In this document: positions 1 through 64,000 of the stretch, piece by piece
Layout of the letters: the number at the start of each line of letters is the position of its first letter
How positions within the stretch are numbered: position 1 is the first letter of the stretch
Source of the DNA: an uncultured Gammaproteobacteria bacterium
Lineage (GTDB): Bacteria > Patescibacteriota > Microgenomatia > 2-02-FULL-39-11
Length of the DNA stretch: 64,000 nucleotides
Direction: 5' to 3'
Assembly: GCA_964354025.1 (NCBI GenBank)
Contig: CAYGXQ010000001.1
Location: forward strand, 70,567-134,566
Position numbers and translations under genes: made by a program
The notes under the pieces: generated by a model
What the model saw: only the letters and a program-made list of their open reading frames with translations
The model's database searches: none
Told to the model about the DNA's origin: nothing

Positions 1-2188
1 GCATGAAGGGATGAAGAAGTTTCAGGCAGACGGTGTAAACATGGATCAGTGTTATCAAAGCATTTTTATCAAGACTTTTTAATCTTTCCTTGATAGACTC
101 CAGATGTTTATCGGCCAGCGTGTGCCAGATGAAAGTGTAAAGGTCTTCGGCCGCCCGGCCGAAATGGTAATCTTCGATGGATTTGGTGGTTTCTTTGACT
201 AATTTGTCCAATTGGGAAGCTATTTTTTTATCTTCCGCTTTTAACTGTTTTTTTATTGTTTCGAAATCAGTCAGGGTTACCCCCTGTTCTTTGTAGGCAT
301 CGATATTCATCCTGATAAACCGGCCGATGTTCCAGAGCTTGTTGGTGAAATTTCTCATGCCGACGATTTTTTCTTCGCTTAAACAAATATCGCTGGCGGG
401 CGCCACGCCCATCACCAAAGCAAATCTCAAAGCATCGGCACCGTATTTTTGCGTTATCAGCAGAGGATCAATGACATTGCCTTTGCTTTTACTCATCTTC
501 TGGCCGAATTTATCAACCACTCTGGAGTGCAAATGGATAACTTTGAAAGGCACTTCACCGGTGACATAAAGTCCCAACATCATCATCTTGGCAACCCAGA
601 AAAAGAGGATATCCCAAAGGGTATCCAGGACGCCGGTCGGGTAAAAATATTTGAATTCGGATGAGCTGTTTTTGGGCTCGTTGATATTTATCCCGAGAGT
701 TGTTAGCGGCCATTGGCCGGAAAGAAACCAGGTGTCGAAAGTATCGGTTTCCTGCAGGATATTTGAACTGTGACATTTATCGCATTTTCCGCCGGAGAGT
801 TGATAGCTGGCCTCTTTATCAGCCATCATCGACTGCAATCCGCCATTGATTTCCTCTAAATGATATTTGTCTTTGAGATTTCTGAACGTGTCGTTGATCC
901 GCTCGCCTTTTTTGTTGATAAAATTTATTTTTATTTCCGGATTACAGTCGAGACAATACCAGACGGGAATTCTCGGTCCCCAGACGATTTGCCTACTGAT
1001 GTTCCAGTCGCGGATATTTTTCAGCCAGTCGAAATACATTTTCTCAAATCTTTTTTTTGGGATGATTTTCGTCCGGCCGGTTTTCACCGCCACAATAGCC
1101 GGCTTGGCCAATGGTTTCATCTTGATAAACCATTGGGGGATGACCATCGGTTCGATAGTCGTATGACAGCGGTAGCAGGTAGCCACACTATGGAGATAAT
1201 TCTCATCAACATGGTCGATCAAACCCATTTCTCTCATGGCCGCAAAAACAGCAGTTCTCGCCGGCGCCACTTTCATGCCGGCAAACCTGCCGGCCAGTTC
1301 ATTTAACCGGCCGTTCAGATCAATGACTTTTTTGACCGGTAAATTATGTCTTTGGCCGATTTCAAAATCCATGGCATCGTGTCCGGGAGTGACTTTCTCT
1401 ATCCCGGTGCCGAATTTGGGATCGATCGCCTCGTCGGCAACCACTTTGACTTTAAAAGGACCGTTAACGCCTTTGATTTCTATTTCCTGCCCCAGATATT
1501 TCAGGTATCTTTTATCGCCCGGGTGGAAAGCCACTGCCGTATCGCCGAATTTGGTTTCCGGCCGGGTAGTCGCCAAAACAAAAGGACCGTATTTTAGGAA
1601 GTAGAGCGGGTCCTTTCTTTCAACATATTCGATTTCCAGATCGGAAAAGGCCGTGCCGCATTTGGTGCAAAAATTGACGATCCGTTCCCCCCGGTAAATT
1701 AAACCGTCTTGGTGGAGTTTGCGGAAAGTGGCCATCACTTTTTCGACGATTTCCGGCTCCAGACTGTAGTGGTACCTGGTCCAATCAAGCGAGAACCCGA
1801 GTTTTTTGAGCTGGTCGCGGTTGATAGCCCGGTTTTTCTCCACGAATTCCCAAATCATTTTATAAAGGGTATCGCGGTCAAAATCAAAACGGCTTTTATC
1901 CTGTTTGGCCAGATGTTTTTCAAAGACAAACTGGGTTTCGATTCCCGCGTGGTCAGCCCCAGGCAGCCAAAGGGTTGGGCTGCCTAACATCCGGTGGTAG
2001 CGGATCATGATGTCCTGGATGGTGAAAAGGGCATGTCCCATGTGCATCGGATCATTGGCGTTTGGCAGAGGCAAAAGGATAGTAAAGGGCTTTTTATTGT
2101 TATCAATTTTCGGAATAAAATAGCCGGCCTTTTCCCAAAGCTGGTACCATTTGTCCTCAATCGTGTTGGCTTTATAGACTTTATCCAT
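1..2188 (-). CDS. valS: valyl-tRNA synthetase, 3' part truncated by window start
   Basis: Manual minus-strand translation from ATG at 2188: MDKVYKANTIEDKWYQLWEKAGYF..., PMHMGHA (HIGH-like), PGADHAGIETQ, ATTRPET, DPKFGTG..VTPGHD, KMSKSKGNVIDP (KMSKS). Class I ValS signature order. Confidence 0.85.
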   Translation of the reverse strand, partial: MDKVYKANTIEDKWYQLWEKAGYFIPKIDNNKKPFTILLPLPNANDPMHMGHALFTIQDIMIRYHRMLGSPTLWLPGADHAGIETQFVFEKHLAKQDKSRFDFDRDTLYKMIWEFVEKNRAINRDQLKKLGFSLDWTRYHYSLEPEIVEKVMATFRKLHQDGLIYRGERIVNFCTKCGTAFSDLEIEYVERKDPLYFLKYGPFVLATTRPETKFGDTAVAFHPGDKRYLKYLGQEIEIKGVNGPFKVKVVADEAIDPKFGTGIEKVTPGHDAMDFEIGQRHNLPVKKVIDLNGRLNELAGRFAGMKVAPARTAVFAAMREMGLIDHVDENYLHSVATCYRCHTTIEPMVIPQWFIKMKPLAKPAIVAVKTGRTKIIPKKRFEKMYFDWLKNIRDWNISRQIVWGPRIPVWYCLDCNPEIKINFINKKGERINDTFRNLKDKYHLEEINGGLQSMMADKEASYQLSGGKCDKCHSSNILQETDTFDTWFLSGQWPLTTLGININEPKNSSSEFKYFYPTGVLDTLWDILFFWVAKMMMLGLYVTGEVPFKVIHLHSRVVDKFGQKMSKSKGNVIDPLLITQKYGADALRFALVMGVAPASDICLSEEKIVGMRNFTNKLWNIGRFIRMNIDAYKEQGVTLTDFETIKKQLKAEDKKIASQLDKLVKETTKSIEDYHFGRAAEDLYTFIWHTLADKHLESIKERLKSLDKNALITLIHVYTVCLKLLHPFM

Positions 2189-2218
2189 AAGTAATTTTCG
2201 TTTATTATAATCGCCAGG

Positions 2219-3310
2219 CTATCCAACTTCAACTTCCAAGTCCGGACGGGCCTGAATTTCTCTCCAGAGTACCGGGTGGTTGTGGAAATAAGCGTAACTG
2301 GCGATATAGCTGGCGTTGTCAGTGCAAAGGGAAGGAGGAGGAATATATAAATCAATTTTTAATTTTAAATTTTCAATTTTTAATTTGAACTTTTCCGTTA
2401 ACCGTTTATTAGCAGCGACACCGCCACCGAGGAGAATGGATTTCACCCGATATTTTTCGGCGGCTTTCAGGGTTTTATCCACGAGGACGTCAGTAATCGC
2501 TTCCTGGATTTCGTAAGATAGTTGTTGAATGGTGTAAGAATTAAGTTTCTTAAGTGCCTTAAGTTTATTTACTTCTCTTAAAACCGCGGTCTTCAGTCCG
2601 GAAAAGGAAAAATCAAAATTATCTTCATGCATCATCGGTCGGGGAAGTTTCACAATGTCATGCTGAACTCGTCCTGATTTAATCGGGATAAATTCAGGAT
2701 GATCATTACAGAACTTTGCAGCAGCATCTGCAATAGCTGGTCCACCGGGGTATCCAAGTCCCAAAAGTCTGGCAGTTTTGTCAAAAGTTTCTCCGGCCGC
2801 ATCATCGCGGGTCCCGCCGAGCCATATAATATCCCGGTGATTTTTCATCAAAAATAATTCCGTGTGTCCGCCGGAGACAACCAAAGCGATGGCTGGAAAA
2901 GAAGGAGGTTTTTCGACATCAAGCCAGTTGGCGTAAAGATGGGCCAGGACATGGTTGACCGGAATAATCGGTTTACCGGTAAGATAAACGATGGTTTTGG
3001 CTGTTTCTACGCCGACTAAAAGCGAACCGATTAAACCCGGTCCAATGGTTACTGCGATGGCGTCGATTTTTTCAATTGTTGCATTGTTGCATTGCTTGCC
3101 CTGAGCGGAGTCGAAGGGTTTCATTGTTTCATTTATTACGGGTATCATACACTTCACCTGTTCCCGGGCGGCCACTTCCGGAATAATCCCGCCGGTTTTC
3201 GTATGCAGGTCTTTTGAAGAGGAAACCACGTTGGAGAGAATTTTGACACCGTCCTCCACCAAAGCCGCAGCGGTTTCGTCACATGATGTTTCAATGCCTA
3301 AAATAATCAT
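2219..3310 (-). CDS. tsaD: tRNA N6-adenosine threonylcarbamoyltransferase TsaD (Kae1/YgjD family)
   Basis: MIILGIETSCDETAAAL..., AIAVTIGPGLIGSLLVG, VSGGHTELF. Start taken at internal Met (ATG 3308-3310) rather than the long ORF start that overlaps the upstream gene. Contains an in-frame repeat-derived insertion PFDSAQGKQ. Confidence 0.85.
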   Translation of the reverse strand: MIILGIETSCDETAAALVEDGVKILSNVVSSSKDLHTKTGGIIPEVAAREQVKCMIPVINETMKPFDSAQGKQCNNATIEKIDAIAVTIGPGLIGSLLVGVETAKTIVYLTGKPIIPVNHVLAHLYANWLDVEKPPSFPAIALVVSGGHTELFLMKNHRDIIWLGGTRDDAAGETFDKTARLLGLGYPGGPAIADAAAKFCNDHPEFIPIKSGRVQHDIVKLPRPMMHEDNFDFSFSGLKTAVLREVNKLKALKKLNSYTIQQLSYEIQEAITDVLVDKTLKAAEKYRVKSILLGGGVAANKRLTEKFKLKIENLKLKIDLYIPPPSLCTDNASYIASYAYFHNHPVLWREIQARPDLEVEVG

Positions 3311-3315
3311 AGGAA

Positions 3316-3771
3316 TTAATCTATTCTTAAAATTTTTGCCAGTTTTGAAGAGGAATAATTTTGGAAAAAAGGAATGATCCGCATTATTGCTCCGCAACTT
3401 TCCGCCTGGTTTTTCTTTCGCTCAAGGAGCGGATCATTTCCGGTAGCGGCGATGACAGCCGGTTTGATTTGCTGAATAATCTTGTCATATTCCGGATCGT
3501 TTTTCAGATACGGTAACAAGATTACATAATCAACAATGGTAAGTGAGGTGAGCATTTCCGCTCTTTCTTTTTGGTTGAAAATCGGTCGGGAAATTCCTTT
3601 CAGTATTTTTGCCTTCTTGTCACTTTCCAAAAGAATCACCAGTCTTTCGCCCCTTTTTTTGGCAGCCCGGAAGAAACGCAGATGGCCGGGATGGAGAAGA
3701 TCAAAACAGCCGCCGGCTAAAACAATATTATTTATTTTTTTTACCTCTTGTAAAGAAATGATTTTTGCCAT
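3316..3771 (-). CDS. RfaE/HldE domain II-like nucleotidyltransferase (cytidylyltransferase fold, HxGH motif)
   Basis: GGCFDLLHPGH and KILKGISRPI resemble the ADP-heptose synthase adenylyltransferase domain (CFDILHAGH ... KRLKGDSRPV). Confidence 0.6.
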   Translation of the reverse strand: MAKIISLQEVKKINNIVLAGGCFDLLHPGHLRFFRAAKKRGERLVILLESDKKAKILKGISRPIFNQKERAEMLTSLTIVDYVILLPYLKNDPEYDKIIQQIKPAVIAATGNDPLLERKKNQAESCGAIMRIIPFFQNYSSSKLAKILRID

Positions 3772-3785
3772 ATCTTCAAACTAAA

Positions 3786-5387
3786 ATGAAATTGTATAAA
3801 TATCCGCTGCTTTTTATTGTATTACTTTTTACCTTTGTCGTTTTTTTCCACTCAGACGGAGCCATCTTACAGGATTTGGGCCGCCATCTGACTTTGGGAA
3901 AAATTATCTGGCAAACCGGAAAAATCCCCGCCACCAATTTATTTTCCTATACTTATCCCGACTTTCCCGTTCTTGATCATCACTGGGGCAGCCAAGTGTT
4001 ATTTTACCTTGTTGAAGTGGCTTTTTCCATCAATGGCCTGATTATCCTGAAATTATTATTGGTGATGGCCGCCGTCGGTCTCGTTTCCTTCTTTACAGTT
4101 AAACGGGGAGACGGATTGGCATATCTGATCTCCGGTTTTTTGGCTCTTGAGATTTTGCGCGACCGGACGCAGATCCGGCCGGAGATATTTGCCTTTTTGT
4201 TTTTTTCGATTTTTTTAGTCATTTTATACAGAGAAAAAGAAAAACCGGGAAGGGGGATTTGGCTGCTGCCTCTCGTCGAAATCCTTTGGACAAACCTGCA
4301 CATCAGTTTTGTATACGGTTTGGCGGTCTTCGGTTGTTTCGCCCTGGAGAGAATACTGATGGCAAAATTCAGAAAGCATTATCTATATATAGGATTAGCG
4401 TTAGCCGTGTCGGTTTTGATAAACCCCTACGGCATAAACGGCGCTTTATACCCTCTGCGGATTTTCCAAAATTACGGCTATCCGATCGTTGAGAACCAGT
4501 CGGTCCTTTTTCTTTCTTCAATGATAAAAAATAATGCCCTTTTCTATTTTAAAGCTGCGGCAATAATATTTCTTGGCATATTGCCGTTATTAATATTTAA
4601 AAAGAAATATTTTGAATTATTGACCGCCGGACTTTTTTGCGGTTTATCCTGGCTGGCGGTAAGGAATTTCCCCTTTTTCGCCATTTCTTTTATTTATCCT
4701 TTGTCTTTAGGCGTCAGTTATTTATTGGAGAAAATTAAAGAAAACAAAATCCTCCCGCCGGACAATTTTCAACTGCTGCGGATTTTTTCTGTTTTGGCGT
4801 TAATCATTTTTGTCTTTTGGGAAATGTATCTGACGGTTTCCAATAAATACTATGATGCTTATAGCGCGCCGGTGCGATTTGGCTTGGGACAAGTCAGCGG
4901 GGAAAAAGGAGCGCTTGATTATTTTTTGGCCAACAACCTGAAAGGCCCGGTCTATAACAGTTTTGATAACGGCAGTTACCTCATCTACCGGTTGTATCCG
5001 AAGGAAAGAGTTTTTACCGACGGCCGGCCGGAGGCCTATCCGGCTGATTTTTTTCAAAAAACCTATATTCCAATGCAGGAAAAAGAAGAGGTCTGGAGAG
5101 AGATTGACCGGAAATACCAGTTTCAGACGATTATTTTTCCCCATACGGATGCGACTCCCTGGGGGAAAAATTTCTTGAAAAGGATCGTTAATGACGGGAA
5201 TTGGCAAGTCAGATATTTGGATGATTATTCGCTGGTTCTTTCACGAAGGGCAGGAACGGTGAAAGACAGCGGTGCTCAAAATTTGGCCGAGATAAAAAAA
5301 CAGGGTCTGGAGTTATTTAAAAAGATAAATCAACAGGATGGCATAAACCGTTTGCGGAGTTTCTTTGATCTGATAGGACTCCGTTAA
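3786..5387 (+). CDS. polytopic membrane protein with C-terminal soluble domain, unknown function (possibly GT-C like)
   Basis: Long ORF, multiple hydrophobic segments in N-terminal two thirds. ATG at 3786 preferred over the TTG at 3765 used by the track. Confidence 0.5.
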   Translation: MKLYKYPLLFIVLLFTFVVFFHSDGAILQDLGRHLTLGKIIWQTGKIPATNLFSYTYPDFPVLDHHWGSQVLFYLVEVAFSINGLIILKLLLVMAAVGLVSFFTVKRGDGLAYLISGFLALEILRDRTQIRPEIFAFLFFSIFLVILYREKEKPGRGIWLLPLVEILWTNLHISFVYGLAVFGCFALERILMAKFRKHYLYIGLALAVSVLINPYGINGALYPLRIFQNYGYPIVENQSVLFLSSMIKNNALFYFKAAAIIFLGILPLLIFKKKYFELLTAGLFCGLSWLAVRNFPFFAISFIYPLSLGVSYLLEKIKENKILPPDNFQLLRIFSVLALIIFVFWEMYLTVSNKYYDAYSAPVRFGLGQVSGEKGALDYFLANNLKGPVYNSFDNGSYLIYRLYPKERVFTDGRPEAYPADFFQKTYIPMQEKEEVWREIDRKYQFQTIIFPHTDATPWGKNFLKRIVNDGNWQVRYLDDYSLVLSRRAGTVKDSGAQNLAEIKKQGLELFKKINQQDGINRLRSFFDLIGLR

Positions 5388-5390
5388 TGG

Positions 5391-6854
5391 TTATGTCTTA
5401 GTTCCATGCAGGAAGACTGCCTGCCAGGGTTGGTAATTGGAATAATAAGTGGTTTGAATAAGCGTTTCTCCGTTTCTGGTGACTTTATAATCAAAGTTAA
5501 CTTTAGCGCCCCAGGCTTTCCAGTCAACCTGTTTAACCGTACCTACCGGCAGGGTCGGGTCATCCTGATTAAGGTCCGGCGGCGGCGGATTCGAGGAAGT
5601 GATGACCGATTTGGAGATTTCCGCCTTTCTGCCATCAGCGGTTCCGTATATTTCAAAGGTTAAAGCGAAATTACCCGGATCCGGTTTGGCCTGGATAAGA
5701 ATATAATTTGGGGTGTCATTTTTGAATTTCAGGTCATAGCTGGGAGCAAAAACAGTGGCGTCAATCCCTGGCGGGGTACCCTGTTCGTAATAGCTAACCC
5801 GGTAGGAATGGGCATGGCGTTCAGTAACCGGCAGTCCGGCATTTAAGATGGCCCGAAAAAGTGTGGTGGAAACCTGGCAGACGCCGCCGCCGTCTCCCAG
5901 GACTGTCCGGCCGTCTTTGATGATGTAAGCCGGCTGGAAACCGGTACTCCCTGAGACGTCTCCCAAGGTGTCGTTAAAAGAAAAAATTTCGCCCGGCGGC
6001 AGCAGATGGCCGTTGATCCGGGAAGCCGCCAGGACGATATTGTGAATCCGGCCGGGGATGGAACCGGCATATTTGGAAGTGCCGACGCTTAAAAGTTCTT
6101 TGACGCCAAAATTATTGGAATCCTCAGTCGTAATCTGCGGCCTGACGGTTTTCACCGGCAGGTCAATGGCGATATTTTGAGGCTCAAACTGCGTTTGATT
6201 ATTTAAGGTATCGATATAGGAAGCAATCATCTGTTTCGTCTGCTGCTGGTCCAATTGCCGGCCCGGTTTTGACATTTTGAAAACAGAGACTTTGCCTTTT
6301 TCAAACTGGAAGAGGGCATCTTCGGTCGGGATATCGATACTGGTGGCCATAGAGGAAACGGTATCGTCGATAAGACCGGTATCCATGCGAAGAACGCTGG
6401 TTAAGTTGATGCCGATGGTAGCCCCTTTCCATTTCTGGTATAAGTCTGAAAAAATATGGCCTGAGCGTCCGATAGAATAAGCCTGTGTAGCCGAAAGTTT
6501 GGCATCATAGGCGATATTCAAATTCCGGCCGGAGATAGTGGCGATTTTATCTTCAAAAACGAGAGTGAATTTCAGGAGGGCAAACGGCAGGTTTTTCCGG
6601 TTATAGTAATCTTCGACCTCGGCCGGAGTTTTTCCCCCGTATGAGATTTTATCCACTCTGACCCCGGGATAGATTTTTCCCTGAAAATTTTTTTCAAAAT
6701 AATAATAACCGCCAAAAACAAGAATAATTGTTAGAAACACTAAAATGAGAATCAGATAAAAAAGGTAAGCAATAAAAGAAAAGCGGCCGGCAGGCTTAAT
6801 ATCAGGCTTTTGTTCATGAAGATGGGTTTTGGCGGATTTCTTTTCCTTGACCAT
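5391..6854 (-). CDS. VanW family protein, N-terminal TM anchor
   Basis: GGGVCQVSTTLFRAILNAGLPVTERHAHSYRVSYY matches the conserved VanW core. Hydrophobic helix near the N-terminus. Confidence 0.7.
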   Translation of the reverse strand: MVKEKKSAKTHLHEQKPDIKPAGRFSFIAYLFYLILILVFLTIILVFGGYYYFEKNFQGKIYPGVRVDKISYGGKTPAEVEDYYNRKNLPFALLKFTLVFEDKIATISGRNLNIAYDAKLSATQAYSIGRSGHIFSDLYQKWKGATIGINLTSVLRMDTGLIDDTVSSMATSIDIPTEDALFQFEKGKVSVFKMSKPGRQLDQQQTKQMIASYIDTLNNQTQFEPQNIAIDLPVKTVRPQITTEDSNNFGVKELLSVGTSKYAGSIPGRIHNIVLAASRINGHLLPPGEIFSFNDTLGDVSGSTGFQPAYIIKDGRTVLGDGGGVCQVSTTLFRAILNAGLPVTERHAHSYRVSYYEQGTPPGIDATVFAPSYDLKFKNDTPNYILIQAKPDPGNFALTFEIYGTADGRKAEISKSVITSSNPPPPDLNQDDPTLPVGTVKQVDWKAWGAKVNFDYKVTRNGETLIQTTYYSNYQPWQAVFLHGTKT

Positions 6855-6885
6855 GAGCTTCGTTTGCGGTTATCATAACATAAGG

Positions 6886-8484
6886 ATGAATAATAATACA
6901 CCTTCACCTTCGGGAGAAATCTTTTCCGGCGGCAACGTCAATAACGCTTCTTACCAGGAAGCATTAAACGTGACCCAGGACAACGAAGTGGCTCAAGCTC
7001 TGACTGACCAGCCGCAAGACCAACCGGGAGCGCAGGCAAACCCGAGTAATTCCGAAGGTTCAAGCGGTTTTCCCAATTATCCTTCCGGCAATCAGCCCAA
7101 TGTTCCATCGTCTGCCGAAGGCCCGCCGCCGTTTGTCGAGAATAACGCCAAGAAATTCCTGATTATCGGAGGAGTGATTGTTCTGCTTGTCATTTTCATC
7201 TTTCTGCTGTTTAAATTTCTCTCGGGCCGGTTTGCCAAACCGCCTGCACAGGCAAAAATCAATCTCACTTATTGGGGCCTTTGGGAGGAAGAGACAGTCA
7301 TCCGGCCGTTTATCGACGAATTCCAAAAGTCACATCCCAACATCACGGTTTCTTACAGCCGTCAGGACCCCAAACAATACCGGGAAAGACTGCAGGCGGC
7401 CATTTCCCGCGGTGAAGGCCCGGATCTTTTCCGCTTTCACAATACCTGGGTGCCGATGTTACTCGGAGAATTGGCGCCGATGCCCAAAACCGTTTATTCC
7501 GATAGCGACTTCGAAAAGATTTTTTATCCGGTGGCCGCTGAAAGTTTAAAAACCGGAGGCAATTTTTACGGGATACCTCTCATGATAGACGGTTTACTGC
7601 TTTTTTATAATGAAGACATATTAAAAAGCGCCAATGTTTCTGTCCCTGTCACCTGGGTTGATGTCCAAAACGCCGTCCCGAAATTGACCGTTAAGGAAGG
7701 TAACCGGATTGTCACTTCTGCCATTGCCCTGGGGACGGCTGAAAACATCGAACATTTCAGCGATATTTTGGGACTAATGATGTTGCAAAACGGGACCCAA
7801 CCGGTAAAATCCGTTTTCACCTGCACAGATCCGGCCAGCACCACCTGCGCGGTAGAAGCGCTTACCTTTTACCGCAAATTTGCCGAGACGCCAAATAATG
7901 CCTGGGATGCCACTTTGGAAAACTCCATTGTCGCTTTCGCCGGAGGGAAAGTGGCAATGATCCTTGCGCCCAGCTGGGAGGCGATTACCATCAAAAATCT
8001 CAGCCCCAATCTGAATTTCAAGACTGCCCAGGTACCGCAGCTTCCCTGTGACCGGACGCCCTGTCCGACGTTGAACTGGGCCAGTTTTTGGGTGGAAGGG
8101 GTTTCGGCAAAAAGCAAAAATCAGGAAGCGGCCTGGGAATTTTTGAAATATCTTTCTCAACCGGAAACGATGCAGAAAATGTATGCCGAGCAGGTGAAAC
8201 TGCGGCCGCTTTTCGGTGAACCTTACTCCCGGACGGATCTGGCCAAACTTTTGGCGGACAACGTTTACCTGGCGCCGCTTATTGTTTCGGCGCCGACGAT
8301 GAAATCCTTTTATCTTGCCTCGCGCACTTTTGACGGAGAAACCGGTTTGAATACTTCCCTTATCAATTACCTCAAAGACGCGGTTAATTCGCTTTCCCAA
8401 GGCACCAGTGTCGAGACGGCTTTAAAGACAGTCGACGATGGTTTCAAACAGGTGTTTGCCCGGTTTAACATCGGGGCCCCCTAG
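6886..8484 (+). CDS. membrane-anchored extracellular solute-binding protein (ABC transporter SBP family 1-like)
   Basis: Low-complexity N-terminal tail and one TM helix, then a domain with SBP-like layout (KINLTYWGLWEEE...). ATG 6886 with AAGG upstream; the track start at 6829 overlaps the convergent VanW gene. Confidence 0.55.
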   Translation: MNNNTPSPSGEIFSGGNVNNASYQEALNVTQDNEVAQALTDQPQDQPGAQANPSNSEGSSGFPNYPSGNQPNVPSSAEGPPPFVENNAKKFLIIGGVIVLLVIFIFLLFKFLSGRFAKPPAQAKINLTYWGLWEEETVIRPFIDEFQKSHPNITVSYSRQDPKQYRERLQAAISRGEGPDLFRFHNTWVPMLLGELAPMPKTVYSDSDFEKIFYPVAAESLKTGGNFYGIPLMIDGLLLFYNEDILKSANVSVPVTWVDVQNAVPKLTVKEGNRIVTSAIALGTAENIEHFSDILGLMMLQNGTQPVKSVFTCTDPASTTCAVEALTFYRKFAETPNNAWDATLENSIVAFAGGKVAMILAPSWEAITIKNLSPNLNFKTAQVPQLPCDRTPCPTLNWASFWVEGVSAKSKNQEAAWEFLKYLSQPETMQKMYAEQVKLRPLFGEPYSRTDLAKLLADNVYLAPLIVSAPTMKSFYLASRTFDGETGLNTSLINYLKDAVNSLSQGTSVETALKTVDDGFKQVFARFNIGAP

Positions 8485-8586
8485 TACTGTATTTCGTTAA
8501 TTTCGCGGCATTATTAGTGTTATGATAGATCGGTACAAAGGTTCAAAGAAAAATCTTTACACCGGAATATTCACGAAATACAGTAC
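8484..8586. repeat. MITE-like element bounded by perfect 14-bp terminal inverted repeats
   Basis: gtactgtatttcgt (8484-8497) and acgaaatacagtac (8573-8586) are exact reverse complements enclosing about 75 bp of AT-rich sequence. Confidence 0.6.
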
Positions 8587-8597
8587 AAGTAATTCTT

Positions 8598-9572
8598 ATG
8601 CCGCGACCACTTGAAAAAGCGATCATGAAAACTCTCATTTATGCTGATCTTTTTGATTATCCATTAACTAAGGAGGAGATTTGGAGAAGGTTGATAAAAT
8701 TACAAATTACAAATGATAAATTACAAATTAAATTAAAAAAATTAATAAATTCAATATTATTTGGGAAAAAAGAGAAATATTATTATTTGGTAGGGAGAGA
8801 GGAAATTATTCAATTGCGGAAAAGAAGGGAGAAATATTCGGAAGAAAAAGTAAAGATAGCCAGGCGGATTGCTAAACTTCTTAAATTTATTCCATTTGTT
8901 AAATTGGTCGGCTTGACCGGAGCGGTGGCCGCAGGAAACGCCGATGAAGATGATGATATCGATTTACTGATTATTACTTCGGGGAATTTGTTGTGGACGA
9001 CGCGTCTATTAGTTACTTTATCAGTTGATCTGATGGGACTTCGGCGAAGACCTGATGATAAAAAAGTGAAAAACAAAATCTGTTTAAATATGTTTATAGA
9101 TGAAAATTATTTGGCAATTGGTAAAGATGAAAGGGATTTGTTTACCGCTTACGAAATCACTCAGATGAAACCGCTGTTTGAAAAAAACCAGATATACAAG
9201 AGATTTATAAAAGCAAATGATTGGGTGGGAAAATATTTACCTAACGCTTTCAATGAACTAAGTACTTGTCCCATTGTCATCCCGACCGACCACAAGCGTG
9301 TAAACCACTTGTGGGAGTGGAGGGATCTTCCATATTCCGGAAGTTGGAAGATTCCTCCCCGATGGCCATCGGGACTCGGAATGACACTTTTTCGCTTGCT
9401 GGAAATACCAAGCAAGCGACTACAGCTTATATATATGAAAAAACGGCGCACGACCGAGAAAATCAAAACCGGAGTAATCCGATTTCACCCGAGGGATATC
9501 AGAAAGGAAATAATGAAACGGTTTGAGACGAGAGCCAAATCCCCCCTTGACAAGGTTTTTTTCACTGAGTAA
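8598..9572 (+). CDS. nucleotidyltransferase-domain protein (Pol beta superfamily) carrying two in-frame repeat insertions
   Basis: GLTGAVAAGNADEDDDIDLLII fits the GS-x(n)-DxD NTase motif. Residues KLQITNDKLQIKLKK are coded by the ttacaaattacaaat repeat (8697-8753). Residues CPIVIPTDHKRVNHLWEWRDL...LGMT are coded by a family-1 structured repeat (9276-9386). Confidence 0.55.
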   Translation: MPRPLEKAIMKTLIYADLFDYPLTKEEIWRRLIKLQITNDKLQIKLKKLINSILFGKKEKYYYLVGREEIIQLRKRREKYSEEKVKIARRIAKLLKFIPFVKLVGLTGAVAAGNADEDDDIDLLIITSGNLLWTTRLLVTLSVDLMGLRRRPDDKKVKNKICLNMFIDENYLAIGKDERDLFTAYEITQMKPLFEKNQIYKRFIKANDWVGKYLPNAFNELSTCPIVIPTDHKRVNHLWEWRDLPYSGSWKIPPRWPSGLGMTLFRLLEIPSKRLQLIYMKKRRTTEKIKTGVIRFHPRDIRKEIMKRFETRAKSPLDKVFFTE

Positions 9573-9600
9573 AATAGCACTCATCACAAGAAAGTGCCAA
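9547..9600 (+). promoter_or_regulatory. sigma70-like promoter (TTGACA-17-TAAAAT) overlapping a degenerate CIRCE operator upstream of groES
   Basis: TTGACA 9547-9552, TAAAAT 9570-9575. aTAGCACTC-N9-aAGTGCcAA at 9574-9600 matches the CIRCE consensus TTAGCACTC-N9-GAGTGCTAA at 15 of 18 positions. hrcA is present in the window. Confidence 0.6.
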
Positions 9601-9671
9601 TCCGCCAGCTGGCGGATTTAACCCAAATAAATATTTTAAAAAATTTGAACGGGTAAAGGAGGTCTTTATAT

Positions 9672-9974
9672 ATGGTTATTAAGCCAAATTCTATCAAACC
9701 GCTTTTTGATTACGTTCTCGTCAAACCCCTTGAAGAAGAAACCAAAACCCCGGGCGGAATATTGCTTCCCGATACAGTCAAAGAAAAACCCCAGATGGGT
9801 CAGGTCATGGCGATCGGTCCGGGAACAACAGACGATAAAGGTCATCCGGTAAAAGTTTTAGTCAAAGCCGGCCAAAAAGTGATGTACAAAAAATGGGGCG
9901 GCAACGAAATCAAAGTCGAAGGCAAAGAATGGTTGCTGGTCGAACAAAAAGATATCTTAGCTGTTATTGAATAA
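9672..9974 (+). CDS. groES: co-chaperonin GroES
   Basis: MVIKPNSIKPLFDYVLVKP...TPGGILLPDT...VEQKDILAVIE. RBS AAAGGAGGT at 9655-9663. Confidence 0.95.
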   Translation: MVIKPNSIKPLFDYVLVKPLEEETKTPGGILLPDTVKEKPQMGQVMAIGPGTTDDKGHPVKVLVKAGQKVMYKKWGGNEIKVEGKEWLLVEQKDILAVIE

Positions 9975-10106
9975 TAATTGTTATAAAGGTTAAGCCCGCC
10001 TGCTCTTACTTCTCGCCTTACCTACTATTCGTAGCGCGGCTCGAAGAGCGAGCTTAGGCGGGTTCAAGAAACTGTAATCCCGATAAGATCGGGAAACAGT
10101 TTCTAG

Positions 10107-11774
<1,668 letters not shown>

Positions 11775-11796
11775 AGTAATCAAAAATTATCAAAAT

Positions 11797-11829
11797 CAAA
11801 AAGTCCCGAGTCTACCTCGGGACTTTTTA
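11797..11829. terminator. bidirectional rho-independent terminator
   Basis: A-tract, stem gtcccgag / ctcgggac with 5-nt loop, then TTTTTA. Lies between convergent groEL and the minus-strand gene at 11849. Confidence 0.7.
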
Positions 11830-11848
11830 TATAGTTGATTTAGTCTCT

Positions 11849-12238
11849 TCACCATGAATTTATAATTGGAGTAACAGGAGATTTTATATTTTGTTGGAAA
11901 AAAAGAGATTTTTCTGATAAAAACGCGTATATTATAAACATATCAAGAAGTAGCGGAATAATTAAGAACAATGAGAAAGAGAAGATAAATGACAGGATAT
12001 TACCGATAGTGGTAAGAGTAATAGTTACTACTCCTGCGTACCAACTCCATTTTTTATGTCTTCTGATTGCAGAACCCAGGAAAAAAGAATAAATTCCTAA
12101 AATTAGTGCTATAAAACCCTGCCAGATTTGGCTGAGACTATCTACTTGACCACCACTAAAAAGTAATGGAAACAATACCATTACAATAAAAGAGAAAATA
12201 AATATCGGAGCTACAATTATAAACAGTAAAAAATACAC
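11849..12238 (-). CDS. small polytopic membrane protein, hypothetical
   Basis: 129 aa, about four hydrophobic helices. The predicted start is a GTG inside the flanking palindrome, so the true start is uncertain. Confidence 0.35.
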   Translation of the reverse strand: MYFLLFIIVAPIFIFSFIVMVLFPLLFSGGQVDSLSQIWQGFIALILGIYSFFLGSAIRRHKKWSWYAGVVTITLTTIGNILSFIFSFSLFLIIPLLLDMFIIYAFLSEKSLFFQQNIKSPVTPIINSW

Positions 12239-13008
12239 ACCAGGTGTGTATTAGCTTGACATATACGGGAAACTGATATAAATTGTAGTCATGCCGTACC
12301 GTAAGACCGTATTTGCTTGCGGAGAATATTACCACATTTACAACAGAGGCGTTGCTTATCAGCCGATTTATAAAAATAAAAGGGATTATGAAAGATTTTT
12401 ATTAACGCTTTCATATTACCGATTTCGGGACTGCCCGGTCAGACTTTCAAAATTATTGCTGACTCCTAAAGAAATCAGAGACGATATATTATCAGCCTTA
12501 GCTAAAGACAATAGTAAAAGAATAGAAATTCTTGCATATTGTCTTATGCCAAATCATTTTCATTTGCTTATTCAGCAAATCAAAGAAGGTGGAATATCAA
12601 AATATCTGCGTCAGTCAATAAATAGTTATGCAAAATACTTTAATACGAAATACAAAAGAGTAGGATCTCTTTTTCAGGATATGTTTAAGGCTGTCCGGAT
12701 AGAATCAGATGAGCAGCTTATACATGTTTCGCGATATATTCACCTTAATCCACTCGTTTCCTATTTGGTCAATCGAGAGGAACTACCCGAGTATCCTTGG
12801 TCATCACTGCAATCATATTTGGGAAAATCTGACTCTGATTTGGTAGTCGCGGAAACTGTTTTGGCCAATTTTAAAAACAAAAAGGAGTATATGCAATTTA
12901 TACTTGATCAGGAAGATTACGGAAAAAAGTTAGAACATATTAAACATCTTATGCTTGACGGAACATAATAATCCGTATGTGCAAACGTAATACACACCTG
13001 GTGTGTAT
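12233..13008 (+). mobile_element. HUH Y1 transposase gene (RAYT/IS200-like) flanked by inverted copies of a 19-bp palindrome
   Basis: atacacaccAGGtgtgtat at 12233-12251 and its reverse complement atacacaccTGGtgtgtat at 12990-13008 bracket the CDS. Confidence 0.7.
12291..12968 (+). CDS. REP-associated tyrosine transposase-like HUH endonuclease (Y1 transposase fold)
   Basis: HUH motif NHFHLLIQ and catalytic Tyr context SRYIHLNPL (compare RAYT YIHYNP). Own promoter TTGACA 12256-12261, ATAAAT about 12278-12283. Confidence 0.75.
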   Translation: MPYRKTVFACGEYYHIYNRGVAYQPIYKNKRDYERFLLTLSYYRFRDCPVRLSKLLLTPKEIRDDILSALAKDNSKRIEILAYCLMPNHFHLLIQQIKEGGISKYLRQSINSYAKYFNTKYKRVGSLFQDMFKAVRIESDEQLIHVSRYIHLNPLVSYLVNREELPEYPWSSLQSYLGKSDSDLVVAETVLANFKNKKEYMQFILDQEDYGKKLEHIKHLMLDGT

Positions 13009-13047
13009 GGTGTTGAAAAAAGGGTAGTTGGATGGTATAGTGAAGTC

Positions 13048-13896
13048 ATGAATAAGAAGGCTATCCTGATAGTCATTCTCTTTATTTCCGGTTTGGCAAT
13101 CGGCGGCTATAAACTCTTAAGCGCTCGCTCCATATCCAATTCCGGCATAAAAATAGCTTCTGTTCCTTCGGCCAGTGTTTTCTTAAACGACAAACTGGTC
13201 GGTAAAACCCCATATGAGGACAAATATCCGCCGGGAAAATATGTCGTCAAACTCATCCCCGAGGACACTTCCGCTAATTATTCTTCCTGGCAGGGAGAAG
13301 TTACCCTTAATTCCTCACTTTTGACCTATCTGAAACGGGAACTGGGTCCCAGTGAACTGCTTTCAGGCGGTGAGACTCTGACTTTAAGCAAGATTTCTAC
13401 GGCCACCGAGGCGCAAATTGACGTTTCTTCCCAGCCGGACGGAGCGAGAGTAATTTTTGACGGACAGGAAAAAGGGATGTCACCGGTTCTGATCCGCGAA
13501 GTTTCGCAGGGAGAGCATGATGTTTCGGTTTCTTCTCCCGGCTTCGTTCCGCGGACGATCAGGGCGCAGGTGACTTTAGGTTACAAACTCAATACCGCTT
13601 TTCAGCTGGCACTCCTTCCGAGCCAGCCGGCAACCGAATCGGGGGAAGTGACGACTACTCCCACTCCTCCTTCGAAAGAAAAGAGCGGTCAGGACAAGAC
13701 GGAAGTAACGATTAAAGATACGCCGACCGGATTTTTACGGGTCAGAAGCGGACCAAGCAGAAGTGCTTCCGAGGTCGCCCAGGTGAAACCGAAGGAAAAG
13801 TACTCCCTTTTGGACGAACAGAGCGGTTGGTACAAGATTGCTTATCTGGAGGGGAAAGAGGGTTGGATATCAAGCGCTTACGCTGAGAAGAACTAA
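13048..13896 (+). CDS. PEGA-domain protein with C-terminal SH3b-like domain, membrane anchored
   Basis: Two PEGA-like units (ASVFLNDKLVGKTPY ; GARVIFDGQEKGMSPV). C-terminal GFLRVRSGPS...SGWYKIAY...GWISSAY is SH3_3-like. Start taken at MNKKAILIV; the track start is a GTG inside the palindrome. Confidence 0.6.
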   Translation: MNKKAILIVILFISGLAIGGYKLLSARSISNSGIKIASVPSASVFLNDKLVGKTPYEDKYPPGKYVVKLIPEDTSANYSSWQGEVTLNSSLLTYLKRELGPSELLSGGETLTLSKISTATEAQIDVSSQPDGARVIFDGQEKGMSPVLIREVSQGEHDVSVSSPGFVPRTIRAQVTLGYKLNTAFQLALLPSQPATESGEVTTTPTPPSKEKSGQDKTEVTIKDTPTGFLRVRSGPSRSASEVAQVKPKEKYSLLDEQSGWYKIAYLEGKEGWISSAYAEKN

Positions 13897-14933
13897 TTGG
13901 ACAATTCTTTCTCATCCGGCAGTTTTCTGATCAGATTTACCCAAAAGATAAATCCCACAATAATGACCATCACCAATATCGTTACGAATACTTTCTGTTT
14001 CGAATTTAACATCAAAGCAAAGATGCCGAAAGCGGCGGTGATGAGCCAATAAAAAACGGCAATTTTTCGCTTCCCCCAACCCAACCGCAGCAGGTGATGA
14101 TGAAGGTGTTCCCGGGTGGCCCGAACCGGTGATTTATGGCTGACAATTCTTTTAAATAACATAAAAACGGCATCAGTCATCGGCATGGCCAAGACTAAAA
14201 GAGCCGTTCCTAATTTGCTGAAAGCCATAATGGAAAGGATAGCCAGTAAAAACCCGGCAAGAGTTTTGCCTCCGTATCCGGGCATAATTTTTTGCGGATA
14301 ATAATTCCACGGCAAAAAACCAAGGAAAGCGCCAGCGGTGAGAAAAGAAAGGACAAGAACCGGCAGTTGTTGCGGATCCAAAAGAGCGAAGCGCAGGGAC
14401 AAGAGTCCGATAATGACTGCCGCAATCGAGACAAAGCCGGGCAGTTGTCCGTCAACTCCTCCGGACCAGCCGATGATATTAGTCGTCCAGATGATCCAGA
14501 TGAAAGCAAGCAGATTTCCCGCCCCGGGAGAAAGCGGGAGGATACCGCCGAAAGGATTAGTGATGTAAGGGATAGTGACGCCGGATGAGACAACGATGAC
14601 AGCGGCCAGGCAGTTGGTAAAAAAGCGAAGATAAGGAGAGCGGTCTTTTCTGTCATCCCAAAGACCGACGGCAATCAAAATGACAGAGGCGATGAAGATG
14701 CCGATGATCTGTTTCATCTGCGGATATAGCAAAACCAGCGGCCAAAAGATGCCGATAAAAATGGCCAGGCCGCCGGCGCGCGGAATTATTCCCTGATGGG
14801 TGTGGGCGGGATGGGGACGGATTTTGGGATTATCTACCAGTTGGAAACGGAGGGCGATTTTTATCACATAAGGAGTAATCAGATAGGTGATGATGGCCGA
14901 AGTGATGATAGACCAGAGAATTAAAAATAGCAT
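13893..14933 (-). CDS. family 4 glycosyltransferase, polyprenyl-phosphate N-acetylhexosamine-1-phosphate transferase (MraY/WecA family)
   Basis: About ten TM segments; GLWDDRKD, NIIGWSGGVDGQ and HLHHHL motifs typical of MraY/WecA-type enzymes. Confidence 0.65.
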   Translation of the reverse strand: MLFLILWSIITSAIITYLITPYVIKIALRFQLVDNPKIRPHPAHTHQGIIPRAGGLAIFIGIFWPLVLLYPQMKQIIGIFIASVILIAVGLWDDRKDRSPYLRFFTNCLAAVIVVSSGVTIPYITNPFGGILPLSPGAGNLLAFIWIIWTTNIIGWSGGVDGQLPGFVSIAAVIIGLLSLRFALLDPQQLPVLVLSFLTAGAFLGFLPWNYYPQKIMPGYGGKTLAGFLLAILSIMAFSKLGTALLVLAMPMTDAVFMLFKRIVSHKSPVRATREHLHHHLLRLGWGKRKIAVFYWLITAAFGIFALMLNSKQKVFVTILVMVIIVGFIFWVNLIRKLPDEKELSN

Positions 14934-15311
14934 TTAAGTGACCAGAAAAATAATTTTTAAACAGGCGATCAGGAACAGAAAAGAAACTACCGTCCCTGAA
15001 ATAACCAGAAGATAAGCGGCGGTTTTCCTAGTTTCAAAGATGCCGGCCGCCAGAAAAAAATTGAGGGAAAAAAAGATGATAGAAAAAAGAAACGGGATAA
15101 AAATGCCGTAAGGGGAAGTAAGCTGCTCTACGCCTCTGGGGAGAGAGTAAAAAAGCGGCAATTGCGGCGGGAGTTTGTTCCATTTGAAGATGATGGCGAT
15201 CAGAAAAACCGCGATAATCCCCAAAAAGATCCTGATTAAATTTTCCGCCAGTTTATCTTTTAATAATACTTTAATCTTTTCTTTCATATCAGCGGATGAG
15301 AAGCAGGTCAT
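14934..15311 (-). CDS. small membrane protein, hypothetical
   Basis: 125 aa, three hydrophobic helices, co-directional with the GT genes. Confidence 0.4.
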   Translation of the reverse strand: MTCFSSADMKEKIKVLLKDKLAENLIRIFLGIIAVFLIAIIFKWNKLPPQLPLFYSLPRGVEQLTSPYGIFIPFLFSIIFFSLNFFLAAGIFETRKTAAYLLVISGTVVSFLFLIACLKIIFLVT

Positions 15312-16587
15312 AAGTCGCGTTATCTTTCATAAGATAAGTTTTTGAAGGCGGAGGAGGAAAATCCGCCCTGGAAACAGCCGGAAAAACGACGTTGACGCCG
15401 ATATAATCAGGAACGGTGATGCTATTGGGATTATAGATAAATACTTTTTCCGGGAATTTATAATAAAAAGCGGATTCCAAAAAAGCAATCGGAGTTTGGG
15501 TATAAACAAAATCAGACGCTTCAGCATTTTTGTTTATTTCCGAAAAAGCGCTCTTGAAATCGGTTTTGCGGTGACCCGGGACCAGGGCGATATCGATAAC
15601 AATGACTAAAAGAAGAAAAGCAGCGGCGGTAAAATTTCTCAATAATTTGTTTTTAATGCTCCAGATGCCCAAAGAGATGCCGAAGATTTCAAAAACAGTG
15701 ATAAAAATAAAATAGCGGTTGACATAAATCGGCCGGCGAAGATATGAATAGCCCAAAACTCCAAATAAGGTAAAAAATATCGGCGTCAAAAATAACAAAG
15801 CCTGTTTCTTATTTTGCCGAAATCCTATCCAGAAGAAAACAAGGATGATGACTGAAAGCCAAAAAGTCAAAGGCCACCAGTTGCCCGGCGTGCCTTCGAA
15901 GTTGGTAAAAAGATTGCCCAAAACTGATTTAACCAGTTGCAGGTCAACCGGGAAGATCCAGGAATCTTTTGAACGTATAAATTGATTTATGAGGACCGGC
16001 AGCCAGGGAAGGAAGAAAAGCAGCGGTTTGGCGGTATTGATTATCAGCCTGCGGTGGTTTTGTTTGGTCAGAAAATAATAAATGATGAAAGATACGGGGA
16101 TAAGGATAAAAAATGACTGGGTGTAAAGTCCCAGGACAGTCGCAACTAAATACCCTTTCCACTCTTTTTTGTACCAGAAATATAAGGAACAAACGGTAAA
16201 CAGGGCATAAAAAGAATACATCCGGATTTCAAAAGCGTAATAGAGAAGCATCGGGTTGAAAAAAGTGAAAGCGGCAACATATAGGGCAAAGCGGCGGGAA
16301 AAGATTTTCTCCGCCAGAAGCGAGGCCACATAAACACTGATAACGAAAGCCAGAAAAGAAAGCAGTCTCAGTCCTACGTCTGATTTGCCGACGATTTGCA
16401 TCCACAAATGCAAAATCAGGTAATAAAAAGGAGGGTTAAAATCATGGGCGGTATTGCTGATGATCTTTATCAGATCCGGTTTAGCCATAAAATATGAAAA
16501 AGCCTCGTCCCGCCAAATTGACTGGATCAGATAAAAAAGCGGTGTTTGGTAGAAAATATAATTAACAATATTCATTTTGTATTCCAA
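15289..16587 (-). CDS. GT-C fold glycosyltransferase (ArnT/PMT family 39/83-like)
   Basis: Polytopic; early DEAFSY loop motif characteristic of ArnT/PMT-type GT-C enzymes. Confidence 0.6.
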   Translation of the reverse strand: MEYKMNIVNYIFYQTPLFYLIQSIWRDEAFSYFMAKPDLIKIISNTAHDFNPPFYYLILHLWMQIVGKSDVGLRLLSFLAFVISVYVASLLAEKIFSRRFALYVAAFTFFNPMLLYYAFEIRMYSFYALFTVCSLYFWYKKEWKGYLVATVLGLYTQSFFILIPVSFIIYYFLTKQNHRRLIINTAKPLLFFLPWLPVLINQFIRSKDSWIFPVDLQLVKSVLGNLFTNFEGTPGNWWPLTFWLSVIILVFFWIGFRQNKKQALLFLTPIFFTLFGVLGYSYLRRPIYVNRYFIFITVFEIFGISLGIWSIKNKLLRNFTAAAFLLLVIVIDIALVPGHRKTDFKSAFSEINKNAEASDFVYTQTPIAFLESAFYYKFPEKVFIYNPNSITVPDYIGVNVVFPAVSRADFPPPPSKTYLMKDNATYDLLLIR

Positions 16588-16590
16588 CGG

Positions 16591-16652
16591 GATCCCTCGA
16601 TCCGCCAGCTGGCGGACTCGGGATGACAGAAAAGATTTAAATCTTTTCTGTC
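16591..16652. repeat. composite structured repeat: 16-bp perfect palindrome plus family-1 end module plus hairpin
   Basis: gatccctcga, then tccgccagctggcgga (16601-16616; the identical 16-mer is at 9601-9616), then ctcgggatgacag, then hairpin gacagaaaagatttaaatcttttctgtc. Confidence 0.6.
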
Positions 16653-18121
16653 ACTTTATATTCTAACCTTTTCCCCAAAAGAAGTCTGGTGTGCGCATCA
16701 AGGGCGGGAAGAGAGGAAAAAAGGAAAGAGACAATCGGCAGTAGAATCCACTGGAAAAGAAGAAGCGGAGTAGTGGAAATAGAAGTGTGAGCCGGCCTTT
16801 TCGGCCGGGATTTGGCATCCAGAATAATCAAGACCAAAAGAAAAGTAGTAGTAATCGTCAAAATCAAACCGGACATTTTCGGTAAATTATGCCCGAGGGT
16901 AGTTCTTGAAAAAACCGGATTAACCAAAGCCGGAATAGAAGCTCCCAACGTCAGGATGAAAAAAGAAGTCGGCCAAAAAAGATGGGTTTCGACAACGTAT
17001 AAGACGCGGTACAGCTTCGGCAGGATGGGGATATGTGAAGAGGTGAAAAACTTCTTCAAAGCATAAGGGACATCGGTAATTCCCCAAGCCCAGCGTTTTT
17101 CCTGTTCATAACGGGATTTGAAAGCATTTAAAAGAGTATTGCTGTTGACGGCATCGCGGGAAATCGTCAGATAAATAGGCAGCGTTTTTACTTTTTCACC
17201 TAAGGTAAAGAAAGCCTGAAGGAAAATATGCCAGTCTTCCGGAATGATATCCGTATCCCAATAACCGATTTTCTCAAGCATTTGTAAAGATAGAGAATAA
17301 GTGGAAATTTGGATTAAACTGCCAGGACGGGCAAGAGAAGCCAGGCGGGTAATGCTGGAAATGGTTGCCTGGATTCTGATGGGAAGAGGCACTTCCCAAA
17401 AATTGCTGTAAAGAAGAACCGGTGCCCAGTAGAAATGGTAGTAACGCTCTCCGTCAGTCAAAAACATAAAAGTCAGGTAGGAAAAATATTTTGCCGGGAA
17501 AAGAGAGTCGGCATCGCTTGAGGTGACGGTCACAAAATCCGGATTAATCTTTTTCTTTCTGATCACTTGGCTTAAATATTTGGCCGCCCAGGCGGCATTA
17601 CTGGCTTTGCCGGCAATTTCCCCGATTTTGGCCTGGTGGTATGTTGCCTCGATTAAGCCGAATTTACCTTTGAACTCGGCGATTAAAGCCTTTGCCCGTT
17701 CATGGGCCTGTTCACCCTCCCTTTCTTCCATGGCCAAAATGATGAAAATACGTTTGACGGGAAAATCCTGATTTACCAGAAATTCAAGGGTTTTTTTGAC
17801 TTTTTCCGTTGTTTCCTTGTAATTAGTGATGATGACAGCGTGATATATTTGGGCGTAATCGGGTAATTTTTTCGACTTTACAGCCCAATCAACCTGCGAA
17901 AGTTTGCGGAGCTTAAGGTAGGAAACGGTTGACATGATGGTCATGGATAGGGACTTGTAAAAGAAATAAACATCAAAACTGAGGATGAAATAGGCAACGA
18001 GGGCCGGGTGAAAAACAGAAAGCCAGACAGGTAAAGTGATGATCAGCCAGGTAGTGACCGGAATGATCATTTCAAAAAAACGCTCGATGAGATGCGGGTA
18101 ACGGTTAAAAAAGGCACGCAT
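16637..18121 (-). CDS. family 2 glycosyltransferase, cellulose/chitin/hyaluronan-synthase-like processive type
   Basis: DADS...QEKRWAWG (QxxRW) motif, cytoplasmic GT-A domain between N- and C-terminal TM bundles. Confidence 0.7.
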   Translation of the reverse strand: MRAFFNRYPHLIERFFEMIIPVTTWLIITLPVWLSVFHPALVAYFILSFDVYFFYKSLSMTIMSTVSYLKLRKLSQVDWAVKSKKLPDYAQIYHAVIITNYKETTEKVKKTLEFLVNQDFPVKRIFIILAMEEREGEQAHERAKALIAEFKGKFGLIEATYHQAKIGEIAGKASNAAWAAKYLSQVIRKKKINPDFVTVTSSDADSLFPAKYFSYLTFMFLTDGERYYHFYWAPVLLYSNFWEVPLPIRIQATISSITRLASLARPGSLIQISTYSLSLQMLEKIGYWDTDIIPEDWHIFLQAFFTLGEKVKTLPIYLTISRDAVNSNTLLNAFKSRYEQEKRWAWGITDVPYALKKFFTSSHIPILPKLYRVLYVVETHLFWPTSFFILTLGASIPALVNPVFSRTTLGHNLPKMSGLILTITTTFLLVLIILDAKSRPKRPAHTSISTTPLLLFQWILLPIVSFLFSSLPALDAHTRLLLGKRLEYKVTEKI

Positions 18122-18169
18122 ATTTTACGGGATTAATCCTTCGGCTACGCTCAGGATGAATCTATTGTA

Positions 18170-18973
18170 TCACAATCCGTGCGGTAAACGAAATAATTTT
18201 AGCGCGTTGGAACAGGTAATTTCCATTACTTTGTCGAGAGTAGTTTTTTTGATTTCCGCGACCGTTTGGGCGGTGTAAACCAAAAAAGCGGGTTCATTGC
18301 GATTGCCTCTTTGGGGGACCGGTGTTAAAAACGGAGCGTCGGTTTCCAGCAATAATTTATCATATGGCGCGTATTCCACCAGCTGCCGTAAATGCCCGTT
18401 TTCCGGATAGGTGATGTTGCCGTCAAAACCGAGGTAAAAGCCCATTTCCAACACTTGGGCCAGTTGTTGAATGTTACCGCTGAAACAATGGAATACACCT
18501 GAAATACTTTTATCCTTAATAATATTTAATAAATCATCAAAGGCTTCGCGGCAGTGCAGGATGACCGGCAAATTGTTTTCTTGAGCCAGTTCAAGCTGAA
18601 AAATAAACAACTCTTTTTGCCGCTTTTTTGAATCTTTATCAACCGCCGGGCCATCTTTATATTGATAATAATCAAGACCGATTTCGCCGACGGCCACTAT
18701 TTTGGGTTGTTTAATCAAGCCGGTTAGAATTTTTTCAAGATCACTCGCCTTGCCGGCATCTGATAACAGATCGGCATGGTGTGGGTGGATGCCGACGGCG
18801 GCAAAACAATTAGTATATTGCCCCGCGATTTCAATTGCTTTCCGGCTGGTATCAATTTTGGCGCCAGGAATAATAATTTTACCTATATTATTATTACTTG
18901 CCCGTTCGATGACTTCCCCAATATCCTTTTTGTATGACTTGAAATTCAAATGACAGTGAGTATCTATTAACAT
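18170..18973 (-). CDS. tatD: TatD family metal-dependent hydrolase
   Basis: MLIDTHCHLNF..., GEIGLDYY, conserved His/Asp pattern. The 5' extension MGLLRFARNDNPNKNS in the track ORF is a translated repeat and is excluded. Confidence 0.85.
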   Translation of the reverse strand: MLIDTHCHLNFKSYKKDIGEVIERASNNNIGKIIIPGAKIDTSRKAIEIAGQYTNCFAAVGIHPHHADLLSDAGKASDLEKILTGLIKQPKIVAVGEIGLDYYQYKDGPAVDKDSKKRQKELFIFQLELAQENNLPVILHCREAFDDLLNIIKDKSISGVFHCFSGNIQQLAQVLEMGFYLGFDGNITYPENGHLRQLVEYAPYDKLLLETDAPFLTPVPQRGNRNEPAFLVYTAQTVAEIKKTTLDKVMEITCSNALKLFRLPHGL

Positions 18974-18990
18974 TGAATTTTTATTAGGAT

Positions 18991-19060
18991 TGTCATTGCG
19001 AGCAAAGCGAAGCAATCCCATCCGAGATTGCCACGGCTACTTCGTAGCCTCGCAATGACA
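18991..19060. repeat. family-1 structured repeat with 12-bp perfect terminal inverted repeats
   Basis: tgtcattgcgag ... ctcgcaatgaca. The internal segment cgaagcgaagcaatcccatccgagattgc occurs inverted in the copy at 32483-32557. Confidence 0.7.
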
Positions 19061-19081
19061 AATAACAATATAATTTATGAC

Positions 19082-20530
19082 TTAAGACAATCTTGGGAAT
19101 AACGGTGATTCTGATTTAATTTCCGGACCCTGGAATTGTTTCAGAATTTTCTCCGCGGTTTGGGGAAGGAAAGGTTGAAGAAGAATGGCGACTTCCAGGA
19201 TTTTTTCGATATAGACATCAAGGACTTTTTTCAGATTGTTGCCTTCCAAAGTCCAGGGTTTATCCTTATCGATTATTTTATTGACGGCGGTAATTTTTTC
19301 CCAAATAAAATATATGGCGTCATTAAACCGGTATTCTTCAAGAGCCTTTTGATAAATGGAGTTACCACTATAATGATACGTATCATTAGAGTGCTTTGGT
19401 TTTGGATTGAAAGGCTGGCTGATTTTAGAAGTCAGGCGGGCAACCCGGGCAACCAGATTGCCCAGACCATTAGCAAGGTCAGCATTATAAATTTCCTTGA
19501 ACCTTCTTTCGGAAAAATCACCGTCGTCATAAGAGGGAATTTCTCTTAAAAAATAATACCGCAATGGATCAGTTCCGTATTTTTCGATCAAATAAAAAGG
19601 ATCGATGACATTGCCCAAAGTTTTGCTCATTTTTTGGCCTTCAACGGTAATATAACCATGGGCGAAAATTGTTTTGGGAAGTTTTAAGCCGGCAGACAAT
19701 AAAAATGCCGGCCAATAAACAGCGTGGAATCTGGTGATGCCTTTACCGATGACATGGACATCCGCCGGCCACCATTTTTCATATTGTTTGTTATCCCAAC
19801 CAAAACCGATACCGGACTGATAAATATTAAGGGCGTCAAACCAGACATAAATTCTTTGAGTGGGATCATCGGGTACAGGGACGCCCCAGTTTTTCGCTCT
19901 TTCATTTGAGCGTGAGATGCTGATATCGTTGAGCGGTTGTTTGAGGAAAGAGAGAACCTCATTTTTCCTAAACTGAGGAATAATTTTTAACTCGTCGGTC
20001 GACACCAGTTTAATCAATTGGTCCTGGTATTTGGAAAGCCGGAAAAAATAATTGACTTCGGAGATATTATCAAGTTTTTTACCCGGATGTTCATGGCATT
20101 CACCTTTTTCGTCAAGTTCATCAGGGGTATAAAATAGCTCGCAACCGACACAGTATAATCCCTCATAAGATTTTTTATAAATATCACCGTTTTTGGCGCA
20201 GCGGCGCCAAAGTTCCTGGCTCGCTTTGAAATGGTGCAACCGGTCACTGCCTTTTTGGAAAACATCAAATTGGACATTTAATTTTTCGGCCAACACTTGG
20301 AAAAGCTTGGCGTTCTTGTCAATAAATGTCTGTATATCTTCGTGGGCTTTTTCTGCTGCTTGGACATTTTTTAGCGCATTTTCGTCTCCGCCGGATAAAA
20401 GGCAAGTTTCTTCGCCTTGCAGACGGTGAAAGCGTGCGATTGCATCTGCCTGTATAAATTCGAGCGCGTGACCGATGTGAGGAGCGGCATTAACATATGG
20501 GATAGCGGTGGTGATATAAAATTTGTTCAT
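19082..20530 (-). CDS. metG: methionyl-tRNA synthetase (short form)
   Basis: PYVNAAPHIGHA, zinc-knuckle CVGCELF, KMSKTLGNVIDP. Confidence 0.9.
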   Translation of the reverse strand: MNKFYITTAIPYVNAAPHIGHALEFIQADAIARFHRLQGEETCLLSGGDENALKNVQAAEKAHEDIQTFIDKNAKLFQVLAEKLNVQFDVFQKGSDRLHHFKASQELWRRCAKNGDIYKKSYEGLYCVGCELFYTPDELDEKGECHEHPGKKLDNISEVNYFFRLSKYQDQLIKLVSTDELKIIPQFRKNEVLSFLKQPLNDISISRSNERAKNWGVPVPDDPTQRIYVWFDALNIYQSGIGFGWDNKQYEKWWPADVHVIGKGITRFHAVYWPAFLLSAGLKLPKTIFAHGYITVEGQKMSKTLGNVIDPFYLIEKYGTDPLRYYFLREIPSYDDGDFSERRFKEIYNADLANGLGNLVARVARLTSKISQPFNPKPKHSNDTYHYSGNSIYQKALEEYRFNDAIYFIWEKITAVNKIIDKDKPWTLEGNNLKKVLDVYIEKILEVAILLQPFLPQTAEKILKQFQGPEIKSESPLFPRLS

Positions 20531-20555
20531 AAATTTGGCTTATTATATCAAGAAG

Positions 20556-20861
20556 CTACCGGTTTCGAAAATACAAATAAAAAGTAATCGTGATACTGCC
20601 GAGAAGAATTAGATTTAAAAGATTGTCCAAGCGGTTTTGCCGCAGGAGAAGAAAAACAACAAGGATAATTGTTGAGAGGCAACTTTTTAGTCTGCCCGTG
20701 AAAATATTGAATGAGAAAAAGAAAGCCAGAAAGATATATAAGTAAAAGAAAAAAAAGGACAAGAGGTTTTCAGGGGGTAAAAAATTGAGGAACAGAAAAA
20801 GGAAAAACAGAGAGATTGCCGCCAGAATGATTTTTTTCCGGTCAAGATGTTTTCTACGCAC
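20556..20861 (-). CDS. small membrane protein, hypothetical
   Basis: 101 aa, very hydrophobic, Phe/Leu-rich; weak call. Confidence 0.3.
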   Translation of the reverse strand: MRRKHLDRKKIILAAISLFFLFLFLNFLPPENLLSFFFFYLYIFLAFFFSFNIFTGRLKSCLSTIILVVFLLLRQNRLDNLLNLILLGSITITFYLYFRNR

Positions 20862-20902
20862 AATTTCATTTTACTTTTTTTGGTGGTAGAATGGAACGAT
20901 GT

Positions 20903-20950
20903 AGTAGCAGACTTTAGTCTGCGTAAGCGCGAACTGAAGTTCGCTATTCC
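20903..20950. repeat. family-2 double-hairpin repeat
   Basis: tagcagacTTTAgtctgcg then agcgcgaacTGAAgttcgct, bounded by aatagc / gctattcc. Related copies at 33490, 38404 and 56392. Confidence 0.65.
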
Positions 20951-20973
20951 AATATTTCGCGTCGCCCATTTTT

Positions 20974-21966
20974 ATGTTGTCTGTAGAATTAATAACATTG
21001 TTAATTATTGTAATTTTCTCCTTGCTTATTTTTACCTTTTCCTTGAAAAAATGGATTACGGATTTGGCTGAGAAGCAAAAACCATCCGAGGATTTGCTTA
21101 AAATCATCCAGATGCTTCAGTCAGGCAGTAAAGAAGACCGGAAAGTTTTACTTGAGAGTTTACAAAGCAACACCCAGGCACTCAATCAGCGGTTGGATAA
21201 CGCCGCTCGGGTAATCGGCCAAGTGCAGAAAAATATCGGCGAGATGAGCGAAATCGGCCGGGGGATGAAGGAATTGCAGGAATTTCTCAAAAGCCCGAAA
21301 CTGCGCGGCAATATCGGCGAGCAGATTCTCAAAGAACTGCTTGGTCAAATGCTGCCCAAACAGTCATTCCACTTGCAATATGCTTTCAAATCCGGAGCCA
21401 TTGTTGACGCGGCGATCAAAACGGGCAGCGGTCTCATTCCGGTCGACTCCAAATTCCCGATGGAGAATTTCCGAAAGCTTTTGTCTGCAAAAGAAGACGC
21501 GGAAAGAAAAACGGTTCTTAAAGATTTTGAAAAAGATGTCAAAAAGCACATTGAAGACATTTCTAAAAAATATATTCTGACAGAGGAAGGAACAATGGAC
21601 TACGCCCTGATGTACATCCCCAGCGAAGCTGTTTATTACGAAGTTGTCAATGACCCTGCGCTTTTTGAATACAGCAGCGCTAAAAGGGTCCTGCCGGTTT
21701 CACCGACGACTTTTTACGCATACCTCAAGGCGATCCTCATGTCATTTGAAGGGCAGAAAATTGAAGCCAAAGCGAAGCAAATTTTACAAACGATCAGGGC
21801 GACTCAAAAAGATTATGAGAAGCTAGCCGATAATCTAGCGGTTTTAGGCAAACACTTAACTAACGCCTATAACCAGATGAATAATGTCACTAACAGTTTT
21901 ACCCTATTGGGACAAAAGCTATCCTCGACAAAAACATTAGAATTGAAAGAGAAGAAAGAACTTTAA
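20974..21966 (+). CDS. rmuC: DNA recombination protein RmuC
   Basis: N-terminal TM, coiled coil, KLRGNIGEQILKELLGQ (compare RmuC LRGNWGEQVLE). Confidence 0.75.
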   Translation: MLSVELITLLIIVIFSLLIFTFSLKKWITDLAEKQKPSEDLLKIIQMLQSGSKEDRKVLLESLQSNTQALNQRLDNAARVIGQVQKNIGEMSEIGRGMKELQEFLKSPKLRGNIGEQILKELLGQMLPKQSFHLQYAFKSGAIVDAAIKTGSGLIPVDSKFPMENFRKLLSAKEDAERKTVLKDFEKDVKKHIEDISKKYILTEEGTMDYALMYIPSEAVYYEVVNDPALFEYSSAKRVLPVSPTTFYAYLKAILMSFEGQKIEAKAKQILQTIRATQKDYEKLADNLAVLGKHLTNAYNQMNNVTNSFTLLGQKLSSTKTLELKEKKEL

Positions 21967-21968
21967 TC

Positions 21969-22056
21969 TGTCATCCCGACCGATCCCGACTTAGTCGGGA
22001 GAGTGGAGGGATCTTCCCAGAGGCGGAAGATTCCTCGACTTCGCTCGGAATGACAG
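21969..22056. repeat. family-1 structured repeat (full-length copy)
   Basis: tgtcatcccgac ... ggagggatcttccc ... ggaagattcctcgacttcgctcggaatgacag. Ends are inverted repeats with nested hairpins. Confidence 0.7.
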
Positions 22057-22066
22057 AGTTAGAAAT

Positions 22067-25063
22067 ATGGATCAAAAGAAGTTAAATAAGGAACAGCTTG
22101 AGGCGATCCGTCACTGGAAAGGCCCGCTTCTGGTGATTGCCGGCGCGGGGACGGGTAAAACAACGGTTATAACCGAGCGGATCAAATGGCTGATTGCCGA
22201 AGGCCTGGCCAAACCAGCCGAAATTCTGGCTTTGACTTTTACCGATAAAGCGGCTCGGGAAATGGAAGAACGGGTTGACCGGGCGCTTCCTTACGGTTAT
22301 ACCCAAATGTGGATTACCACTTTTCATTCATTTGGGGAGCGGGTTTTACGGCAGGAAGCGATCCAGATAGGTTTGAATCCGGGATACCGGCTCATGGCTG
22401 AGGCGGAGAGTATCATTTTTTTCCGCAAAAACCTCTTTAAATTTAACCTGAATTATTTCCGGCCAATGGGAAATCCGAACAAGTTTATTTCCGGTATGCT
22501 GCAGCATTTTACCAGGTTTAAAGATGAAGACATATCACCTAAAGAATATTTTAATTGGGCGAAATTAAACAATGAAACAACCCGCCAGCCGGCGAGGCAG
22601 GTGAAACAATTGAACAATGAGGAAAAAACTATTGAGAGTGAAAAATATATGGAACTGTCTGATGCTTTTCAAAAGTATGAAGAACTGAAAGTCAAAGAAG
22701 GTTTGATGGATTTTTCCGACCTGATAACTAACACTCTAAATCTTTTCCGGTTAAGGAAAAATATTTTGAAAAATTATCAGGAGCAGTTTAAGTATGTCTT
22801 GATTGATGAATTCCAGGACACAAATTTTGCCCAAAATGAACTGGCGGTTCTTCTGGCCGGAAACAGAAAAAACATAACGGTCGTCGGGGACGATGATCAG
22901 GCGATTTACCGATGGCGCGGCGCGGCTGTTTCCAATATTATCCAATTCCGGCAAAAATTCCCGGAGGCAAAGCCGGTGGTTTTGACGAAAAATTACCGTT
23001 CCACCACTGAAATTCTTGACCGGTCATATGACCTTATCCAAAACAACAATCCAGACCGGTTGGAAGTAAAAGAGAAAATTAATAAAAAACTAGAAAGCCA
23101 AAGAGGGATAAAAGGAGAAAAAATAGAATTGATTTATGAAAAGAGAGTGGAAGATGAAGCGGAAAAAGTAGCTAAACAAATTACAAATTATAAATTACAA
23201 ATTACAAATGACGAAGGGAAAGAATTATACAGTTGGAAAGATTTTGCCATTTTGGTTCGGGCCAACAGTCAGGCAGAACCGTTTGCCAGGGCACTATCCC
23301 GGGCCGGTATCCCTCACCAGTTTTTAGGACCGGGCATGCTTTTTAGGCAGTCTGAAGTCAAAGACCTGATCGCTTACCTTAAATTACTCGACGACTTCAC
23401 TGATTCGGTGGCCTTTTTCCGGGTTGTCACAATGCCGGTTTTTGGGATAAACACCCGGGATATTTATGCCGTCAATAATTTTGCCAAAAGAGTCGGGCTT
23501 TCCTTATTTGAAGCAGTTGAGGTGGTGGTGGCGTTTTTCTTAGGCGATGAAGGACATTGGAGCCGGATGAAAAATTACCAGAATTACCTGCCGTATACAG
23601 GCGAAACTACCAAAGAAAAACTGACCAAGATAATGAAAATGATCAACCGGCATTTGGATTTGGCCAGAAAAGAAACCGCCGGTCAGGTTCTCTACTACTT
23701 TCTGGAAGACAGCGGCATTTTGAAAGAACTGGTTGAGTACAAGACGGTCAAAGAGGAAAAGACCGCCTTAAATATCTCGAAATTTTTCGACAAGCTGAAG
23801 ACTTTTGAGACGGAACACGAAGAAGCAAATGTAGCGGCGGTGGTTGATTGGATTGAAATGGCGATGGAACTGGGTGAAAGTCCCCTGGCGGCGGATACTG
23901 ACTGGTCACAAAATGACGCGGTAAATATCCTGACAGTCCATTCGGCTAAAGGATTGGAGTTTCCGGTGGTCTTTTTAGTCAATCTGGTTAACCAGCGTTT
24001 TCCGACAGTTGAGCGGCATGAACAAATTCCCATCCCTGATGAGCTGGTGAAGGAGATATTGCCGGAAGGGGATTATCATCTGGAGGAGGAAAGACGGCTG
24101 TTTTACGTAGGTATGACCAGGGCCCGCGACCGGCTGATTTTGACCGCGGCCAATTTCTACGGAGAGGGCAAAAGAGAAAGGAAGATCTCGCAGTTTGTGA
24201 TGGAAACGTTGGGAGAGAAGAACATCAATAATTTAACAATTCAACCCTTCGACTTCGCTCAGGGTAAGCAATTGACTCTTTTAGAATGGAAAAAAACTGA
24301 AGAATTACCGGCCAAAACTATTAAACAACCCATCGAATATCTTTCTTATTCCCAAATTGAGAGTTTCACGACCTGTCCGCTGCAGTATAAATACCGCTAT
24401 ATCATCAGAATTCCGGCCCCTCCTTCGGCCGCCGGCTCTTTCGGAACATCCATCCATCTGACTTTGCAGAAATTTTACGAGCGGGTTAAAAGAGGCGAGC
24501 GGCCGCAAAAAGAGGATTTATTGCAGATATTGGATGAGGTCTGGCTGCCGGTCGGTTACGGTTCGAAACAATATGAAGAGAAAATGAAGACCAGAGGCCG
24601 CGACATGCTTCAGGCTTTTTTTGAGAAATTTTACGATCCCGACAAAAAGCCAAAAAGCCTGGAGCAGATTTTTAAGATAAAGCTGACACCGACTCTTAAA
24701 ATCGGCGGCAAAATCGACCGGGTGGATGAGACGCCTGACGGAAAGTTGGAAATTATCGATTACAAAACCGGCAAACGTCCCACCGATAAGGCCATCGCCG
24801 AAAACCTGCAGATGACGGTTTACGCGCTGGCCGCCTGCGACTCCGGTATTTACAACAGACGGCCGGAAGAAGTGGTTCTTTCTTTTTATTTTTTTGACGC
24901 CCGGGAGAAAGTAACTTCGACTAGGACAAAAGAACAGTTGGAAGAAGCCAAGAAAAAACTCCTGGAAAAAGCCCAAGATATTGCATCAAGCGATTTCTCT
25001 CCAAAAGTGGGCAAATGGTGCGATTTTTGCGATTTCCGCCTCATCTGTGAAGCCTGGCAATAA
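22067..25063 (+). CDS. UvrD/PcrA-family helicase fused to a C-terminal PD-(D/E)xK (RecB/Cas4-type) nuclease domain with Cys cluster
   Basis: Walker A GAGTGKTT, DEFQDT, VTLTKNYRS, C-terminal YSQIESFTTCPLQYKYRY...IDYKTGK...CDFCDFRLICEAW. Two in-frame repeat insertions at 23175-23212 and 24243-24264. Confidence 0.85.
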   Translation: MDQKKLNKEQLEAIRHWKGPLLVIAGAGTGKTTVITERIKWLIAEGLAKPAEILALTFTDKAAREMEERVDRALPYGYTQMWITTFHSFGERVLRQEAIQIGLNPGYRLMAEAESIIFFRKNLFKFNLNYFRPMGNPNKFISGMLQHFTRFKDEDISPKEYFNWAKLNNETTRQPARQVKQLNNEEKTIESEKYMELSDAFQKYEELKVKEGLMDFSDLITNTLNLFRLRKNILKNYQEQFKYVLIDEFQDTNFAQNELAVLLAGNRKNITVVGDDDQAIYRWRGAAVSNIIQFRQKFPEAKPVVLTKNYRSTTEILDRSYDLIQNNNPDRLEVKEKINKKLESQRGIKGEKIELIYEKRVEDEAEKVAKQITNYKLQITNDEGKELYSWKDFAILVRANSQAEPFARALSRAGIPHQFLGPGMLFRQSEVKDLIAYLKLLDDFTDSVAFFRVVTMPVFGINTRDIYAVNNFAKRVGLSLFEAVEVVVAFFLGDEGHWSRMKNYQNYLPYTGETTKEKLTKIMKMINRHLDLARKETAGQVLYYFLEDSGILKELVEYKTVKEEKTALNISKFFDKLKTFETEHEEANVAAVVDWIEMAMELGESPLAADTDWSQNDAVNILTVHSAKGLEFPVVFLVNLVNQRFPTVERHEQIPIPDELVKEILPEGDYHLEEERRLFYVGMTRARDRLILTAANFYGEGKRERKISQFVMETLGEKNINNLTIQPFDFAQGKQLTLLEWKKTEELPAKTIKQPIEYLSYSQIESFTTCPLQYKYRYIIRIPAPPSAAGSFGTSIHLTLQKFYERVKRGERPQKEDLLQILDEVWLPVGYGSKQYEEKMKTRGRDMLQAFFEKFYDPDKKPKSLEQIFKIKLTPTLKIGGKIDRVDETPDGKLEIIDYKTGKRPTDKAIAENLQMTVYALAACDSGIYNRRPEEVVLSFYFFDAREKVTSTRTKEQLEEAKKKLLEKAQDIASSDFSPKVGKWCDFCDFRLICEAWQ

Positions 25064-25090
25064 TTTTTCGGGCGTGCTATCATAATTTTA

Positions 25091-26230
25091 ATGGTTCCAG
25101 ATCAGATCAAAAAATTTCCCAAACCGCTCATTATCCTGCTGGCAATAATATTCTTTTTCATTGTTTGGCTTATCGCGATAAACATAAAACCGGCCGGTAA
25201 TCAGCCGGCAATTACCTCACGAATTACACCCTCTGCGTTTTTGACGGCGGTCCCGACTAAAACAACCGCGGACAAATCGGAAATTGCCCAAAAAGCCATC
25301 AATTGGCTTAACCTGCAAAAATCCCCGGACGGAGTCTATTATTTGAACCGGATAGTTTTACCAAACCAGCCAACATTACCGCCGACGGAGGATAAGCGGA
25401 TCGGAATAAATGTACTCTGGGGGAAATATAAATATTGGCAAAAAACAAAAGACCCAAAGATACCGGCTGAATTGTCAGAAGAGTTAAATACTCTGTCAGA
25501 TGAAAAACTGACCCGTCTTTTCCAGCCTGATTTTTGGAGTTGCCGGTTTTTATACGAAATCTGGACGGATAAGGATATCGGGCAGGAGATGAAAGACCAA
25601 GCGGACAGTTTATGTTCAAGAGCAAGTTTTGCCATCCCGTCCGCCGGTGAGTTGTCAACCTATCAGGAGAAAGAGACAAATTTACCATCTGTATTTTCCC
25701 CAAGTATAGACAAAATCACTTTGTCTGCCAAAGAAGAGATTGATTTGGGAAAGAAGTCTTACCAATATCCCGCCTTTGCTTCGGATTTTGCCGCCAAATA
25801 CTTATGGCATGGTAGAGTTAACGACCTGCAGACCGCCAAAGCACTTTTTAATCTGACAGTGGAGATTTACCAAAAACAATTGCGATCCGGAGTGATCCGC
25901 AATGAGTGTGTTCTGGGTATGGCTTCGCTTGATTTATACCGGCAGACAAATGACATGAAATATCTTATCTTTGCCGGAGATATTTTCAAAAATGATATTT
26001 TGGCCGGAAAGAGAAGTCTTTTCAGAAAAATTGCCTGTTATCTTTTCGTCGAAGAATTAGATACCGTCAGTCCGGAGATGAAATATGCCAATTTCGAAAA
26101 TAAACTGCTGGAAAATATCCTGTCGGAAAATTATGACCCCGTTTCCGGCGCGTTTTTCAGCGATATCGAAGATATCCGGCTTTATGAAACAAGAGATAAC
26201 GCTCTGATGCTGAAAATTTTATCTGAATAA
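25091..26230 (+). CDS. TM-anchored extracytoplasmic protein, cassette component A1 (paralog of 27192-28511)
   Basis: N-terminal TM. Motifs shared with the paralog: WLNLQKSPDGVYY/WLNMQKDEKGLYS, YWQKTKD/YWKKTKD, FWSCRFLYEIWTDK/FWHCKLFYEIWNDK, ECVLGMASLD/ECLLGIASLD. Confidence 0.6.
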   Translation: MVPDQIKKFPKPLIILLAIIFFFIVWLIAINIKPAGNQPAITSRITPSAFLTAVPTKTTADKSEIAQKAINWLNLQKSPDGVYYLNRIVLPNQPTLPPTEDKRIGINVLWGKYKYWQKTKDPKIPAELSEELNTLSDEKLTRLFQPDFWSCRFLYEIWTDKDIGQEMKDQADSLCSRASFAIPSAGELSTYQEKETNLPSVFSPSIDKITLSAKEEIDLGKKSYQYPAFASDFAAKYLWHGRVNDLQTAKALFNLTVEIYQKQLRSGVIRNECVLGMASLDLYRQTNDMKYLIFAGDIFKNDILAGKRSLFRKIACYLFVEELDTVSPEMKYANFENKLLENILSENYDPVSGAFFSDIEDIRLYETRDNALMLKILSE

Positions 26231-26234
26231 TATT

Positions 26235-27125
26235 ATGAAAAGAAATAATCTTTTTTGGGCTGTCAGCCTGTCTGTTATCCTGATCTTTTCTTTTACCCCC
26301 AAGAATGTTTTTGCCGACAACAGAACGGAGTGTGAAAGCTCGTCAAGCGATCCCAGCTGCGGACCGTGTGATTACAGCGATTCATGGGACGGCAAAAATC
26401 CGAACGGTGAATGTCACGCCGGCTGTTGGGACAATTCCGTTCCTTATGAATATCCGGGTCCCAAAAGAATGTGTACTTTTGAATGTACCTACTGCAATAA
26501 CGGCAATACCTGCGCTTATCCAATATCCGGTACTCCGCCGGTTCCCACCTCAATGCCCGGTACGCCTGTCCCTACCGTGGGTCCCTGTACTTGCGAAAAA
26601 GTAGACGTGGAAGGGATAATCGGCGCCGGCCAGACGATCACCCTGACCACTTATGCCCGTTCGCTTGACCCGGCCAAAAACAAAATTAACAGTATGATTT
26701 ATCATGTTGAGCAAAACGGTCAGGAGATTACCCATTCTGAACCAATCAGCGCCATTGAAGTAACCGGAGAACCCGGCCGGTATTACACCAACTGGACTTA
26801 TACCATTCCCTCAGACGGTATCGGTACGGTTGATTACCGGATTTGGGTAGATATCTTATGCGCTTATAAAACCGCCGCCAGCCAGAGTCAGACTGCGGTC
26901 CTGGGAATAGGGACAACCATCAAAATCGGCATCTTTGATCCCCTGGTCGGATTAATTCAATCAATTTTCACTCCCAAAAACGGCCAACCCGCCCCTTCTC
27001 TTGACACTAATCCGGATTCCTACACCATCCTCAGGCCTACCAGAGTGAATACCCTGCAATTGGGGACGTTTTATCCAACCCTTAAAAAAGGCTGTCATGA
27101 AATCAGTTTTTCCATCCATTTCTGA
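26235..27125 (+). CDS. secreted Cys-rich protein, cassette component B1 (paralog of 28504-30858)
   Basis: Signal peptide; N-terminal domain of about 60 aa with 10 Cys; C-terminal domain SMIYHV...YTIPS...GTVDY shared with B2. Confidence 0.6.
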   Translation: MKRNNLFWAVSLSVILIFSFTPKNVFADNRTECESSSSDPSCGPCDYSDSWDGKNPNGECHAGCWDNSVPYEYPGPKRMCTFECTYCNNGNTCAYPISGTPPVPTSMPGTPVPTVGPCTCEKVDVEGIIGAGQTITLTTYARSLDPAKNKINSMIYHVEQNGQEITHSEPISAIEVTGEPGRYYTNWTYTIPSDGIGTVDYRIWVDILCAYKTAASQSQTAVLGIGTTIKIGIFDPLVGLIQSIFTPKNGQPAPSLDTNPDSYTILRPTRVNTLQLGTFYPTLKKGCHEISFSIHF

Positions 27126-27191
27126 TTCTTGACTAAAATATCGGGAAACGTTAACCTTATTTTAAGGTAAACTTTTATCGGCATTTTTCTT

Positions 27192-28511
27192 ATGGATAAA
27201 AAGAAGATTTTGATTACCGCAGTTATAGTATTAATGGCAATTATCGCCATCGTTGCTATTTTTCTCTCCAAAAAAAATCAGCCGGGACAACCAGTCAGCT
27301 GCAATCTGCAAAATTGTCCTTCCGGCTGCTGCGCGGATGACAAATGCCAGACCCAGGGATCAATTTTTGCCGGCTACTTATGTTTGGGTGCCAATAACTG
27401 GCAGACGCCTGGTCGGCAAGTGGTGACTGGTGCGCCAAAAGAAGTCGCGGCAGAAGTGAAAAAGAATGCCGAAACGGATAAAATCTCTCCCAATCCTGCT
27501 TCGCAAAGAATAGAAATGGCCAAAAAAACGCTTGACTGGTTAAATATGCAGAAAGATGAAAAGGGCTTGTATTCCCTTTACCAAATCGTCCGTGCGAACG
27601 GTGAAGTGGTACCTTATATTACCGACAGCCGGGAAGTGATTGACGTCGTCCTGGCAAGATATGCATACTGGAAAAAGACAAAAGACACAAAGACACTGGA
27701 TCTGTTAAAACAGGATCTGGATGTACTAGGTGATGAGAAAAAACTGCCGCAGTTGATGCCTGAATTTTGGCATTGCAAGCTATTTTACGAAATCTGGAAT
27801 GATAAGCTTATGCCTGGGGATTTGAAAGATAAAGCCAAAGCCAGTTGCGCAAGAAGTATGACCTCCGGTTATCCTGATGTGGACCTTAAATCGATTTTAT
27901 CGGATACAATAACGGTGACTCCTTTTCCGGAAAAATCAATTCAGGAACTTGAGTCAGCCTTAAATAAACCGGAGAAGAATATTACTTTATCACCGCAGGA
28001 GGAGGAAGAACTCCAGCAGAAATATCCGAAATATGCCGCTTACGTTTCCGATTTCCTTAATAAATACCAATGGGAAAAAAAGAACCAGGATCTGGAAGCG
28101 GCCAAAACGTTTTTCAGCTACGCTTTAGACGCCTACAAGAGAGCGGAAGAGGCGGCAGTAATACCGCAAAAAGAATGCCTGTTGGGGATTGCTTCGCTTG
28201 ATTTTTTCAAAACGACTGCCGATGACAAATACCGCTCGTTTGCGCAAAAATTATGGGAAAAAATCTCAATCTCACCAAAAGGATCGCTTTTCTCACAAGC
28301 TACCTGCGCTATTTTTACCAATGAGATAAATACAATCACCCCTGATAAAAAATACGGTGATTTCCTGAAAAACTTGACTGATGAGATTATAAAAAATAAC
28401 CATGAAATAAATTCCGGCGCTTTCTTTTATAAAAGCAATGGAAGTATTATCAAAGAGATCAGGGATAATTGTCTCTTGGTGAAGGTTTTATCGGATTCTG
28501 ATAGTGAGTAG
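27192..28511 (+). CDS. TM-anchored extracytoplasmic protein, cassette component A2, with extra Cys-rich N-terminal segment
   Basis: Paralogous to A1 (see motifs there) plus CNLQNCPSGCCADDKCQTQG near the membrane anchor. Confidence 0.6.
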   Translation: MDKKKILITAVIVLMAIIAIVAIFLSKKNQPGQPVSCNLQNCPSGCCADDKCQTQGSIFAGYLCLGANNWQTPGRQVVTGAPKEVAAEVKKNAETDKISPNPASQRIEMAKKTLDWLNMQKDEKGLYSLYQIVRANGEVVPYITDSREVIDVVLARYAYWKKTKDTKTLDLLKQDLDVLGDEKKLPQLMPEFWHCKLFYEIWNDKLMPGDLKDKAKASCARSMTSGYPDVDLKSILSDTITVTPFPEKSIQELESALNKPEKNITLSPQEEEELQQKYPKYAAYVSDFLNKYQWEKKNQDLEAAKTFFSYALDAYKRAEEAAVIPQKECLLGIASLDFFKTTADDKYRSFAQKLWEKISISPKGSLFSQATCAIFTNEINTITPDKKYGDFLKNLTDEIIKNNHEINSGAFFYKSNGSIIKEIRDNCLLVKVLSDSDSE

Positions 28512-30858
28512 TATGAAAAGATTTTTTTATACAATATTTCTTGCCATTATCCTTTTGGGGATTTTTTATTCCTTTAAAAATAGCGCATATGCTGTAGATT
28601 GTTCGATTCTCAGCTCAAATCCTGCTTGCGGTAAATGTGTTATAGATCCATGGTCTGGGAGTGGTGCTTGTATGAAACAGTGTAATCCTGGTGCGATTAC
28701 GTGTTCCGGTAAGGAAGATCTGAATTCCTGCTGGTGGAGATGTAATGCAGCTGAAGGGGGATGTGATAATCCCTACCAATGCTGTTATCCGCCGAGTCCC
28801 ACTCCGACTAATTCACCACCCTCCTGTAACAGCCTGACTGTCCAGCCGGTTACCGTGATGCCTGGAGAGTCGATTACCCTAAAAGCAAACGTCGGCGAAT
28901 TGAACGGCTCGGTTACGAAAGTGGATTTTTATTACGGATTAGTATCGGAAATAGACGGAGGGGCGGCGGTCAATCCTCCAGGCGGTAACTGGCATCCTTT
29001 AGGCAGTGTGTCATCCAGTCAACCGACAATCCCCTTTGCTCCTTTGGTCACGCCGAATGTTAAAACAGGTAAAAGTTGTGACCAGATTTGTCAGGGATAT
29101 CAGGGCAGGTCCTGTTTGTCAGTTGGTACTGATACCGGGGGAACAAACGGGAGCGTGACGAAATTTAATAGTACTGGGAGTGAAGACGGCAGTTGTGATT
29201 CACAAACGGGCGGATGGGCAAGAGAGAAATGCAATGTAGCGATGAATGCTCATGGACAAATGCCTTGCGACTGGACAAATTGCCGCTGTTCGGATTGGCC
29301 GACTTTAACTACATTTACGGATGTTTCTTGGACCGGAACTTTTCCGGGAACAGGAGGAGCCTATTATTTCATCGCCAATGTCTTTGACGCTCAGGGCCTG
29401 TTTTGTTCCGGCAATCCTAAAAAACCGGCTGACGTAAAAGGATGTTCAGCCTGTATGTTGCAAACAACCGTGGTGACGCCATCACCGACTCCCAGTGAGT
29501 CTCCGACGCCTTCAGCAACACCTACATCTACCCCTACTTCTACTCCTACCCCGACACCTCTTGGATGCGGCAATCCCTGCAGCCCGGACAATAACGAATG
29601 TCCCGAAGAATGTCCATTTTGTCCGGTAGATAATTCCTTTTGCGTCGGTCCAAGTTCCACGCCCACTCCCACCCAAGTTCCTTGTAACGGCCCCTGTACT
29701 AACAGCAATGAATGTGATATAAACTGTCCTCTTTGTTCAACTGATCATACCTGTAGGGTACCTTGTGGTGATCTGTGCACCAACAGCAACGAATGCGATC
29801 TGTCCTGTCCGATTTGTACGGCTGATAACAAATGTTTGGCAGCCAGTCCGACTCCCACTAAAGTCCCCTGTACCCAACCATGTACCAATAGCCTAGAATG
29901 CGATATCAACTGTCCTCTTTGTTCAACTGATCATACCTGTAGGGTACCTTGTGGTGATCTGTGCACCAACAGCAACGAATGCGATCTGTCCTGTCCGATT
30001 TGTACGGCTGATAACAAATGTTTGGCAGCCAGTCCGACACCGACAGCTACACCGATTCCTCCGACAGCTACACCGACAGCGACTGTCACTCCGACACCGG
30101 AGCCATACTGCCTTTGCGATAGTATGGAATATACAGGATCTCCGGTACCGGGTGGGACAATGAGTTTCACTACCTGGGGTAGGATACCGGATTATGCCCA
30201 CAATAATTCAGGCATCCAGAGTATGATTTATCGGGTTTGGAACGGAAGACCGGAATCGCAATCTGTGCCTCCGGATGCAGCCGGACCCGTCACTGTACCA
30301 GCCCAAGGTCCGGTAACCGTCGGTGCTGATTACCGGTATTCGACGACTTGGAATTGGCAAATTCCGAGTACCGTGCCGACTTCCGGTTATGTCGATTATT
30401 ATTTCAACGCGGAAATCAAGTGTGTCAGACCAAGATCGACAGCGGATAGCGGCAGTAATCTGGTTCAGGCAAACACGGCGGTGCTGGGTACAACCGAGGA
30501 AAAAAGTCCCGGCTTTTTTGCCTCCATTCTTCGTTTCTTCGGTTCTCTTTTAGGAATTTCTCCATCTGTGGTTACTCCTTCACCGCTAGTACCTACTCCT
30601 ACCTCCTCTGCCCGGCTTGTTCCGCTGGCCGCCGAAGCACTTTCGCCTACACCTACCCAGGTCATGCTTCCTCCTTCTCCCACAATGGGAATGGGAGGGT
30701 ATTGCGCCAGTACTGTTCTTGCACCATCAGGAGTCCATAGCGATCAACTAGGCACTTTTACTCCCAATTGCGCCTGTCCTACCCCAGCAATTATCAAAAC
30801 ATGTACCTGGACAGTCTTAAGAATATATTACGGTGATGATTGTGTGAAGACACCGTAA
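28504..30858 (+). CDS. large secreted Cys-rich modular surface protein, cassette component B2
   Basis: Signal peptide; N-terminal Cys-rich domain homologous to B1; Pro/Thr linkers; five CxxxxECxxxCPxC modules; C-terminal domain homologous to B1. Confidence 0.6.
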   Translation: MSSMKRFFYTIFLAIILLGIFYSFKNSAYAVDCSILSSNPACGKCVIDPWSGSGACMKQCNPGAITCSGKEDLNSCWWRCNAAEGGCDNPYQCCYPPSPTPTNSPPSCNSLTVQPVTVMPGESITLKANVGELNGSVTKVDFYYGLVSEIDGGAAVNPPGGNWHPLGSVSSSQPTIPFAPLVTPNVKTGKSCDQICQGYQGRSCLSVGTDTGGTNGSVTKFNSTGSEDGSCDSQTGGWAREKCNVAMNAHGQMPCDWTNCRCSDWPTLTTFTDVSWTGTFPGTGGAYYFIANVFDAQGLFCSGNPKKPADVKGCSACMLQTTVVTPSPTPSESPTPSATPTSTPTSTPTPTPLGCGNPCSPDNNECPEECPFCPVDNSFCVGPSSTPTPTQVPCNGPCTNSNECDINCPLCSTDHTCRVPCGDLCTNSNECDLSCPICTADNKCLAASPTPTKVPCTQPCTNSLECDINCPLCSTDHTCRVPCGDLCTNSNECDLSCPICTADNKCLAASPTPTATPIPPTATPTATVTPTPEPYCLCDSMEYTGSPVPGGTMSFTTWGRIPDYAHNNSGIQSMIYRVWNGRPESQSVPPDAAGPVTVPAQGPVTVGADYRYSTTWNWQIPSTVPTSGYVDYYFNAEIKCVRPRSTADSGSNLVQANTAVLGTTEEKSPGFFASILRFFGSLLGISPSVVTPSPLVPTPTSSARLVPLAAEALSPTPTQVMLPPSPTMGMGGYCASTVLAPSGVHSDQLGTFTPNCACPTPAIIKTCTWTVLRIYYGDDCVKTP
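29677..30048 (+). repeat. tandem direct duplication of a 186-bp unit (62 aa, two Cys modules) inside B2
   Basis: 29722-29852 is 100% identical to 29908-30038 (131 bp); the upstream parts of the units are about 80% identical. Confidence 0.85.
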
Positions 30859-30913
30859 ACTACATCCAGTTTATGGGATTTCTTATGGGGCTTTATGCGT
30901 GGATGTAGTAAAG

Positions 30914-31228
30914 TTATTTATCCCGGATTTTGAGAGAAGCGAAACTGGTGATTCCTCCAAGAGTCAAGATGCCGCTGATTCCCAAAAGCAATAATGAGTT
31001 TTCCATATTTCCGGATACCGGCGGTTGGGGAGTGGCTGTGGGGCGGGGAGTCGAAGTGGGTGGTGGAGTATTGGTTGGTGCCGTAACGGGTGTACTGGTG
31101 GGGGCACAAGTGATACCGGGAATGGTCGTATCGCAGATGGGGCCGAAGGTATCCTGGGCAAAGACACTCCTTTTGGGAAGCAAAATGACTAAGACAAGAA
31201 TAAAATAGGATAATAATCGGGAATTCAT
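30914..31228 (-). CDS. small secreted Pro/Thr-rich peptide with C-terminal TM and basic tail (cell-surface anchor-like)
   Basis: Signal peptide MNSRLLSYFILVLVILLPKRSVFAQD, CDTTIPGITC, PT-rich linker, LLLLGISGILTLGGITSFASL then KIRDK. Confidence 0.45.
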   Translation of the reverse strand: MNSRLLSYFILVLVILLPKRSVFAQDTFGPICDTTIPGITCAPTSTPVTAPTNTPPPTSTPRPTATPQPPVSGNMENSLLLLGISGILTLGGITSFASLKIRDK

Positions 31229-31301
31229 CCTAAATCCATTGTGATGGATTATTTTTTGGGTGTCAAGTGGAAAGTTTTATGTTAAGATAAAAATTATAGA
31301 T

Positions 31302-31757
31302 ATGAAAAAAAAGCTGATCATCTTAATCGGTCTTATTATTTTAATTTTTATAGCAAAAATGACCGGTTTTAACGGGAAATATTTTTTTAAGTCTTTAGAA
31401 TTTTTACAGGATAATAGAAGTTACTCCGATTCCGGTATTTCCGCTTCAGAACCGACAAAGGTAACAGAAATAAACATCACAAAATGGGCAATCTCGCCGG
31501 AGTCATTGGCCAAATGTCTGGCTGAACGGCGTTTTAAGATGTACGGGACTGATACCTGCAGTTCGTGTAAGATGCAGAAAGAATTTTTCGGCGACAGTTT
31601 TCAGCTGATAAATTATGTGAACTGCGAAACGGAAAAAACTTTGTGTGACGCCAAAGGTCTGCATGCTTTTCCCGTTTGGGAAGACGACACCGGTAAGCAA
31701 TATAAAGGAGCGATAGAATTATCAGTTTTGGCCAATTTAACCGGTTGCGACAAATAA
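31302..31757 (+). CDS. membrane-anchored thioredoxin-fold protein with CxxC (CSSC)
   Basis: N-terminal TM, YGTDTCSSCKMQKEFFG, conserved distal Cys; immediately upstream of the ccdA-like gene. Confidence 0.5.
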   Translation: MKKKLIILIGLIILIFIAKMTGFNGKYFFKSLEFLQDNRSYSDSGISASEPTKVTEINITKWAISPESLAKCLAERRFKMYGTDTCSSCKMQKEFFGDSFQLINYVNCETEKTLCDAKGLHAFPVWEDDTGKQYKGAIELSVLANLTGCDK

Positions 31758-31760
31758 ATT

Positions 31761-32582
31761 ATGATTACCTCCGGTAATTTAATCGGCGCTTTTTTGGCAG
31801 GATTGACGTCCTTTTTTGCCCCGTGTCTGCTGCCGCTTTTTCCCTCTTACTTTTCCGCCGTCTCCGGCTTTACTTTTGCCCAGTTGTACGGACTGGATTT
31901 CGGCAAAATCAGGTTACGGGTCTTTGTCTCCAGTCTTTTTTTCTCGGCCGGATTTGCGATCGTTTTCACGGCTTTGGGAGCCACCGGTTCCCTTGTCGGA
32001 CAACTTCTGGAGAAGTACCTGCCGTATCTTTTGAGGCTAAGCGGGATATTTTTGATACTATTGGGTCTTGTACAACTGGGAATAATCAAAATTCCCTCTT
32101 TTGAATTTGACTATGCTTGGAAAATGCAGAAAAAAATGGCCGGTCTCGGGTTCTTAACCTCTTTGGTAACCGGGATTGCCGCCGCGCTGTCTTGGATTCC
32201 CTGTATCGGGCCGCTTTTGTCTCCGATCCTTTTGCTTTCTGCAGAAAGCGAGACGGTGTTTTCCGGCAGTTTACTTTTATTTATTTTTTCCCTGGGACTG
32301 ACGGTACCGTTTTTGGCCGGCGGATTATTTTTCCCGGCCGTAGTCAATCTTCTTCAGGGTCATAGGCAGCTGTTTCACCGGATTTCACAGCTGGCGGGAA
32401 TATTTATTATCATCCTCGGGATATTATTACTCGCAGATAAATATCAGTTATTGATAAAATTATTTGAAGGGATAGTTTTATCTGTCATTGCGAGTCCCGA
32501 TGTCACATCGGGACGCGGCAATCTCGGATGGGATTGCTTCGCTTCGCTCACAATGACATATAAACATAAATTCATTATATAA
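31761..32582 (+). CDS. ccdA: CcdA/DsbD-family transmembrane thiol-disulfide electron transporter
   Basis: Paired Cys motifs FAPCLLPL and WIPCIGPLL in TM helices. The last ~30 codons (VIASPDVTSGRGNLGWDCFASLTMT...) are read through a family-1 repeat and are probably not native. Confidence 0.75.
   Translation: MITSGNLIGAFLAGLTSFFAPCLLPLFPSYFSAVSGFTFAQLYGLDFGKIRLRVFVSSLFFSAGFAIVFTALGATGSLVGQLLEKYLPYLLRLSGIFLILLGLVQLGIIKIPSFEFDYAWKMQKKMAGLGFLTSLVTGIAAALSWIPCIGPLLSPILLLSAESETVFSGSLLLFIFSLGLTVPFLAGGLFFPAVVNLLQGHRQLFHRISQLAGIFIIILGILLLADKYQLLIKLFEGIVLSVIASPDVTSGRGNLGWDCFASLTMTYKHKFII
32483..32557. repeat. family-1 structured repeat with near-perfect 12-bp TIRs
   Basis: tgtcattgcgag ... ctcacaatgaca. 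Central module is the reverse complement of the central module of the 18991 copy. Confidence 0.7.
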
Positions 32583-32590
32583 GTCCTGAA

Positions 32591-33484
32591 TCATTTGAGG
32601 AAATTTTCCAAGAAGATAATTTTCTTTCCGCCAAAGCCTTCTTTGAATTTTGTAAATCCTTTCCAGGTAAGTGAAGCTTTGGGAAAACGGTCGTCGCAGA
32701 TGCCTTCAAAATCAAAAATCCGACAGCTTTTTCTTTTCGCTGTTCTCAGAGCTTCCCAAACCAAAAGAGTCGGCGCAAAAAGCTTTTTACCTTCCTTCAA
32801 AGCAGAAGCATACCAATAGTAGGCAACTTTATCATACATAAGCAGTAATATTCCGGCCAGGGGTTTCTCATTATTGATAGAAGCGATCGTTTGCATCCGC
32901 GTCAGGGGTTGACTTTTCATTGTTGGATAGGCCAACAGTAAAGCAGCGTGTCGTGGATGGAAATTTTTCCAGAGCATTTTCATTTCTTTGGTGATAAGAA
33001 AACCAATTAGTTTATATTGCTGCTTACGGACTTTGATAAAGGCTTCAAGATCGTTGGATTCTTTGACTGTAATTCCGTTTTTAACTGCCCGGCGGACACC
33101 TCTTCTTTTGGCTTCGGTAAAACTGTTAAATATTGTTTCTTCTTTTTGGGTCAGGTCTATCCGGATAGTGGTGGTGGGATTGAAAGGCGAATGTTCAATT
33201 TTAAAACCGCTACTTAATAATTTCCTTCTATAAAGTTCGGCATTTTTATCCTGAACAAGGAGATATGGGGCGATTTTCAGGCGGAAGATTATGTATTGTT
33301 TGTACAAATATTTTATTTGATTAAGAGAAAAATTTTTGTCCGGCCGGGGAATTTTGGCGAAATGGCCAAACAAAGGGAATTTTTTCAGATAGATATAAGC
33401 GGAACCTATTTTCGCCACCTGCCAGTTGAGATCTCTCATAAAAGCAGCAAATTGAGGTGATTGACGGATGTCTGTCATAATCAA
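32591..33484 (-). CDS. FemAB-family peptidoglycan branch aminoacyltransferase
   Basis: About 300 aa GNAT-like FemX/FemAB pattern (YIYLKKFPLFGHFAKIP ... LLMYDKVAYYWYASALKEG...). Confidence 0.6.
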   Translation of the reverse strand: MIMTDIRQSPQFAAFMRDLNWQVAKIGSAYIYLKKFPLFGHFAKIPRPDKNFSLNQIKYLYKQYIIFRLKIAPYLLVQDKNAELYRRKLLSSGFKIEHSPFNPTTTIRIDLTQKEETIFNSFTEAKRRGVRRAVKNGITVKESNDLEAFIKVRKQQYKLIGFLITKEMKMLWKNFHPRHAALLLAYPTMKSQPLTRMQTIASINNEKPLAGILLLMYDKVAYYWYASALKEGKKLFAPTLLVWEALRTAKRKSCRIFDFEGICDDRFPKASLTWKGFTKFKEGFGGKKIIFLENFLK

Positions 33485-33489
33485 CTCTG

Positions 33490-33534
33490 GGAATAGCGCA
33501 CTTTAGTGCGCGCGCAGACTAAAGTCTGCTATTA
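33490..33534. repeat. family-2 double-hairpin repeat
   Basis: aatagcgcacTTTAgtgcgc gcgcagacTAAAgtctgctatt. Confidence 0.65.
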
Positions 33535-35052
33535 CTTTTTATTTAAATTTTGAATTTTAATCATTATCTCTTTTAACTTTTCCTTCTCTCCCGTTTTTTC
33601 ATAAAGGTCAGCCAACGCATAATAACTGAAAATGAAAGTCGGATCCAGAGCGATTGCCTTTTGATATTCTTCCTCGGCTTCCTTATATTTCCCCTGTTCC
33701 TTATAGATATTGGCCAGGTTGTGGTGAGTATTGGGATAAACATCCGATAAAGCAATCAGATTTTTATATTCGGCTATCGCCAGATCCGTTTGTTTGTTTT
33801 CCGCGTAGGCCATAGCCAGATTATTGCGCATGGGAATATGCCAGGAAGATTGAGTCAGGCTTTTGGTATAAAAAGTGATCGGGTCGCGCCAGTCGTTATT
33901 GCGGATGATAGTCTTAATAATCAGAAGACTGAAGACGGTCAGACAGAAGACGGATAGAATTATCCGGTGATTACGATTGGAGAATTTCTGCCAGAGAAAT
34001 ATGAAAATAGAAGCAACCAGAAGAAAGAAACCGATTGAGGGGAGATACAGATAATGCTCGGAGGCAATACTGTTGATCGGGATAATGCCGCAAACTGGCA
34101 GGATGGTCAAGAAAAACCAGCCGGAGGAAAAAAAGAGGATTTTATTCTTTGTTTTATATATTAAAAAAAGAAGGCCAATGGTGATTAATAAAAACATTAT
34201 CACGGCCGGATTTACGGGAGAAGAAACATAAGTTATATTTCTGGCAAAAATCAGCTCTTTCGGGAAAAGAAGCAGCTGGAGATATTGGAAAAAAGCTTGA
34301 GGAAAAGTCAGCAATCTGACGAAAAGATTTTGGCTATAAAGATTACCAGTCTGGTAGAAGTTCAGGGTGTTGCCGAAATTCAGGACCGTCAGCCGAAGAA
34401 ATATATAGACAAAATCGATACCCAAAAAGACAACAGTTATTATAGACAATTTTTTATGAGAGTATTTACCTGTTTTATCGATTAGTAATATTAAAATCAG
34501 TAAAAAAGGCAAAATGACAGCCGTTTCTTTGGAAAGAAGCGCCAAAATAAAAAAAACAGTAGCGGGTAAAATATTTTTTCTTAAGGAGAAAAGGAGAGAC
34601 AGAAGGACAAAAAAAGAGCAAAGGAGATCGGTCCGGCCGGACGCGTAAGCGACGGCTTCCGTTTGGACCGGGTGGATGATAAATAACAAAGCAGTGACGG
34701 AAGCCAGGATTTTTCGCTTAAATAGACATTGGATAAGAAGAAAAACCAAAAAGGCATTTGCCGCGTGAAGAAAGATACTGGTCAGGTGATAGCCCAAAGG
34801 ATTTACGTTCCAGATGGTATGATCAATGGCAAAAGAAAGAAGGAGAACAGGACGGTACATATTGCTGGTTTTACCCGCCCCGGCCACCATATTTTCGGAA
34901 AAATATTTCGGCCAATATCGAAGGTCAGCGACGTAAGCATTTTTGTAGATCAGCTCTTCATCGTCATAAAAAAGTTTATTATTTAGGATATTGTGATAAC
35001 AGAGGAAGGTAACGAGTAAAAAAAATATCCCGATAAATAAATTATTTCTCAT
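33532..35052 (-). CDS. polytopic membrane protein with C-terminal TPR repeats (TMTC/PMT_2-like GT-C candidate)
   Basis: N-terminal multi-TM region with an early YDDEE loop, C-terminal TPR units (AIAEYKNLIALSD...AEEEYQKAIALDP...). Confidence 0.55.
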   Translation of the reverse strand: MRNNLFIGIFFLLVTFLCYHNILNNKLFYDDEELIYKNAYVADLRYWPKYFSENMVAGAGKTSNMYRPVLLLSFAIDHTIWNVNPLGYHLTSIFLHAANAFLVFLLIQCLFKRKILASVTALLFIIHPVQTEAVAYASGRTDLLCSFFVLLSLLFSLRKNILPATVFFILALLSKETAVILPFLLILILLIDKTGKYSHKKLSIITVVFLGIDFVYIFLRLTVLNFGNTLNFYQTGNLYSQNLFVRLLTFPQAFFQYLQLLLFPKELIFARNITYVSSPVNPAVIMFLLITIGLLFLIYKTKNKILFFSSGWFFLTILPVCGIIPINSIASEHYLYLPSIGFFLLVASIFIFLWQKFSNRNHRIILSVFCLTVFSLLIIKTIIRNNDWRDPITFYTKSLTQSSWHIPMRNNLAMAYAENKQTDLAIAEYKNLIALSDVYPNTHHNLANIYKEQGKYKEAEEEYQKAIALDPTFIFSYYALADLYEKTGEKEKLKEIMIKIQNLNKK

Positions 35053-35053
35053 T

Positions 35054-36079
35054 CTATAAGTTACTTTTAATTCTAAGGAAGAGATTTCTCATTCGATGAC
35101 CAAGGTTGTAGAAACGATAAAGAACCGGATCGATGATCAGATCGTAACTGCCGATAAATTCGACCGGTTTGGGAGAAAAGCCCATCTTAAACCGGTGGAA
35201 TCCAAACCAGGGGTCAGCCGGGTTTGGTTCGGGACCCAGCGCCCCCCACATGTCAAAAATTTTGGCTCCTTTTTTTTGGCCGAAACGGATTATTTCCCAC
35301 ATAAGAAGCGTAGAAGCCATGGTATTTCTGAACCGGTCACTTGAAGCGCCATACGGATAGTACAAAACACCGTTGAAAAGAAAAACAATCCAGGAGGCCA
35401 GAATATGTTTCTGCCCTTCATGAGAATAGGTGGCGGTAAAAAGGTGGGCCATACCGCTTTTTTTCAAGGTTTCCCACATCAGACGGTGATATTTTTCGTC
35501 GTGGGCGTAGAATTTTTGCCTTCTGGTGGTTTCAAAAGTCAGTTTTAAATAATTTTCAAAAGCTTCAGGAGAATCATCTTCGGCAATTACCACTCCGTGT
35601 TTTTGGGCGACTTTGATGTTGTACCGGGTTTTGGGATGCATATTCTTTAATAGATCTTCCTCACTTTTGGTCAGGTTGAGCTGAAGAGTGTATTTGGTGA
35701 AGAGTGGATGAGATGAATTTAGAATTATGAATCTAGAATTATGAATTAAGGATTGTGATTGGGTATTAGTAATAACATTTGGTTCTAATTTTATAAATAT
35801 ACAATGGTGTTTCTTCCCCACACAATATAACTCTTCTAACATTTCGTGGGAAGGAATATGACCTTTGGGGAAATAGCCGATGGTTTTTTTGATAAACGGA
35901 ATAGGATGGAGGGTGATCTGGGCGGTTTCCGCCAATTTATTATTGATATAATTGCCCAGGCGGATTTCTTCCAAACCTGTTTTTCGGCGAAAATCCCCCC
36001 ATTCCCATGACTGAAGGGGGTGGAGAGCCAGATAGTTAAAGGCTTCTTTATCTTCGATGGTAACTGGTTTGATACTCAT
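35054..36079 (-). CDS. FemAB-family peptidoglycan branch aminoacyltransferase (second paralog)
   Basis: FemAB-like length and pattern (LLMWEIIRFGQKKGAKIFDMWG...). Start set at MSIKPVTIEDK because the upstream extension translates the palindrome pair. Confidence 0.55.
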   Translation of the reverse strand: MSIKPVTIEDKEAFNYLALHPLQSWEWGDFRRKTGLEEIRLGNYINNKLAETAQITLHPIPFIKKTIGYFPKGHIPSHEMLEELYCVGKKHHCIFIKLEPNVITNTQSQSLIHNSRFIILNSSHPLFTKYTLQLNLTKSEEDLLKNMHPKTRYNIKVAQKHGVVIAEDDSPEAFENYLKLTFETTRRQKFYAHDEKYHRLMWETLKKSGMAHLFTATYSHEGQKHILASWIVFLFNGVLYYPYGASSDRFRNTMASTLLMWEIIRFGQKKGAKIFDMWGALGPEPNPADPWFGFHRFKMGFSPKPVEFIGSYDLIIDPVLYRFYNLGHRMRNLFLRIKSNL

Positions 36080-36097
36080 AGTATATCTTGTTCTCTT

Positions 36098-36130
36098 CAC
36101 ACCGGGTGTGTGCAGCACACACCCGGTGTG
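36098..36130. repeat. pair of CACACC-N-GGTGTG palindromes in inverted orientation
   Basis: cacaccGggtgtg (36098-36110) and cacaccCggtgtg (36117-36129); same core as the palindromes flanking the Y1 transposase gene. Confidence 0.7.
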
Positions 36131-36174
36131 GTTTTAAGGCACAATGATATTTTATATGTTATCATATCTATGAT

Positions 36175-36562
36175 GAGGAAAAGAAATACAAAATTTTTGC
36201 GTTCGCCACTGGCCAAGACGCCGAAGTGGTTATTGGTTGCTTTCGTTATTTTGATTGCCGGCTTAATTTCCCAAAAAGAAATAAGTTCAATTCAAAATAA
36301 ATATATGGACGGTTCAACTTCAAAATATGTCGAGATGGCAATTTCCGACCTGGTAAACAGGTTAAAAATCGGGAGAGAACAGATTGTACTGAAAGACATA
36401 AGTAAGAAAGACTGGTCGAATACGAGTTTGGGTTGTCCGAAGAAAAATATGATATATGCTCAGGTAATTGTCCCGGGTTATCTTATCACTTTAAACGCTT
36501 CCGGAAATTCCTATATTTACCACGCCGGTTCAAACCGGGTCGTTTCCTGCCAGAGTAACTAA
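36175..36562 (+). CDS. small membrane-anchored/secreted protein, hypothetical
   Basis: MMRKRNTKF..., one TM, about 100 aa extracellular part; the upstream track extension is palindrome-derived. Confidence 0.35.
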
Positions 36563-38371
36563 ATGTTCGGGGATATCAAGGATAAACCGGGAAATCTGGT
36601 TAGCATTCCTCTGACCGAAGTACAGCCGCTGCCGGGCAAAAGTGAGATATAAATTTTCCATCGCCCTCGTCACTCCCACATAACAAAGACGTCTTTCTTC
36701 CTCCAACTCCAAAGTGTCAAGAAGTGAGCGGGAATGGGGGAAAAGACCTTCTTCCATGCCGATGATGAAAACGGTTTTAAACTCCAGACCTTTGGCGGCA
36801 TGAAGAGTCATCAGGGTTAAGGCATCGTTTTTCTCTTGAGGAACAGGATGATCAGGGGTATATTCCTGTTCAACCAGCGCGACATTTTCCAAAAAAAGGG
36901 AAAGGTCGTCAAACTCAGCCGCCACCGAACGGAGCTCCCTGATATTTTCCAGCCGCGAAAATTCCTCTTCGATTTCCGGATCATATAAATCAAGATAGGT
37001 TGACGACTCGAGAGTTTGGTCCAAAATTTCCATAACGGTCAATTTCCGTGATTGTTCTGATTTTTTGAAATCCTGGGCAAAGACTAAAAAGCGCTCATAC
37101 TTTTTCTTGCCGATTTTTTCCGTCCTTTTAAGGGAAACCGAGTCGGCCGGATTAACCAGTAACCGAAGGTATGACAGGACATCCTTGATTTCCTTCCTTT
37201 CATAAAACCGGACGCCGCCAACCAGAAGATAAGGGATGCTTTTGGAAAGAAGCGCTTCTTCGATGACCCGGCTTTGGGCATTGGTCCGGTAAAGGACGAC
37301 GAAATCAGAATAAGCACTTTTCGGATGATAATATCTGTAATCGGAGACTACCCTGATGATGAAGTCCGCCTCATCGTGTTCGTTTCCCGCCTGATAAAGT
37401 TTAATCGCGTTGCCGCTTTTTTTGTCCGTCCAGAGTTTGAGGATCGGGTGCGACTGGTTTTTGGAGATTATCGAGTAAGCGGTATCCAGGATCATCTTGG
37501 TTGAGCGGTAATTTTGTTCAAGGTGGAAAACTTTGGTATCAGGGAAATCTTTCTGGAAATTGACAATATTGCGAAAATCCGCCCCACGCCAGGCGTAAAT
37601 GCTTTGGGAAGCGTCACCGACAACGCAGAGATTGCGCCATTTTTTGGCCAACAGTTTCGTTAATACATATTGGGCACGGTTGGTGTCCTGGTATTCGTCA
37701 ACTAAAATATAGCGGAATTTATTCTGTAAAAAGCCGGCCGTTTCCTTATCCTTTTCCAATAGACGGACGACCATAAAAATGAGATCGTCAAAATCCAGGG
37801 CTTGGTTTTCCCGGAGAATTTTTTGGTATTCAAGATAGATTTTACCGACTTCTTTTTGGAAAGGGCCGTAGGCATACTGCGGATATTCGGTCGAGGAAAT
37901 CAGTTCGTTTTTGGCTGAGGAAATCATAGCCCCAACGATGGTGGGTTTGAATTTGGTCCGGTCAAGATCAAGTTTGCCAACCGCCTCTTTGATAACCTCT
38001 TTTTGGTCCTGGTCGTCGTAAATGAGGAAACCGGGCGGGATGCCTAATTTGCAGCCGTATCGGCGAAGAATTTTAGCACAGATGGCATGGAAAGTACCGC
38101 AGATAGGAAGATTGGTCGCTGGTCGTTGGTCGCTGGTCTTTAGTAAACGGATAATCCTTTCCTTCATCTCCCCGGAGGCTTTATTGGTAAAAGTGACCAT
38201 CAGGAGGTTATCGGGAGAAATGCCTTTTTCAGCGATGAGGTAGGCGACTTTGTAAGTCAAAACCCGGGTTTTCCCCGAGCCGGCTCCGGCTAAAATCAGG
38301 ATTGGTCCGTCAGTCTGTTTGACAGCGGCCGCCTGCGCCGGATTAAGTTGTTTGAGAAGATTATCGCTCAT
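36530..38371 (-). CDS. ATP-dependent DNA helicase, UvrD/PcrA family
   Basis: LAGAGSGKTRVLT (Walker A), DEYQDTN, YRSTK, VGVTRAMENLYL. Confidence 0.9.
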   Translation of the reverse strand: MSDNLLKQLNPAQAAAVKQTDGPILILAGAGSGKTRVLTYKVAYLIAEKGISPDNLLMVTFTNKASGEMKERIIRLLKTSDQRPATNLPICGTFHAICAKILRRYGCKLGIPPGFLIYDDQDQKEVIKEAVGKLDLDRTKFKPTIVGAMISSAKNELISSTEYPQYAYGPFQKEVGKIYLEYQKILRENQALDFDDLIFMVVRLLEKDKETAGFLQNKFRYILVDEYQDTNRAQYVLTKLLAKKWRNLCVVGDASQSIYAWRGADFRNIVNFQKDFPDTKVFHLEQNYRSTKMILDTAYSIISKNQSHPILKLWTDKKSGNAIKLYQAGNEHDEADFIIRVVSDYRYYHPKSAYSDFVVLYRTNAQSRVIEEALLSKSIPYLLVGGVRFYERKEIKDVLSYLRLLVNPADSVSLKRTEKIGKKKYERFLVFAQDFKKSEQSRKLTVMEILDQTLESSTYLDLYDPEIEEEFSRLENIRELRSVAAEFDDLSLFLENVALVEQEYTPDHPVPQEKNDALTLMTLHAAKGLEFKTVFIIGMEEGLFPHSRSLLDTLELEEERRLCYVGVTRAMENLYLTFARQRLYFGQRNANQISRFILDIPEHLVTLAGNDPV

Positions 38372-38403
38372 GATATAATGGATATCTATAATAGCATATT
38401 GTA

Positions 38404-38453
38404 ATAGCAGACTTTAGTCTGCGTAAAACGCGCAATAAATTGCGCTAATCCAA
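38404..38453. repeat. family-2 double-hairpin repeat
   Basis: taatagcagacTTTAgtctgcg taaaa cgcgcaaTAAattgcgc taatcc. Confidence 0.65.
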
Positions 38454-38463
38454 TTATTAACTC

Positions 38464-39144
38464 ATGAAATACTTAATAGCAAACTGGAAATCCAACAAAA
38501 ACAGCCGGGAAGTGGAGATTTGGTTTTCCCAAATGAAGAAAAAATTTACGGACAATCCGGCCGTAAAAATCGACCGGCTGGAAATCGTTATCTGTCCGCC
38601 ATATCTTTATTTACCCCAAGCGGCGAAATTGATTAGTAAATATCAGCTACCTCTGAAATTGGGCACTCAGGACGTCTCACCTTTCCCTGCCGGAGCTTAT
38701 ACCGGAGCCGTCACCGCCCGGATGATTGCCGAATACGCTGCTTATACTATCATCGGCCACTCGGAAAGAAGAAAGTATTTTAAGGAAGATGAGGTTCAAC
38801 TTTCAGCCAAAGTAATCATGGCCAAAGATGAAGAATTAACTCCGGTTTATTGCATCGCCAACAAACAAAACCAGATTCCGGAAGAAGTGACCATTGTCGC
38901 TTACGAACCGGTAGAGGCTATCGGCAGCGGTCAACCGGAAACGCCGGAGAAAGCTTCGGAAATGGCTAATTTTTTGAAAAAACAAAACAGCCAGATCAAA
39001 AATATCCTTTATGGTGGCAGTGTTAAGCCCGGAAATATCAACTCCTACTTAAACGCATCCGGAATCGACGGGGTATTGGTCGGCGGCGCCAGTATGATTG
39101 TTGAGTCTTTTTGGGAGATGATCGTCAATGCTTCATCCGTTTAA
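38464..39144 (+). CDS. tpiA: triosephosphate isomerase
   Basis: ANWKSNKN, IIGHSERRKYF, AYEPVEAIGSG, GGSV. Confidence 0.85.
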   Translation: MKYLIANWKSNKNSREVEIWFSQMKKKFTDNPAVKIDRLEIVICPPYLYLPQAAKLISKYQLPLKLGTQDVSPFPAGAYTGAVTARMIAEYAAYTIIGHSERRKYFKEDEVQLSAKVIMAKDEELTPVYCIANKQNQIPEEVTIVAYEPVEAIGSGQPETPEKASEMANFLKKQNSQIKNILYGGSVKPGNINSYLNASGIDGVLVGGASMIVESFWEMIVNASSV

Positions 39145-40222
39145 GAGAAAATTGATTAAATTCAAGCGAATTCTCCTACCCACTTTGATCGTGGGAGTTT
39201 TTTTTGTGGCGATAATCATTTTAGTGCGGTTTTTTGCCCCTTATTATAACTTCGCCAGAGAAAATAATTTATCGTTCTCTTTAATCCAAAGTCTGGTTTT
39301 TGATAAAAAACCAGATTTGAAAGAATACAAAGGCAGGACAAACGTAGTCCTTTTGGGAATTTCCGGCGGCAGCCATGAAGGCGGAGATCTGACCGATACG
39401 ATCATTTTTACCAGCACGGATTTTGCCAAAAAAGACGTCGTGGTTGTCTCCGTACCAAGAGATGTTTGGCTACCGTCTTTGAAAGACAGGATCAATTCCG
39501 CTTATCATTACGGTGAAGAAAAAAAGCCGGGAGGGGGTTTGATTTTGGCCAAAGCGGCTATTGAGGAAGTTCTGGGACAGCCGGTGCAATACGGTTTGAT
39601 GATAAATTTTTCCGGGTTTGAGAAAGTGATTGATTTGATTGGCGGAGTCGATATTGAGGTGGAGAAATCATTTACGGATAAACTTTATCCGGTTGAAGGG
39701 AAAGAAAACGATACTTGCGGTAGCGACAAAACATACGCCTGCCGTTACGAAACACTGGTTTTTGAAAAAGGGAGGCAACATATGGACGGTAAACTGGCTC
39801 TGAAGTATGTTCGCAGCCGCCACGCCGAAGGGGAAGAGGGGACGGATTTTGCCAGAGGCAGACGGCAGCAGCAGGTGATTTTGGCCGTGAAAAATAAAAT
39901 TATTACCCAAAAACTTTGGAAAGATTTTAACTTAATGAAAAAATTGTATGAGGTTTTTATGCAAAACGTGGCCACTGATTTGAACTGGTCGGAGAAGATC
40001 CTTTTAGGGAAATTTTTCCTGACTATGCCGGAAGGTGTTGTCCGTCAACTGGTTTTGGATACCGGCGATGAAAAACAAAAGAGAAAAGGCTTTCTGGTCA
40101 ATCCGCCGGCCTGGCAGTATAAAGACATGTGGGTGCTGACTCCCCGAAGCGGAGATTTCACTGAAATCCAAAAATATATTTCCTGTCAACTGGAATCCCC
40201 AAGTTGTGAGATAAAACCGTAA
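39128..40222 (+). CDS. LytR-CpsA-Psr (LCP) family cell-wall glycopolymer ligase
   Basis: N-terminal TM; TNVVLLGISGG...DLTDTIIF...VVSVPRDVWLP...YGLMINFSGF. Confidence 0.75.
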   Translation: MLHPFKRKLIKFKRILLPTLIVGVFFVAIIILVRFFAPYYNFARENNLSFSLIQSLVFDKKPDLKEYKGRTNVVLLGISGGSHEGGDLTDTIIFTSTDFAKKDVVVVSVPRDVWLPSLKDRINSAYHYGEEKKPGGGLILAKAAIEEVLGQPVQYGLMINFSGFEKVIDLIGGVDIEVEKSFTDKLYPVEGKENDTCGSDKTYACRYETLVFEKGRQHMDGKLALKYVRSRHAEGEEGTDFARGRRQQQVILAVKNKIITQKLWKDFNLMKKLYEVFMQNVATDLNWSEKILLGKFFLTMPEGVVRQLVLDTGDEKQKRKGFLVNPPAWQYKDMWVLTPRSGDFTEIQKYISCQLESPSCEIKP

Positions 40223-40235
40223 AAATATTGTTCCC

Positions 40236-40448
40236 TTATACGGTTATCATTCTTCTTTCGATCTTTTGAGGAAGAGTATGATATGCACGGTTAAGTATCT
40301 CCTTAGCGTCCATAATCTCGAGAGCGACCGGTTGGCGGAATTTATTGAAATGCACGATGATATTGTCCTTCTTTTCCGCGAAGGCAATGGGATCGTCAGA
40401 TAATTCCATCATAAGTATATCGACGTCTTTACTGTATTTTAATTTCAT
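40236..40448 (-). CDS. DUF2283-like small protein (orphan TA-associated component)
   Basis: MKLKYSKDVDILMMELSD...IVHFNKFRQPVALEIMDAKE matches the DUF2283 pattern (YDKEADALYIKLSD...IVGIEILNA). Confidence 0.5.
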   Translation of the reverse strand: MKLKYSKDVDILMMELSDDPIAFAEKKDNIIVHFNKFRQPVALEIMDAKEILNRAYHTLPQKIERRMITV

Positions 40449-40654
40449 ATCTTCCTTTTAGACAATTTATCAAAATATTGCTTTAAGTTCAATAGAAGGA
40501 TCTTTCGCTTCTTCAGATCGGAAAAAATATATGATTTTATTGCTTAATTGTTCTATTGTTAAATTGTAAATTTTTCGTCTTCCCTCAATCCGTAAATAAT
40601 ATTTAGTCTCGTTAGGTTGTCTTACGTCTGTGTAAGTTATATACTAATACTATT

Positions 40655-40978
40655 GTGAACGTAATTAACAGTGAAACAGATCAAATAATCGAAAGAATAA
40701 TTCAACACTGCCAACCGGAAAAAATTATTCTTTTTGGTTCAGTCGCCAGAAATGAGATTAAAGAGAACTCTGACATCGACCTTTTAATCATCAAGGAAAG
40801 TGATAAAAAGAGGCCGTTCAGAGTAAAAGAAATATTCAAAGCTTTAAGAGGCATGGTGAGAAATTATCCTTTAGATGCAATTGTATATACGCCTGAAGAA
40901 TTGGATAAACGTATTCTGATAGGAGATTACTTTATAAAAAGAATATTGAGTGAGGGAAAGACTGTCTATGGCGACTGA
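40655..40978 (+). CDS. minimal nucleotidyltransferase (MNT) antitoxin-type protein
   Basis: ILFGSVARNEIKENSDIDLLII (GS...DxD). Confidence 0.75.
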   Translation: MNVINSETDQIIERIIQHCQPEKIILFGSVARNEIKENSDIDLLIIKESDKKRPFRVKEIFKALRGMVRNYPLDAIVYTPEELDKRILIGDYFIKRILSEGKTVYGD

Positions 40979-41366
40979 CAAACAAGTTCTTGCCAAGGAG
41001 TGGTTTGATGCGGCGATAAGCGATTACCGGTATGCGGAAATAGGTCTTAAGGAAAATCAGATTTATCCCCAGATTGCCTTTCTGTCTCAACAGGTGGCGG
41101 AGAAACTTCTTAAAGGATTTCTGATACTTCATGACGTTGAACCTCCAAGAATTCATGAATTACCTAAGCTTCTGGATGAATGTGTGAAAATAGATTCTTC
41201 TCTTGATTCTCTTCGTGACGCTTGTGAGTCGTTAACAGGGTTTTATACGGAAACCCGTTATCCACCGGATATCACCGATTATACAAAAGAAGAAATAACG
41301 GAAGCTTTCAATATGGCAAAACTCATCAAAGAGGAAATCGAGTCCATCCAAAACAAACCTCAATAA
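40968..41366 (+). CDS. HEPN-domain protein (toxin partner of the MNT)
   Basis: 4-nt overlap with the MNT gene; conserved TRYPP (R-x4-6-H-like HEPN region) and helical pattern. Confidence 0.65.
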   Translation: MATDKQVLAKEWFDAAISDYRYAEIGLKENQIYPQIAFLSQQVAEKLLKGFLILHDVEPPRIHELPKLLDECVKIDSSLDSLRDACESLTGFYTETRYPPDITDYTKEEITEAFNMAKLIKEEIESIQNKPQ

Positions 41367-41519
41367 TCTTATTTTTTCGCCTCTTCAGACCGGAAATAAT
41401 TCATGAGTTCATGGTTCAATTGTTACATTGTTAAATTGCTAAATTGTTAATTATTCGTCTTCCCTCAATCCTTGAATAGTATTTTTCGAAGACAGATGGC
41501 CGATGGCGGATGACAGATT

Positions 41520-41625
41520 TTTCCGTCCTCTGTATTCTGTCTTCCGATTTCTGTCCTCCATTTTCTGCTTTCAGTCTTCCGTATTCTGTCTTCTGACTTC
41601 CGTCCTCCAACTTCCGTCTTCGATA
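41520..41625. repeat. pyrimidine-rich tandem decamer array (consensus about TTCYGTCYTCC); complement strand GGA-rich
   Basis: About 9-10 imperfect units read directly in the sequence: ttctgtcctcc / attttctgct / ttcagtcttcc / gtattctgtcttc / tgacttccgtcctcc / aacttccgtcttcg. Confidence 0.6.
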
Positions 41626-41711
41626 AGTTTCAGGACTGGGGGAAACCTAAGGAGGTTTGCGCATCAGCGCTAAAGATAGTCAGCGGGGTAGGCTGGTAGA
41701 AATACAACTAT

Positions 41712-41990
41712 TTAACTGAATTGAACACGAAGCGGTGTGTTTAAAACATCAGCCAGGCGTTTAAGAAATGATAAGGTAGGCATTGTTCTGGCGTTTTCCA
41801 CCCGGGAAATAACTGACTGTTTGGTTTTGAGTCGTTTGGCTAGTTCTTTCTGGGTAAAACCGCGTTTTACTCTTGCCATAATCAGAGCACGGGCAATCTC
41901 GTATTCCAGCCGGTTGTCTTCAACGGCTTTACGAATCTCAGGATTTTTTAAAAGTCTTTTTTTATGGGTTTCCCAATCAGTGATGTGCAT
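41712..41990 (-). CDS. higA: XRE-family HTH antitoxin (HigA-like)
   Basis: GFTQKELAKRLKTKQSVISRVEN; lies downstream of the toxin gene on the same strand. Confidence 0.7.
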   Translation of the reverse strand: MHITDWETHKKRLLKNPEIRKAVEDNRLEYEIARALIMARVKRGFTQKELAKRLKTKQSVISRVENARTMPTLSFLKRLADVLNTPLRVQFS

Positions 41991-42030
41991 ATAAAAGATA
42001 ATATCACAATTTTGCTATATTGTCCAGCGG

Positions 42031-42387
42031 TTAAATCAGTGTCCGTGTTTTATATTCAGCTAATCTACTTAAGGCGATTTTAATTTCCTTTATTGGAGTT
42101 TTTTGTTTTTTCTTTTTGAAAGCATGCAACAGTAAAAAAGTGGATTCTTTCACGGTCACGTAGAAAATACGGAGGTTGTCTTCTCCTAATATCCTTATTT
42201 CCCAAAGCGGTGTTCCGGTTAATTTTTTCACGTGGGGTTCCCGAATAGTCAGTCCGAACTCGGTTAACAACTGAAATGTGTTATAAACCTTGGAGATTGC
42301 TTTAGGTGGTAAACTTTCGATAAATTCATAAATTGGTGATGTTCCGGTTAAAGGAGAATAATATTTTATTTTCCAAGTGCCTGTCAT
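42031..42387 (-). CDS. higB: RelE/ParE-superfamily toxin, phage Gp49-like (HigB-type)
   Basis: PLWEIRILGEDNLRIFY...LLLHAFKKKKQKTP matches the Gp49-like toxin family pattern; toxin-first gene order. Confidence 0.65.
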   Translation of the reverse strand: MTGTWKIKYYSPLTGTSPIYEFIESLPPKAISKVYNTFQLLTEFGLTIREPHVKKLTGTPLWEIRILGEDNLRIFYVTVKESTFLLLHAFKKKKQKTPIKEIKIALSRLAEYKTRTLI

Positions 42388-42756
42388 TAATAATAGTATA
42401 TAATATATTTTTTCGCTTCTTCAGAGCGTAAAAAAGTATTTTCTCTGTTTTCGTCCTGCCTTCAGTTTATTGAAGGAATGGACTCATCAGTACCGATTCC
42501 ATCGGTAAAACAGAGAAATTCAGATGGTAAAGGTTATGGTAGGAAGGTAATCCCGAAAAGGGATACAAATTAGAACCTAAGGTTCTAAAACCCCTTCCGG
42601 AAAATACCCAGACACCATAAACCAGCAAGAAAGGCTCATGCAGACAAAGCCGCACAATTTCTCGATATCCAATCGGATACCGATCATGCCTTTCTGCTCC
42701 CTCTGAATTCTCTTGAAGAAAAGATCGATTAGTCAAGGCCGCCAAGCCTTTGACTT

Positions 42757-43221
42757 TTACGGGTACCGGATGGGCTCGCAACCACCCCAGCCAGGGTTGT
42801 ATCTCCAGCCAGGCCCACAGTCGGTTTCAGCTGCACGGCCGAAATGGGCGAGTTCATAGAGCTCATGCCCGTTGGCGTCAATGACGACCAGGCGCCATGA
42901 CCCAGGAGCCGGTGTGTTCGTTCCTTGCTCGAAGACCGTCCGGTACAACTCCGGGTGAGCGAATCTTGCTTCGCGCATGTCATCGACTTCGTCATTGGGA
43001 ACGTACTCCCATTTCACCCGTGATGCAGCGAGTTCGGTATCGTTGCCCTGCACGTAGAACTTTGTTCTGTCCGGGTACCAGGCGCCGTTCACAACGGTGC
43101 CGGTTTTCGCGCCATTCTCGGTCAAGAAAGTGACATTGGATGCCGGCGCGGCGCTCACGTTCACGACGTTCATCAGCAACAAAGCGATCGTCGCGATGTA
43201 AACAATCTTGTAACGGTTCAC
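42757..43221 (-). CDS. small secreted protein, high-GC, probably foreign
   Basis: Signal peptide MNRYKIVYIATIALLLMNVVNVSAAPA; coding GC about 58% against a window background of about 40%. Confidence 0.5.
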   Translation of the reverse strand: MNRYKIVYIATIALLLMNVVNVSAAPASNVTFLTENGAKTGTVVNGAWYPDRTKFYVQGNDTELAASRVKWEYVPNDEVDDMREARFAHPELYRTVFEQGTNTPAPGSWRLVVIDANGHELYELAHFGRAAETDCGPGWRYNPGWGGCEPIRYP

Positions 43222-43578
43222 GGTTTACTCCTTTTTATCTTCTCTTGTACTTGTTTTTCGATAGACACTTCAGCTTGGCGGCGAGACTTGAATATAATAA
43301 GCAAAATTATACCCACGTCTAGCCGTCAAGCCTGATATCATCTTGATCTTTTCTTCATTTTTAAGGTGCGATAAAAATAACCTTTTATCCTGCGCAATTG
43401 CCGGATAAAGATTATTTTTACACGATTTTTCTCTGTAACTCGTGTTTCCTCAGCCCACAAACAAAAAGCGTTTCTGGGCTCAGGAAGTGAGGTAAATTTA
43501 GGGAAGGTTTGGTTGTCAGCGGGGTAGGCTGGCGACATTTCCCTCCTTTGGGTTTACCTCTAGCTTCTCTTGGGTAAT

Positions 43579-45336
43579 TTAGTGGCCTGGGGCCGCTGGG
43601 CGAACCGGCATGGGTTGCGTTGGTCCGGGAACAGTGGGGGTGACGGCGGCGCTCGCCGTGACGCCCGTTGCCTGGATCGTGAAGGGCCCGTACAGATTGT
43701 TTTCTTGCTGGCCCAAAATTTCATGCCTTTCGAGCTCGCCATTATACCAGTTGACCCGGTCGTCTGTATCGACCCGATAGTAGCCAATGCCGGAAAGGTT
43801 CGGATCAACGTTCGAGTAGTAGACCCAATAGTTGCAACCCTGTGACTCACTGGCCACAGTGCTGCATGTGATAGTCTCACCCGGTTTGAGTGAGACTGTG
43901 GTGCCGTTTGGCCACCAGTTGCTAAAAGCCACACCCCGACCAGTCCAGCGGGACCCATCCCAACCAGGGGAAAGATCTTGCCAGAAATCTCCGGGGCCGG
44001 GGACGCGAGGCGGGTTGACATACCCGTCAATCCACCATGAGCCAGTTGTCGGCGCCGTTCCGATGTTAGCAATAATGACCATTGCGTAATTGTTTCTAAT
44101 GGTGCCGGATACCACAACTAGGTCTGGGGCGTAAAGGAAATCGCGTTGTATGACTGGTAGGTACGTTCGGCAGGCGTCCATGCGGACTTGAGCCGCATCC
44201 ATAGCGCTCACGTTTTGTCCGTTTGCCCGGCCGGTGCTCGTGACGGTGTTAGTGAAACTTGCCGTTACGTTGGTCGTGCAGATATAGCCGTTGCTTGCGC
44301 CGACTACTAGCGTCCCGATGGAGCGACTGCAGGTTCCGACCGTGCCCGTCACCGTCACGTTAGACAGATCCAGGTCCCCTGTGTTAGTGACTGCGATAGT
44401 GAAAGTTGCGGATCGGTTGTAGCAGACGGTTTTGTTTTCCGGTTCGATGGTGATGGCGATTGCTGCGGTTTTGATCGTGAACATCGCCGTGACAACCTTG
44501 TTTGCCGTCATCATGACCGTCGTCGGGTTGGCCGTACCCGTGATTGCGCCGGTCCAATTGACGAACGTCGAGGTTATACTCGGCGACGCTGTCAACGTGA
44601 CGACCGTACCAGCCTGGTAGCTGGTCTGGTCCGGATTCTTCGTCACCGTGCCCTGGCCGACTACGTTGGTCGTCAGTTGGTAATTGCAGATGACCGAAAT
44701 CATCTCTTGGACGAGCTGGTCGAGCTCATCTGGCGACGAGGCATTTCCCCAGCTTCCATCGCCAGCCTCGGCGATTTCAGCCAGATAGCCTTCACGGGTC
44801 GAGTCGAGATCCACACCAATGGCGAAGACCCTGAGCCCCGCGAGTTGTGGATCGGCCTGTGCAACCTCGATCGCGGAAACTAGTTGATTGGTTTGAGTAA
44901 TGGTGATTTCCGCATCCGTTACCAACAGCACAACCGGGTCTTCTGCTCCGAGGAGCTGGTTCTTGGCCATAACGAAGGCAGGCACGATCTCTGTGCCGCC
45001 GTTGGCCGTTAGCGCGTTGACCGCGGCGATGACGTCCGTATAGACAGGAGTCAAGGCCAGGTCTACCCGAGGCGTGTCAGCGAAGCTAACCACCCCTTGG
45101 CGGGACCCGGGATTGCTGACTTGCGGTGTTACATGGGCGACCGCACCCTTCAACGCGTCCAGCCGGGTGCCGGAGCCGAAAGCGGTCCCCATCGAGCCCG
45201 ATCGGTCGAGTTGGTACATCAAGTTGACCGTCCGCGAGCAACCCAGCGTCATCGCTTGGTTCGTGATGAAACCAAGCGTCAATAAGGTGGCCAAAAAAAC
45301 CAGGCCCAAAACTTGCGCGAGTCTTCCGCGTTTCAT
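43579..45336 (-). CDS. secreted von Willebrand factor A (VWA) domain protein with C-terminal beta-rich repeats, high-GC
   Basis: Signal peptide; MIDAS DRSGSMG; T...D pattern; Thr/Val/Asn-rich Ig-like repeats; GC about 57%. Confidence 0.65.
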   Translation of the reverse strand: MKRGRLAQVLGLVFLATLLTLGFITNQAMTLGCSRTVNLMYQLDRSGSMGTAFGSGTRLDALKGAVAHVTPQVSNPGSRQGVVSFADTPRVDLALTPVYTDVIAAVNALTANGGTEIVPAFVMAKNQLLGAEDPVVLLVTDAEITITQTNQLVSAIEVAQADPQLAGLRVFAIGVDLDSTREGYLAEIAEAGDGSWGNASSPDELDQLVQEMISVICNYQLTTNVVGQGTVTKNPDQTSYQAGTVVTLTASPSITSTFVNWTGAITGTANPTTVMMTANKVVTAMFTIKTAAIAITIEPENKTVCYNRSATFTIAVTNTGDLDLSNVTVTGTVGTCSRSIGTLVVGASNGYICTTNVTASFTNTVTSTGRANGQNVSAMDAAQVRMDACRTYLPVIQRDFLYAPDLVVVSGTIRNNYAMVIIANIGTAPTTGSWWIDGYVNPPRVPGPGDFWQDLSPGWDGSRWTGRGVAFSNWWPNGTTVSLKPGETITCSTVASESQGCNYWVYYSNVDPNLSGIGYYRVDTDDRVNWYNGELERHEILGQQENNLYGPFTIQATGVTASAAVTPTVPGPTQPMPVRPAAPGH

Positions 45337-45435
45337 GATTTTTCCTCCATTTTGATTTTGTTTTTGTCAGCCTACCCCAGCTGGTGCTGAAGATAAATTG
45401 CTTTACTGCGGATTCAAAAAGAGTAAAATAAAATT

Positions 45436-45639
45436 ATGGTTAAGATTACCTCAAAGAAAATCGAAGTTTTCAGCGATCTGTTTACCGATCTTGCCGCGGG
45501 TTGTTTTGGGACGCTATTGATCTTTCCCGGCGTCATCGGCATAAAAACTCTTCTTGATTTGATACTCCTATTGATCATCAATCTTCCATTTGGTATATTA
45601 TGTTTGTTGATAGCATTAAAATTAAAAGAAAAAATATGA
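45436..45639 (+). CDS. small hydrophobic peptide, hypothetical (a second 35-aa hydrophobic ORF follows at 45638-45745)
   Basis: 67 aa with one or two TM segments; weak call. Confidence 0.25.
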   Translation: MVKITSKKIEVFSDLFTDLAAGCFGTLLIFPGVIGIKTLLDLILLLIINLPFGILCLLIALKLKEKI

Positions 45640-46224
45640 CTCCATCTATTACTTCAACGTCAATCGGTATGGGCATTGCTTTAGGTCTTTTAATTATTGC
45701 CTTTTTACTCTTCTGGAATACCTTCTACAAAAAAACCAGTAAGTAGCAGGTTGATTTTATCTTCAATACCAGCAGGGTAGAACTGACTCAAAAGTCCGCC
45801 TACGCATGAAGCTTCGGCGAGACAAGGGAGGAAAATACCCCTAATAATAAGATTATTACCCCAGTACCAGTCCTGATTTAACCTGAGGACGGTACGGGGT
45901 TGCGACTCCGTTTATTAATGGCGGAGTCTTACCCAAGGAAGCTTGTTAAAGAGCCCCTCGCTTCGCTCGGGGTAAACCCTTCTATTTGACTTAGGCTACC
46001 CTGAACTAAGCGAAGAAAGCCGTTATTAGTTGTCCAAATTTCAGTAATCAGAAGCAAATATCTGAACTTGAAAAAGACAACTTCAAACTTCTTCAGTTTG
46101 CATGCGGATTAATTAACCTATAGTTAAATATCCACAGCCGTTGTATTTATACAACTTTCTATGACAAAATCTTGATCATAAGAGGAGAAAAAGTATCAAA
46201 AATAGGGGATTTTTGACAAAATAC

Positions 46225-46253
46225 TTGACAAACTGTTTAAATTATAGGATAAT
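46225..46253 (+). promoter_or_regulatory. sigma70-like promoter (TTGACA-17-GATAAT) 8 nt upstream of the ATPase-wHTH gene
   Basis: ttgaca 46225-46230, gataat 46248-46253; a second TTGACA at 46213; essentially leaderless start at 46262. Confidence 0.5.
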
Positions 46254-46261
46254 ATCTCAAC

Positions 46262-47539
46262 ATGGATACGAACCAACAGATCCAAAATCAGTACTTCAAT
46301 TTTTATCGGGATAATCTGGAAAAGACAGCCCAAGCGATTCAAAAAGGCAAAGTGTTAATTTTTGTGGGGATGAATTCGATCGGCAAAACTTTGCTGATCA
46401 ACCAGATAACTTCTTCCAGATTCAAGCAGGAATACCTGTCAAATCAAAAAGTACAGACAGTATTTTTGGAATATAAAGACAAGAATCCGCCCACCCCGGC
46501 TCAACTTTATAAATATTGGCTTACCGAAACAGCTAAGATTCGGGGATATAATTTGCCTTTGAATGAAGAATTTAATGACTATTCTTTTTACTATCACCTG
46601 ACGGAAATGACCAAGAATTTAGGGGAAGAGAAACTGGTCTATATTCTCCAAGACACCCAAAAATTGCTTGACCAGGGAGAAGCTTTTTTTCGCAGTCTGA
46701 TCTACCTCCACCGCTTCACTTACGGAAAAGTTTCCTATCTGGTCTTTTCCGAACCGCAAATCCTGGATTGCAAAAACACCTGGGTACAAAGATTTGTGCA
46801 AGACCTTACCAACCATAAATTTATTTTTCTTAAATTATTGGATAAAGCCACGACAATTACTGACATTCAAAGGGAAGAACAGTTCCTGAAAGCTGATCTT
46901 AAACACAGATGGCCTTTGGTGATCAAGTATTCAGGCGGGCTGCATGGAGTAATCGGCGCCCTTTGTTATTTTTTGAAAAAATTTCCGGAAGTGAAAGATA
47001 TCAGACAACTGCGGAAAATTGTCGAAGATGACAAAATGTGTGAGTATTGGTTTAAGGATATTTTTGACAGTCTTCCGCTTGAGTCACTTCGAATTTTAAA
47101 AGAAGTAGTCATGCATAAAGATAACTGGAAAAAATACAACAGGGAGATTTTTGGGGAATACCTGGTCAATTTAGGATTTTTGAAAAATGACGGCACTTTC
47201 CGTCATCCACTGATGCTTTTGTCCCTCAAAAAATACGTGATAGGAGAAAGAAAAAACATCCAGGAACTTACATTGGTTAAAAATGCATTTTTTCTAAACG
47301 GTGCTAAAATAAAATTAACCAAAAGAGAGTTTGCGGTTTTACAGGTTTTGCATAAAAATAAGGGTAAGACGGTGACGACTGACCAGTTAGCCGAAGCTTT
47401 ATGGAAAGACAATCCGGAGGCATTCTCTCTTTGGGCGATCGCGCAGACAGTCCGGCGCTTGAGAAAAAAACTGGCTTTTTATTTTATCCCCCCTCAAACC
47501 ATTAAAAGCATCAGGGGAGAAGGGTATATGATGAGCTAA
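46262..47539 (+). CDS. P-loop ATPase with C-terminal OmpR/PhoB-type winged-helix DNA-binding domain
   Basis: Walker A VGMNSIGKT, Walker B-like VYILQD, C-terminal LTKREFAVLQVLHKNKGKTVTTDQLAEALW...VRRLRKKL...IKSIRGEGY (trans_reg_C pattern). Confidence 0.6.
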   Translation: MDTNQQIQNQYFNFYRDNLEKTAQAIQKGKVLIFVGMNSIGKTLLINQITSSRFKQEYLSNQKVQTVFLEYKDKNPPTPAQLYKYWLTETAKIRGYNLPLNEEFNDYSFYYHLTEMTKNLGEEKLVYILQDTQKLLDQGEAFFRSLIYLHRFTYGKVSYLVFSEPQILDCKNTWVQRFVQDLTNHKFIFLKLLDKATTITDIQREEQFLKADLKHRWPLVIKYSGGLHGVIGALCYFLKKFPEVKDIRQLRKIVEDDKMCEYWFKDIFDSLPLESLRILKEVVMHKDNWKKYNREIFGEYLVNLGFLKNDGTFRHPLMLLSLKKYVIGERKNIQELTLVKNAFFLNGAKIKLTKREFAVLQVLHKNKGKTVTTDQLAEALWKDNPEAFSLWAIAQTVRRLRKKLAFYFIPPQTIKSIRGEGYMMS

Positions 47540-47540
47540 T

Positions 47541-49856
47541 ATGATAGGAGAAACACCAACTGTTTTACCATCTATGTGGGCAAGAATAAGACAAAGACAG
47601 GCAGAAGCAAATGAATTGCAGGGGGATGCCAGAGTAGGAGCGCAAATAACTATTGATAGCTTAACGAGACGTATGCCCAATTTGCCGGAAGAAAAAAAAC
47701 AACTATGTATAGATTATCATCGTGTAGCCGAACCGGTTCTTACTGATTTGCGATGGGCGCCACGTATTACGACGAGAGATGATCTATTCAATACTTTTTT
47801 AAGAAGACGTATCGATGCCTGTCTTGATAATGGGGAAGATCGGGTATATATAGAGATGGCTTTTGGACAACTTAAGTCTTATATAGAACAGACACGCAAT
47901 GAAGTCGTTGATTTCCTTGAGGGATTAGTTCATAAAATGACTGCTACTAAAAATGCGGAAATGGTAGTGATAAATAATGAGGAGGTAAGTTTCAGCGAAA
48001 CCTTTTTAAGAGATTATTTGAGAGATTTTTTTAACAAGTATCCTTTGCAATGGAATGATAGTCAGGTTGATTTAAAGGATAGAATTTCGGCAGTCATGTA
48101 CGCCATCGATGATAATACCAAAGCCAAAGAGGGTGAACGTTATCTCCCGATTATTAAAGTAGGACAAAGGTTTGAGTTTGATATCCCAGAGGAATTCCAA
48201 TATGTTTTGGCCTTAAAAATTCTTGAACAAACTGATTTGACGGATGAAAGAACATCTCCACTATTATATACAAAATATATTAACTGGGATTTCTCGTCAG
48301 AAGCAGTCTTGGCAAAATTGGATGCGGTAAATTGTTTCAAGAATGGGAGATATAAGGATTTCCGTTTTTTATTATCAGCGATAGGAGAAATTATTTATGA
48401 TGATAGGAGTTATAGAGCGACGTTGATCGATTTTCTGACCGGAGTGACAGAAAGGATTGGAGGGAGAGATCCAGTCGAGATGCGCAAAGGATTTGCTTTT
48501 GCCAGAACAATTTTAGATGATTTTGCCAAGTATTACGTTAAGGACAGTAGGGAATCTATAGAATACAGGTTTTTGGAACAGACAAGAGAAGCATTGAACC
48601 AGCGCGAAAGAGAATATTTTTATCCAGACAGAAAACCGGTTGTTCCGGCTGATGTTATGGAGCAAGCGGTTTCGGCTATGGAAAGGAGAGGACCGTCTGC
48701 GATGAATGAAGCCATCTGGTTGGGAATGGTGCCGGAAGGATCAGTGGGAGCGCTTTTCCCGCCGGAGATGAGAGAGCAGATAGAACTAATAATCCAATAC
48801 GCTTTGAAACGGCGGAAAGCGGAAGCAGCAATCATTCCTGGGACTGCTGATGTTTATGGAGCAGATAGTGAGGAAGCGATTTGGATAATGAAACTAAAAC
48901 AGGCTTTTATTGGAGCAATGTTCGCTAAGGATGACGGATATGATATTCATCTACGAAGAGACAATGAGCCGACTTTGCAGGTAACAGAAGGTCCGACTGA
49001 TGCCTCCGAACGGGCGCTATTGATGATTCTGAATGTTATTAACGAAATAGTTAAGATAAAAGCTACAGATAACAGACTAGCTTTAGGTGTTTCTGAAATG
49101 ATGACTGCTGTTTATTATGGTGACGTGGCGAGTAGAAGTCTTTGTTGGGACAAAGAGAGAAAAAGATATGTCTGGGAAAATCCGAAATTTCTCGAACAGT
49201 ATGAGAAAGCAGAACGGGCAATTGCCGGTATTTTTGCCTGGTATCCGCTTTACGCTGGCGAAGTAACTGGATTTCCCGAATCAGGCGCTTTATGGGCTGA
49301 GGCTAACCGTGACTATGGCTATTTGATCTTAGTGGCGAATGATATGGAGGATATCTTGATAAGAGGAAAATATAAGAAACATGAGATGGGTAATGATATC
49401 GGTCAGAAGCCCTCTATTTACCAATGGCTTTTCATGCATCTTGAATTACCGGAAGATGATTCTTTATCTGCTTCCCTGGTTGCTGATCAAGAAATTGTCC
49501 GGAAAGCTTATGATGATATCGGCCGCAAAAGACACGCCGGAGAAAAACTAAACGATGTTGATTATCAGCAAATTGCTCAAGCTTGTGAAGCTCTAACGAA
49601 ATATGCACCAAGAATTATTCCCCAGATGCAAATCATGCTAGAACCGTTTTACACCAGAGCAAGAGAGTCTTTAGCTGAAGCATTTAAAAAATTGCCTTCG
49701 ATGGATAGACGGAATACCACTCAGCAGATAATTTTTGAAAATATGATTGATGGAGTCTGGCAGAAGATCTGCGGATTTTCTGGAAGCGGGGAAGAAGCAG
49801 CTATTGAACAATTATTTCAAGTAAGAGAAAAAGTAAAAGAGGAAGTTCTAGAGTAA
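47541..49856 (+). CDS. large soluble protein of unknown function, translationally coupled to the ATPase-wHTH gene
   Basis: 771 aa uninterrupted ORF starting 1 nt after the upstream TAA; no TM or recognisable motif. Confidence 0.5.
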   Translation: MIGETPTVLPSMWARIRQRQAEANELQGDARVGAQITIDSLTRRMPNLPEEKKQLCIDYHRVAEPVLTDLRWAPRITTRDDLFNTFLRRRIDACLDNGEDRVYIEMAFGQLKSYIEQTRNEVVDFLEGLVHKMTATKNAEMVVINNEEVSFSETFLRDYLRDFFNKYPLQWNDSQVDLKDRISAVMYAIDDNTKAKEGERYLPIIKVGQRFEFDIPEEFQYVLALKILEQTDLTDERTSPLLYTKYINWDFSSEAVLAKLDAVNCFKNGRYKDFRFLLSAIGEIIYDDRSYRATLIDFLTGVTERIGGRDPVEMRKGFAFARTILDDFAKYYVKDSRESIEYRFLEQTREALNQREREYFYPDRKPVVPADVMEQAVSAMERRGPSAMNEAIWLGMVPEGSVGALFPPEMREQIELIIQYALKRRKAEAAIIPGTADVYGADSEEAIWIMKLKQAFIGAMFAKDDGYDIHLRRDNEPTLQVTEGPTDASERALLMILNVINEIVKIKATDNRLALGVSEMMTAVYYGDVASRSLCWDKERKRYVWENPKFLEQYEKAERAIAGIFAWYPLYAGEVTGFPESGALWAEANRDYGYLILVANDMEDILIRGKYKKHEMGNDIGQKPSIYQWLFMHLELPEDDSLSASLVADQEIVRKAYDDIGRKRHAGEKLNDVDYQQIAQACEALTKYAPRIIPQMQIMLEPFYTRARESLAEAFKKLPSMDRRNTTQQIIFENMIDGVWQKICGFSGSGEEAAIEQLFQVREKVKEEVLE

Positions 49857-49970
49857 ATGTTACGATTTTTTCGATCAGATTACTGCCGGGAATTTATGCT
49901 TGAAGTAATATATCATGCTAAAAAGAGCCTGTCAAGCACTATAGGCTTAGTATAATTTACCACTAGATTG

Positions 49971-50026
49971 GAAGATCCCTCAACGAAGTTTATCCTGAGC
50001 GAAGTCGAAGGGTTCGGGATGACAGA
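49971..50026. repeat. family-1 structured repeat, half copy
   Basis: ggaagatccctcaacgaagtttatcctgagcgaagtcgaagggttcgggatgacag; contains the same 22-mer found in frame in tsaD and in the helicase. Confidence 0.65.
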
Positions 50027-50033
50027 TACAATT

Positions 50034-51476
50034 TTACGGAAACAGGAGGAGTTTGGTGCCTAAGAAAAGCAAGGCGGCGGAGGCGGCAAACAGGATGGTA
50101 GTAGGCCCGGTTGAGCCTGATCGGGGAGCGCCGACGGGCGGTGAGGTTGGTTGCGGTTGCAGAGTAGGCGCAATTACAGTCGGTTGAACCGCGGTCGGTT
50201 GAGGAGGGCTGGTGGGGGCCGGTGTAGCTGAAGGAACGGTCGGCGCGGTGGTTGGGATGGTTGTGGGAGACGGAAGGCAAACTGAAGGAGCACAGGTAAC
50301 GGTTATCAGTTCTCCCGATAAGGTGGCCTCGCCCAAGACGCTTTCCCCGCTTTTGAGAACATAAAAAGTTTTCTTGACAGTAACTAATTTCCCGGAAGAA
50401 TCATATGATTGGATAGTGACTTCATGCAAGCCCGGTTCAAGGTTTTTCGGCGGGGTCCAGGACCAGGTACCGTCTTTGGCGGTTTTTATTTTCCCCGTCT
50501 GCGGATCAGATTTAACCGTAATGAGAACCTGACTGCCCGGCCGGGCCACTCCCCGCAGTTTGGGTTTCTTATCCGGAGTATAATCACGGTCGTTTTGGGG
50601 GAAAAGGATATCGATCTCCGCGGGCTTTTCCGGTTTTTTCGTCATGGTGGGAAAAATGGTGACCGCGGTTTTCGCCCCCAAAATATTTTGATTGTTCAGT
50701 TTAGCCAGTTGGTCTTTTTTGGAAAGCAAATTGATAAAATTGTAAGAATTGCCGATGACCATGTCGGGAATTGCCAGGTTTTGTTTGATGGATTTCAGAT
50801 CAATGACGGCTGAAGAAACTCCATCAGAAGAATTTTTCACCGTTATTTGGATAAGATCACTGTCGGATAAATTCGGCCGTGAAAGAAGGTCTCCGGTTCG
50901 TAAATTATTAAAAGGGATAACCCAAAGCCCAAGTTTATCGGTTTTGCCGGACAAGATGGAATTATTGCTCACCGTCAAGTAGACGATAGCACCTTCTTGA
51001 GGTTTGCCGTTTTTATCTACGATGACGCCGTGAGTCGGCGGCAAGTCGAGCGTCGAAGACAATTTCGAAGCGGTTTTTTGGGAAAAAACCGGGCATGCCC
51101 GTTCTTCTTTACAGGAATTTGTCCCGCTGATGACTTTCACCGAATAGTTCGTGTCTTCGCTTAAATTTTTCACTGTTACATAATGAGTATTTCTTGGGCG
51201 CGGCAGATTGTCACTGTCGCCGTCATCCAAAAAGGTTAGCTTTTGCACGTCCGAAGAAACAACAACAGAACCGGTCGTTTCTTGGGCCGTCAGCCAGGAA
51301 ACGGTTAAGGAACTATCAGAGACATTGGTAAATTGGACATCCACCGGTACATTCGACGGATTAGCCATTGAGGTAAACGACTGGGGTCGGCGGTCCAAAT
51401 AAACACCAATGCCTAAGCCTCCGAGGATAAGGAAAAGGGCTATAATTGTCGGAATCTTTTTTTCTTTGCGGTACAT
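50034..51476 (-). CDS. surface protein with FN3-like and Ig-like domains, Pro/Thr linker and C-terminal TM anchor
   Basis: N-terminal TM; PVDVQFTNVSDSSLTVSWLT...TNYSVKV (FN3-like); Ig-like segment; PT-rich stretch; C-terminal ILFAASAALLFLGTKLLLFP. Confidence 0.5.
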   Translation of the reverse strand: MYRKEKKIPTIIALFLILGGLGIGVYLDRRPQSFTSMANPSNVPVDVQFTNVSDSSLTVSWLTAQETTGSVVVSSDVQKLTFLDDGDSDNLPRPRNTHYVTVKNLSEDTNYSVKVISGTNSCKEERACPVFSQKTASKLSSTLDLPPTHGVIVDKNGKPQEGAIVYLTVSNNSILSGKTDKLGLWVIPFNNLRTGDLLSRPNLSDSDLIQITVKNSSDGVSSAVIDLKSIKQNLAIPDMVIGNSYNFINLLSKKDQLAKLNNQNILGAKTAVTIFPTMTKKPEKPAEIDILFPQNDRDYTPDKKPKLRGVARPGSQVLITVKSDPQTGKIKTAKDGTWSWTPPKNLEPGLHEVTIQSYDSSGKLVTVKKTFYVLKSGESVLGEATLSGELITVTCAPSVCLPSPTTIPTTAPTVPSATPAPTSPPQPTAVQPTVIAPTLQPQPTSPPVGAPRSGSTGPTTILFAASAALLFLGTKLLLFP

Positions 51477-51665
51477 TTATTCCTCCCGTTTTTGTAGCTG
51501 TTTGATTATGTCATTATCAAAAGTGGGTGTCAACGGGACAACCTGTTTGAGTTGTATTTCAGTGACGGAAGTAGTTTTGCCGGCACCAAAGACGCTGAAA
51601 AAAATCCAGGCGATGACCGTCAGTAACATGATCAGGGCAATGATGGTAAATTCTCTACGGTTCAT
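51477..51665 (-). CDS. small single-TM protein, hypothetical (pilus operon)
   Basis: 62 aa, one TM, co-directional and abutting pilO. Confidence 0.35.
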   Translation of the reverse strand: MNRREFTIIALIMLLTVIAWIFFSVFGAGKTTSVTEIQLKQVVPLTPTFDNDIIKQLQKREE

Positions 51666-52275
51666 AGTAAGCGGTAGCCTTCAGGGCAATCCGCAAATTT
51701 TTATTATCAGTTCCGCCCTCACGGGTCATTTCCAATGAATTAATAGTGATTATCCTTTTCCAGTTGATAAGGTGTTGTACAAAAAAAGACATTGCCTGAT
51801 AATTGCCGGTTCCGATCAGGCTGAAACTGTATTTCTGGAGTTTGCCGGAAGGCGTGAGTTTAGAAATCGGGACATTATCAATCTGCAGCTGGTTGATGGA
51901 AAGTTCGGAAACCTGGGCAAAATTCTCAATCGCCTGTGCCAGCTTATGAAAAAGGGCGTTACCGGGAATCGCCAAATTAATCAAGGGGAGACTGTCTCTT
52001 ATCTGCTCGTATTCAGTTTGGGCCCGGATAATACCGCTGATTTTGTTTTCATATTCCAGGTCGATTTTTTTCAAATCGGAAACGCTTTTTATCAGTTTGA
52101 CCGCGGTTATGATCGTCGGGCGGATGGCGAAAAAGCCAAAAAATGAAAGCGTAAAAAGCGAGAGGGAAATAGTGAAATAAGAAACAGTCTTCTTGTTTTT
52201 GGTGATTTGCGGCAATTTTTTGTAAGCTTGTGTAAAAAGTGAACGGTTGATATTGAATAGCGGCATATTTATCAA
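51655..52275 (-). CDS. pilO: type IV pilus assembly protein PilO-like
   Basis: Single TM, coiled coil, C-terminal domain; placed directly after pilN. Confidence 0.5.
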   Translation of the reverse strand: MINMPLFNINRSLFTQAYKKLPQITKNKKTVSYFTISLSLFTLSFFGFFAIRPTIITAVKLIKSVSDLKKIDLEYENKISGIIRAQTEYEQIRDSLPLINLAIPGNALFHKLAQAIENFAQVSELSINQLQIDNVPISKLTPSGKLQKYSFSLIGTGNYQAMSFFVQHLINWKRIITINSLEMTREGGTDNKNLRIALKATAYYEP

Positions 52276-52277
52276 AA

Positions 52278-52832
52278 TTATTGGAAAAATTTTTGATTAA
52301 TTTTGGCCTTTACTTTATATTCTATCTTACCGTCTGTCCGGCGTAAAATATCCTCAAGGGTGACCTCAGAAAACTTGTTCTCTTTCTGAAGCTGTTGAAG
52401 AAGGTAGCTGAAACTGCGAAGGTTTGAGGCAGTGGCTGCGAAAGTGATCCGGTCGCCTGAAAGTGAGACGGTGGTGTAGTAAGTGTCGACCGGCGTATTT
52501 TCCTGCAGGAAATGCAGAACCTTACTGTATAAGTTTTGGTTTTCGGAGGTTGTGCGGATATCCGCCAGTTTTCCCTGTACACGTCTGATATCCGTTTCCA
52601 GATCAGCCACTGATTCGACGATAGCCTGTTTTTGGCTGACTGATTCTTTCAAATCGGTATGATCGCGGTCCAGCTTAAAGCGGAGAAAAAAAACGATCAG
52701 GACAGTGATTTGGGTCAGAATGATAATATAACGGCCGTAAGTTAAGGCCCAGGCAAGAAACTGTTCGGAAAAAGAGGTCGGTGCTTCCCGGACGACGAGG
52801 TTGATATTGACTTTCGGTTTTTGGGCAGACAT
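52278..52832 (-). CDS. pilN: type IV pilus assembly protein PilN-like
   Basis: N-terminal KVNINLVVRE (compare PilN INLLPWRE), single TM, periplasmic domain. Confidence 0.6.
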   Translation of the reverse strand: MSAQKPKVNINLVVREAPTSFSEQFLAWALTYGRYIIILTQITVLIVFFLRFKLDRDHTDLKESVSQKQAIVESVADLETDIRRVQGKLADIRTTSENQNLYSKVLHFLQENTPVDTYYTTVSLSGDRITFAATASNLRSFSYLLQQLQKENKFSEVTLEDILRRTDGKIEYKVKAKINQKFFQ

Positions 52833-52836
52833 AAAG

Positions 52837-52893
52837 ACAATTATAAATTACAAATTCTAAATTATAAATTAAATTAAAAATTCAATAATTAAG
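52837..52893. repeat. AT-rich ttacaaatt/ttataaatt repeat, intergenic copy
   Basis: acaattataaattacaaattctaaattataaattaaattaaaaattcaataattaag; same family as the in-frame copies at 8697-8753 and 23175-23212. Confidence 0.6.
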
Positions 52894-52916
52894 AATGAGA
52901 GAGATCTTTAACTAAA

Positions 52917-53183
52917 TTATACTACGGATTTCTTTTTTCGGGAGGTTTTCTTACCAACCAATTTTGCCAGCCGTGATTTCAGTCTGGCGACTTTATTCCG
53001 GTGAAAAATCTTTTTCTTGGCGGTTTCGTCCAGAAGGCTATAGATTTGGGAAAGGAGAGCCGTGGTAGGAGATTTACGGTATTTATTGATGATTTTCTTG
53101 ACTTCTTTTTTCACCAGCAGATTTTGGTTTTGTCTTTTTTTATCCTGGCGTAATTTTTTCCTGGCACCTCTAGTGATTGGCAT
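52917..53183 (-). CDS. rpsT: 30S ribosomal protein S20
   Basis: 88 aa, very basic, MPITRGARKKLRQDKKRQ...SRLAKLVGKK pattern of bS20. Confidence 0.7.
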   Translation of the reverse strand: MPITRGARKKLRQDKKRQNQNLLVKKEVKKIINKYRKSPTTALLSQIYSLLDETAKKKIFHRNKVARLKSRLAKLVGKKTSRKKKSVV

Positions 53184-53213
53184 ATACTTGGTAGTATACT
53201 AAAGAAGAGGCTT

Positions 53214-54881
53214 ATGGTCAAGCTATTTCGAAGTACGCTTTCACTTTTTACCCGCCAGCAAAAAAATATTTTTTCGGCGGCAACTGTCATCATGCTGACG
53301 GTTGCGCTGTCCCGCATCCTGGGTCTTTGGCGGGACAGGCTTCTGGCCGCCCGTTTTTCACCTTCGGATTTGGGTGTCTATTACGCCGCTTTCCGTTTGC
53401 CTAATATGATCTTCGAACTGTTGGTAATGGGAGCCTTAGCTGCCGCTTTTATCCCTGTTTTTACCAGCTATCTGGACACAAAGGGCAAAAAAGAAGCTTT
53501 CATGATGGCCTCGATTGTGATCAATATTGGTTCGGTCGTTTTTCTTATAATCTCTTTACCGTTGGTTATTTTCAGCCGGCAGGTTTCACAGGTATTGGCT
53601 CCCGGTTTTAACCAACAGCAGCTTGATCTGATGGCCGTTTTTTCCCAAATAATGATGCTGGCTCAGGTTTTTCCGCTCATTATCGGTAATTTTATTACCG
53701 GGATGCTGCAGTCTTTCCGCAATTTTTTTATTTCCTCACTGGCTCCGGTGGTCTACAATCTGGGTATTATTTTCGCCATCATTATTTTATCCCCGGCGAT
53801 TGGATTGTACGCGCCGGTAGTCGGCGTCGTTATCGGAGCTGTCCTTTTTGCCCTTGTCCAAATACCGACAATTGTCTCTTATGGCTACCGGCATAACTGG
53901 TTATTTGCCTATAAACACCCGGGAGCGCGGGAAATTGGAAAACTAATTCTACCGAGGACTTTGGGACTGGCGGTAACTCAGATAGATACGACGATTGACC
54001 TAATTCTTTCTTCATTGCTTGGAGCCGGGGCAGTCACGATTTTTAGTTTTGCCCAGCATCTGCAGCAATTGCCGATCGGTTTATTTGGCGTCAGCCTCGC
54101 CCAGGCAACTTTGCCTTCCCTTTCTTCGAATTTTGCCCAAAAAAATTGGCTGGAGTTTAAAAAGACTTTTATTTCCTCATTTCACCAGATTCTTTTTCTG
54201 GTTGTGCCGATGTCCGTCATTTTGATAGTCCTGCGGATACCGATTGTCAGGCTTGTTTTTGGCGCTTCAACTTTGTTTGACTGGGAGAGTACAGTGACTA
54301 CCGGTACGACTTTGGCCTATTTCAGCTTTTCTCTTTTTGCCCAAAGCCTGGTGCATCTTTTAGCCCGGTCTTTTTACGCCATGCATGATACAAAGACGCC
54401 GGTGATTGTGGGAGCTGTTTCTGTTTTGTTAAATTCGGTTTTATCGGTTTTAATGATTATTCATTTTCATCTTGGCGTCTGGTCGCTGGGTTTGACGGCG
54501 ACGGTGGCGAACCTTTTAAATATGTCGTTGCTTCTAATTTTCCTTGATAAGAAAATCGGCCATTTTAGTCGTAGAGAATTATTTTTGCCGGCCGGCAAGA
54601 TTTTTTTGTCCTCGGCTGTTTCCGGCCTGGCTCTTTATATCCCGCTTAAACTTTTTGACCAGCTGGTTTTTGACACCACCAGAACTATTAACCTAATCAT
54701 GCTTACCGGCGTGTCGACTTTTTTCGGCCTCTCGGTTTACCTTTTCCTGGTCTGGTTTTTGGAAGTGCCGCAAATCGGTCTTCTTCGTAAGTTATATAAA
54801 AAGATAAGGAAAGAACCGTATCAGGGAGTCTTGATCGATACCACCGCGGAGGCCGTCAACGTCCAGAAATCCGAGATTTGA
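53214..54881 (+). CDS. murJ: lipid II flippase MurJ
   Basis: SRILGLWRDRLLAARF...YYAAFRLPNMIFELLVMGALAAAFIPVF; 14 TM-type profile. Confidence 0.85.
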   Translation: MVKLFRSTLSLFTRQQKNIFSAATVIMLTVALSRILGLWRDRLLAARFSPSDLGVYYAAFRLPNMIFELLVMGALAAAFIPVFTSYLDTKGKKEAFMMASIVINIGSVVFLIISLPLVIFSRQVSQVLAPGFNQQQLDLMAVFSQIMMLAQVFPLIIGNFITGMLQSFRNFFISSLAPVVYNLGIIFAIIILSPAIGLYAPVVGVVIGAVLFALVQIPTIVSYGYRHNWLFAYKHPGAREIGKLILPRTLGLAVTQIDTTIDLILSSLLGAGAVTIFSFAQHLQQLPIGLFGVSLAQATLPSLSSNFAQKNWLEFKKTFISSFHQILFLVVPMSVILIVLRIPIVRLVFGASTLFDWESTVTTGTTLAYFSFSLFAQSLVHLLARSFYAMHDTKTPVIVGAVSVLLNSVLSVLMIIHFHLGVWSLGLTATVANLLNMSLLLIFLDKKIGHFSRRELFLPAGKIFLSSAVSGLALYIPLKLFDQLVFDTTRTINLIMLTGVSTFFGLSVYLFLVWFLEVPQIGLLRKLYKKIRKEPYQGVLIDTTAEAVNVQKSEI

Positions 54882-54891
54882 TATAGAGCGA

Positions 54892-56238
54892 TTATAACAA
54901 ATAATATGCCGGAATATACTTTATCATGATATTATCTGTCATTTTCTCTTTATAAATATCTCTGGTAACTAAAATCGCACTGTTTAACTTTTCCTGCCGG
55001 CAGAAATATAATAAATTTTTCAGGTCTTCCCGCCTGATCTGTTTCTGGTATTTTACTTCAATCGGGACTAATCCCTGATTTGTCTTCCAAATAAAATCTA
55101 TTTCCTGACCGGCACGTTTCCGCCAGAAATATACTTCTCCGCTTTGTTGGAATAAGTAATTAGCGACAAAACTTTCCGCCAATATACTTTCACTTGGAGC
55201 CCAGCTTGCCTCTTGTATTCCTGAGGCGGATTGCAGCGCCGATAAATTAACTGACGAGGGATAAATTTTTCTTTGCCGGACATTTCTGGTTCGAAATCCC
55301 ATTTTCCAGTTAAACAATTGTTTTACCAGCAAAGTTTTTTCCAACAAATCAATATAGTGCGACAGAGTATTTTTAGCCAGCTGCAAATCAGCAGACAAAT
55401 TTACCAGTTCTATCAGTTGTCCGGGTTTTTCTGTCAGTATCCGGGTCAAATTGACCAGTTCCGCTTCTCTGACCACCCGCAAATATTTGGGAATGTCCTG
55501 CTCCACCACTTTACCAATCACCCAGCTTCTTAAATACTCCTGCTTGTCTTTCCAGGCATCTAATTTTAGAAGATATGGAAATTCGCCCCAGGCTAAATAT
55601 TGTTTAAACAACTGTTCAATTTCCCATTCCGGTCTTTCAAAACTAATATTGGCAAATGGAGCAGTTTTGGTAAATTTTACCCCATGCTGTATACGTAAAA
55701 ACTCTCCAAAACCAAAAGGCCGCATGATAGTTTCTGATATCCTGCCGGCTAAACTTTCCCTGGCCTTGGTTTTAATAAATAGACTGGAAGAACCGCTGAT
55801 AATAAATTTAATTTGCGGATATAAATCGGTGAATTTTTTTAATATCGCGTTCCAATAGTCAACATACTGAATTTCATCGAAGAAAAAATAAAGCTTCCCT
55901 TTAGGATATTTATCTATCCGCATCTGGATAGTTTTTTCTAAAAATTTGGGTTCTTGGGCCAGCACAAACTCTTCGAAGGAAAAATAAAGGATTGTTTGTT
56001 TGTCTATGTCATGATGCAATAAATCAGCAATTACCTGTTTTATTAAGGTAGTTTTTCCTACCCGGCGCATTCCTATAATCGCGGTAATCAGATCTGACTC
56101 AGTAATTTTATTTTTCAGCATTTGATAAATTTCCCGCTTTGGTTTTTTTGCTTCTTCGATTTCCACCCCTTTATCCGCCCACCAGGGATTTTGCTTTATC
56201 AGTTCATTTGCGATTAATTTGTTATCAATATTGATCAT
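54892..56238 (-). CDS. AAA_14-type ATPase with DUF4143-like C-terminal domain
   Basis: NPWW start motif, Walker A GMRRVGKTTL, Walker B LYFFFDEIQYV. Start moved to MINIDNK (cat at 56236-56238). Confidence 0.65.
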   Translation of the reverse strand: MINIDNKLIANELIKQNPWWADKGVEIEEAKKPKREIYQMLKNKITESDLITAIIGMRRVGKTTLIKQVIADLLHHDIDKQTILYFSFEEFVLAQEPKFLEKTIQMRIDKYPKGKLYFFFDEIQYVDYWNAILKKFTDLYPQIKFIISGSSSLFIKTKARESLAGRISETIMRPFGFGEFLRIQHGVKFTKTAPFANISFERPEWEIEQLFKQYLAWGEFPYLLKLDAWKDKQEYLRSWVIGKVVEQDIPKYLRVVREAELVNLTRILTEKPGQLIELVNLSADLQLAKNTLSHYIDLLEKTLLVKQLFNWKMGFRTRNVRQRKIYPSSVNLSALQSASGIQEASWAPSESILAESFVANYLFQQSGEVYFWRKRAGQEIDFIWKTNQGLVPIEVKYQKQIRREDLKNLLYFCRQEKLNSAILVTRDIYKEKMTDNIMIKYIPAYYLL

Positions 56239-56391
56239 AAATGTCACATTAACGATCAATATCGTATCATGATTAACCGTAAATGTCAAATTGAGGATAA
56301 AGAAAGAATTATTCAGTTTTTTATTAATGGATGCGGTCTTTATTGATTTGGGTTGTGATGACAAGATTTAAAGCTTGGGAATTTGTTGGTA

Positions 56392-56564
56392 ATAGCGGAC
56401 TTTAGTCCGCGTCCTTCGGCTTCACTCAGGACAAGTTCAGCGCGCACTTAAAGTGCGCTATTCCAGAAACTGTGGCAAGCCAAATACGTGAATTCAAGGT
56501 GGAAGATCCCTCGACTTCTCCTTCGTCTCGCTTCGTTCGCTCAGGATTCGCTCGGAATGACGAC
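56392..56564. repeat. family-2 double-hairpin repeat fused to a family-1 half copy
   Basis: taatagcggacTTTAgtccgcg...agcgcgcacTTAAagtgcgctattcc (56392-56466), then ggaagatccctcgacttctcc...gctcggaatgacg (56501-56564). Confidence 0.6.
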
Positions 56565-56568
56565 TGCT

Positions 56569-58503
56569 TTATTTATCCACCCGGTTGTTGAAGGTTCTGG
56601 TGATGGTTTGCTCTCCTCCCAAGACTATTTTCAGATTATCGATAGCGGCATTAATCGGATAAAAACGGAGGATGATGCCGTTTCGGACATCAACCGCAGT
56701 TTCCAGTTTGGCGGCCGGCTGGTTATCCGCTGTTAACGACAAACCGTTGATACCCCAAGAAGCCAGTAGGTGATGCCAGGTTTCTCCTGTCCAATTATTG
56801 ATAGGGAGACTAACTCTATCTGTCAGGTTGTTGCCGCCCACCCCGAAAGTTAAAAAATCTCCGGTGTCTTTTTTCTCTTTGGCCAAAAAGAGCCGGTTAA
56901 TGACGGCGGAAGTGGTGGCGTAAGGGGCATCAAAAATCAGAAAAGTTTTATTCTCTCCGTTTTGCCAAAAAGGTTTGATATCAAAGCTGATTTCTCCGCT
57001 TGGACGCAGACGAAATTCCGGCGCACTTAAAATAAACGGAGCGTTATCAGCCAGAACCAGAGCCTGATCGGAAGCAGCGTTACTTCGTCCCGACACAAAT
57101 GAAGCGAGCGGGGCATTGGTTTCCAGTTCCAAAATCAAAATATTATTGGCGGAGATCGGAAATTCCTTAGTCAAATTTCCATTGGTAGCGATTAATTCAT
57201 AAGTACCGTTTGTCTGGCTTAAAGGATACAAATAATTTATTTTATAAGAAGAAGGCGGCAGGCCGGTAAAAGTGACCGGGACATTTTCCGTATTTTTTCC
57301 GTTCAGATCATAATTGGCAAGGACAACGGTAATTTTTTGCTCATTTTTGGAAGCTAGCCCACTGACATAAGTACCTGAGCCGGAAAGCCCAAGCTTTTGT
57401 CCGGAAAGCTTGCTAAGGGCCGAGTAGGCAAAAAAGCGCGGTTTAGGCGACATGGGCGGCGTATTTTTTTCATGGGTAAAAAGCCCCCAGCGGCCGCCTG
57501 ATGGTGGAGGGCCGTCTTTGACTTCAAAAGCAAAGGCCAGGTCAATATCATTGATAAACTGGGTAATCGCGAGTACGGTAAAAGAAGCCGCTGTTTCCGA
57601 ATTATTAATAGGCGTATTTTCCGAGTCAATGCCCCATTCGCTTAAAACAAGGGGCAGCTTGGCATATTTTGGGAAAGCGGCCAGATTTTTGCGGATATTT
57701 TGAGCATCCTGATCAAAAATTCCCGGCCGTTTGTGGTAACGGTGCCAGGAATAAAAATCCAGCCGGAGGTTATTTTGCACGGCGTAAGATAAAAATCCGT
57801 TTACCCAGTTGGGATAATACGAACCGACAGCCGGCCCGCCGAAGAAAAAGTTATTGGTTCCTTGCACTTCGGCAGCTGCGGTGGCCGCATGAAAATATAA
57901 GAGGCGGTAGTCTTTATCACCGCCGATTTTCCAACTGCCGAATTGGGGCAGTTCCGGTTCATTCCAAACCTCATAATAAACGCCGGTCAAATCTTTACCG
58001 GATTTACCGCTGTAGTGTTCAACAGTCGCCTTAACCAGATCCTTCCACCAGTTCCAGTTCGAAGGGACATCGATGACGTTGCCGGAAGCGGTGAAAACAT
58101 TCGGCATATAGGAGAGACTGAAGAAAGGTATTGCCCCGACAGCAATGATGTCGTTGACGGTTTCGTCAAGACGGGAAAAATCATATTCGAAACCGCTATC
58201 TTTCCGTTTGACAATGCCGTAATAATCGTAAATATGATCCAGACGGATGTATTTGGGAGAAATTTCCTTCAACTTCGATACAGCCGCCTTCAGCATCGGC
58301 GGCGGCTCTTCTCCGCCTTGAGAGTGTGAATTCCAAAGTAAAGGAAAGGGACCGAGCTGGTTTTGGGTATCGATGACGATATTGGCCGGTTGGGGAGCCG
58401 CTTTACTCAATAATTGCTGGACTTGTTCAGAGACGATAATCACCAGAGGTAGAGAAAGAAGAATCAGAAGCAGATAGAGCAGCTTGCGGTTCATTAATTT
58501 CAT
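56569..58503 (-). CDS. secreted glycoside hydrolase, clan GH-A TIM barrel (GH39/GH5-like) with C-terminal lectin/LamG-like domain
   Basis: Signal/TM; YYEVWNEPE (acid/base Glu context) and LVLSEWG (nucleophile context). Confidence 0.6.
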   Translation of the reverse strand: MKLMNRKLLYLLLILLSLPLVIIVSEQVQQLLSKAAPQPANIVIDTQNQLGPFPLLWNSHSQGGEEPPPMLKAAVSKLKEISPKYIRLDHIYDYYGIVKRKDSGFEYDFSRLDETVNDIIAVGAIPFFSLSYMPNVFTASGNVIDVPSNWNWWKDLVKATVEHYSGKSGKDLTGVYYEVWNEPELPQFGSWKIGGDKDYRLLYFHAATAAAEVQGTNNFFFGGPAVGSYYPNWVNGFLSYAVQNNLRLDFYSWHRYHKRPGIFDQDAQNIRKNLAAFPKYAKLPLVLSEWGIDSENTPINNSETAASFTVLAITQFINDIDLAFAFEVKDGPPPSGGRWGLFTHEKNTPPMSPKPRFFAYSALSKLSGQKLGLSGSGTYVSGLASKNEQKITVVLANYDLNGKNTENVPVTFTGLPPSSYKINYLYPLSQTNGTYELIATNGNLTKEFPISANNILILELETNAPLASFVSGRSNAASDQALVLADNAPFILSAPEFRLRPSGEISFDIKPFWQNGENKTFLIFDAPYATTSAVINRLFLAKEKKDTGDFLTFGVGGNNLTDRVSLPINNWTGETWHHLLASWGINGLSLTADNQPAAKLETAVDVRNGIILRFYPINAAIDNLKIVLGGEQTITRTFNNRVDK

Positions 58504-58524
58504 ACTAACAGATAAAGGACTCTC

Positions 58525-58561
58525 TTGACAAACATTAGCAGTCGTGGTATTTTAGTGCTAA
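58525..58561 (+). promoter_or_regulatory. sigma70-like promoter with canonical CIRCE operator upstream of hrcA
   Basis: TTGACA 58525-58530; TTAGCAgTC-N9-tAGTGCTAA at 58535-58561 (16 of 18 to consensus); -10-like TATTTT 58548-58553 inside the CIRCE spacer. Confidence 0.8.
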
Positions 58562-58563
58562 TT

Positions 58564-59295
58564 ATGGCAGAATTAACCCAAAGACAACTGCAGATTCTAA
58601 AGGCAGTTGTGGATGAATATATTGAAACCGCCGAACCGGTAGCCTCAGAAACATTGGACAAGAAATACAATCTGGGTGTTTCACCGGCCACCATCAGGAA
58701 CGAGATGGTTAAGCTGACCAAGATAGGATATCTTAAACAACCGCATACCTCAGCCGGAAGGGTGCCGACGCCGGTAACTTTAAAACTATATATCGGCAAA
58801 CTCATGAAACCTAAGGATTTGTCTGTGGCTGAGGAAGTTTCCGTCAAACAGAATATCTGGGAACATCGGACCCAGATGGAGAAAATTTTGAAGGATGCGA
58901 CGCTGGCTTTATCCAAATACACGAAAACGATGTCTTTAGCCGCTACAGATGAAGGTGAAGTCTATACCTCAGGCGTTGGCAATATTTTGGAAATGCCGGA
59001 ATTTTACGACATTGATATCACCAAACATCTTTTGGACACGCTTGACCAGTATAATTTCTGGTGGAATGTTTTATCAAAATATACCGGTGAAGGAGACGCT
59101 TTGTCGGTTATCATGGGCGAAGAGCTGGGGAGCAGTTTTTTGTCTCCCTGCGGCGGGGTTTTTATCCATTTTTCTTCACCGTCTCATAGCGGTGCCATCG
59201 GTGTCGTCGGGCCGGCCAGGCTGAATTACCCGCGGGTCATCCCGATGGTACGTTATATCGGAAGTCTTATTAATGAAATTTCTTCAAACTGGTAA
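58564..59295 (+). CDS. hrcA: heat-inducible transcription repressor HrcA
   Basis: MAELTQRQLQILKAVVDEYIETAEPVASETL...; precedes grpE-dnaK-dnaJ. Confidence 0.85.
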   Translation: MAELTQRQLQILKAVVDEYIETAEPVASETLDKKYNLGVSPATIRNEMVKLTKIGYLKQPHTSAGRVPTPVTLKLYIGKLMKPKDLSVAEEVSVKQNIWEHRTQMEKILKDATLALSKYTKTMSLAATDEGEVYTSGVGNILEMPEFYDIDITKHLLDTLDQYNFWWNVLSKYTGEGDALSVIMGEELGSSFLSPCGGVFIHFSSPSHSGAIGVVGPARLNYPRVIPMVRYIGSLINEISSNW

Positions 59296-59300
59296 GGGAA

Positions 59301-59771
59301 ATGAATAAAAAAACTGACATTTGCCAGCGGTGTGAGAAACAACTTAAAGAACTTCAGGACGAAAATGAAGGATTAAAAAGTAAATATTTACGGGCCCTGG
59401 CTGATTACCAGAACCTGGAAAAAAGAGTCTTCAGTGCGCGTGAGGAAACCGCCAAATACGCCGCCGAGAAAATAATTAAGGAACTTCTGGCAGTTTTGGA
59501 TACGCTTGAAAAAGCTGATAAACATCTGAATGATCCGGGCTTGAGGTTGGGAGTACAGGATTTTTTAAGAGTACTGACAGAAAACGGAGTCAAAAAGATT
59601 GAGGTATTGCATAAAAAATTTGACCCGAATTTCATGGAGTGTGTGGAGATAGCTGAAAGTGACAAAGAAGACGAAGCTATTGAAGAAATCAGAGCAGGCT
59701 ATACGCTTTGGGATAAAGTCATCCGGGTTGTCCAGGTAAAAGTGGGAAAGAAAACGCAAGTTAAAAATTAA
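59301..59771 (+). CDS. grpE: nucleotide exchange factor GrpE
   Basis: Coiled-coil N-terminus ([13 protein letters not shown]), C-terminal beta domain. Confidence 0.85.
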
Positions 59772-59788
59772 ATAAGGAGGTAAATTAT

Positions 59789-61705
59789 ATGTCAAAAATT
59801 ATCGGTATTGATTTAGGAACAACCAATTCCTGTGTGGCGGTGATGGAGGGCGGCAGTCCCAAAGTCATCCATTCAGCCGAAGGCCGGAATGTCATCCCCT
59901 CGGTCGTTGATCCGGTAAAAAGGGTTGTCGGTGATGTGGCCAAAAGACAGATAGTTATCAATCCCAAATCGACGGTTTATTCCATTAAAAGATTAGTTGG
60001 TAGAAAATATTCTGATAAATCAGTGCAGCATGATATAAAACTTTTACCTTATGCGATAAAAAGTGGTCGGGACAATATGGCGGTTGTGGAAGTGGCCGGC
60101 AAAACATACACCCCGCAGGAAATCTCGGCAATGATTTTACAGAAAATCAAGGCCGATGCTGAAAGTTATCTGGGCGAGAAAGTGACGGAAGCGGTCATCA
60201 CTGTACCGGCTTATTTTGACGACAGCCAAAGGCAGGCCACCAAGCAGGCCGGAGAAATTGCCGGTTTGACGGTTAAAAGGATCTTGAACGAACCGACGGC
60301 CGCCGCTTTAGCTTATGGTCTTGAGAAAAAACACGCCCATACAGTGGCAGTTTATGACCTGGGCGGCGGAACTTTTGACATCTCCGTTTTGGAACTGGGT
60401 GAGGGAGTCTATGAAGTCAAAGCCACCAACGGCGATACTCATCTGGGTGGAGATGATTTTGACAAAAAAATCCTTGACTATTTAGCCGACGAATTTAAAA
60501 AGGAAAACGGGGTGGATTTGCGCCGCGACCCGCAGGCACTGCAGCGTCTTCGGGACGCGGCGGAAAAAGCCAAAATAGAACTCTCAAGCAGTCTGGAAGC
60601 GGAGATCAATCTCCCTTTTATCACCCAGGGAAAAGAAGGGCCGCTGCATCTGGTGACCAAGCTAACACGCTCGAAGCTGGAGAGTATTGTCGGTGATTTG
60701 ATCGACAGCACTATTACTCCGGTTGAAGCTTGTCTGAAAGACGCCAAAATCACCAAAGATAAAATTGACGAGATTGTGATGGTTGGGGGAATGACGCGGA
60801 TGCCGAAAGTAGTGGAAGTAGTGGAAAAATTTTTCGGCAAAGAACCGAACCGTTCCGTCAATCCCGACGAAGTGGTAGCAATAGGAGCGGCAGTCCAGGC
60901 CGGTGTTTTGACCGGAGAAGTGCGTGATGTCGTCCTTTTGGATGTGACGCCGCTTACATTAGGAGTAGAAACTTTAGGACGAGTAATGACGCCGCTGATT
61001 ACCAGAAATACGACCGTGCCGACTTCTAAATCGGAAATTTTCTCAACCGCCGCCGATAATCAGACTTCGGTTGAAATAAACGTCCTTCAGGGAGAACGGC
61101 CGATGGCAGCAGATAATAAATCACTGGGCCGGTTTATCCTCGACGGTATCCCGCCGGCGCCAAGAGGAGTGCCGCAGGTGGAAGTGACTTTTGACATAGA
61201 CGCCAACGGCATCTTAAACGTTTCTGCTAAAGATAAAGCGTCCGGCAAAAGCCAGAGCATCAAGATCACCGGTTCGACCGGTCTTTCCAAAGACGAAATT
61301 GAGAAGATGACCAAAGAGGCAGAAGCTCACGCTTCGGAAGACAGCGACAAAAAAGAGAAGATCGAAACCAGGAATAAAGCGGATAACATGATCTATGTGG
61401 CGGAGAAGTCGCTGAAAGACGCCGGTGACAAAGTCAGCGCTGAAATAAAAAAAGAAGTCGAGGAAAAAATCAGCGTCTTGAGAGGGATTTTGGAAAGCGG
61501 TACCAAAGAAGATCTGGAAGTAAAGACGAAAGATCTTTCCGACTCAATGCAAAAAATCGGCCAGGCGATGTATCAACAGCAACAGCAAGCCTCTTCTGCA
61601 AAACCTTCCGAGGAGAAGCCAACCGGTGATGATAAGAACGGGGAGGATAAGAAAAAGAATCATGCGAAAAAAGAGGATGCGCAGGAAGGGGAAGTGGTTA
61701 GTTAG
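59789..61705 (+). CDS. dnaK: molecular chaperone DnaK (Hsp70)
   Basis: [33 protein letters not shown]; RBS AAGGAGG. Confidence 0.97.
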
Positions 61706-61735
61706 TTGTAAGTTGTAGGTTGTAAGTTATAAGTT

Positions 61736-61758
61736 GGGGCGCGCTTCGCGCGCCCTTT
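61736..61758 (+). terminator. GC-rich hairpin with UUCG loop followed by T-run (attenuator/terminator between dnaK and dnaJ)
   Basis: ggggcgcgc ttcg cgcgcccc ttt. Confidence 0.6.
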
Positions 61759-61763
61759 GATAT

Positions 61764-62669
61764 ATGTCAAAAGATTTTTATGGAGTTTTGGGAGTTTCCA
61801 AAACCGCCACGGAGGCGGAGATAAAACGCGCTTACAGGAAATTGGCGCTTCAGTGGCATCCCGACAGAAATAAAAGCGCTGAGGCAAACGAGAAATTCAA
61901 AGAAATCAACAAAGCTTACGAAGTTCTGTCCGATCCGAAGAAAAAAGAAGTTTACGACCAATACGGCGATTCGGCTTTCCAGCCCGGAGCAGGTTTTGGC
62001 GGAGGCGCTCCATACGGTCAGCAGCCCGGACAATACGGACCTTTTACGTATTCATATTCTAACTATGGTGGTAGTGGGGGAGGAACAGGATTCGAAGGGG
62101 TTGATTTCGGCGGATTTTCCGACCCGTTTGAGATTTTTGCTCAGTTCTTCGGCGGCGGCTCGCCTTTTGGCCGAAGATCACAAAGGCGTTCAATTTACCA
62201 ATTACCTTTGGATTTCATGGAGGCGGTGCAGGGAGTAGAAAAAACAGTGGAGATCGGCGGCAAAAAACAAAATATTAAAATCCCGGCCGGGGTAGACAAC
62301 GGCACCCGCATCCGTTTCCAGGATTACGATATTGTGGTTGAAGTCACTTCGGACCCCCGTTTTAAGCGGGAGGACTATGATCTGATTACTGATGTGGAGA
62401 TCAGTTTCCCCCAGGCGGTTTTGGGCGATGTCGTTTCCGTGCCGACCATAGACGGCCCCCTGAATTTGAAAATCCAGCCGGGAACACAGCCGGGCAGTTT
62501 GATAAGACTTCGTGGTAAAGGCGTCCCCCATGTCCGCAGCCACGGCCGCGGCGACCAATATATCAGGGTGAAAGTAACTGTCCCTACCAAACTTACCGGC
62601 AGGCAGAAAGAATTGTTAAATGAATTTGAAGCAGAAAATTCATCCCATAAAAAACACGGGTGGTTTTAA
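61764..62669 (+). CDS. dnaJ: DnaJ-family co-chaperone (J domain plus G/F region, no zinc-finger Cys repeats; CbpA/type II-like)
   Basis: [33 protein letters not shown], Gly/Phe-rich segment, no CxxCxGxG repeats. Confidence 0.8.
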
Positions 62670-62675
62670 ATATCA

Positions 62676-63452
62676 GTGAAAAAAATAATTGTCCTCATTA
62701 TTGTATTATTAGTACCAATATTAATTTTCTTTTTCCGTTGGCAATCTGCAAGAGATATAATTGTTGAACAAGCAGTCACAACCCCAATCATCTCTTCGTA
62801 TCCAAAAAACACGGCAGAAGTTATTTTCGATGAAAATTCATATAGAATTTCTTGGATAAAAATTGATGATGTTAATAAATTATCGCTTATTCCCAATTTT
62901 GCCGAAAAAGAAACAGCCAGGACATTTGCTGATAAAAATAAATGCAGATATTTGACCAGCGCCGGGTTTTATACCAAAGATAATCAGCCTTTGGGATTGT
63001 TTATCGCGGGTGGAAAAGTTATCAAAGAAAAAACAGTCAATAATCTGATTCCGGAAATATTTTATATCACGGATAACGGGCAATATGGTATTGCTGAATC
63101 ATTACCGTCAGGGACGATAAAATATGCCATTCAGCTTGGACCGCCGCTGATAAACAATAATTTACCGAGAAAATTAGCCATCCGTGATGACGAGCCGGCC
63201 AGAAGGATTGTTTTGGCGATTGATATTAATCGGGTAATTTATTTATTAGCCGTTTATGACAAAGAAAATAATTTTCAGGGGCCGACTCTGACGGATTTAC
63301 CAAAGGTACTTGCGGAATTTCAGAAAAAAACCGGTGTCAATTTTCAAAAAGCAGTTAATCTCGACGGCGGCAGTGCTTCGGCATTTATAAAAGATGATTT
63401 ATCGCTTGAGGAATTAACTTCCGTGGGCAGTTTCTTCTGCGTTACCGATTGA
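62676..63452 (+). CDS. phosphodiester glycosidase family protein (NAGPA-like, DUF2233)
   Basis: N-terminal TM; NLDGGSASAF motif near the C-terminus. Confidence 0.5.
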   Translation: MKKIIVLIIVLLVPILIFFFRWQSARDIIVEQAVTTPIISSYPKNTAEVIFDENSYRISWIKIDDVNKLSLIPNFAEKETARTFADKNKCRYLTSAGFYTKDNQPLGLFIAGGKVIKEKTVNNLIPEIFYITDNGQYGIAESLPSGTIKYAIQLGPPLINNNLPRKLAIRDDEPARRIVLAIDINRVIYLLAVYDKENNFQGPTLTDLPKVLAEFQKKTGVNFQKAVNLDGGSASAFIKDDLSLEELTSVGSFFCVTD

Positions 63453-64000
63453 GATATTGAGTGATGTTGGCGTTGTGTTCCTCGATGTCTTTGGCAAAAT
63501 GGGATTTGCCGTTTTTGTCAGCCACGTAATAAAGATAATCATTATCGGGCGCTTCAACGACGGCGTTGATGGCCGCCAGCCCAGGATTGGCAATGGGGGT
63601 GGGCGGCAAACCAGGATTCAAATAAGTATTATAAGGAGAATCAATCGCCATATCCTCGGCCGTCAGATCTTTTTTCCACCAGGATTTTTGCCCCGGCTGA
63701 TAACCGAGGGCATACTGGATGGTGGCGTCGATATCCAGCTTCATCCCGATTCTCAAACGGTTTAAAATGACGCCGGCCACCAGCGGCCGGTCTTCGGTCA
63801 GTTTGGCTTCCCGCTCTACCAGGGAAGCAACCGTGATCAACTCATCCAAATTCAAATTTTTCTTAGCGGCTTTATTTGCAATATCAGCGGTCACTTTTTT
63901 TTGGAAATTTTTGTTGAAAATATCAATAATGGCAGCGGCAGAAGCGTCCTGAGGGATAAGATAAGTGTCGGGAAAAAGATAACCTTCTTTACTCAATTTC
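63442..64000 (-). CDS. mltG: endolytic murein transglycosylase MltG/YceG, C-terminal part (N-terminus beyond window end)
   Basis: LDIDATIQYALGY, YNTYLNPGLPPTPIANPG, YLYYVADKNGKSHFAKDIEEHNAN. Confidence 0.75.
   Translation of the reverse strand, partial: KLSKEGYLFPDTYLIPQDASAAAIIDIFNKNFQKKVTADIANKAAKKNLNLDELITVASLVEREAKLTEDRPLVAGVILNRLRIGMKLDIDATIQYALGYQPGQKSWWKKDLTAEDMAIDSPYNTYLNPGLPPTPIANPGLAAINAVVEAPDNDYLYYVADKNGKSHFAKDIEEHNANITQYLNR

What the first reader, a model, noticed from the sequence alone, without database searches (positions are those of the whole stretch)
3079..3130. In-frame insertion of a mobile 22-nt repeat motif in the essential gene tsaD
tsaD carries ccctgagcggagtcgaagggtt at 3099-3120, translated on the minus strand as PFDSAQGKQ. 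Relative to canonical TsaD this is an extra loop just before the conserved DIDAIAVTxGPGL segment. The same 22-mer occurs in frame in the helicase-nuclease gene and intergenically inside a family-1 repeat. This resembles Rickettsia palindromic elements, which insert in frame into ORFs.
Basis: partly seen in the sequence, partly recalled or inferred. Interest (0 to 1): 0.7.

Follow-up and report, generated by a model that had tools for sequence, protein, structure and literature searches.

The report
Pan-bacterial hairpin repeat inserted in tsaD
A 24-base piece of a short hairpin repeat found in almost every bacterial phylum, where it forms the inverted ends of tiny cassettes that encode a GIY-YIG nuclease, sits in frame in a floppy surface loop of the essential enzyme TsaD of this candidate-phyla-radiation bacterium, and sister species have that site empty or filled by a different repeat.

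Summary
The 22-mer lies at 3099-3120, with two near-copies at 24243-24264 and 49993-50014 (none expected by chance).

Aligned with close orthologs, the extra DNA in tsaD is exactly 24 nt (3095-3118; PFDSAQGK). It has no target duplication and sits between CAATGNNN octamer repeats. The nearest ortholog (85% aa) has the site empty. Another carries an 18-nt palindrome at the same junction, and three carry the same or a sister core. Filled orthologs are not each other's closest relatives.

The motif is not lineage-specific. The 19-mer core occurs in most bacterial phyla, with unrelated flanks, and sits in frame in real genes in several reading frames.

In Bacteroidota and Sphingomonas the motif forms ~25-nt inverted terminal repeats (TGTCA-stem-CTGAGCGRAGTCGAAG-stem) around ~100-aa GIY-YIG (UPF0213-like) nuclease genes:
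- 71 of 80 such loci carry a family hairpin beside the gene.
- The enrichment over distal flanks is about 49-fold.
- Nuclease subfamilies carry their own repeat variants.

The tsaD insert is therefore best read as a solo arm of this family, tolerated in a low-confidence loop.

Mobilisation by the nuclease is inferred. No such gene lies in the window, and none was shown for this lineage. I found no Rfam family or paper describing the motif.

The parts
3095..3118 (-). 24-nt in-frame insert in tsaD. The coding strand reads CCCTTCGACTCCGCTCAGGGCAAG = PFDSAQGK (TsaD residues 65-72). It is one arm (R-type: stem CCCT/AGGG plus 12-nt loop TCGACTCCGCTC) of the pan-bacterial hairpin repeat.
   Evidence: Empty site in L002 and L208. 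Same junction filled in L206, L207, L209 and L001. Motif statistics.
3075..3099 (-). Octamer tandem array (CAATGCAA CAATGCAA CAATTGAA on the coding strand), encoding QCNNATIE directly downstream of the insert. This is the landing-pad repeat.
   Evidence: TRF period 8, 3 copies, 94% matches. The same array type is present in empty-site orthologs and in intergenic arrays at 40546-40572 and 41414-41450.
3118..3133 (-). Two further 8-nt units (AATGAAAC AATGAAAC on the coding strand), encoding NETMK directly upstream of the insert.
   Evidence: TRF period 8, 2 copies, 100%.
2219..3310 (-). tsaD (363 aa from MIILGIETS), the host gene.
   Evidence: Pfam PF00814, E 2e-78. PDB TsaD 8iey, E 1e-72. AlphaFold mean pLDDT 91.9, with the insert at the end of helix 44-68 and a low-confidence coil at 69-76.
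24245..24268 (+). Second genic copy, CCCTTCGACTTCGCTCAGGGTAAG = PFDFAQGK. It lies in the linker between the UvrD helicase and PD-(D/E)XK nuclease domains of ORF 22067-25063, flanked by CAATTCAA and CAATTGAC, in the same frame and orientation as in tsaD.
   Evidence: The linker is hypervariable in homologs and no clean empty site was found.
49974..50025 (+). Intergenic composite GATCCC...TCCTGAGCGAAGTCGAAGGGTT...CGGGATGACAG. It is an L-type copy of the motif nested inside an outer ATCCC/GGGAT hairpin that carries the TGACA tag.
21969..22055 (+). Gene-less (MITE-like) member of the family. It has a TGTCA-tagged L arm with a nested insert in its loop, a spacer, and the R arm ATTCC-TCGACTTCGCTC-GGAAT-GACA. 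It lies just upstream of the helicase gene.
   Evidence: The termini match the GIY-YIG cassette ends.
16590..16656 (+). R-type hairpin ATCCC-TCGA[tccgccagctggcgga]CTC-GGGAT-GACAG with a nested insert in the loop, followed by an inverted CTGTCAC.
   Evidence: (I4).
18135..18160 (+). Intergenic solo hairpin ATCCT-TCGGCTACGCTC-AGGAT.
56405..56565 (+). Intergenic cluster: hairpin GTCCT-TCGGCTTCACTC-AGGAC (56410-56432) and a degenerate composite ending ...GCTCGGAATGAC (56498-56563).
18991..19035 (+). Sister-family unit TGTCA-TTGC-GAGCAAAGCGAA-GCAA-TCC..., with an inverted partner at 32514-32558 (93% complementary). The two overlap the ends of the TatD-like and DsbD-like ORFs.
   Evidence: (I1).

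Best explanation
The 24 nt at 3095-3118 are a solo copy of one arm of a short hairpin repeat that occurs throughout Bacteria. One unit has an outer tag TGTCA, a 4-5-bp stem that covaries, and a conserved 12-nt loop GAGCGRAGYCGA (TCGRCTYCGCTC on the other strand).

Full-length members of the family are cassettes of about 430 bp. Two such units in inverted orientation (~25-nt terminal inverted repeats) enclose a gene for a ~100-aa, catalytic-domain-only GIY-YIG nuclease (PF01541, UPF0213-like). Gene-less arm-spacer-arm units and single arms are far more numerous.

In this Gottesmanbacteria-like genome one arm was copied, without target duplication, into the boundary between two CAATGNNN octamer repeats. 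Those repeats encode a disordered loop of TsaD between helix alpha1 and the strand IDAIAVT.

The copy survives for two reasons. The net length is a multiple of three, and the motif is free of stop codons in five of six frames. The same junction has been filled repeatedly in related species by this core, by the sister CTTCGACAARCTCAG core, or by an unrelated 18-nt palindrome.

Shown: the insertion polymorphism, the identity of the motif, its pan-bacterial spread, and its tight and oriented association with GIY-YIG genes, including protein-subfamily/repeat co-variation.

Inferred: that a GIY-YIG nuclease acting in trans (cutting at the hairpin, followed by copying during repair) moves the arms, by analogy with REP/RAYT and with homing endonucleases. 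Also inferred: that the insert is neutral for TsaD.
For: **Insertion**
- L002 (85% aa to the window's TsaD) reads ...ACAATGAAA|CAATGTTC...; the window reads ...ACAATGAAA|CCCTTCGACTCCGCTCAGGGCAAG|CAATGCAA...
- L001 (90% nt identity to L002) has CCTGCCTGCGCAGGCAGG at the same junction.
- L206, L207 and L209 are filled at the same junction and L208 is empty.
- Each filled ortholog has a closer empty relative.
- Window vs L206: the core differs at 1 of 24 nt, while the flanking codons differ at about 25%.

**Spread**
- The hits cover Acidobacteriota, Bacteroidota, Alpha- and Gammaproteobacteria, Chloroflexota, Cyanobacteria, Spirochaetes, Verrucomicrobiota, Nitrospirae and Patescibacteria, including isolates.
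- Flanks are unrelated.
- The motif lies in frame in real genes in four different frames: a GspE-type ATPase, ComM, DNA ligase, a Mur-type ligase and agmatine deiminase.

**GIY-YIG link**
- Arms flank the gene in Sphingomonas (L124) and in Sphingobacteriales (L072).
- 33 of 120 homologs read through into motif-derived peptides, against 2 of 240 controls.
- 71 of 80 metagenomic GIY-YIG loci have a family hairpin next to the gene.
- The nearest upstream unit is L-type in 44 of 51 loci, and the nearest downstream unit is R-type in 50 of 61.
- Density is 6.3 per kb near the gene against 0.13 per kb beyond 400 nt.
- Similarity between cassettes stops at TGTCA and TGACA.
- Other nuclease subfamilies carry their own variants: CTGAGGCACTCGAAG, GTGAGCCTGTCGAAC, CTGAGCTTGTCGAAG.
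- In L182 a tandem array of arm-spacer-arm units has the cassette inside the last unit.

**Other support**
- Stems covary: 277 of 298 units have at least 4 of 5 pairs, against about 160 expected.
- The window holds a complete gene-less TGTCA...TGACA unit at 21969-22055.
- In the AlphaFold model, residues 69-76 are low-confidence coil within an otherwise confident model.
Against: - No GIY-YIG ORF lies in the 64-kb window or in any Patescibacteria locus I could read. A nuclease in this genome is therefore assumed, not shown.
- Only 3 of about 125 motif-selected genome loci and 1 of 99 viral loci hold a GIY-YIG gene within the fetched stretch.
- The tsaD and helicase copies lack the TGACA tag. 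They end GGGYAAG-CAAT instead.
- A single unit is a weak hairpin by nearest-neighbour energies (-1.6 to -2.9 kcal/mol, z about 0).
- The association does not tell whether the nuclease moves the repeats or merely homes into them.
- More distant GIY-YIG genes in Legionella and Subdoligranulum have no such flanks.
- Repeated precise loss from one ancient insertion, rather than repeated gain, is not excluded.
Confidence: 0.6

Rival explanations
1. The hairpin units are spread by ordinary host processes: template switching at stalled forks, or ectopic gene conversion between repeat arrays such as the CAATNNNN octamers. On this view the small GIY-YIG genes are secondary parasites, free-standing homing endonucleases whose target is the arm-spacer-arm unit. 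The tsaD insert would then owe nothing to the nuclease.
For: - In L182 the cassette sits between the spacer and the R arm of one unit in an array of otherwise intact units, as expected for homing into a repeated target.
- Both genic copies in the window, and all filled tsaD sites, lie exactly at octamer-repeat boundaries. This could supply microhomology.
- A chemically unrelated 18-nt perfect palindrome occupies the same junction in L001, which argues for a structure- or site-driven process rather than one enzyme-specific end.
- No nuclease gene lies in the window.
- Nested insertions occur at loop tips (L072; window 16590-16629 and 21969-22010).
Against: - Targets of homing enzymes are not expected to stay identical over 19 nt across phyla, whereas ends needed for mobilisation are.
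- Repeat variant and nuclease subfamily co-vary, and the TGTCA/TGACA tags bound the cassette like transposon ends.
- Template switching alone does not explain why the same non-palindromic 12-nt loop is kept everywhere.
Confidence: 0.25
2. One reading: a lineage-specific mobile palindromic element of the Rickettsia RPE kind that inserts in frame into ORFs.
For: In-frame presence in two genes plus intergenic copies in one window. Filled and empty orthologs.
Against: - The unit is 24 nt, with a 4-bp stem and a weak fold.
- The identical core occurs in most bacterial phyla and on IMG/VR viral contigs.
- It is part of the inverted repeats of GIY-YIG cassettes.
- RPEs are 100-150 bp and confined to Rickettsia (my own knowledge, Ogata et al. 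2000).
Confidence: 0.08
3. PFDSAQGK is an ancestral or selected peptide motif of TsaD in this clade, and its resemblance to other copies is coincidental or due to selection on the protein.
For: P0005 (PFDYAQGK) and P0010 (PFASTQGK) carry similar peptides at the same place.
Against: - The nearest orthologs lack it, and the filled ones are not a clade.
- Conservation is at the nucleotide level and exceeds that of neighbouring codons.
- The same DNA is read in other frames in other proteins.
- Copies are also intergenic.
- The loop is hypervariable, holds many other repeat-derived peptides, and is modelled with low confidence.
Confidence: 0.03
4. Assembly or binning artefact: a chimeric join through a repeat.
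For: Repeats break and mis-join metagenome assemblies. Many GIY-YIG contigs are very short.
Against: - The reading frame of an essential gene is preserved.
- An identical sequence appears in an independent Logan assembly.
- The same junction is filled in four other assemblies from other projects.
Confidence: 0.01

Closest known systems
REP / REPIN elements with their RAYT (REP-associated tyrosine transposase)
   Same: Short (20-40 nt) imperfect palindromes with a conserved end tag. Very many gene-less copies occur as singlets, inverted doublets and tandem clusters. A small nuclease gene is flanked by two units in inverted orientation. Repeat variant and protein subfamily go together (PMC3116915, PMC2817692, PMC3733652 for REP/RAYT; here).
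   Different: The associated protein is a GIY-YIG nuclease of about 100 aa, not an HUH/Y1 transposase. The tag is TGTCA, not GTAG or CGTC. The repeat core is nearly identical across phyla, whereas REPs differ between species. Copies occur inside coding sequences in frame. The nuclease gene can be multi-copy, as suggested by the many short contigs.
Rickettsia palindromic elements (RPE)
   Same: Repeat DNA inserted in frame into protein-coding genes, including essential ones, at positions that are surface loops. Both filled and empty orthologs exist.
   Different: RPEs are 100-150 bp long palindromes restricted to Rickettsia (my own knowledge, Ogata et al. 2000 Science). Here the unit is 24 nt, a single weak hairpin, pan-bacterial, and linked to a nuclease gene.
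Small dispersed repeats (SDR) and STRR heptamer arrays of cyanobacteria (Elhai et al. 2008, Genome Res 18:1484; cited in PMC3116915, the paper itself not readable here)
   Same: Very small (about 21-27 nt) repeats that appear inserted into genes, into other repeats (nesting) and next to short tandem heptamer or octamer arrays, without obvious target duplications. This comparison is from my own recollection of the paper.
   Different: SDRs were described as cyanobacterial families with no associated enzyme. Whether any SDR is the motif found here could not be checked. The motif does occur in cyanobacteria (L030, L081; Nostoc, Planktothrix and Pseudanabaena plasmids).
MITEs (e.g. Correia/NEMIS, ERIC)
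   Same: Non-autonomous derivatives with terminal inverted repeats, far outnumbering the autonomous element. They are occasionally co-translated with host genes (PMC2229807, PMC3184786).
   Different: No DDE transposase and no target-site duplication seen. The tsaD insert is one arm only, without inverted repeats of its own.
Free-standing GIY-YIG homing endonuclease genes (I-TevI-like, Seg proteins)
   Same: A GIY-YIG nuclease gene as the only cargo of a small selfish cassette, inserted within or next to its presumed recognition sequence (PMC1564403 for the superfamily).
   Different: These proteins lack the C-terminal DNA-binding domains of I-TevI-type enzymes. By sequence they are closest to UPF0213 proteins of unknown function (1zg2, 1ywl). 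Their presumed target is a dispersed repeat rather than a unique gene.

Membership tests
Rickettsia palindromic elements (RPE) | Length about 100-150 bp with a long, stable palindromic fold | tested here: not met
   The insert is 24 nt. The fold is a 4-bp stem, -1.6 kcal/mol, z +0.67.
Rickettsia palindromic elements (RPE) | In-frame insertion into ORFs, with empty orthologous sites | tested here: met
Rickettsia palindromic elements (RPE) | Restricted to one lineage | tested here: not met
   The identical 19-mer occurs in most bacterial phyla and on viral contigs.
REP/REPIN-RAYT systems | Short imperfect palindromes in high copy number, as singlets and inverted pairs | tested here: met
   Copy number per complete genome was not measured.
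REP/REPIN-RAYT systems | Associated gene is an HUH/Y1 transposase (RAYT) flanked by inverted REPs | tested here: not met
   Flanking in inverted orientation is met, but the gene is a GIY-YIG nuclease, PF01541.
REP/REPIN-RAYT systems | GTAG or CGTC tetranucleotide tag at one end | tested here: not met
   The tag is (T)GTCA in 135 of 298 units.
MITE | Terminal inverted repeats and a target-site duplication | tested here: not met
   The tsaD insert has neither (at most 1 nt of junction ambiguity). The gene-less unit at 21969-22055 has inverted ends but no evident duplication. No consistent duplication was seen around full cassettes.
Hairpin-repeat / GIY-YIG cassette family (defined here) | Conserved 12-nt loop GAGCGRAGYCGA (or its complement) closed by a 4-5-bp covarying stem | tested here: met
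   The tsaD copy is CCCT-TCGACTCCGCTC-AGGG. Family covariation.
Hairpin-repeat / GIY-YIG cassette family (defined here) | Outer TGTCA/TGACA tag | tested here: not met
   Absent from the tsaD and helicase copies (GGGYAAG-CAAT). Present in window units at 21969-22055, 16590-16629 and 49974-50025.
Hairpin-repeat / GIY-YIG cassette family (defined here) | A cognate GIY-YIG nuclease gene in the same genome | tested here: inconclusive
   None in the 64-kb window or in about 100 kb of related Patescibacteria loci. The rest of the 139-kb contig and of the genome could not be fetched.
GIY-YIG homing endonuclease cassette | Nuclease cleaves the uninterrupted target, and the cassette is copied in by repair | not testable with these tools
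   Only the layout is seen: the cassette lies between the spacer and the R arm of one unit of a tandem array.
TsaD (host gene) | Full-length match to PF00814 with conserved motifs retained around the insert | tested here: met
   The model has pLDDT 91.9.

The most novel reading that the evidence does not exclude
The hairpin motif CTGAGCGRAGTCGAAG and its sister variants, together with the ~100-aa UPF0213-like GIY-YIG nucleases they flank, constitute an undescribed, pan-bacterial class of miniature mobile element. It would be a GIY-YIG counterpart of the REPIN/RAYT system. Its arms are small enough, and free enough of stop codons, to colonise coding sequence, so it continually writes 6-8-residue segments into surface loops of proteins, including essential ones such as TsaD in genome-reduced CPR bacteria. 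It would also explain the widespread repeat-derived peptides (PFDSAQGR, LRLRSGQ, PSTSLRA, LSEVEG, PERSRR, SLSNHE, FDKLR) that litter hypothetical proteins in databases.
Probability: 0.35. Interest if true: 0.85.

Novelty: new variant of a known kind. Interest (0 to 1): 0.7.

Why it matters
- It shows that even an essential, universally conserved enzyme in a minimal genome carries repeat DNA that comes and goes at one nucleotide junction. A protein loop is thus shaped by selfish or repair-driven DNA dynamics rather than by selection on the protein.
- It traces a local oddity to a repeat family shared, almost base for base, by most bacterial phyla, and ties that family to a large group of tiny GIY-YIG nucleases whose function is unknown (the UPF0213 structural-genomics targets). 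If the link is causal, it gives these proteins a role and adds a second REP/RAYT-like system with a different enzyme.
- It has practical value for annotation. Many spurious ORFs, N- and C-terminal extensions, and odd insertions in metagenome proteins come from translating these units.
- It offers testable material in culturable Pedobacter, Flavobacterium and Sphingomonas.

Tried and rejected
- **Rfam.** No family at gathering thresholds in the whole window. At E<=10 around the intergenic copy and around a perfect two-arm hairpin in L029, only chance miRNA-like hits to a generic hairpin appeared.
- **Literature.** No hits for the DNA strings or sister-variant strings, for motif-derived peptides, or for GIY-YIG together with REP/RAYT/MITE/YhbQ/UPF0213. 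The 2006 GIY-YIG phylogenomics paper does not mention such repeats. Elhai 2008 could not be read.
- **Other collections.** E. coli genomes have no match. GenBank phages have no match.
- **A super-stable mini-hairpin (GCGAAGC-type) as the reason for universality.** Not supported by nearest-neighbour folding, where z is about 0. That model ignores non-canonical pairs.
- **tRNA T-arm / tmRNA or hammerhead resemblance.** I considered this by eye and dropped it. The flanks do not pair as a T-stem, the CUGANGA core is absent, and Rfam gives no hit.
- **Target-site duplication.** ATTG...ATTG around the insert gives a 32-nt period that would break the frame, and empty sites show no duplication.
- **Helicase copy.** The search for an empty-site ortholog found only relatives at 69% identity or less, with a non-alignable linker.
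- **Extending the contig to look for a GIY-YIG gene.** This returned only short Logan contigs.
- **GIY-YIG near motif copies in motif-selected loci.** Rare: 3 of about 125 genome loci and 1 of 99 viral loci.
- **More distant GIY-YIG genes.** Those on Legionella and Subdoligranulum plasmids lack the repeats. The S. paeninsulae copy is a pseudogene without them. Methylobacterium has a further variant in a different arrangement.
Full report
**1. The observation**

The 22-mer CCCTGAGCGGAGTCGAAGGGTT is at 3099-3120 on the + strand. The minus strand there belongs to an ORF (2219-3397, true start MIILGIETS at 3310) that is TsaD. Pfam PF00814 matches at E 2e-78, and PDB TsaD 8iey matches at E 1e-72. 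The motif is read as PFDSAQGK-Q just before IDAIAVTIGPGL.

Allowing up to 3 mismatches, the window has three copies and shuffles have none. The second copy, at 24243-24264 (-), lies in frame in a 998-aa UvrD-helicase/PD-(D/E)XK-nuclease ORF. It reads PFDFAQGK, in the same orientation and frame relative to the motif. The third, at 49993-50014 (+), is intergenic.

The tsaD and helicase copies are alike over 43 nt (86%). This is because both are embedded in 8-nt CAATNNNN tandem repeats (TRF).

**2. It is an insertion, and the site is a hot spot**

Solved TsaD proteins lack about 9 residues here. Among 120 homologs, all Gottesmanbacteria/Microgenomates-like, this loop is hypervariable and full of repeat-like peptides.

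DNA of close orthologs settles the boundaries:

| Locus | Protein | Junction |
|---|---|---|
| L002 | P0003, 85% aa identity outside the loop | ...ACAATGAAA\|CAATGTTCCAATGTTACAATG... (empty) |
| window | P0001 | ...ACAATGAAA\|CCCTTCGACTCCGCTCAGGGCAAG\|CAATGCAACAATGCAACAATTG... |
| L001 | P0002, 90% nt identity to L002 | perfect 18-nt palindrome CCTGCCTGCGCAGGCAGG at the same junction |
| L206 | P0005 | CCCTTCGACTACGCTCAGGGCAAG |
| L207 | P0010 | decayed copy CCCTTCGCCTCTACCCAGGGCAAG |
| L209 | P0022 | sister core CCCTTCGACAAACTCAGGATAAG (23 nt) |
| L208 | P0016 | empty |

In L209 the reading frame is restored by one fewer octamer. The insert is 24 nt (3095-3118) with no target duplication; only one C is ambiguous at the junction.

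The filled orthologs are not each other's nearest relatives. P0001's nearest is the empty P0003. P0010's nearest is the empty P0016. P0022 and P0074 are nearest to the empty P0028.

Between the window and L206 the core differs at 1 of 24 nt, whereas neighbouring codons differ at about a quarter of positions. So the junction has been filled, or emptied, several times, or the core is kept uniform by exchange with other copies.

An independent Logan assembly has the identical gene, so this is not an assembly artefact.

AlphaFold gives a confident model (pLDDT 91.9). The insert (residues 65-72) lies at the end of helix 44-68 and in a low-confidence coil at 69-76. This fits a tolerant surface loop. 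Solvent exposure in the TsaB/D/E complex was not computed.

For the helicase copy, homologs show a non-alignable variable linker and the closest is 69% identical. Insertion there is plausible but not shown.

**3. The motif is not a lineage-specific element**

About 9 are expected by chance for the whole collection.

The hits lie in Acidobacteriota, Bacteroidota, Alpha- and Gammaproteobacteria, Chloroflexota, Cyanobacteria, Spirochaetes, Verrucomicrobiota, Nitrospirae, Patescibacteria and others. They include isolates such as Treponema saccharophilum, Flavobacterium tyrosinilyticum, Sphingobium algorifonticola and a Pedobacter strain (MR2016-19).

Several features recur across these hits:
- Flanks are unrelated.
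- The core often sits at the tip of a local hairpin or terminator.
- It often has an inverted partner nearby.
- It sometimes forms 24- or 27-nt tandem arrays.

The motif also lies in frame in real genes, in four different frames: a GspE-type ATPase (L007), ComM (L013), DNA ligase (L028), a Mur-type ligase (L035) and agmatine deiminase (L044). Five of the six frames of the core are open.

It is absent from E. coli and from GenBank phages. It is present on 99 IMG/VR viral contig stretches and on a few plasmids. Rfam has no family for it.

**4. Anatomy of the unit**

Across 298 units the conserved part is a 12-nt loop, GAGCGRAGYCGA. It is closed by a 4-5-bp stem whose sequence varies but stays complementary (CCCT/AGGG, GGCT/AGCC, TCCT/AGGA, TGCT/AGCA, CGCT/AGCG). 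In 277 of 298 units at least 4 of 5 positions pair, against about 160 when partners are dealt at random. The sample is biased towards CCCT/AGGG by the way it was collected. A GTCA tag precedes 135 units.

By nearest-neighbour energies one unit is a weak hairpin. Covariation, not stability, is therefore the evidence for pairing.

The window holds further members:
- a complete gene-less TGTCA...TGACA unit at 21969-22055;
- nested units at 16590-16629 and 49974-50025;
- solo hairpins at about 18141 and about 56416;
- a sister family at 18991-19035 and 32514-32558.

**5. Link to GIY-YIG nuclease genes**

A plasmid hit lay under a 'GIY-YIG nuclease family protein'. In Sphingomonas (L124) and in a Sphingobacteriales MAG (L072) the gene is bracketed by the motif in inverted orientation.

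Of 120 Bacteroidota homologs (about 102 aa, PF01541), 33 read through into motif-derived peptides such as GFDSAQPD, LSGVEE and ERSRR. Among TsaD and helicase controls the figure is 2 of 240.

I then ran a metagenome scan seeded only with protein patterns, which returned 80 loci:
- 47 have the exact loop (at most 1 mismatch) within 250 nt of the gene.
- With the general family pattern, 71 of 80 have a hairpin beside the gene.
- The nearest upstream unit is L-type in 44 of 51 loci, and the nearest downstream unit is R-type in 50 of 61.
- Density is 6.3 per kb near the gene against 0.13 per kb beyond 400 nt.

The ends are 5' TGTCAGGCTGAGCGGAGTCGAAGCC ... GGCTTCGACTCCGCTCAGCCTGACA 3'. Similarity between cassettes stops at these ends. 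The cassette is about 430 bp.

Other subfamilies of the nuclease carry their own variants: GTCATGCTGAGGCACTCGAAGCATG, GTCATGGTGAGCCTGTCGAACCACGG and GTCACCCTGAGCTTGTCGAAGGG. The last is the family of the FDKLR insert in the tsaD of L209.

In L182 and L164, arm-17-nt-spacer-arm units form tandem arrays. In L182 the last unit contains the cassette between the spacer and the R arm.

The protein is closest to the UPF0213 structural-genomics proteins 1zg2 and 1ywl. It has no NCBIfam model. More distant GIY-YIG genes in Legionella and Subdoligranulum lack the repeats.

**6. Interpretation**

The tsaD insert is a solo arm of this family. What is shown:
- the insertion polymorphism;
- the family membership of the sequence (loop and stem);
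- the pan-bacterial spread;
- the oriented, subfamily-specific association with GIY-YIG genes.

What is inferred:
- that the nuclease mobilises the arms in trans, as in REP/RAYT, or that break repair after its cut copies them;
- that a cognate nuclease exists in this genome, since none lies in the window or in the CPR loci read;
- that the insert is neutral for TsaD.

The main rival is that host replication or repair spreads the hairpins and the nuclease genes merely home into them. The unrelated palindrome at the same junction in L001, the octamer-boundary position of all the tsaD-site inserts and of the helicase copy, and the L182 layout all fit that rival as well.

**7. Comparison and novelty**

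In-frame repeat insertions are known from Rickettsia RPEs. By my recollection they are also known from cyanobacterial SDRs. This case shares the outcome with them but fails the RPE tests of size, fold and lineage.

The system most resembles REP/REPIN-RAYT in layout, but it has a GIY-YIG nuclease, a TGTCA tag and a core conserved across phyla.

I found no paper or Rfam entry describing the motif or its link to GIY-YIG genes. Absence from the searchable library is not proof of novelty. I rate it a new variant of a known kind, with interest 0.7.

Noticed in passing
window 23176-23209 (inside ORF 22067-25063); also 8697-8740 and 52839-52896: AATTACA heptamer tandem arrays. The one in the helicase gene is read in frame as KQITNYKLQITNDEG. 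The other two are intergenic. They resemble cyanobacterial STRR heptamers and suggest a second kind of repeat DNA living in coding loops.
   Followed up: partly
window 40503-40604 and 41375-41484: Two direct repeats of about 100 nt (about 80% identical). Each contains a CAATNNNN octamer array and a hairpin-like GGATTGAGGGAAGACGAA core. They bracket a nucleotidyltransferase/HEPN (MNT-HEPN toxin-antitoxin-like) gene pair at 40655-41366. A 14-nt-period array follows at 41535-41621.
   Followed up: partly
window 29657-30028: A 186-nt tandem duplication (90% identical) inside the 784-aa ORF 28504-30858, i.e. a 62-residue repeat in the protein.
   Followed up: no
window 20901-20923, 33513-33535, 38401-38423: A 23-nt sequence GTA(A/G)TAGCAGACTTTAGTCTGCG containing the palindrome CGCAGACTAAAGTCTGCG occurs at three sites (96-100% identical), and again next to the hairpin at 56395-56410. 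It may be a terminator-like or regulatory hairpin family.
   Followed up: no
L001 3193-3210 (tsaD of GCA_022866885.1): A perfect 18-nt palindrome CCTGCCTGCGCAGGCAGG (DNA fold -8.3 kcal/mol, z -3.6) is inserted in frame (PACAGR) at exactly the junction used by the 24-mer in the window. Related PAGRQ/PPAGEAG peptides appear in the helicase linker of other CPR genomes (P0257, P0292, P0305).
   Followed up: partly
TsaD homologs P0069, P0112, P0017, P0059, P0062: The same TsaD loop in other Gottesmanbacteria holds up to about 45 extra residues. These are made of tandem 8-residue repeats (SKTVKQLN x3) or of heptamer-array translations (LLTTHYSLLTT, KLLSVICYLL). The loop is a general sink for repeat DNA.
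   Followed up: no
L072 1283-1340 and 1345-1402; L021; window 16600-16616 and 21980-22005: Nested insertions sit exactly at the tip of the conserved loop (between GAGCG and GAGTCGA, or TCGA and CTC). The inserted pieces are other short palindromes, which suggests that hairpin tips are preferred entry points.
   Followed up: partly
L007 (Nitrospirae GspE-type ATPase): About 40 residues of repeat-derived sequence (PPPLVGGGYGGGWGEGKACPFDSAQDRPERSRRSE) are inserted between the two CxxC pairs of the C-terminal zinc-binding region of a type II secretion/pilus ATPase.
   Followed up: no
window 1-64000: No tRNA, rRNA or any other Rfam family reaches its gathering score in 64 kb.
   Followed up: no
L210 (Methylobacterium bullatum): A GIY-YIG gene is flanked by a further variant (CATCCTGAGG...CCTCGAAGGAG, with an insert in the loop) in an R-gene-L-R arrangement. 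The layout is therefore not uniform across Alphaproteobacteria.
   Followed up: no

Follow-up and report, generated by a model that had tools for sequence, protein, structure and literature searches.

Dispersed repeats read in frame within a conserved nucleotidyltransferase gene of Microgenomates

Known translated repeats and the nucleotidyltransferase locus

The in-frame insertion of repeats into bacterial genes is already known from Rickettsia. The Rickettsia palindromic elements (RPEs), palindromes of about 100-150 bp, reside in frame and free of stop codons in unrelated genes, and the peptide that they encode has been judged compatible with the fold of the host protein (PMC10969869). Among bacterial MITEs, ERIC, BOX, and the cyanobacterial MITEs have been described as creating in-frame fusions (PMC10969869). 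Here, we describe this kind of insertion in a nucleotidyltransferase (NTase) gene of a CPR bacterium, found in a 64-kb window, that is, the whole stretch of DNA that was analysed. CPR bacteria have small genomes densely packed with genes, and unexplained insertions are common in their proteins. Two further systems bear on the locus: the REP/BIME repeats and the RAYT (IS200-like Y1) transposases, which form the REPtron arrangement and involve hairpin repeats without target duplication, and the short tandemly repeated heptanucleotide sequences (STRR) of heterocystous cyanobacteria, which are arrays of a 7-bp unit dispersed at many genomic sites. As for the RPEs, the primary reports are said to be those of Ogata et al.

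The NTase gene is probably a functional, conserved gene of Microgenomates in which two permissive segments host repeats that are dispersed in the same genome, namely, an AT-rich heptamer array in the variable segment near the N-terminus of the protein (hereafter, HV1) and a nested-hairpin element, here denoted family-1, in a variable linker (HV2). By analogy with the RPEs, the best-supported interpretation of the latter would be that a hairpin element, whether selfish or hitch-hiking, has been kept at a site that is both permissive and in frame. The likeness to the RPEs consists in the size of the palindromes, in their dispersal within a small genome, and in the in-frame, stop-free residence in conserved genes at structurally permissive sites, in the NTase as well as in two other proteins discussed below. 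The host of the window, however, belongs to CPR/Microgenomates, the ends of the element are different, and a sequence relation is not evident, so that we would treat family-1 as an analogue rather than a member of the RPEs.

The NTase gene (8598..9572, + strand) is an intact open reading frame of 324 codons with an ATG start. The N-terminus MPRxLEKAI, conserved in P0002 and P0003, the nearest two orthologs (from loci L001 and L002, respectively), backs this start. In the encoded protein, a minimal nucleotidyltransferase core of the Pol-beta type lies between an N-terminal domain resembling a winged helix and a small C-terminal domain. Residues 90-163 match Pfam NTP_transf_2 (PF01909) with a score of 25.5 bits (cut-off 21), and the catalytic motif G[SG]...[DE]x[DE] is present as G105-x-T-G108 and D119-D120-I-D122, all invariant in the family alignment. 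The predicted structures match minimal nucleotidyltransferases only, namely, MNT (MntA antitoxin), AadA/ANT, and Hailong HalB. With these enzymes, the window protein shares the core fold (residues ~90-210) and the G-x-(S/T)-G ... DDDIDL motif; it differs from them in the extra N-terminal winged-helix-like domain, in a C-terminal domain with RFHPxD, in the absence of a HEPN partner, and in its conserved synteny with a solute-binding protein and groESL. A protein search recovered 339 homologs, all from Microgenomates-type CPR (e.g., Gottesmanbacteria, Levybacteria, and Roizmanbacteria), and a genome scan detected relatives in 555 species representatives. The gene order is conserved in Microgenomates: the upstream neighbour, a family 1 solute-binding-protein (SBP) gene (6829-8484 in the window), directly precedes the NTase gene in almost all loci, and groES (9672-9974) and groEL (10119-11774), which follow in that order, lie within ~50-150 bp downstream in roughly half of them. 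The SBP-NTase spacer harbours a separate palindromic insertion of 103 bp (8484..8586) with perfect inverted ends of 13 nt, GTACTGTATTTCG; this spacer is 113 bp long in the window compared to 5 bp in both L001 and L002.

The hairpin element in the interdomain linker

The HV2 insert is a family-1 nested-hairpin element at 9275..9386 (+ strand), 112 bp long counting the terminal T, of which positions 9276-9386 are exactly codons 227-263 and are translated in frame as VIPTDHKRVNHLWEWRDLPYSGSWKIPPRWPSGLGMT. Its left terminal inverted repeat, TGTCATCCCGA (9275..9285, + strand), pairs with TCGGAATGACA at 9376-9386, such that 10 of the 11 nt are paired, with a single C/A mismatch. Between these ends, on the + strand, lie the variable internal hairpin A (CCACAAG...CTTGTGG, 9290..9314), the conserved core hairpin GAGGGATCTTCC...GGAAGATTCCTC (9320..9357), and the variable internal hairpin C (CCCGAT GGCC ATCGGG, 9358..9373). 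The predicted fold energy of the whole element is -52.5 kcal/mol (z = -3.7), with none of 200 shuffles folding equally well, and four of the six reading frames of this copy are open. The first-pass annotation had described a complete 111-bp hairpin repeat read in frame through the NTase gene, and this is borne out by the inverted ends, the copies elsewhere in the window, and the intact frame. A known RNA family, intron, or ribozyme at the locus was ruled out, given that an Rfam scan of 8300-10200 (E up to 1) returned nonsense matches only; an intragenic terminator was rejected as well, the terminator scan calling none at the site.

Comparison with the sister lineages bears on the origin of the segment. 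The SBP and groESL genes of L001 and L002 are 90-91% identical to those of the window at the DNA level, but the identity of the NTase proteins is only 63-68%. The BLAST match of the window to these two loci breaks at the SBP-NTase spacer and from 9185/9247 to 9419/9423, an interval that covers HV2; HV1 does not interrupt the match, yet nearly all similarity is gone there in the nucleotide alignment. Neither P0002 nor P0003 contains the hairpin element, their HV2 linkers being 25 residues of unrelated sequence: a 28-bp mini-palindrome, TGTCTTGCCGGCAGGCAGGCAAATGACA, with TGTC...GACA ends and AAATCCC on both sides, lies there in L001, and an AT-rich 8-mer array in L002. The second full family-1 copy of the window, starting at 21969, is absent from two relatives with 86-88% DNA identity (L204 and L205), in which the RmuC-helicase spacer that it fills is 8 bp long, and at the site of a third copy (16583-16628), these relatives carry a different hairpin. 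The absence or replacement of copies in sister lineages implies that family-1 turns over between those lineages. Judging from the unrelated 25-residue linkers and from the copy missing in L204 and L205, the HV2 element appears to be an insertion and not ancestral sequence. Against this reading, the net length gain over the sister orthologs, 30 residues, does not equal the 37 codons of the element, and the nearest gene-bearing relative shows only ~68% protein identity; given the mini-palindrome at HV2 of L001, the element could be old and remodelled in situ. The comparison with orthologs, put forward in the first-pass annotation as an observation that could overturn its reading, left that reading standing, in that the orthologs lack the 111-bp segment and copies of it exist elsewhere in the genome. 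Its estimate of ~55 inserted residues is too high, however; HV2 alone adds length, and the insertion amounts to about 30-37 residues.

The position of the insert in the protein is of particular relevance. In the AlphaFold model of the window protein, pLDDT falls below 50 at residues 224-260, the only such internal stretch, and in the C-terminal tail, and helices 215-223 and 261-281 flank the internal stretch. The model of the insert-free P0002 (pTM 0.86) likewise has a single internal low-confidence stretch, with pLDDT <50 at residues 221-231, inside coil 212-234. The low values in both proteins imply that the insert occupies a linker between domains that is intrinsically disordered. Across 63 orthologs, both the length and the sequence of this linker are hypervariable, and 10 orthologs are without it altogether, with the C-terminal part of the protein encoded in another frame. 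Nine of these 10 linker-less ORFs stop just past a conserved LPN motif (LPNWKP* in seven), and in five of the nine, those in which the DNA was inspected, the 55 conserved C-terminal residues resume in the -1 frame. The ORF of the tenth, L081, ends with LPNAFN*, its C-terminal part resuming in the +1 frame. A programmed -1 frameshift was considered for the split orthologs, but no conserved slippery heptamer is present; instead, an ATG in the continuing frame, present in all six inspected split loci, derives from the invariant Trp codon. Judged from these split orthologs, the two halves of the NTase would evidently be able to function without a covalent link.

Purifying selection on the gene is apparent from pairwise dN/dS values against the two sister orthologs: the conserved parts give 0.18-0.19, and the 48 codons that follow the insert give 0.19-0.23. 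In HV2, the ratio is ~1 or, owing to saturation, could not be computed. Being pairwise comparisons with L001 and L002, these values do not isolate the time since insertion. Every residue that is invariant across 23 orthologs is retained in the window NTase, including G105, G108, and D119/D120/D122. The open frame, the dN/dS values, the invariant residues, and the loop position of the insert all favour the conclusion that the NTase gene tolerates the insert and is not decaying. Between tolerance and decay, which the first-pass annotation had left as alternatives, the intact frame, the low dN/dS of the conserved parts, and the disordered loop speak for the former, and decay finds no support; its proposal that the inserted segments be checked for a position in loops turned out well for the HV2 insert but not for the HV1 array, which forms helix 3. 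We infer that the NTase protein with its 37-residue loop is made and active.

A very recent disabling of the gene would escape pairwise dN/dS, and the window allele (P0001) is known from a single contig, with one member; furthermore, with a mean pLDDT of 69.7, the window protein is modelled less well than P0002 (87.3). All this would fit a young pseudogene, in which the element and the repeat-filled N-terminus inactivated the NTase and decay is still too recent to show. Such a scenario nevertheless seems quite improbable when set against 324 open codons with the invariant residues kept, an insert that preserves the frame precisely and lies in the single disordered loop, the many conserved orthologs that hold other palindromes or long fillers in the same linker, and the in-frame presence of family-1 in the essential arginyl-tRNA synthetase (ArgRS). 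The NTase should, accordingly, stay annotated as a real gene and not as a pseudogene.

The recurrence of palindromes in the linker raises the question of the level at which selection acts. The HV2 DNA folds with z < -2 in 13 of 53 orthologs, whereas each of two control segments reaches this level in 2 of 53. The folding forms include long inverted heptamer arrays (L044, L037, L045, and L051), and the HV2 of L005 belongs to a different hairpin family (KDTS...PPRWR), of which another gene has a further in-frame copy. The k-mers of the ortholog HV segments are weakly enriched in their own flanks (3.3-3.9% vs 1.8-2.4%), and blastn-short detected HV copies in the +/-6 kb flanks for L005, L012, and L019 only. 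That unrelated palindromes recur at HV2 is what could be expected if the hairpin were selected at the nucleic-acid level, with the protein merely tolerating it; the roles proposed are ribosome pausing at the domain boundary, transcript stabilisation or processing, and insulation of the groESL promoter ~160 bp downstream. In the same vein, an intergenic element with TGTCATTGCGA ends (18991-19060) is 100% identical to its copy in L204, the surrounding DNA being only ~86-88% identical. Conversely, three quarters of the orthologs are without a significant HV2 hairpin and ten are without a linker, strong HV2 hairpins are present whether or not groES directly follows the gene, and neither a terminator-like site nor an Rfam family is detected at the element. 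On balance, we regard selection of the hairpin as nucleic acid as unlikely, and the retention of a hitch-hiking element by a tolerant protein as the preferred reading.

Spread and movement of family-1

The window contains 16 matches to the terminal motif of family-1, where 3.6 would be expected. The second full copy (21969-22055) shares with the NTase copy the ends, an exact 13-mer, GGAGGGATCTTCC, and the 12-mer GGAAGATTCCTC, whereas the inner hairpin, at the place of hairpin A, is different. Right-half copies are located at 16583-16628, with the palindrome CCGCCAGCTGGCGG, at 49970-50024, and at 56501-56562, all three in intergenic regions and, like the 21969 copy, with no strand assigned. The family-1 content of the window thus amounts to two full and three half copies, the elements being 87-112 bp long. 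A sister family with TGTCATTGCGA ends is represented at 18991-19060 and at 32483-32558. All these copies are intergenic except for the NTase one and the one at 32483, which forms the 3' tail of a DsbD-like ORF.

Beyond the window, a metagenome scan for TGTCATCCCGA-N60-90-TCGGRATGACA identified at least 120 contigs that carry elements with family-1 ends. The matched contigs listed are mostly of high GC, with a median of 62%, implying that, among these matches, most of the family-1 hosts are not CPR. The canonical form in metagenomes is TGTCATCCCGAGCGnAGCGAGGGATCT ... variable hairpin ... AGATCCCTCGCTnCGCTCGGGATGACA, and the core of these copies, GAGGGATCT...AGATYCCTC, is the same as the core hairpin of the window element; relative to the canonical form, the window copies represent low-GC variants. 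Literature searches on palindromic repeats or MITEs of CPR/Patescibacteria and on the family-1 end sequences found nothing relevant, and family-1 is apparently a very widespread, unnamed family of elements.

The sequences of the metagenomic copies do not suggest adaptation to coding. Among the matches listed, element lengths with remainders 0/1/2 modulo 3 number 35/50/36, that is, multiples of 3 are not favoured, and 2.77 of the 6 frames per element are open compared to 2.18 of 6 in shuffles, a mild excess. A built-in coding capacity of family-1 was, therefore, ruled out, and the flat length distribution combined with the mild open-frame excess implies that in-frame copies are survivors and not designed. 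Two such survivors were found on low-GC contigs: L095 encodes a GT4 glycosyltransferase in which the copy occupies residues 206-238, in the linker between domains, and L099 encodes an arginyl-tRNA synthetase in which it occupies residues 503-534, inside the DALR domain. These features set family-1 apart from the RPEs: it is modular, with fixed ends and core but swappable inner hairpins; its ends are found on contigs of very different GC (median 62% among those listed) and are not restricted to a lineage; and its lengths and frames show no coding bias, whereas each RPE is described as encoding a conserved peptide.

With respect to mobility, family-1 has the terminal inverted repeats of MITEs and is small, non-coding, and multi-copy; as with bacterial MITEs, most copies are intergenic and some are occasionally translated. 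A possible difference from them concerns target-site duplication: no direct repeats flank the copies at 9275, 21969, 18991, and 32483, but the empty site in L204 is strongly diverged at the junction, and the mini-palindrome of L001 has AAATCCC on both sides. A parent insertion sequence, or any autonomous element, with family-1 ends was not found in the window, where the sole transposase-like ORF has different flanking repeats. This Y1 transposase-like ORF (12291-12968), which is absent in L002, scores 41.3 bits with Y1_Tnp (cut-off 23) and 52.7 bits with the NCBIfam RAYT model (cut-off 80) and is flanked by inverted 36-nt repeats, ATACACACCWGGTGTGTAT, in a REPtron-like layout. The similarity to the REP/RAYT systems would extend to dispersed hairpin repeats without target duplication and to a Y1-like gene flanked by inverted palindromes; the differences are that these palindromes are not family-1, that the RAYT score is below the cut-off, and that family-1 elements, at 87-112 bp, are nested and longer than single REPs.

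The mechanism that we propose starts with a non-autonomous nested-hairpin (MITE/REP-like) element, a member of the widespread family bounded by TGTCATCCCGA...TCGGRATGACA, which would have landed in the disordered linker between the NTase core and the C-terminal domain. The apparent absence of target duplication would fit movement by template switching or by a single-strand, hairpin-based mechanism of the Y1-transposase type, with which the hairpin ends would also agree. The NTase copy would persist because the frame is kept, an in-frame stop is absent, and the encoded loop leaves the fold undisturbed; other copies are intergenic, probably because selection removes those that land elsewhere in genes.

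A broader scenario, which we entertain only tentatively and consider rather doubtful, is that the NTase linker repeatedly receives palindromic DNA throughout Microgenomates and that CPR genes are colonised genome-wide, in the manner of Rickettsia. It would take in the cross-phylum hairpin family together with the genome-specific heptamer arrays, would extend to essential genes (ArgRS and the GroEL tail), and would make the repeats a regular source of the extra loops of CPR proteins, some of them perhaps kept for a role at the nucleic-acid level. If hairpin repeats and arrays are routinely translated in conserved genes, a practical issue of annotation arises: translated repeats yield odd peptides, such as VIPSAA...LGMT and KLQITNY, and make orthologs look more diverged than they are, and the inserts mark structurally permissive sites in proteins.

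The heptamer array and the groES promoter

The HV1 array, (AAATTAC)n, extends over 8697..8756 (+ strand) and is read in frame as K34-S52 (KLQITNDKLQIKLKKLINS). Tandem Repeats Finder reports a period of 7 with 4.9 copies of the unit AAATTAC at 8697-8730, with a 9-bp periodicity continuing to 8756, and the GC content of the array is 0.17-0.19. The 20-mer AAATTACAAATTACAAATKA has 9 matches (with up to 3 mismatches) at three places in the window (8697, 23178, and 52838), against 0.02 expected from shuffles. At the second of these, an in-frame (AAATTAC)n array (23176..23209, + strand) in a gene for a UvrD/PD-(D/E)XK helicase codes for KQITNYKLQITND; the third is an intergenic array of the heptamer family (52839..52882, no strand assigned), 90% identical to 8698-8739. 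The dispersal of 7-bp arrays resembles that of the STRR; the window arrays differ in being AT-rich and short (~5 units) and in that two of the three are in frame in genes, where three units make a 7-residue repeat.

The array does not lengthen the protein. It corresponds to the third helix of the N-terminal domain, residues 40-53 in the model of the window protein and 38-49 in that of P0002, and the HV1 segment is 75 bp long in the window compared to 57-81 bp in most orthologs. At the same place, L001 has 9.1 copies of AAAATTC, and L002 has AATGTAAC, the hairpin-forming palindrome TCCGCCAGCTGGCGGA, and a 16-mer array; more distant Gottesmanbacteria encode similar Lys/Ile/Asn-rich peptides. The site of the helicase array is occupied by degenerate AT-rich sequence in L204 and by KKIKNEKLKIKNE-like loops in other orthologs. 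The AT-rich in-frame repeat noticed at first inspection is, then, indeed present and translated, but instead of being added to the protein, it replaces an equally long variable helix. That the AAATTAC unit is specific to this genome and common to unrelated genes points to arrays having spread into, or been homogenised within, AT-rich loops that were variable beforehand. Under the proposed mechanism, the array would have replaced or homogenised the already variable, Lys/Ile/Asn-rich helix 3 in a lineage-specific manner, and the same unit would likewise have appeared in the variable loop of the helicase gene.

The orthologs' equally long Lys/Ile/Asn-rich segments, e.g., KIKNQKSKIKN and KLKIKNKKI, along with the similar behaviour of the helicase loop, could also mean that we are dealing with ordinary, fast-evolving low-complexity linker that resembles repeats by composition. 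This would apply to HV1 only; for HV2, the exact modules of 11-13 nt, the paired termini, and the second full copy exclude it. Even at HV1, composition leaves out of account the recurrence of AAATTAC at three sites in the genome, with 9 matches against 0.02 expected, and the fact that relatives with 86-91% DNA identity have other units or degenerate sequence at these same sites, so that, as an account of both segments, we find it highly improbable, and the colonisation of permissive segments by dispersed repeats remains the preferred explanation. Phase variation through the 7-bp array was considered separately and appears unlikely, given that only two adjacent units are perfect.

The 3' end of the NTase gene is shared with the control region of groES. 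A sigma-70-type promoter (9547..9575, + strand), with 11 of 12 hexamer positions matching, overlaps the last 8 NTase codons and the stop: the TTGACA hexamer (9547-9552) is translated as LDK in the conserved NTase tail SPLDKVFFTE and, after a spacing of 17 nt, the -10 hexamer TAAAAT (9570-9575) overlaps the TAA stop. The first-pass annotation had placed both the promoter and CIRCE inside the gene body at its 3' end, which is accurate for the promoter but not for the CIRCE-like inverted repeat, ATAGCACTC-N9-AAGTGCCAA (9574..9600, + strand), which begins 2 nt past the stop, between the -10 hexamer and groES. This repeat has 3 mismatches to TTAGCACTC-N9-GAGTGCTAA, and both it and the promoter are conserved in L002.

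Splitting of the nucleotidyltransferase gene at its variable linker

The linker of the nucleotidyltransferase (NTase) that holds a hairpin element in the window (HV2) is also the point at which the gene comes apart in other lineages: at the ortholog loci L023, L033, L049, L054, L057, L068, L072, L077, L079, and L081, the NTase gene is split exactly there. At 9 loci with a split gene, the first open reading frame stops directly after the conserved LPN motif (as LPNWKP* in 7), and at all five of these where the DNA was inspected, the conserved C-terminal portion of about 55 amino acids resumes in the -1 frame. At L081, the first reading frame ends as LPNAFN*, and the C-terminal part resumes in the +1 frame. 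An ATG is present in the new frame at each of the six split loci inspected and, at those with the -1 shift, arises from the invariant Trp codon; there is no conserved slippery site at the split loci.

The same linker harbors a 28-bp mini-palindrome in one of the two closest NTase orthologs (L001, 2718-2759), with AAATCCC on each side as a 7-bp direct repeat, the sole feature resembling a target duplication that we identified for any copy. Upstream of the NTase start, the spacer that separates the gene from the preceding SBP gene is 113 bp long in the window vs 5 bp in both closest orthologs (L001 and L002), and contains a 103-bp palindromic element (8484-8586) with 13-nt perfect inverted ends and no further copies within the window. 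The present stop codon of the SBP gene comes from this element, one codon ahead of the ancestral CAG-TAA.

Palindromes and repeats within and between other genes

The 14-nt palindrome CCGCCAGCTGGCGG is present in three copies in the window, one of which (11715-11728) lies within the C-terminal tail of GroEL, where it encodes PPAGG, another (9602-9615) 3' of the CIRCE-like repeat and upstream of groES, and the third at 16602-16615. PPAGG is also encoded in the GroEL tails of three further ortholog loci (L005, L023, and L045), with one copy of the palindrome per locus, and in L005, the DNA of the tail directly shows CCGCCAGCTGGCGG. In L002, the palindrome is found in frame within HV1, the variable segment near the NTase N-terminus.

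Elements of the TGTCATTGCGA type occur both between and within genes. The copy at 18991-19060 lies between the genes for TatD and a tRNA synthetase and is identical at 70 of 70 positions between the window and the relative L204, whereas the genomes overall are only about 86-88% identical; this element is either constrained or was recently homogenized. The copy at 32483-32558 constitutes the terminal 25 or so codons of an open reading frame (31761-32582) of the DsbD_TM family. Since the Pfam domain extends only to residue 224 of 273, this copy is probably the source of a new C-terminal tail and stop codon. At least two repeat segments are translated in the UvrD/PD-(D/E)XK helicase-nuclease gene (22067-25063), namely, an (AAATTAC)n array (23176-23209) and a hairpin-family segment (24230-24272) that encodes QPFDFAQGKQ and has its inverted partner at 3091-3133; the L204 sequence differs at both sites.

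A Y1 transposase-like gene and additional repeats

Downstream of groEL, the region 12233-13008 encompasses an open reading frame (12291-12968; 225 amino acids) that scores 41 bits against the IS200-like Y1 transposase family in Pfam and for which the top NCBIfam match is the REP-associated tyrosine transposase, at 52.7 bits, under the cut-off of 80. This frame lies between inverted 36-nt repeats that include the palindrome ATACACACCWGGTGTGTAT, a layout similar to that of a REPtron, and similar palindromes are found at 36097-36131. In L002, all of 11775-13003 (about 1.25 kb) is missing from the interval that separates groEL from the PEGA/SH3 gene.

Additional dispersed or tandem repeat blocks in the window (40503-40604, 41375-41484, 41520-41631, and 29657-30028) include AT-rich 7-8-bp arrays that precede a conserved TTCGTCTTCCCTCAATCC motif, a TTCTGTC/TTCCGTC array with a 14-bp period, and a tandem duplication of 186 bp. 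At 58535-58561, the inverted repeat TTAGCAGTC-N9-TAGTGCTAA is a second CIRCE-like site, with two mismatches to the consensus; it is nearer to the consensus than the site upstream of groES.

Follow-up and report, generated by a model that had tools for sequence, protein, structure and literature searches.

We can conclude that the locus described here, which lies in a stretch of 64,000 nucleotides (64 kb, hereafter the window) of a Candidatus Gottesmanbacteria-like Patescibacterium, is probably a REP/RAYT-type system, of the kind also named 'REPtron' or 'TIRtron'. A gene for a Y1 HUH protein is here bracketed by two inverted palindromes, and a pair of the same palindromes recurs as an inverted doublet elsewhere in the window (Table 1). 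To our knowledge, REP/RAYT studies have dealt with Proteobacteria in nearly all cases, and otherwise with a few other cultured groups. The locus seems to be real and, for the most part, an ordinary case of a system already known, found here in a lineage for which the survey accounts cited below offer no earlier description.

Table 1. Features of the RAYT locus and of the dispersed doublet, in window positions
Feature	Position	Strand	Basis or remark
Lineage-specific 1.24-kb segment, groEL to PEGA gene	11777..13012		Comparison with L084, L085, L087 and L088
Upstream REP hairpin, ATACACACC-A-GGTGTGTAT	12233..12251		Read directly, pattern search
Left TIR arm, hairpin plus inner part TATTAGCTTGACATATACGG	12233..12268		86% complementary to 12973-13008
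Promoter-like site, TTGACA-17-TAAATT	12256..12284	+	Consensus scan, 10/12 matches; ends 6 nt before ATG
RAYT-class Y1 HUH gene, 225 aa	12291..12968	+	ORF list, Pfam, homologue alignment, AF2 model
Right TIR arm, inner part CCGTATGTGCAAACGTA	12973..13008		Pairs with 12233-12268
Downstream REP hairpin, ATACACACC-T-GGTGTGTAT, opposite orientation to the upstream copy	12990..13008		Read directly, pattern search
65-nt segment containing the doublet	36082..36146		Relative L089 lacks it in the orthologous FemAB promoter region
REPIN-like inverted doublet, CACACCGGGTGTGTGC-A-GCACACACCCGGTGTG	36098..36130		Pattern search, direct reading

Judged by its motifs and its modelled fold, the encoded protein belongs with the Y1 HUH enzymes of class 2, to which the RAYTs are assigned. 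The signature of this class within the TnpA-Y1 family is an HUH motif together with a tyrosine in a Y-x-x-x-N-P context (Quentin et al. 2018, PMC6006769). The open reading frame, for which the original prediction had named HFHLL and YIHLNP, indeed contains both PNHFHLL and RYIHLNP, the HUH motif being formed by H89-F-H91 and the presumed catalytic tyrosine being Y149 within YIHLNP. All of 29 homologues compared retain H89, H91, Y149, N153 and P154, and the motifs NHFH, LFQ, YIHLNP and WSS of the translation are conserved across the homologue family. The expected membership in a Y1_Tnp/RAYT family holds for Pfam, where PF01797 (Y1_Tnp) is matched at 41.3 bits (gathering score 23), but not for NCBIfam, where the sole match, the equivalog REP_Tyr_transpos (NF047646), reaches 52.7 bits and stays under the curated cutoff of 80. 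A search of the PDB with the single 225-aa sequence gave no match, whereas a family profile reached ISDra2 TnpA and 4ER8, albeit weakly. The best Foldseek match of the AF2 model (pLDDT 88, pTM 0.86) is 4er8_A, the structure of TnpA-REP with a REP hairpin (E 4.4e-6, target TM 0.70), and the next Y1 matches, the TnpA proteins of IS608 and ISDra2, follow at E ~3e-3. The gene is present in one copy in the window, with no other RAYT copies there, and belongs to a family of proteins of ~222 aa comprising 503 clusters at 50% identity (E<=1e-30), the genome loci of which were found mostly in Microgenomates.

Within class 2, the motifs fit the published subclass 2.1 and not the E. coli subclass (PMC6006769, Table 1). 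Subclass 2.1 is the same as RAYT Group 1 (Bertels et al. 2017, PMC5581495) and corresponds roughly to the TIRYT genes, or 'TIRtron', of Di Nocera et al. 2013 (PMC3733652). The key motifs that Table 1 of the survey gives for it, NH[YF]H, FQ, Y[IV]HLNP and an SS, which follows the Tyr helix, are all shared by the 225-aa protein, and its median length is 238 aa. Low copy number combined with divergent intragenomic copies is a trait of the subclass that the locus probably shares, the published mean identity being 49% and the range in genomes related to ours 34-64%. Furthermore, TIRYT genes are flanked by terminal inverted repeats (TIRs), some of which are self-complementary, and additional copies form dimers in some genomes; this locus is similar. 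There are however differences. The subclass, which is the largest published RAYT group, is reported without REP hairpins, and its survey found no REP-like hairpins beside the genes, whereas at this locus each TIR has a clear hairpin as its outer half, and it is this hairpin that is dispersed. The consensus GGGGWSAS, described for the majority of TIRYT repeats, is absent from the TIR ATACACACCAGGTGTGTATTAGCTTGACATATACGG. Subclass 2.1 is moreover credited with a conserved C-terminal domain similar to helix-turn-helix families (Bac_DnaA_C, HTH_23, HTH_28), whereas the last 70 residues of the locus protein contain no Pfam domain; no HTH family, Bac_DnaA_C included, appeared even at E<=10 when residues 155-225 or the whole protein were scanned, and the AF2 model has three short helices in this region. 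Finally, Patescibacteria and Microgenomates are not among the hosts of Group 1 or subclass 2.1 named in the earlier surveys as cited here.

The E. coli protein TnpA-REP (YafM, PDB 4ER8), which belongs to subclass 2.2 or Group 2 and is associated with REPs, BIMEs and REPINs, is the best structural match and shares the Y-x-x-x-N-P motif, but the identity in the structural alignment is only 15%. Both genes lie between inverted cognate hairpins and both systems have dispersed inverted doublets. The E. coli enzyme however has DHLH and the 'W' motif WE in place of NHFH and FQ, and its REPs carry a GTAG guide tetranucleotide, form long, bulged hairpins and occur in far more copies, whereas the hairpins of the locus lack the tetranucleotide, are short and perfect (8-9 bp) and have one dispersed site in 64 kb. 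A GT[AG]G foot is, according to the published classification, the mark of canonical REPs of subclasses 2.2, 2.4, 2.5, 2.7 and 2.8, and neither GTAG nor GTGG was found at the hairpin foot in the four copies examined, where ATACACACC is directly preceded by GTAAAAA, AAGCTA, AACGTA and CAACACC, respectively. The REP-RAYT-REP organization that had been predicted stands as far as the RAYT class, the fold and the inverted hairpins are concerned, but the locus is not of the E. coli type.

The two 19-nt palindromes lie 39 nt 5' of the ATG and 21 nt 3' of the stop codon in opposite orientations, just as had been predicted, and each forms the outer half of one arm of a TIR of 36 nt. As single-stranded DNA, the upstream copy forms a hairpin, with 9 bp in the stem and 3 nt in the loop (-6.9 kcal/mol, z -2.9). 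The inner TIR parts on the left and right are both conserved in the homologous loci L082, L083 and L088. No second copy of the inner part was found in the window, which therefore holds no gene-less TIR-TIR miniature element, and since an Rfam scan of the entire window returned no family at gathering score, the hairpins do not appear to be a known RNA element. The promoter-like site abutting the upstream hairpin ends so close to the ATG that a leaderless transcript is suggested, and it may well serve as the promoter of the gene; an exact TTGACA is found upstream of 49 of 88 homologues, mostly 34-38 nt before the ATG, as against 2.3% of random 70-mers. The upstream hairpin itself scores as terminator-like on the minus strand, but a terminator role was rejected, since the neighbouring gene on this strand begins there and does not end there.

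The palindrome core CACACCNGGTGTG has four exact matches in the 64 kb (at 12236, 12993, 36098 and 36118), whereas 100 dinucleotide-preserving shuffles of the window gave none, and permitting up to two mismatches adds only one weak site. The second pair of palindromes that the original prediction had placed at 36098-36130 was thereby recovered, and its two copies, with loops G and C, jointly make up a perfect palindrome of 33 nt that lies between divergently oriented genes. As single-stranded DNA this doublet would form a 15-bp hairpin (-19.5 kcal/mol, z -7.7). It is the only REP site in the window that does not flank the gene, a low density next to the high copy number that is a classical property of REPs. 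The alignment with relative L089 has a clean 65-nt gap at this point, while synteny is kept and the FemAB proteins are 83% identical; the core is likewise missing at the FemAB promoter regions of L090 and L091. Since the relatives have this region without the doublet, the latter represents an insertion or a deletion. An imperfect duplication of ~21 nt borders the doublet, but target site duplication was rejected as a general feature, since flank similarity around 61 inverted doublets from metagenomes was 5.97 compared with 6.31 for controls.

The association of palindrome and gene extends across the family. A matching perfect palindrome occurs within 120 nt on both sides of the gene in 40 of 88 Patescibacteria homologues and on one side in 36 more, whereas none of 553 control ORFs had one on both sides. 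The palindrome sequence is genome-specific and differs even between paralogues inside one genome, and the relative orientation of the two flanking copies varies among genomes, some having inverted and others direct repeats; in L161, the core seen in the window is found as a doublet upstream of the homologue and as a single copy downstream. Outside the gene flanks there are ~26 copies in 1.28 Mb (L002-L081 and the window), where ~0.1 would be expected. In addition, at least 120 metagenome stretches contain the doublet, 65 of the 89 analysed being inverted dimers, and one family of 37 nt is found at at least 15 different loci. Metagenome doublets fall in long stop-free frames in 54% of cases compared with 69% for random positions, although such frames are a poor proxy for genes in GC-rich contigs.

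Comparison with relatives shows that the module is likewise present in some genomes and absent from others. L084 aligns to window positions 9815-11757 and 13013-16264 (91% and 89% nucleotide identity) with ~20 nt in between, and in L085 and L087 the PEGA gene directly follows groEL and the module is missing. Since groEL adjoins PEGA without the module in these relatives, the segment that carries it must be an insertion or a deletion. This segment contains a terminator-like hairpin and a DUF7144 gene on the minus strand in addition to the REP-gene-REP module, and L088 shares only 12229-13102 with the window and has another gene on the left, so the event was not the clean insertion of a single element. 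In homologues of 80% and 65% identity the REP and the inner TIR are kept and conservation ends at the outer edge of the hairpin, and the REP-gene-REP ends are found in three different genomic contexts, which, together with the absence of the segment from a relative, amounts to insertion-sequence-like behaviour as well.

This behaviour may be taken to mean that the locus is simply an autonomous, self-transposing IS200/IS605-like element of 0.78 kb, with the doublet as its footprint or a derived miniature element and not as part of a domesticated REPIN system. The IS200 group, which has TnpA only, indeed shares the HUH/Tyr core fold with the locus protein, its elements are ~0.7-0.8 kb long with a hairpin near each end, they vary in presence among related genomes, and they cause no general target duplication, as is also true of the dispersed doublets; Group 1 is furthermore described as the most IS-like RAYT group apart from Group 6 (PMC5581495). 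We nonetheless consider the explanation unlikely. The Y-x-x-x-Q and DH[VI]H motifs of IS200 subclass 1.1 are absent from the protein, which instead has Y-x-x-x-N-P and NHFH, is 225 and not ~150 aa long, includes an additional C-terminal region of 70 residues, and has a predicted fold nearer to TnpA-REP than to the TnpA of IS608 or ISDra2. Likewise, the ends are symmetrical inverted repeats and not the asymmetric left and right ends of such elements, and no near-identical copies were found either in the 64 kb, which hold the gene once, or in related genomes, where the 12 paralogue pairs found to share a genome or a locus reach no more than 34-64% identity, quite unlike a proliferating IS. The mixed content of the groEL-PEGA segment and the different left neighbour in L088 also fit poorly with a self-contained element. 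Finally, the notion that the host uses the palindromes as regulatory or structural signals, such as an operator, a terminator or sites for a DNA-binding protein, which merely lie beside a degenerate transposase gene whose Y1 product does not act on them, draws on the promoter-like site next to the upstream hairpin, the terminator-like score of that hairpin and the position of the doublet in a divergent promoter region, but it is highly improbable in view of the family-wide pairing that control genes lack, the variation of the palindrome with the gene between genomes and between paralogues, the working promoter region of a syntenic relative, which has no doublet, the fact that the upstream hairpin does not lie 3' of any minus-strand gene end, and a Y1 gene that is intact with invariant catalytic residues.

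If the locus is a REP/RAYT-type system, the 225-aa protein would, on the model of E. coli TnpA-REP and IS608 TnpA, be an endonuclease and ligase of single-stranded DNA. It may bind its cognate hairpin, with the core CACACC-N-GGTGTG, on DNA that is transiently single-stranded and cut near it by means of Tyr149, with His89 and His91 holding the metal and a 5'-phosphotyrosine link being formed, after which the enzyme would rejoin the DNA. The two bracketing hairpins would then be its recognition sites, and the upstream repeat would double as the carrier of the promoter of the gene. Acting in trans, the enzyme may seed short inverted, REPIN-like hairpin doublets at intergenic sites such as 36098-36130, and the REP-gene-REP module (~12229-13012) itself would appear to have been gained or moved in the host lineage. 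More tentatively, and with the odds somewhat against so far-reaching a view, the family of ~222 aa may be a distinct, Patescibacteria-centred RAYT subclass, whose module still moves as a whole and seeds REPIN-like inverted doublets in housekeeping promoters of streamlined genomes of ~1 Mb, and in which the upstream hairpin and a half-hairpin are joined to a conserved leaderless promoter driving the gene, so that the enzyme could possibly regulate itself. Such a subclass would, if real, be an evolutionary intermediate between insertion sequences and domesticated RAYTs.

In tiny CPR genomes, the locus and its ~88 homologous loci bring together an enzyme with subclass 2.1-type motifs, clear hairpins cognate to it, inverted doublets at dispersed sites, and gain and loss events that can be dated. 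The natural pairs of filled and empty sites could help in locating the cut positions of such enzymes, and in metagenome-assembled CPR genomes the repeats indicate where strains vary. The hairpins also affect gene annotation. Three GTG-initiated ORF starts, at 12238 (minus strand), 13003 (plus strand) and 36118 (minus strand), arise mechanically inside palindromes, in keeping with the three false N-termini originally proposed for neighbouring ORFs, and two of them have already entered database protein records: P0121 is recorded with 297 aa compared with 279-282 aa in relatives and P0241 with 354 aa compared with 334-342 aa, the palindrome-borne start having been used in both.

The locus is best read as a REP/RAYT-type system of a TIRYT-like branch. 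The gene between the palindromes is RAYT-like as proposed, encoding a HUH protein with PNHFHLL and RYIHLNP both present; it scores 41 bits against Pfam Y1_Tnp (gathering score 23), and REP_Tyr_transpos is its sole NCBIfam match at 52.7 bits, under the cutoff of 80. In an alignment of 29 homologues H89, H91, Y149, N153 and P154 are invariant and W170-S-S is conserved, and the AlphaFold2 model built from this alignment is confident (pLDDT 88, pTM 0.86). Its top match among solved structures is 4ER8, the E. coli TnpA-REP with a REP hairpin (E 4e-6, TM 0.70 on target), and the IS608, ISDra2 and IS200 transposases rank after it (E about 3e-3). The single protein sequence found no match among solved structures, and the family profile matched ISDra2 TnpA and 4ER8 weakly. 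The family is large, with more than 7,900 proteins, nearly all of 221-226 aa, in a word-indexed search, and 503 clusters (50% identity) at E<=1e-30 and 9,373 at E<=1e-10 in an exhaustive one.

Compared by the diagnostic motifs in Table 1 of Quentin et al. 2018 (PMC6006769), the protein carries those of the second motif set of TnpA-Y1 subclass 2.1. This subclass corresponds to Group 1 as described by Bertels et al. 2017 (PMC5581495), and probably also to the TIRYTs described by Di Nocera et al. 2013 (PMC3733652). The agreement is however not complete, since the subclass is listed with HTH-type C-terminal similarity, whereas Pfam gives nothing of this kind for the C-terminal 70 residues of the window protein up to E<=10, and since the GGGGWSAS consensus listed for its repeats is absent from those flanking the window gene. 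Furthermore, the survey's account of the subclass (PMC6006769) places no REP-like hairpins beside these genes, whereas they are plain here.

Diagnostic motifs of the window protein and of TnpA-Y1 subclasses (subclass motifs from Table 1 of PMC6006769)
Protein or subclass	HUH motif	'W' motif	Tyr motif	Tail	Length
Window protein	NHFH	FQ	YIHLNP	WSS	225 aa
2.1, second motif set	NH[YF]H	FQ	Y[IV]HLNP	SS	median 238 aa
2.2 (E. coli)	DHLH	WE	YIHYNP
1.1 (IS200)	DH[VI]H		Y..NQ		about 150 aa

The bracketing palindrome is likewise as first described, a 19-nt ATACACACC-N-GGTGTGTAT with 39 nt between its upstream copy and the ATG and 21 nt between the stop and its downstream copy. Its core CACACCNGGTGTG occurs four times without mismatch in the window and never in 100 dinucleotide-preserving shuffles, and a tolerance of two mismatches adds one weak site. 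The hairpins form the outer halves of a 36-nt terminal inverted repeat (TIR) whose arms are 86% complementary, and the upstream arm holds, in its inner part, TTGACA-17-TAAATT, with 6 nt from its end to the ATG. The inner TIR part has no second copy in the window, and the dispersed copies consist of the hairpin core alone. As single-stranded DNA each flanking copy is predicted to form an 8-9 bp stem closed by a 3-nt loop (-6 to -7 kcal/mol); Rfam gave no family at gathering score across all 64 kb.

Coordinates of the features in the window
Feature	Position	Strand	Detail
Segment extra relative to L084, L085, L087	11777-13012		1.24 kb
Terminator-like hairpin	about 11800-11830		AAAAGTCCCGAG-TCTA-CCTCGGGACTTTTT
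DUF7144 gene	within 11777-12238	-	129-aa membrane protein
Upstream hairpin	12233-12251		loop A
TIR arms	12233-12268, 12973-13008
RAYT gene	12291-12968	+	225 aa
Downstream hairpin	12990-13008		loop T
Doublet	36098-36130		cores at 36098 (loop G), 36118 (loop C)
Stretch missing from L089	36082-36146		65 nt
Flank match of the doublet	36067-36089, 36130-36152		L089 4097-4119
GTGs inside palindromes	12238, 13003, 36118	-, +, -
Added N-terminal stretches	13003-13047, 36080-36118		PEGA, FemAB
Probable real starts (ATG)	13048, 36079	+, -	PEGA, FemAB

In the best reading of the comparisons with other genomes, the gene module was gained at the groEL-PEGA site in the window's lineage. In the related locus L084 PEGA (92% aa identity) directly follows groEL, and its DNA aligns to window 9815-11757 and 13013-16264 as blocks about 20 nt apart, with 91% identity over groEL and 89% from PEGA onward; the groES-groEL-PEGA-MraY-like order also occurs in the more distant Gottesmanbacteria L085 and L087. 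Because groEL adjoins PEGA in all three, the segment comprising a terminator-like hairpin, the DUF7144 gene and the REP-gene-REP module is extra in the window, and homology with L084 restarts 4 nt past the right hairpin. The terminator-like hairpin, a strong one just past groEL, and the DUF7144 gene are both missing from L084, L085 and L087. A further locus, L088 (RAYT 91% identical), has only window 12229-13102 in common, its right junction to PEGA being as in the window and another gene lying on the left from 4 nt outside the left hairpin. The extents shared with L084 and L088 therefore set the module boundaries at about 12229/12233 and 13008/13012.

The nearest homologues on long contigs, L082 (80% identity) and L083 (65%), carry upstream the core CACACCAGGTGTG and an inner TAGCTTGACA...CGG, and downstream CCG.ATGTGCCAAC... 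and CACACCTGGTGTG, as in the window; the likeness reaches no further than the outer hairpin edges, and the neighbour genes are unrelated to the window's. Beyond the left hairpin of L088, at about 500-560, two truncated left-arm copies stand in tandem (aaaatacaca / aaaatacacaccaggcac / full hairpin), and in L082 the right hairpin is followed after 8 nt by part of a second one (CCCACCTGGTGTG); such remnants may have been left by abortive events at the ends. The presence/absence data are compatible with the main alternative, an autonomous IS200-like element, but this is disfavoured, since the motifs and the fold ranking speak against it, the element ends are symmetrical and no near-identical paralogues were found.

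A REP/RAYT-type arrangement furthermore recurs among homologues. When one genome per species was scanned, 80 homologue loci came up, many of them labelled as Microgenomates-group MAGs (Levy-, Davies-, Curtiss-, Shapiro-, Beckwith- and Gottesmanbacteria) and all with at most 52% identity to the query. Among 88 full-length homologous genes from these loci and the window, a matching perfect palindrome (stem >=6 bp, within 120 nt) flanks both sides in 40 and one side in another 36, as against both sides in 0 of 553 control ORFs (>=200 aa) from the same loci. The palindrome varies from genome to genome, often retaining a CACC...GGTG centre, and paralogues within one genome (34-64% identical) each have their own (e.g. 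L068, L081, L051). A purely regulatory role of the palindromes is very unlikely because of these counts and because palindrome and gene covary. Median spacings are 40 nt from palindrome end to ATG and 16 nt from stop to palindrome start. Genomes differ in the relative orientation of the two flanking copies, which is inverted in some and direct in others. Tandem divergent paralogues, 42-46% identical, about 300 nt apart and each with its own flanking repeat, occur in L023 (10001-11650) and L052 (10001-11629), and a second paralogue lies 1-10 kb away in L026, L035, L038, L051, L068, L069 and L081. Outside the gene flanks, about 26 locus-specific cores occur in 1.28 Mb, some as doublets, where about 0.1 would be expected.

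Of the 88 genes, 49 have an exact TTGACA within the 70 nt that precede them, compared with 2.3% of random 70-mers, and since it begins 34-38 nt 5' of the ATG in nearly all of the 49, the sequence points to a leaderless transcript. A half-hairpin CACCTnnGG often comes next. In the upstream flanks of homologues (e.g. L013, L014, L025, L033, L037, L039 and L040) this conserved -35-like TTGACA, about 35 nt before the ATG, usually precedes CC(T)nnnGG, resembling half of the locus's own hairpin (e.g. TTGACACCTCTGG beside CCACCTCTAAGGTGG), which hints that the promoter is derived from a REP copy or bound like one.

The second palindrome pair of the original prediction was also recovered, between two genes that are transcribed away from each other; its two loops are complementary, and the pair as a whole is a perfect 33-nt palindrome, which as single-stranded DNA would fold into one 15-bp hairpin (-19.5 kcal/mol, z -7.7). 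The related locus L089 (FemAB 83% aa and about 84% DNA identity) retains the UvrD - small gene - FemAB - PMT/TPR synteny and lacks a stretch with the palindrome at its centre; no copy of the core was found in L090 or L091. Divergent start codons are about 25 nt apart in L089, and the window insert lies between the FemAB start and the promoter region shared with the divergent gene. The insert is bordered on either side by sequence that aligns to one and the same L089 segment of about 21 nt; this looks like an imperfect target duplication, but since 61 inverted doublets from metagenomes had flank similarity no greater than controls, it stands as an isolated, unexplained detail.

A metagenome scan for two cores 0-30 nt apart gave at least 120 stretches, in 80 of which 89 doublets were found, 65 with complementary loops, i.e. 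inverted dimers, and 11 nt as the commonest spacer. In a crude comparison, 54% of the doublets fell in long stop-free frames, which are a poor stand-in for genes on GC-rich contigs, and 69% of random positions did. The 37-nt inverted doublet CACACCCGGTGTGTGGGNGCCCTTCACACCGGGTGTG is found in differing flanks at 15 or more loci, three copies lying within 2.4 kb in L162, and looks like a REPIN population. Its members include L162 (1-1675), L096, L098, L104, L127, L142, L144, L147, L155, L163, L164 and L169, several of the contigs being from the same samples. A homologue of the window protein is also encoded at 7 of the 80 loci, and in L161 the homologue's gene (45% identical) is preceded by a doublet and followed by a single copy. 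L094 (687-909) carries, unlike the inverted doublets, a tandem array of at least six units with a 42-nt period and CACACCAGGTGTG in each.

The proposed REP-RAYT-REP organisation holds, a Y1 HUH gene lying between inverted hairpins that recur as a doublet elsewhere. By analogy with E. coli TnpA-REP and IS608, the enzyme would be catalytically active and recognise the cognate hairpins bracketing its own gene, and it may mobilise inverted doublets elsewhere in trans. This type of system is already well known, and the nearest published class already contains genes that are flanked by TIRs and have repeat copies in dimeric form. Our full-text literature search found no paper linking RAYT, REPIN or 'REP-associated tyrosine' with Patescibacteria, CPR, Microgenomates or Gottesmanbacteria. 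Of specialist note are the hairpins in a subclass-2.1-type family, the predicted leaderless promoter fused to a hairpin, and the clean filled-site/empty-site pairs in streamlined genomes.

The palindromes were finally said to create false GTG starts, and all three such codons do lie inside them. Two were carried into P0121 (PEGA, 297 aa against 279-282 aa in relatives) and P0241 (FemAB, 354 aa against 334-342 aa), the database proteins that match the window's own products exactly. Because the relatives' proteins are shorter, the real starts are probably the downstream ATGs, and the N-terminal mis-annotation of both proteins is due to the repeats.

Follow-up and report, generated by a model that had tools for sequence, protein, structure and literature searches.

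Tail-to-tail hairpin repeats in opposite orientations in a candidate-phyla-radiation genome, and their probable kinship with tagged repeats served by GIY-YIG nucleases

Two short repeats in a 64-kb stretch of DNA (the window, by which we mean the whole of the stretch analysed) share 12-nt inverted ends, and when their plus strands are compared, the centre of one appears as the reverse complement of the centre of the other. An earlier note on this DNA had taken these copies, A at 18991-19060 and B beginning at 32483, as members of a family of modular mosaics (family 1 hereafter) whose central module flips orientation from copy to copy. Does such a module flip, and if it does not, what are these repeats and what may have placed them where they are?

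Copies A and B compared

The shared inverted ends are real. Allowing at most one mismatch, the 12-mer TGTCATTGCGAG occurs at 6 sites in the window (18991 and 19049(-), 32483 and 32547(-), 9375(-) and 22044(-)) against 0.27 expected, a count reached in 0 of 100 shuffles of the window; matches at 59236 and 5559, both within coding sequence, were rejected as chance. Copy A occupies exactly the interval first reported for it, and copy B exists as well, although its true end lies at 32558, one base beyond the 32557 originally given. The reverse-complemented centre can also be seen on the plus strands, where a repeat finder pairs two 45-nt arms (18991-19035 and 32514-32558) that are 93% complementary, the arm comprising one terminal repeat together with the core.

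The flipping module itself is not borne out by alignment. The plus strand of A and the minus strand of B are colinear over their whole length, the 30-nt core and the two ends being identical, and their mean column identity is 85%, versus 75% for the two plus strands, which can be aligned only with gaps. Colinearity without module inversion is the very outcome that the earlier note had named as contrary to its own reading. In this alignment the second hairpin is the only difference between the copies (ggctacttcgtagcc in A, gtcccgatgtgacatcgggac in B); one unit, the loop and the inner stem are common to both, and the second hairpins read gctacgaagtagc and tcccgatgtcacatcggga. Because the ends are inverted repeats, an entire element lying in the opposite orientation mimics a flip of the centre only. 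The internal modules also run in reverse order, from end-core-hairpin-end in A to end-hairpin-core (reverse-complemented)-end on the plus strand of B, and hence copy B is the whole element in the other orientation. As far as sequence comparison can tell, A and B represent a single small palindromic repeat, a heterodimer, placed in opposite orientations at two loci. The pair reveals no new orientation-switching mechanism, and no special mechanism is needed to account for it.

Copy A, a tail-to-tail dimer, has the metG stop (19082, minus strand) on one side and the tatD start (18973, minus strand) on the other. Copy B (32483-32558) is this dimer turned the other way round, joined in frame, at the 3' end, to a CcdA/DsbD_TM ORF (31761-32582) that converges with a FemAB-like ORF (32591-33484).

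Unit anatomy and gene context in the window

Every copy in the window resolves into directional units of about 30-55 nt, each of which opens with an unpaired tag (TGTC or CGTC); then come a half-stem of 5 nt beginning AT, the trinucleotide GAG or GAC, an interior that varies, the complement of the half-stem and, last, a tail rich in C. The half-stem pairs present are ATTGC/GCAAT, ATTCC/GGAAT and ATCCC/GGGAT, and a variable mini-hairpin occupies the interior, in many cases as GCGNAGC or as a longer stem whose loop is GAA. When two units join at their tails and the tags face outward, the result is an element of 70-112 nt with apparent 12-nt terminal inverted repeats. The window holds 11 units, arranged as 4 dimers (8 of the 11 units) and 3 singles, all three of the latter on the minus strand. 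All 11 begin with TGTC or CGTC followed by AT, and a relaxed search for units returns 12 sites in the window versus 1.7 in shuffles.

Copies A and B each combine a simple unit, with the interior CRAAGCGAA, and a hairpin-bearing unit. The simple unit of A (18991-19019, plus strand) reads TGTC-ATTGC-GAG-CAAAGCGAA-GCAAT-CCC and its counterpart in B (32530-32558, minus strand) TGTC-ATTGT-GAG-CGAAGCGAA-GCAAT-CCC; the hairpin-bearing units are TGTC-ATTGC-GAG-GCTACGAAGTAGC-CGTG-GCAAT-CTC in A (19024-19060, minus strand) and TGTC-ATTGC-GAG-TCCCGATGTCACATCGGGA-CGCG-GCAAT-CTC in B (32483-32525, plus strand).

The other copies that had been reported exist too, two of them as heterodimers. One, at 9275-9386, lies in frame within ORF 8598-9572 and joins an ATCCC/GGGAT unit (9275-9329, plus strand) to an ATTCC/GGAAT unit (9348-9386, minus strand). 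The other, at 21969-22055, follows the rmuC stop (21966) and precedes the start of a UvrD-like gene (22067), its left unit (21969-22015, plus strand) having the stem ATCCC/GGGAT and its right unit (22027-22055, minus strand) ATTCC/GGAAT. In both, each unit is self-complementary, and the end-to-end pairing expected of terminal inverted repeats contains a mismatch, which favours the unit over the pair of ends as the selected structure. The three single units are found at 16589-16628 (TGTC-ATCCC-GAG-hairpin-GGGAT-CCC), in the gap that separates the stop of ORF 16637-18121 from the start of ORF 15289-16587, two minus-strand ORFs; at 49972-50024, a degenerate unit amid the convergent ORFs 47541-49856(+) and 50034-51476(-), with a copy of CCTGAGCGAAGTCGAAGGG on its plus strand; and at 56501-56562, where a CGTC tag (56559-56562) opens the unit CGTC-ATTCC-GAG...GGGAT-CTTCC, 7 nt past the stop of the minus-strand ORF 56569-58503. 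A palindrome with a 13-bp stem, TGACAGAAAAGAT-TTAA-ATCTTTTCTGTCA (16624-16653), adjoins the first of these singles and reuses its tag, and an A/G-rich stretch before the tag of the 21969 dimer (21941-21968) resembles the one at 16624-16653.

The description of the copies as modular mosaics stands. Three different closing stems are found among the units that carry the TCCCGA...TCGGGA hairpin, GAGTGGAGGGATCTTCC is common to two other units, and, as noted above, the second hairpins of A and B differ; mosaicism is real, in the sense that inner hairpins are common to units with different stems. The folding proposed in the earlier note, carried out on single-stranded DNA, gives strong structures for the dimers on both strands (-19.6 to -25.8 kcal/mol, z from -4 to -6.3; for copy A -19.6 kcal/mol on the plus and -21.1 on the minus strand, z about -6) and modest ones for single units taken alone (z from -0.05 to -2.9).

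Each of the seven window loci is either in the 3' end of a gene or at most about 22 nt from one; the genes around them are tandem or convergent, and in no case (0/7) divergent. This placement upholds one half of the suggestion that the copies might be REP or terminator elements at gene 3' ends: they are REP-like, and the terminator half fails, with no T tract and no terminator-like call at any window element. A scan of the whole window at Rfam gathering thresholds gave 0 matches.

Readthrough of the repeats had also been thought to add spurious peptides, LRFARNDN and VIASPDV, to gene ends, and this holds at one gene and not at the other. The first peptide is present, as MGLLRFARNDN, at the 5' and not the 3' end of a gene: it forms an N-terminal extension of the minus-strand tatD ORF when the start is taken at 19021. 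Since the TatD Pfam match begins at the ATG at 18973, the extension is an ORF-calling artefact. VIASPDV does lie at a gene end, in the tail of the CcdA/DsbD_TM-like ORF. That ORF has no stop before copy B, and therefore its 33-residue element-encoded tail (32483-32582) is really encoded; a public protein record (P0241, 273 aa) includes the tail, and homologues, 232-257 residues long when they carry no extra C-terminal domain, align to about 83-89% of the ORF, one of them reaching 92%. Similarly, the 112-nt dimer at 9275-9386 is read in frame, with no earlier stop, within a conserved nucleotidyltransferase-like ORF (8598-9572), whose conserved C-terminal block QLxYMxxRRTTEKIxxGxIRFHP resumes past the insert; in its two nearest homologues (BLASTP identities 68% and 63%) the roughly 30 residues at the insert point are lacking. 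For the annotation of this small candidate-phyla-radiation genome, the units thus yield both false N-terminal extensions and real repeat-encoded segments (the CcdA-like tail and the insert in the nucleotidyltransferase-like protein), and such units should be masked or flagged.

Several other repeats share the window. A second family, a GTAR-TAGC-palindrome (e.g. GTAATAGCAGACTTTAGTCTGCG), is present in 6 copies against 0.01 expected, at 20901-20950, 33490-33535, 38401-38423 and 56389-56465; its copies are often inverted pairs, its stems change by compensation (GCAGAC/GTCTGC, GCGCAC/GTGCGC, GCGGAC/GTCCGC, GCGAAC/GTTCGC), and it looks like a GTAG-type REP/REPIN family alongside the TGTC-type one. 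A third repeat, CCTGAGCGAAGTCGAAGGG, occurs 5 times against 0.01 expected (3100-3118, 18137-18155, 24245-24263, 49994-50012, 56412-56430) and has the GAG-CGAAG-YCGA core of family-1 units, but with a CCCT/AGGG stem and no TGTC tag. One of its copies lies in frame in the linker of a UvrD/PD-(D/E)XK ORF (22067-25063), where it encodes NLTIQPFDFAQGKQ; the linker of homologues is of similar length, and their alignment offers no clean empty site. In addition, we observed a tandem duplication of a 186-nt segment (29657-30028, 90% identical) inside ORF 28504-30858; three related segments of about 100 nt, some 870-1040 nt apart, upstream of small ORFs (40498-40604, 41370-41484, 42406-42435), beside which lie 14-nt periodic repeats (TTCCGTCCTCTGTA-like, 41520-41631); and a 36-nt inverted repeat (12233-12268 and 12973-13008, 86% complementary) around a 225-aa ORF (12291-12968), with the palindrome ACACACCWGGTGTGT in each arm.

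Spread across phyla and linkage to GIY-YIG genes

The element extends far beyond this genome, which, to go by the nearest homologues that carry a name, belongs to a Microgenomates/Gottesmanbacteria-like organism. Scanning species-representative genomes with the pattern TGTCATTGCGAG-N30-60-CTCRCAATGACA, we recovered at least 120 loci, and an element with identical ends is present in at least 120 such genomes from many phyla. Titles among the matches listed include Cyanobacteria, Bacteroidota (many of them Mucilaginibacter, complete genomes included), Chloroflexota, Nitrospirae, Planctomycetes, alpha-, gamma- and deltaproteobacteria, Clostridia, KSB1 and Omnitrophota, as well as the candidate-phyla-radiation groups Woesebacteria, Gottesmanbacteria, Saccharibacteria and Peribacteria; among these matches the TGTC-ATTGC subfamily keeps identical ends in groups as far apart as Cyanobacteria, Bacteroidota and the candidate phyla radiation. 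The listed loci contain 126 full elements built to one plan (end, variable part, CG(AA/TG/CG)GCAATC, loop, GATTGC..., variable part, end), and the inner stem CG(AA/TG/CG)GCAATC...GATTGC(TT/CA/CG)CG that they have in common was not imposed by the search pattern. Half units are also found alone, and both orientations are the rule for family copies in other genomes. In one locus, L034, on a contig labelled as a Klebsiella pneumoniae MAG, the element occurs three times within 6 kb (1565-1636, 5571-5642 and 7318-7389), one copy being reversed; such copies are unexpected for Klebsiella pneumoniae, and a binning error may explain them.

Within the listed loci, 7 stem types show covariation between the half-stem 5-mer and the complement downstream of it. 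A complementary 5-mer lies within 55 nt downstream for ATTGC in 289 of 327 cases, ATTCT in 7 of 8, ATTCC in 3 of 4, ATCCC in 3 of 3 and ATTTC in 2 of 2, compared with 42 of 445 in the upstream control. The interior between the half-stems measures 7-25 nt or more, mostly 7-19 nt, and the tails of 321 units include CTC (145), CCC (54), CGC (42) and CCA (only 10). The commonest interior, CGNAGCGAA, forms GCGNAGC with the preceding G, a sequence described as a stable DNA mini-hairpin motif (PMC13037366). It stands on the tagged strand in 79 of 321 and 76 of 254 units, the complement in only 2 and 1, and all four bases are found at its N position. Target-site duplications of k >= 3, sought as direct repeats at the element ends, were found in 0 of 127 cases in the listed loci, and the same analysis detected no flank preference there. 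With respect to genes, the elements in these loci lie between tandem (45), convergent (17) or divergent (10) ORFs, or inside crude ORFs (12).

When ORFs within 1.2 kb of the elements in the listed loci were clustered, one small family recurred, the GIY-YIG proteins; the other clusters were only common families, such as response regulators, and no transposase recurred among them. By tblastn, four GIY-YIG genes are present in 800 kb of listed loci, all four within 150 nt of an element and with units, partial units or full dimers on both sides, and none is found in the 64-kb window. Genes of this family lie at L017 1719-2009(-), L049 6618-6902(-), L057 5439-5723(-) and L176 1485-1769. The proteins are single-domain, about 95 aa long, and match PF01541 in Pfam; NCBIfam returned nothing specific for them, and their only solved relative is 1ZG2, a weak match (E = 0.003).

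An independent metagenome sample, scanned with an alignment of these GIY-YIG proteins, provided 80 further loci. A tagged unit lies within 300 nt of the GIY-YIG gene in 73 of the 80 and on both sides of it in 54, and 179 of the 233 units at these loci are of the ATTGC type. Units number 5.4 per kb in the 300 nt nearest the gene and about 0.2 per kb beyond 900 nt. In the prevailing arrangement the tags point outward on both sides, and, as this layout is the same in the dimers, the dimers look like a cassette with a short loop in place of the gene. Beside some GIY-YIG genes, a complete unit is preceded by two or three tandem copies of a unit's first 20-30 nt (tag, half-stem and part of the interior), as in L085 (20-90 and 660-760), L049 (6480-6600 and 6900-7000) and L176 (1385-1480); in L085 the far side shows a like repetition of the outer half-stems. 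At L176, ATTGC units directly flank the gene, and near-canonical NTS-like units (TGTCATTCCCGC...GCGGGAATCCAG) lie 340 nt away.

Explanations and comparison with known systems

A cassette in which recombination inverts, at its own locus, the interior enclosed by the 12-nt inverted ends, in line with the flipping module of the earlier note, can hardly be credited. With perfect inverted ends an interior flip and an inversion of the whole element do give the same sequence; however, A and B are separate loci 13 kb apart with different second hairpins, and not two states of one locus, no recombinase adjoins either of them (the neighbours are metG, tatD, a ccdA-like and a femAB-like gene), and both orientations are usual for the family elsewhere, L034 with its single reversed copy being an example. 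We also regard it as very unlikely that the repeats are classical MITEs, with the terminal inverted repeats serving as binding sites for the DDE transposase of a parent insertion sequence. Their TGT...ACA inverted ends of 12 nt, their small size and their multiple copies in both orientations would suit such an origin, but it is difficult to reconcile with the absence of target duplications (0/127 for k >= 3 in the listed loci), the existence of half units alone, heterodimers that pair better within a unit than between their ends, and the finding that the only recurrent small gene beside or between the units encodes a GIY-YIG nuclease, with no transposase family recurring.

Somewhat less improbable, though still unlikely, is a primary role in RNA, in which transcribed hairpins downstream of stop codons would terminate transcription, stabilise mRNA or serve as small RNAs, roles also proposed for REPs. 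The position of all seven window loci at or just past a gene 3' end, the strong folding of the dimers on both strands (z from -4 to -6.3), and the location of 62 of 72 classified copies in the listed loci between tandem or convergent ORFs are consistent with this idea. Against it, the window elements have no T tract, none is terminator-like and no Rfam family matches in the window; loops of the GNA/GCGNAGC kind are characteristic of mini-hairpins in DNA; the partner nuclease that has been characterised shows no binding to RNA (PMC11893778); and a sequence that stays identical from phylum to phylum suggests a DNA site that is mobile or recognised by a protein. An effect on RNA is likely to be a side effect rather than the origin of these repeats.

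The explanation that we prefer, and consider probable, is that family 1 belongs with the CGTC/TGTC-tagged REPs and Ssn-related-motif-type hairpin repeats and has a cognate Ssn-type GIY-YIG nuclease. Chenal et al. (2025) described the Neisseria NTS (CGTCATTCCCGCGMAVGCGGGAATCYRG) and kindred Ssn-related motifs (SRM) that flank ssnA, whose product SsnA is a GIY-YIG protein of 94 residues and a single domain. For SsnA to bind, the hairpin must be single-stranded DNA; the protein cuts upstream of the hairpin on one strand and acts on neither duplex DNA nor RNA, and the NTS-ssnA-NTS layout resembles an insertion sequence (PMC11893778). Established here are the anatomy of the units, the covariation of their stems, the strand-specific GNA loops, the absence of target duplications, the presence in many phyla and the tight flanking of GIY-YIG genes in other genomes. 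A mechanism can be suggested by joining the anatomy and the gene association to the published biochemistry of this related subfamily. By analogy with PMC11893778, a unit would fold on single-stranded DNA, and the cognate nuclease would bind the hairpin together with its tag and nick just upstream, on that strand only. The dimers may then be non-autonomous, MITE- or REPIN-like derivatives of unit-ssn-unit cassettes, which the nuclease could spread or maintain through a single-strand route, and the effects on neighbouring genes (mRNA hairpins, protein tails and in-frame inserts) would be by-products.

The window adds a subfamily that the published SRM pattern misses and that has the same tight linkage to a small GIY-YIG gene across many phyla. 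This bears on what mobilises CGTC-type REPs, and it widens the set of candidate pairs of nuclease and recognition site for single-stranded-DNA tools. A bolder proposal, which we advance tentatively and think possible rather than probable, is that the TGTC-ATTGC subfamily is the most cosmopolitan partner of Ssn-type GIY-YIG nucleases and that its dimers are deletion derivatives of a mobile unit-ssn-unit cassette. If it were true, a GIY-YIG single-strand nuclease would be the long-missing mobilising enzyme of CGTC-type REPs, acting through a transposition route distinct from those of DDE and HUH enzymes and moving between phyla.

Literature searches with family-1 DNA strings and repeat-encoded peptides, and for GIY-YIG together with MITE, returned nothing relevant. 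Modular MITEs such as pneumococcal BOX and Neisseria Correia/NEMIS are also small and modular, with inverted ends, and lie beside or within transcripts, but family 1 has neither target duplications nor a parent IS, and its ends are halves of hairpin units. With REPIN/RAYT systems and BIMEs it shares the joining of two inverted hairpin units into a longer hairpin, a probably non-autonomous character, the lack of target duplication, an associated gene flanked by units and mosaic arrays; in contrast to REPIN/RAYT, the tag is TGTC rather than GTAG and the flanked gene encodes a GIY-YIG nuclease rather than an HUH/Y1 transposase. The CGTC-tagged REP superfamily of Di Nocera et al. (2013) comes closer. 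Its members, which include Neisseria dRS3 and the Rickettsia RPEs (RPE-4/6), often have the tag TGTC, have stems starting with AT, form mostly inverted dimers, lie downstream of coding regions with some copies intragenic, and are stated to have no dedicated transposase (PMC3733652). Family 1 agrees with them in the CGTC/TGTC tag, stems that start with A-T and T-A pairs, inverted pairs, post-coding location, in-frame intragenic copies and no association with a tyrosine transposase, and differs in having a 5-bp stem, an inner hairpin and a CTC/CCC tail where the four families described have an 8-9-bp stem, a 4-5-nt loop and a CCA tail; moreover, the phyla listed in PMC3733652 do not include the candidate phyla radiation.

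The resemblance to SRM/NTS is similarly extensive. Both consist of directional units with an unpaired (C/T)GTC tag, then AT, a hairpin and an AATC(Y) tail, both exist in hundreds of copies with a wide phyletic spread, and both lie on either side of a single-domain GIY-YIG gene of about 95 aa (for family 1 in other genomes, the window having no ssn gene). The HGTC tag followed by W-Y that marks SRM is found in 11 of 11 window units. A hairpin right after the tag, with compensatory stem changes, is a further shared feature (7 stem types in the listed loci, the window heterodimers being self-consistent within each unit). On the other hand, family-1 units have a 5-bp closing stem around a variable inner hairpin instead of the published 8-bp stem with a 4-nt loop, and they are mostly tail-to-tail dimers. 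The published SRM pattern, HGTCWYN(0-2)YYVSBRHN(0-5)WNVSBRGN(0-2)RNCYNB, finds 0 family-1 units in the window, where its one match (0.16 expected) is unrelated and inside a gene, and it matches only 4 of the 80 GIY-YIG loci and 8 of the 120 genome loci listed. Because neither this pattern nor the CGTC-family geometry is fitted, we file family 1 as belonging to a known kind and not as literal SRM: to judge from its sequence features, it is a subfamily of the tagged hairpin repeats, set apart from literal SRM by the pattern mismatch and by the geometry of stem and loop.
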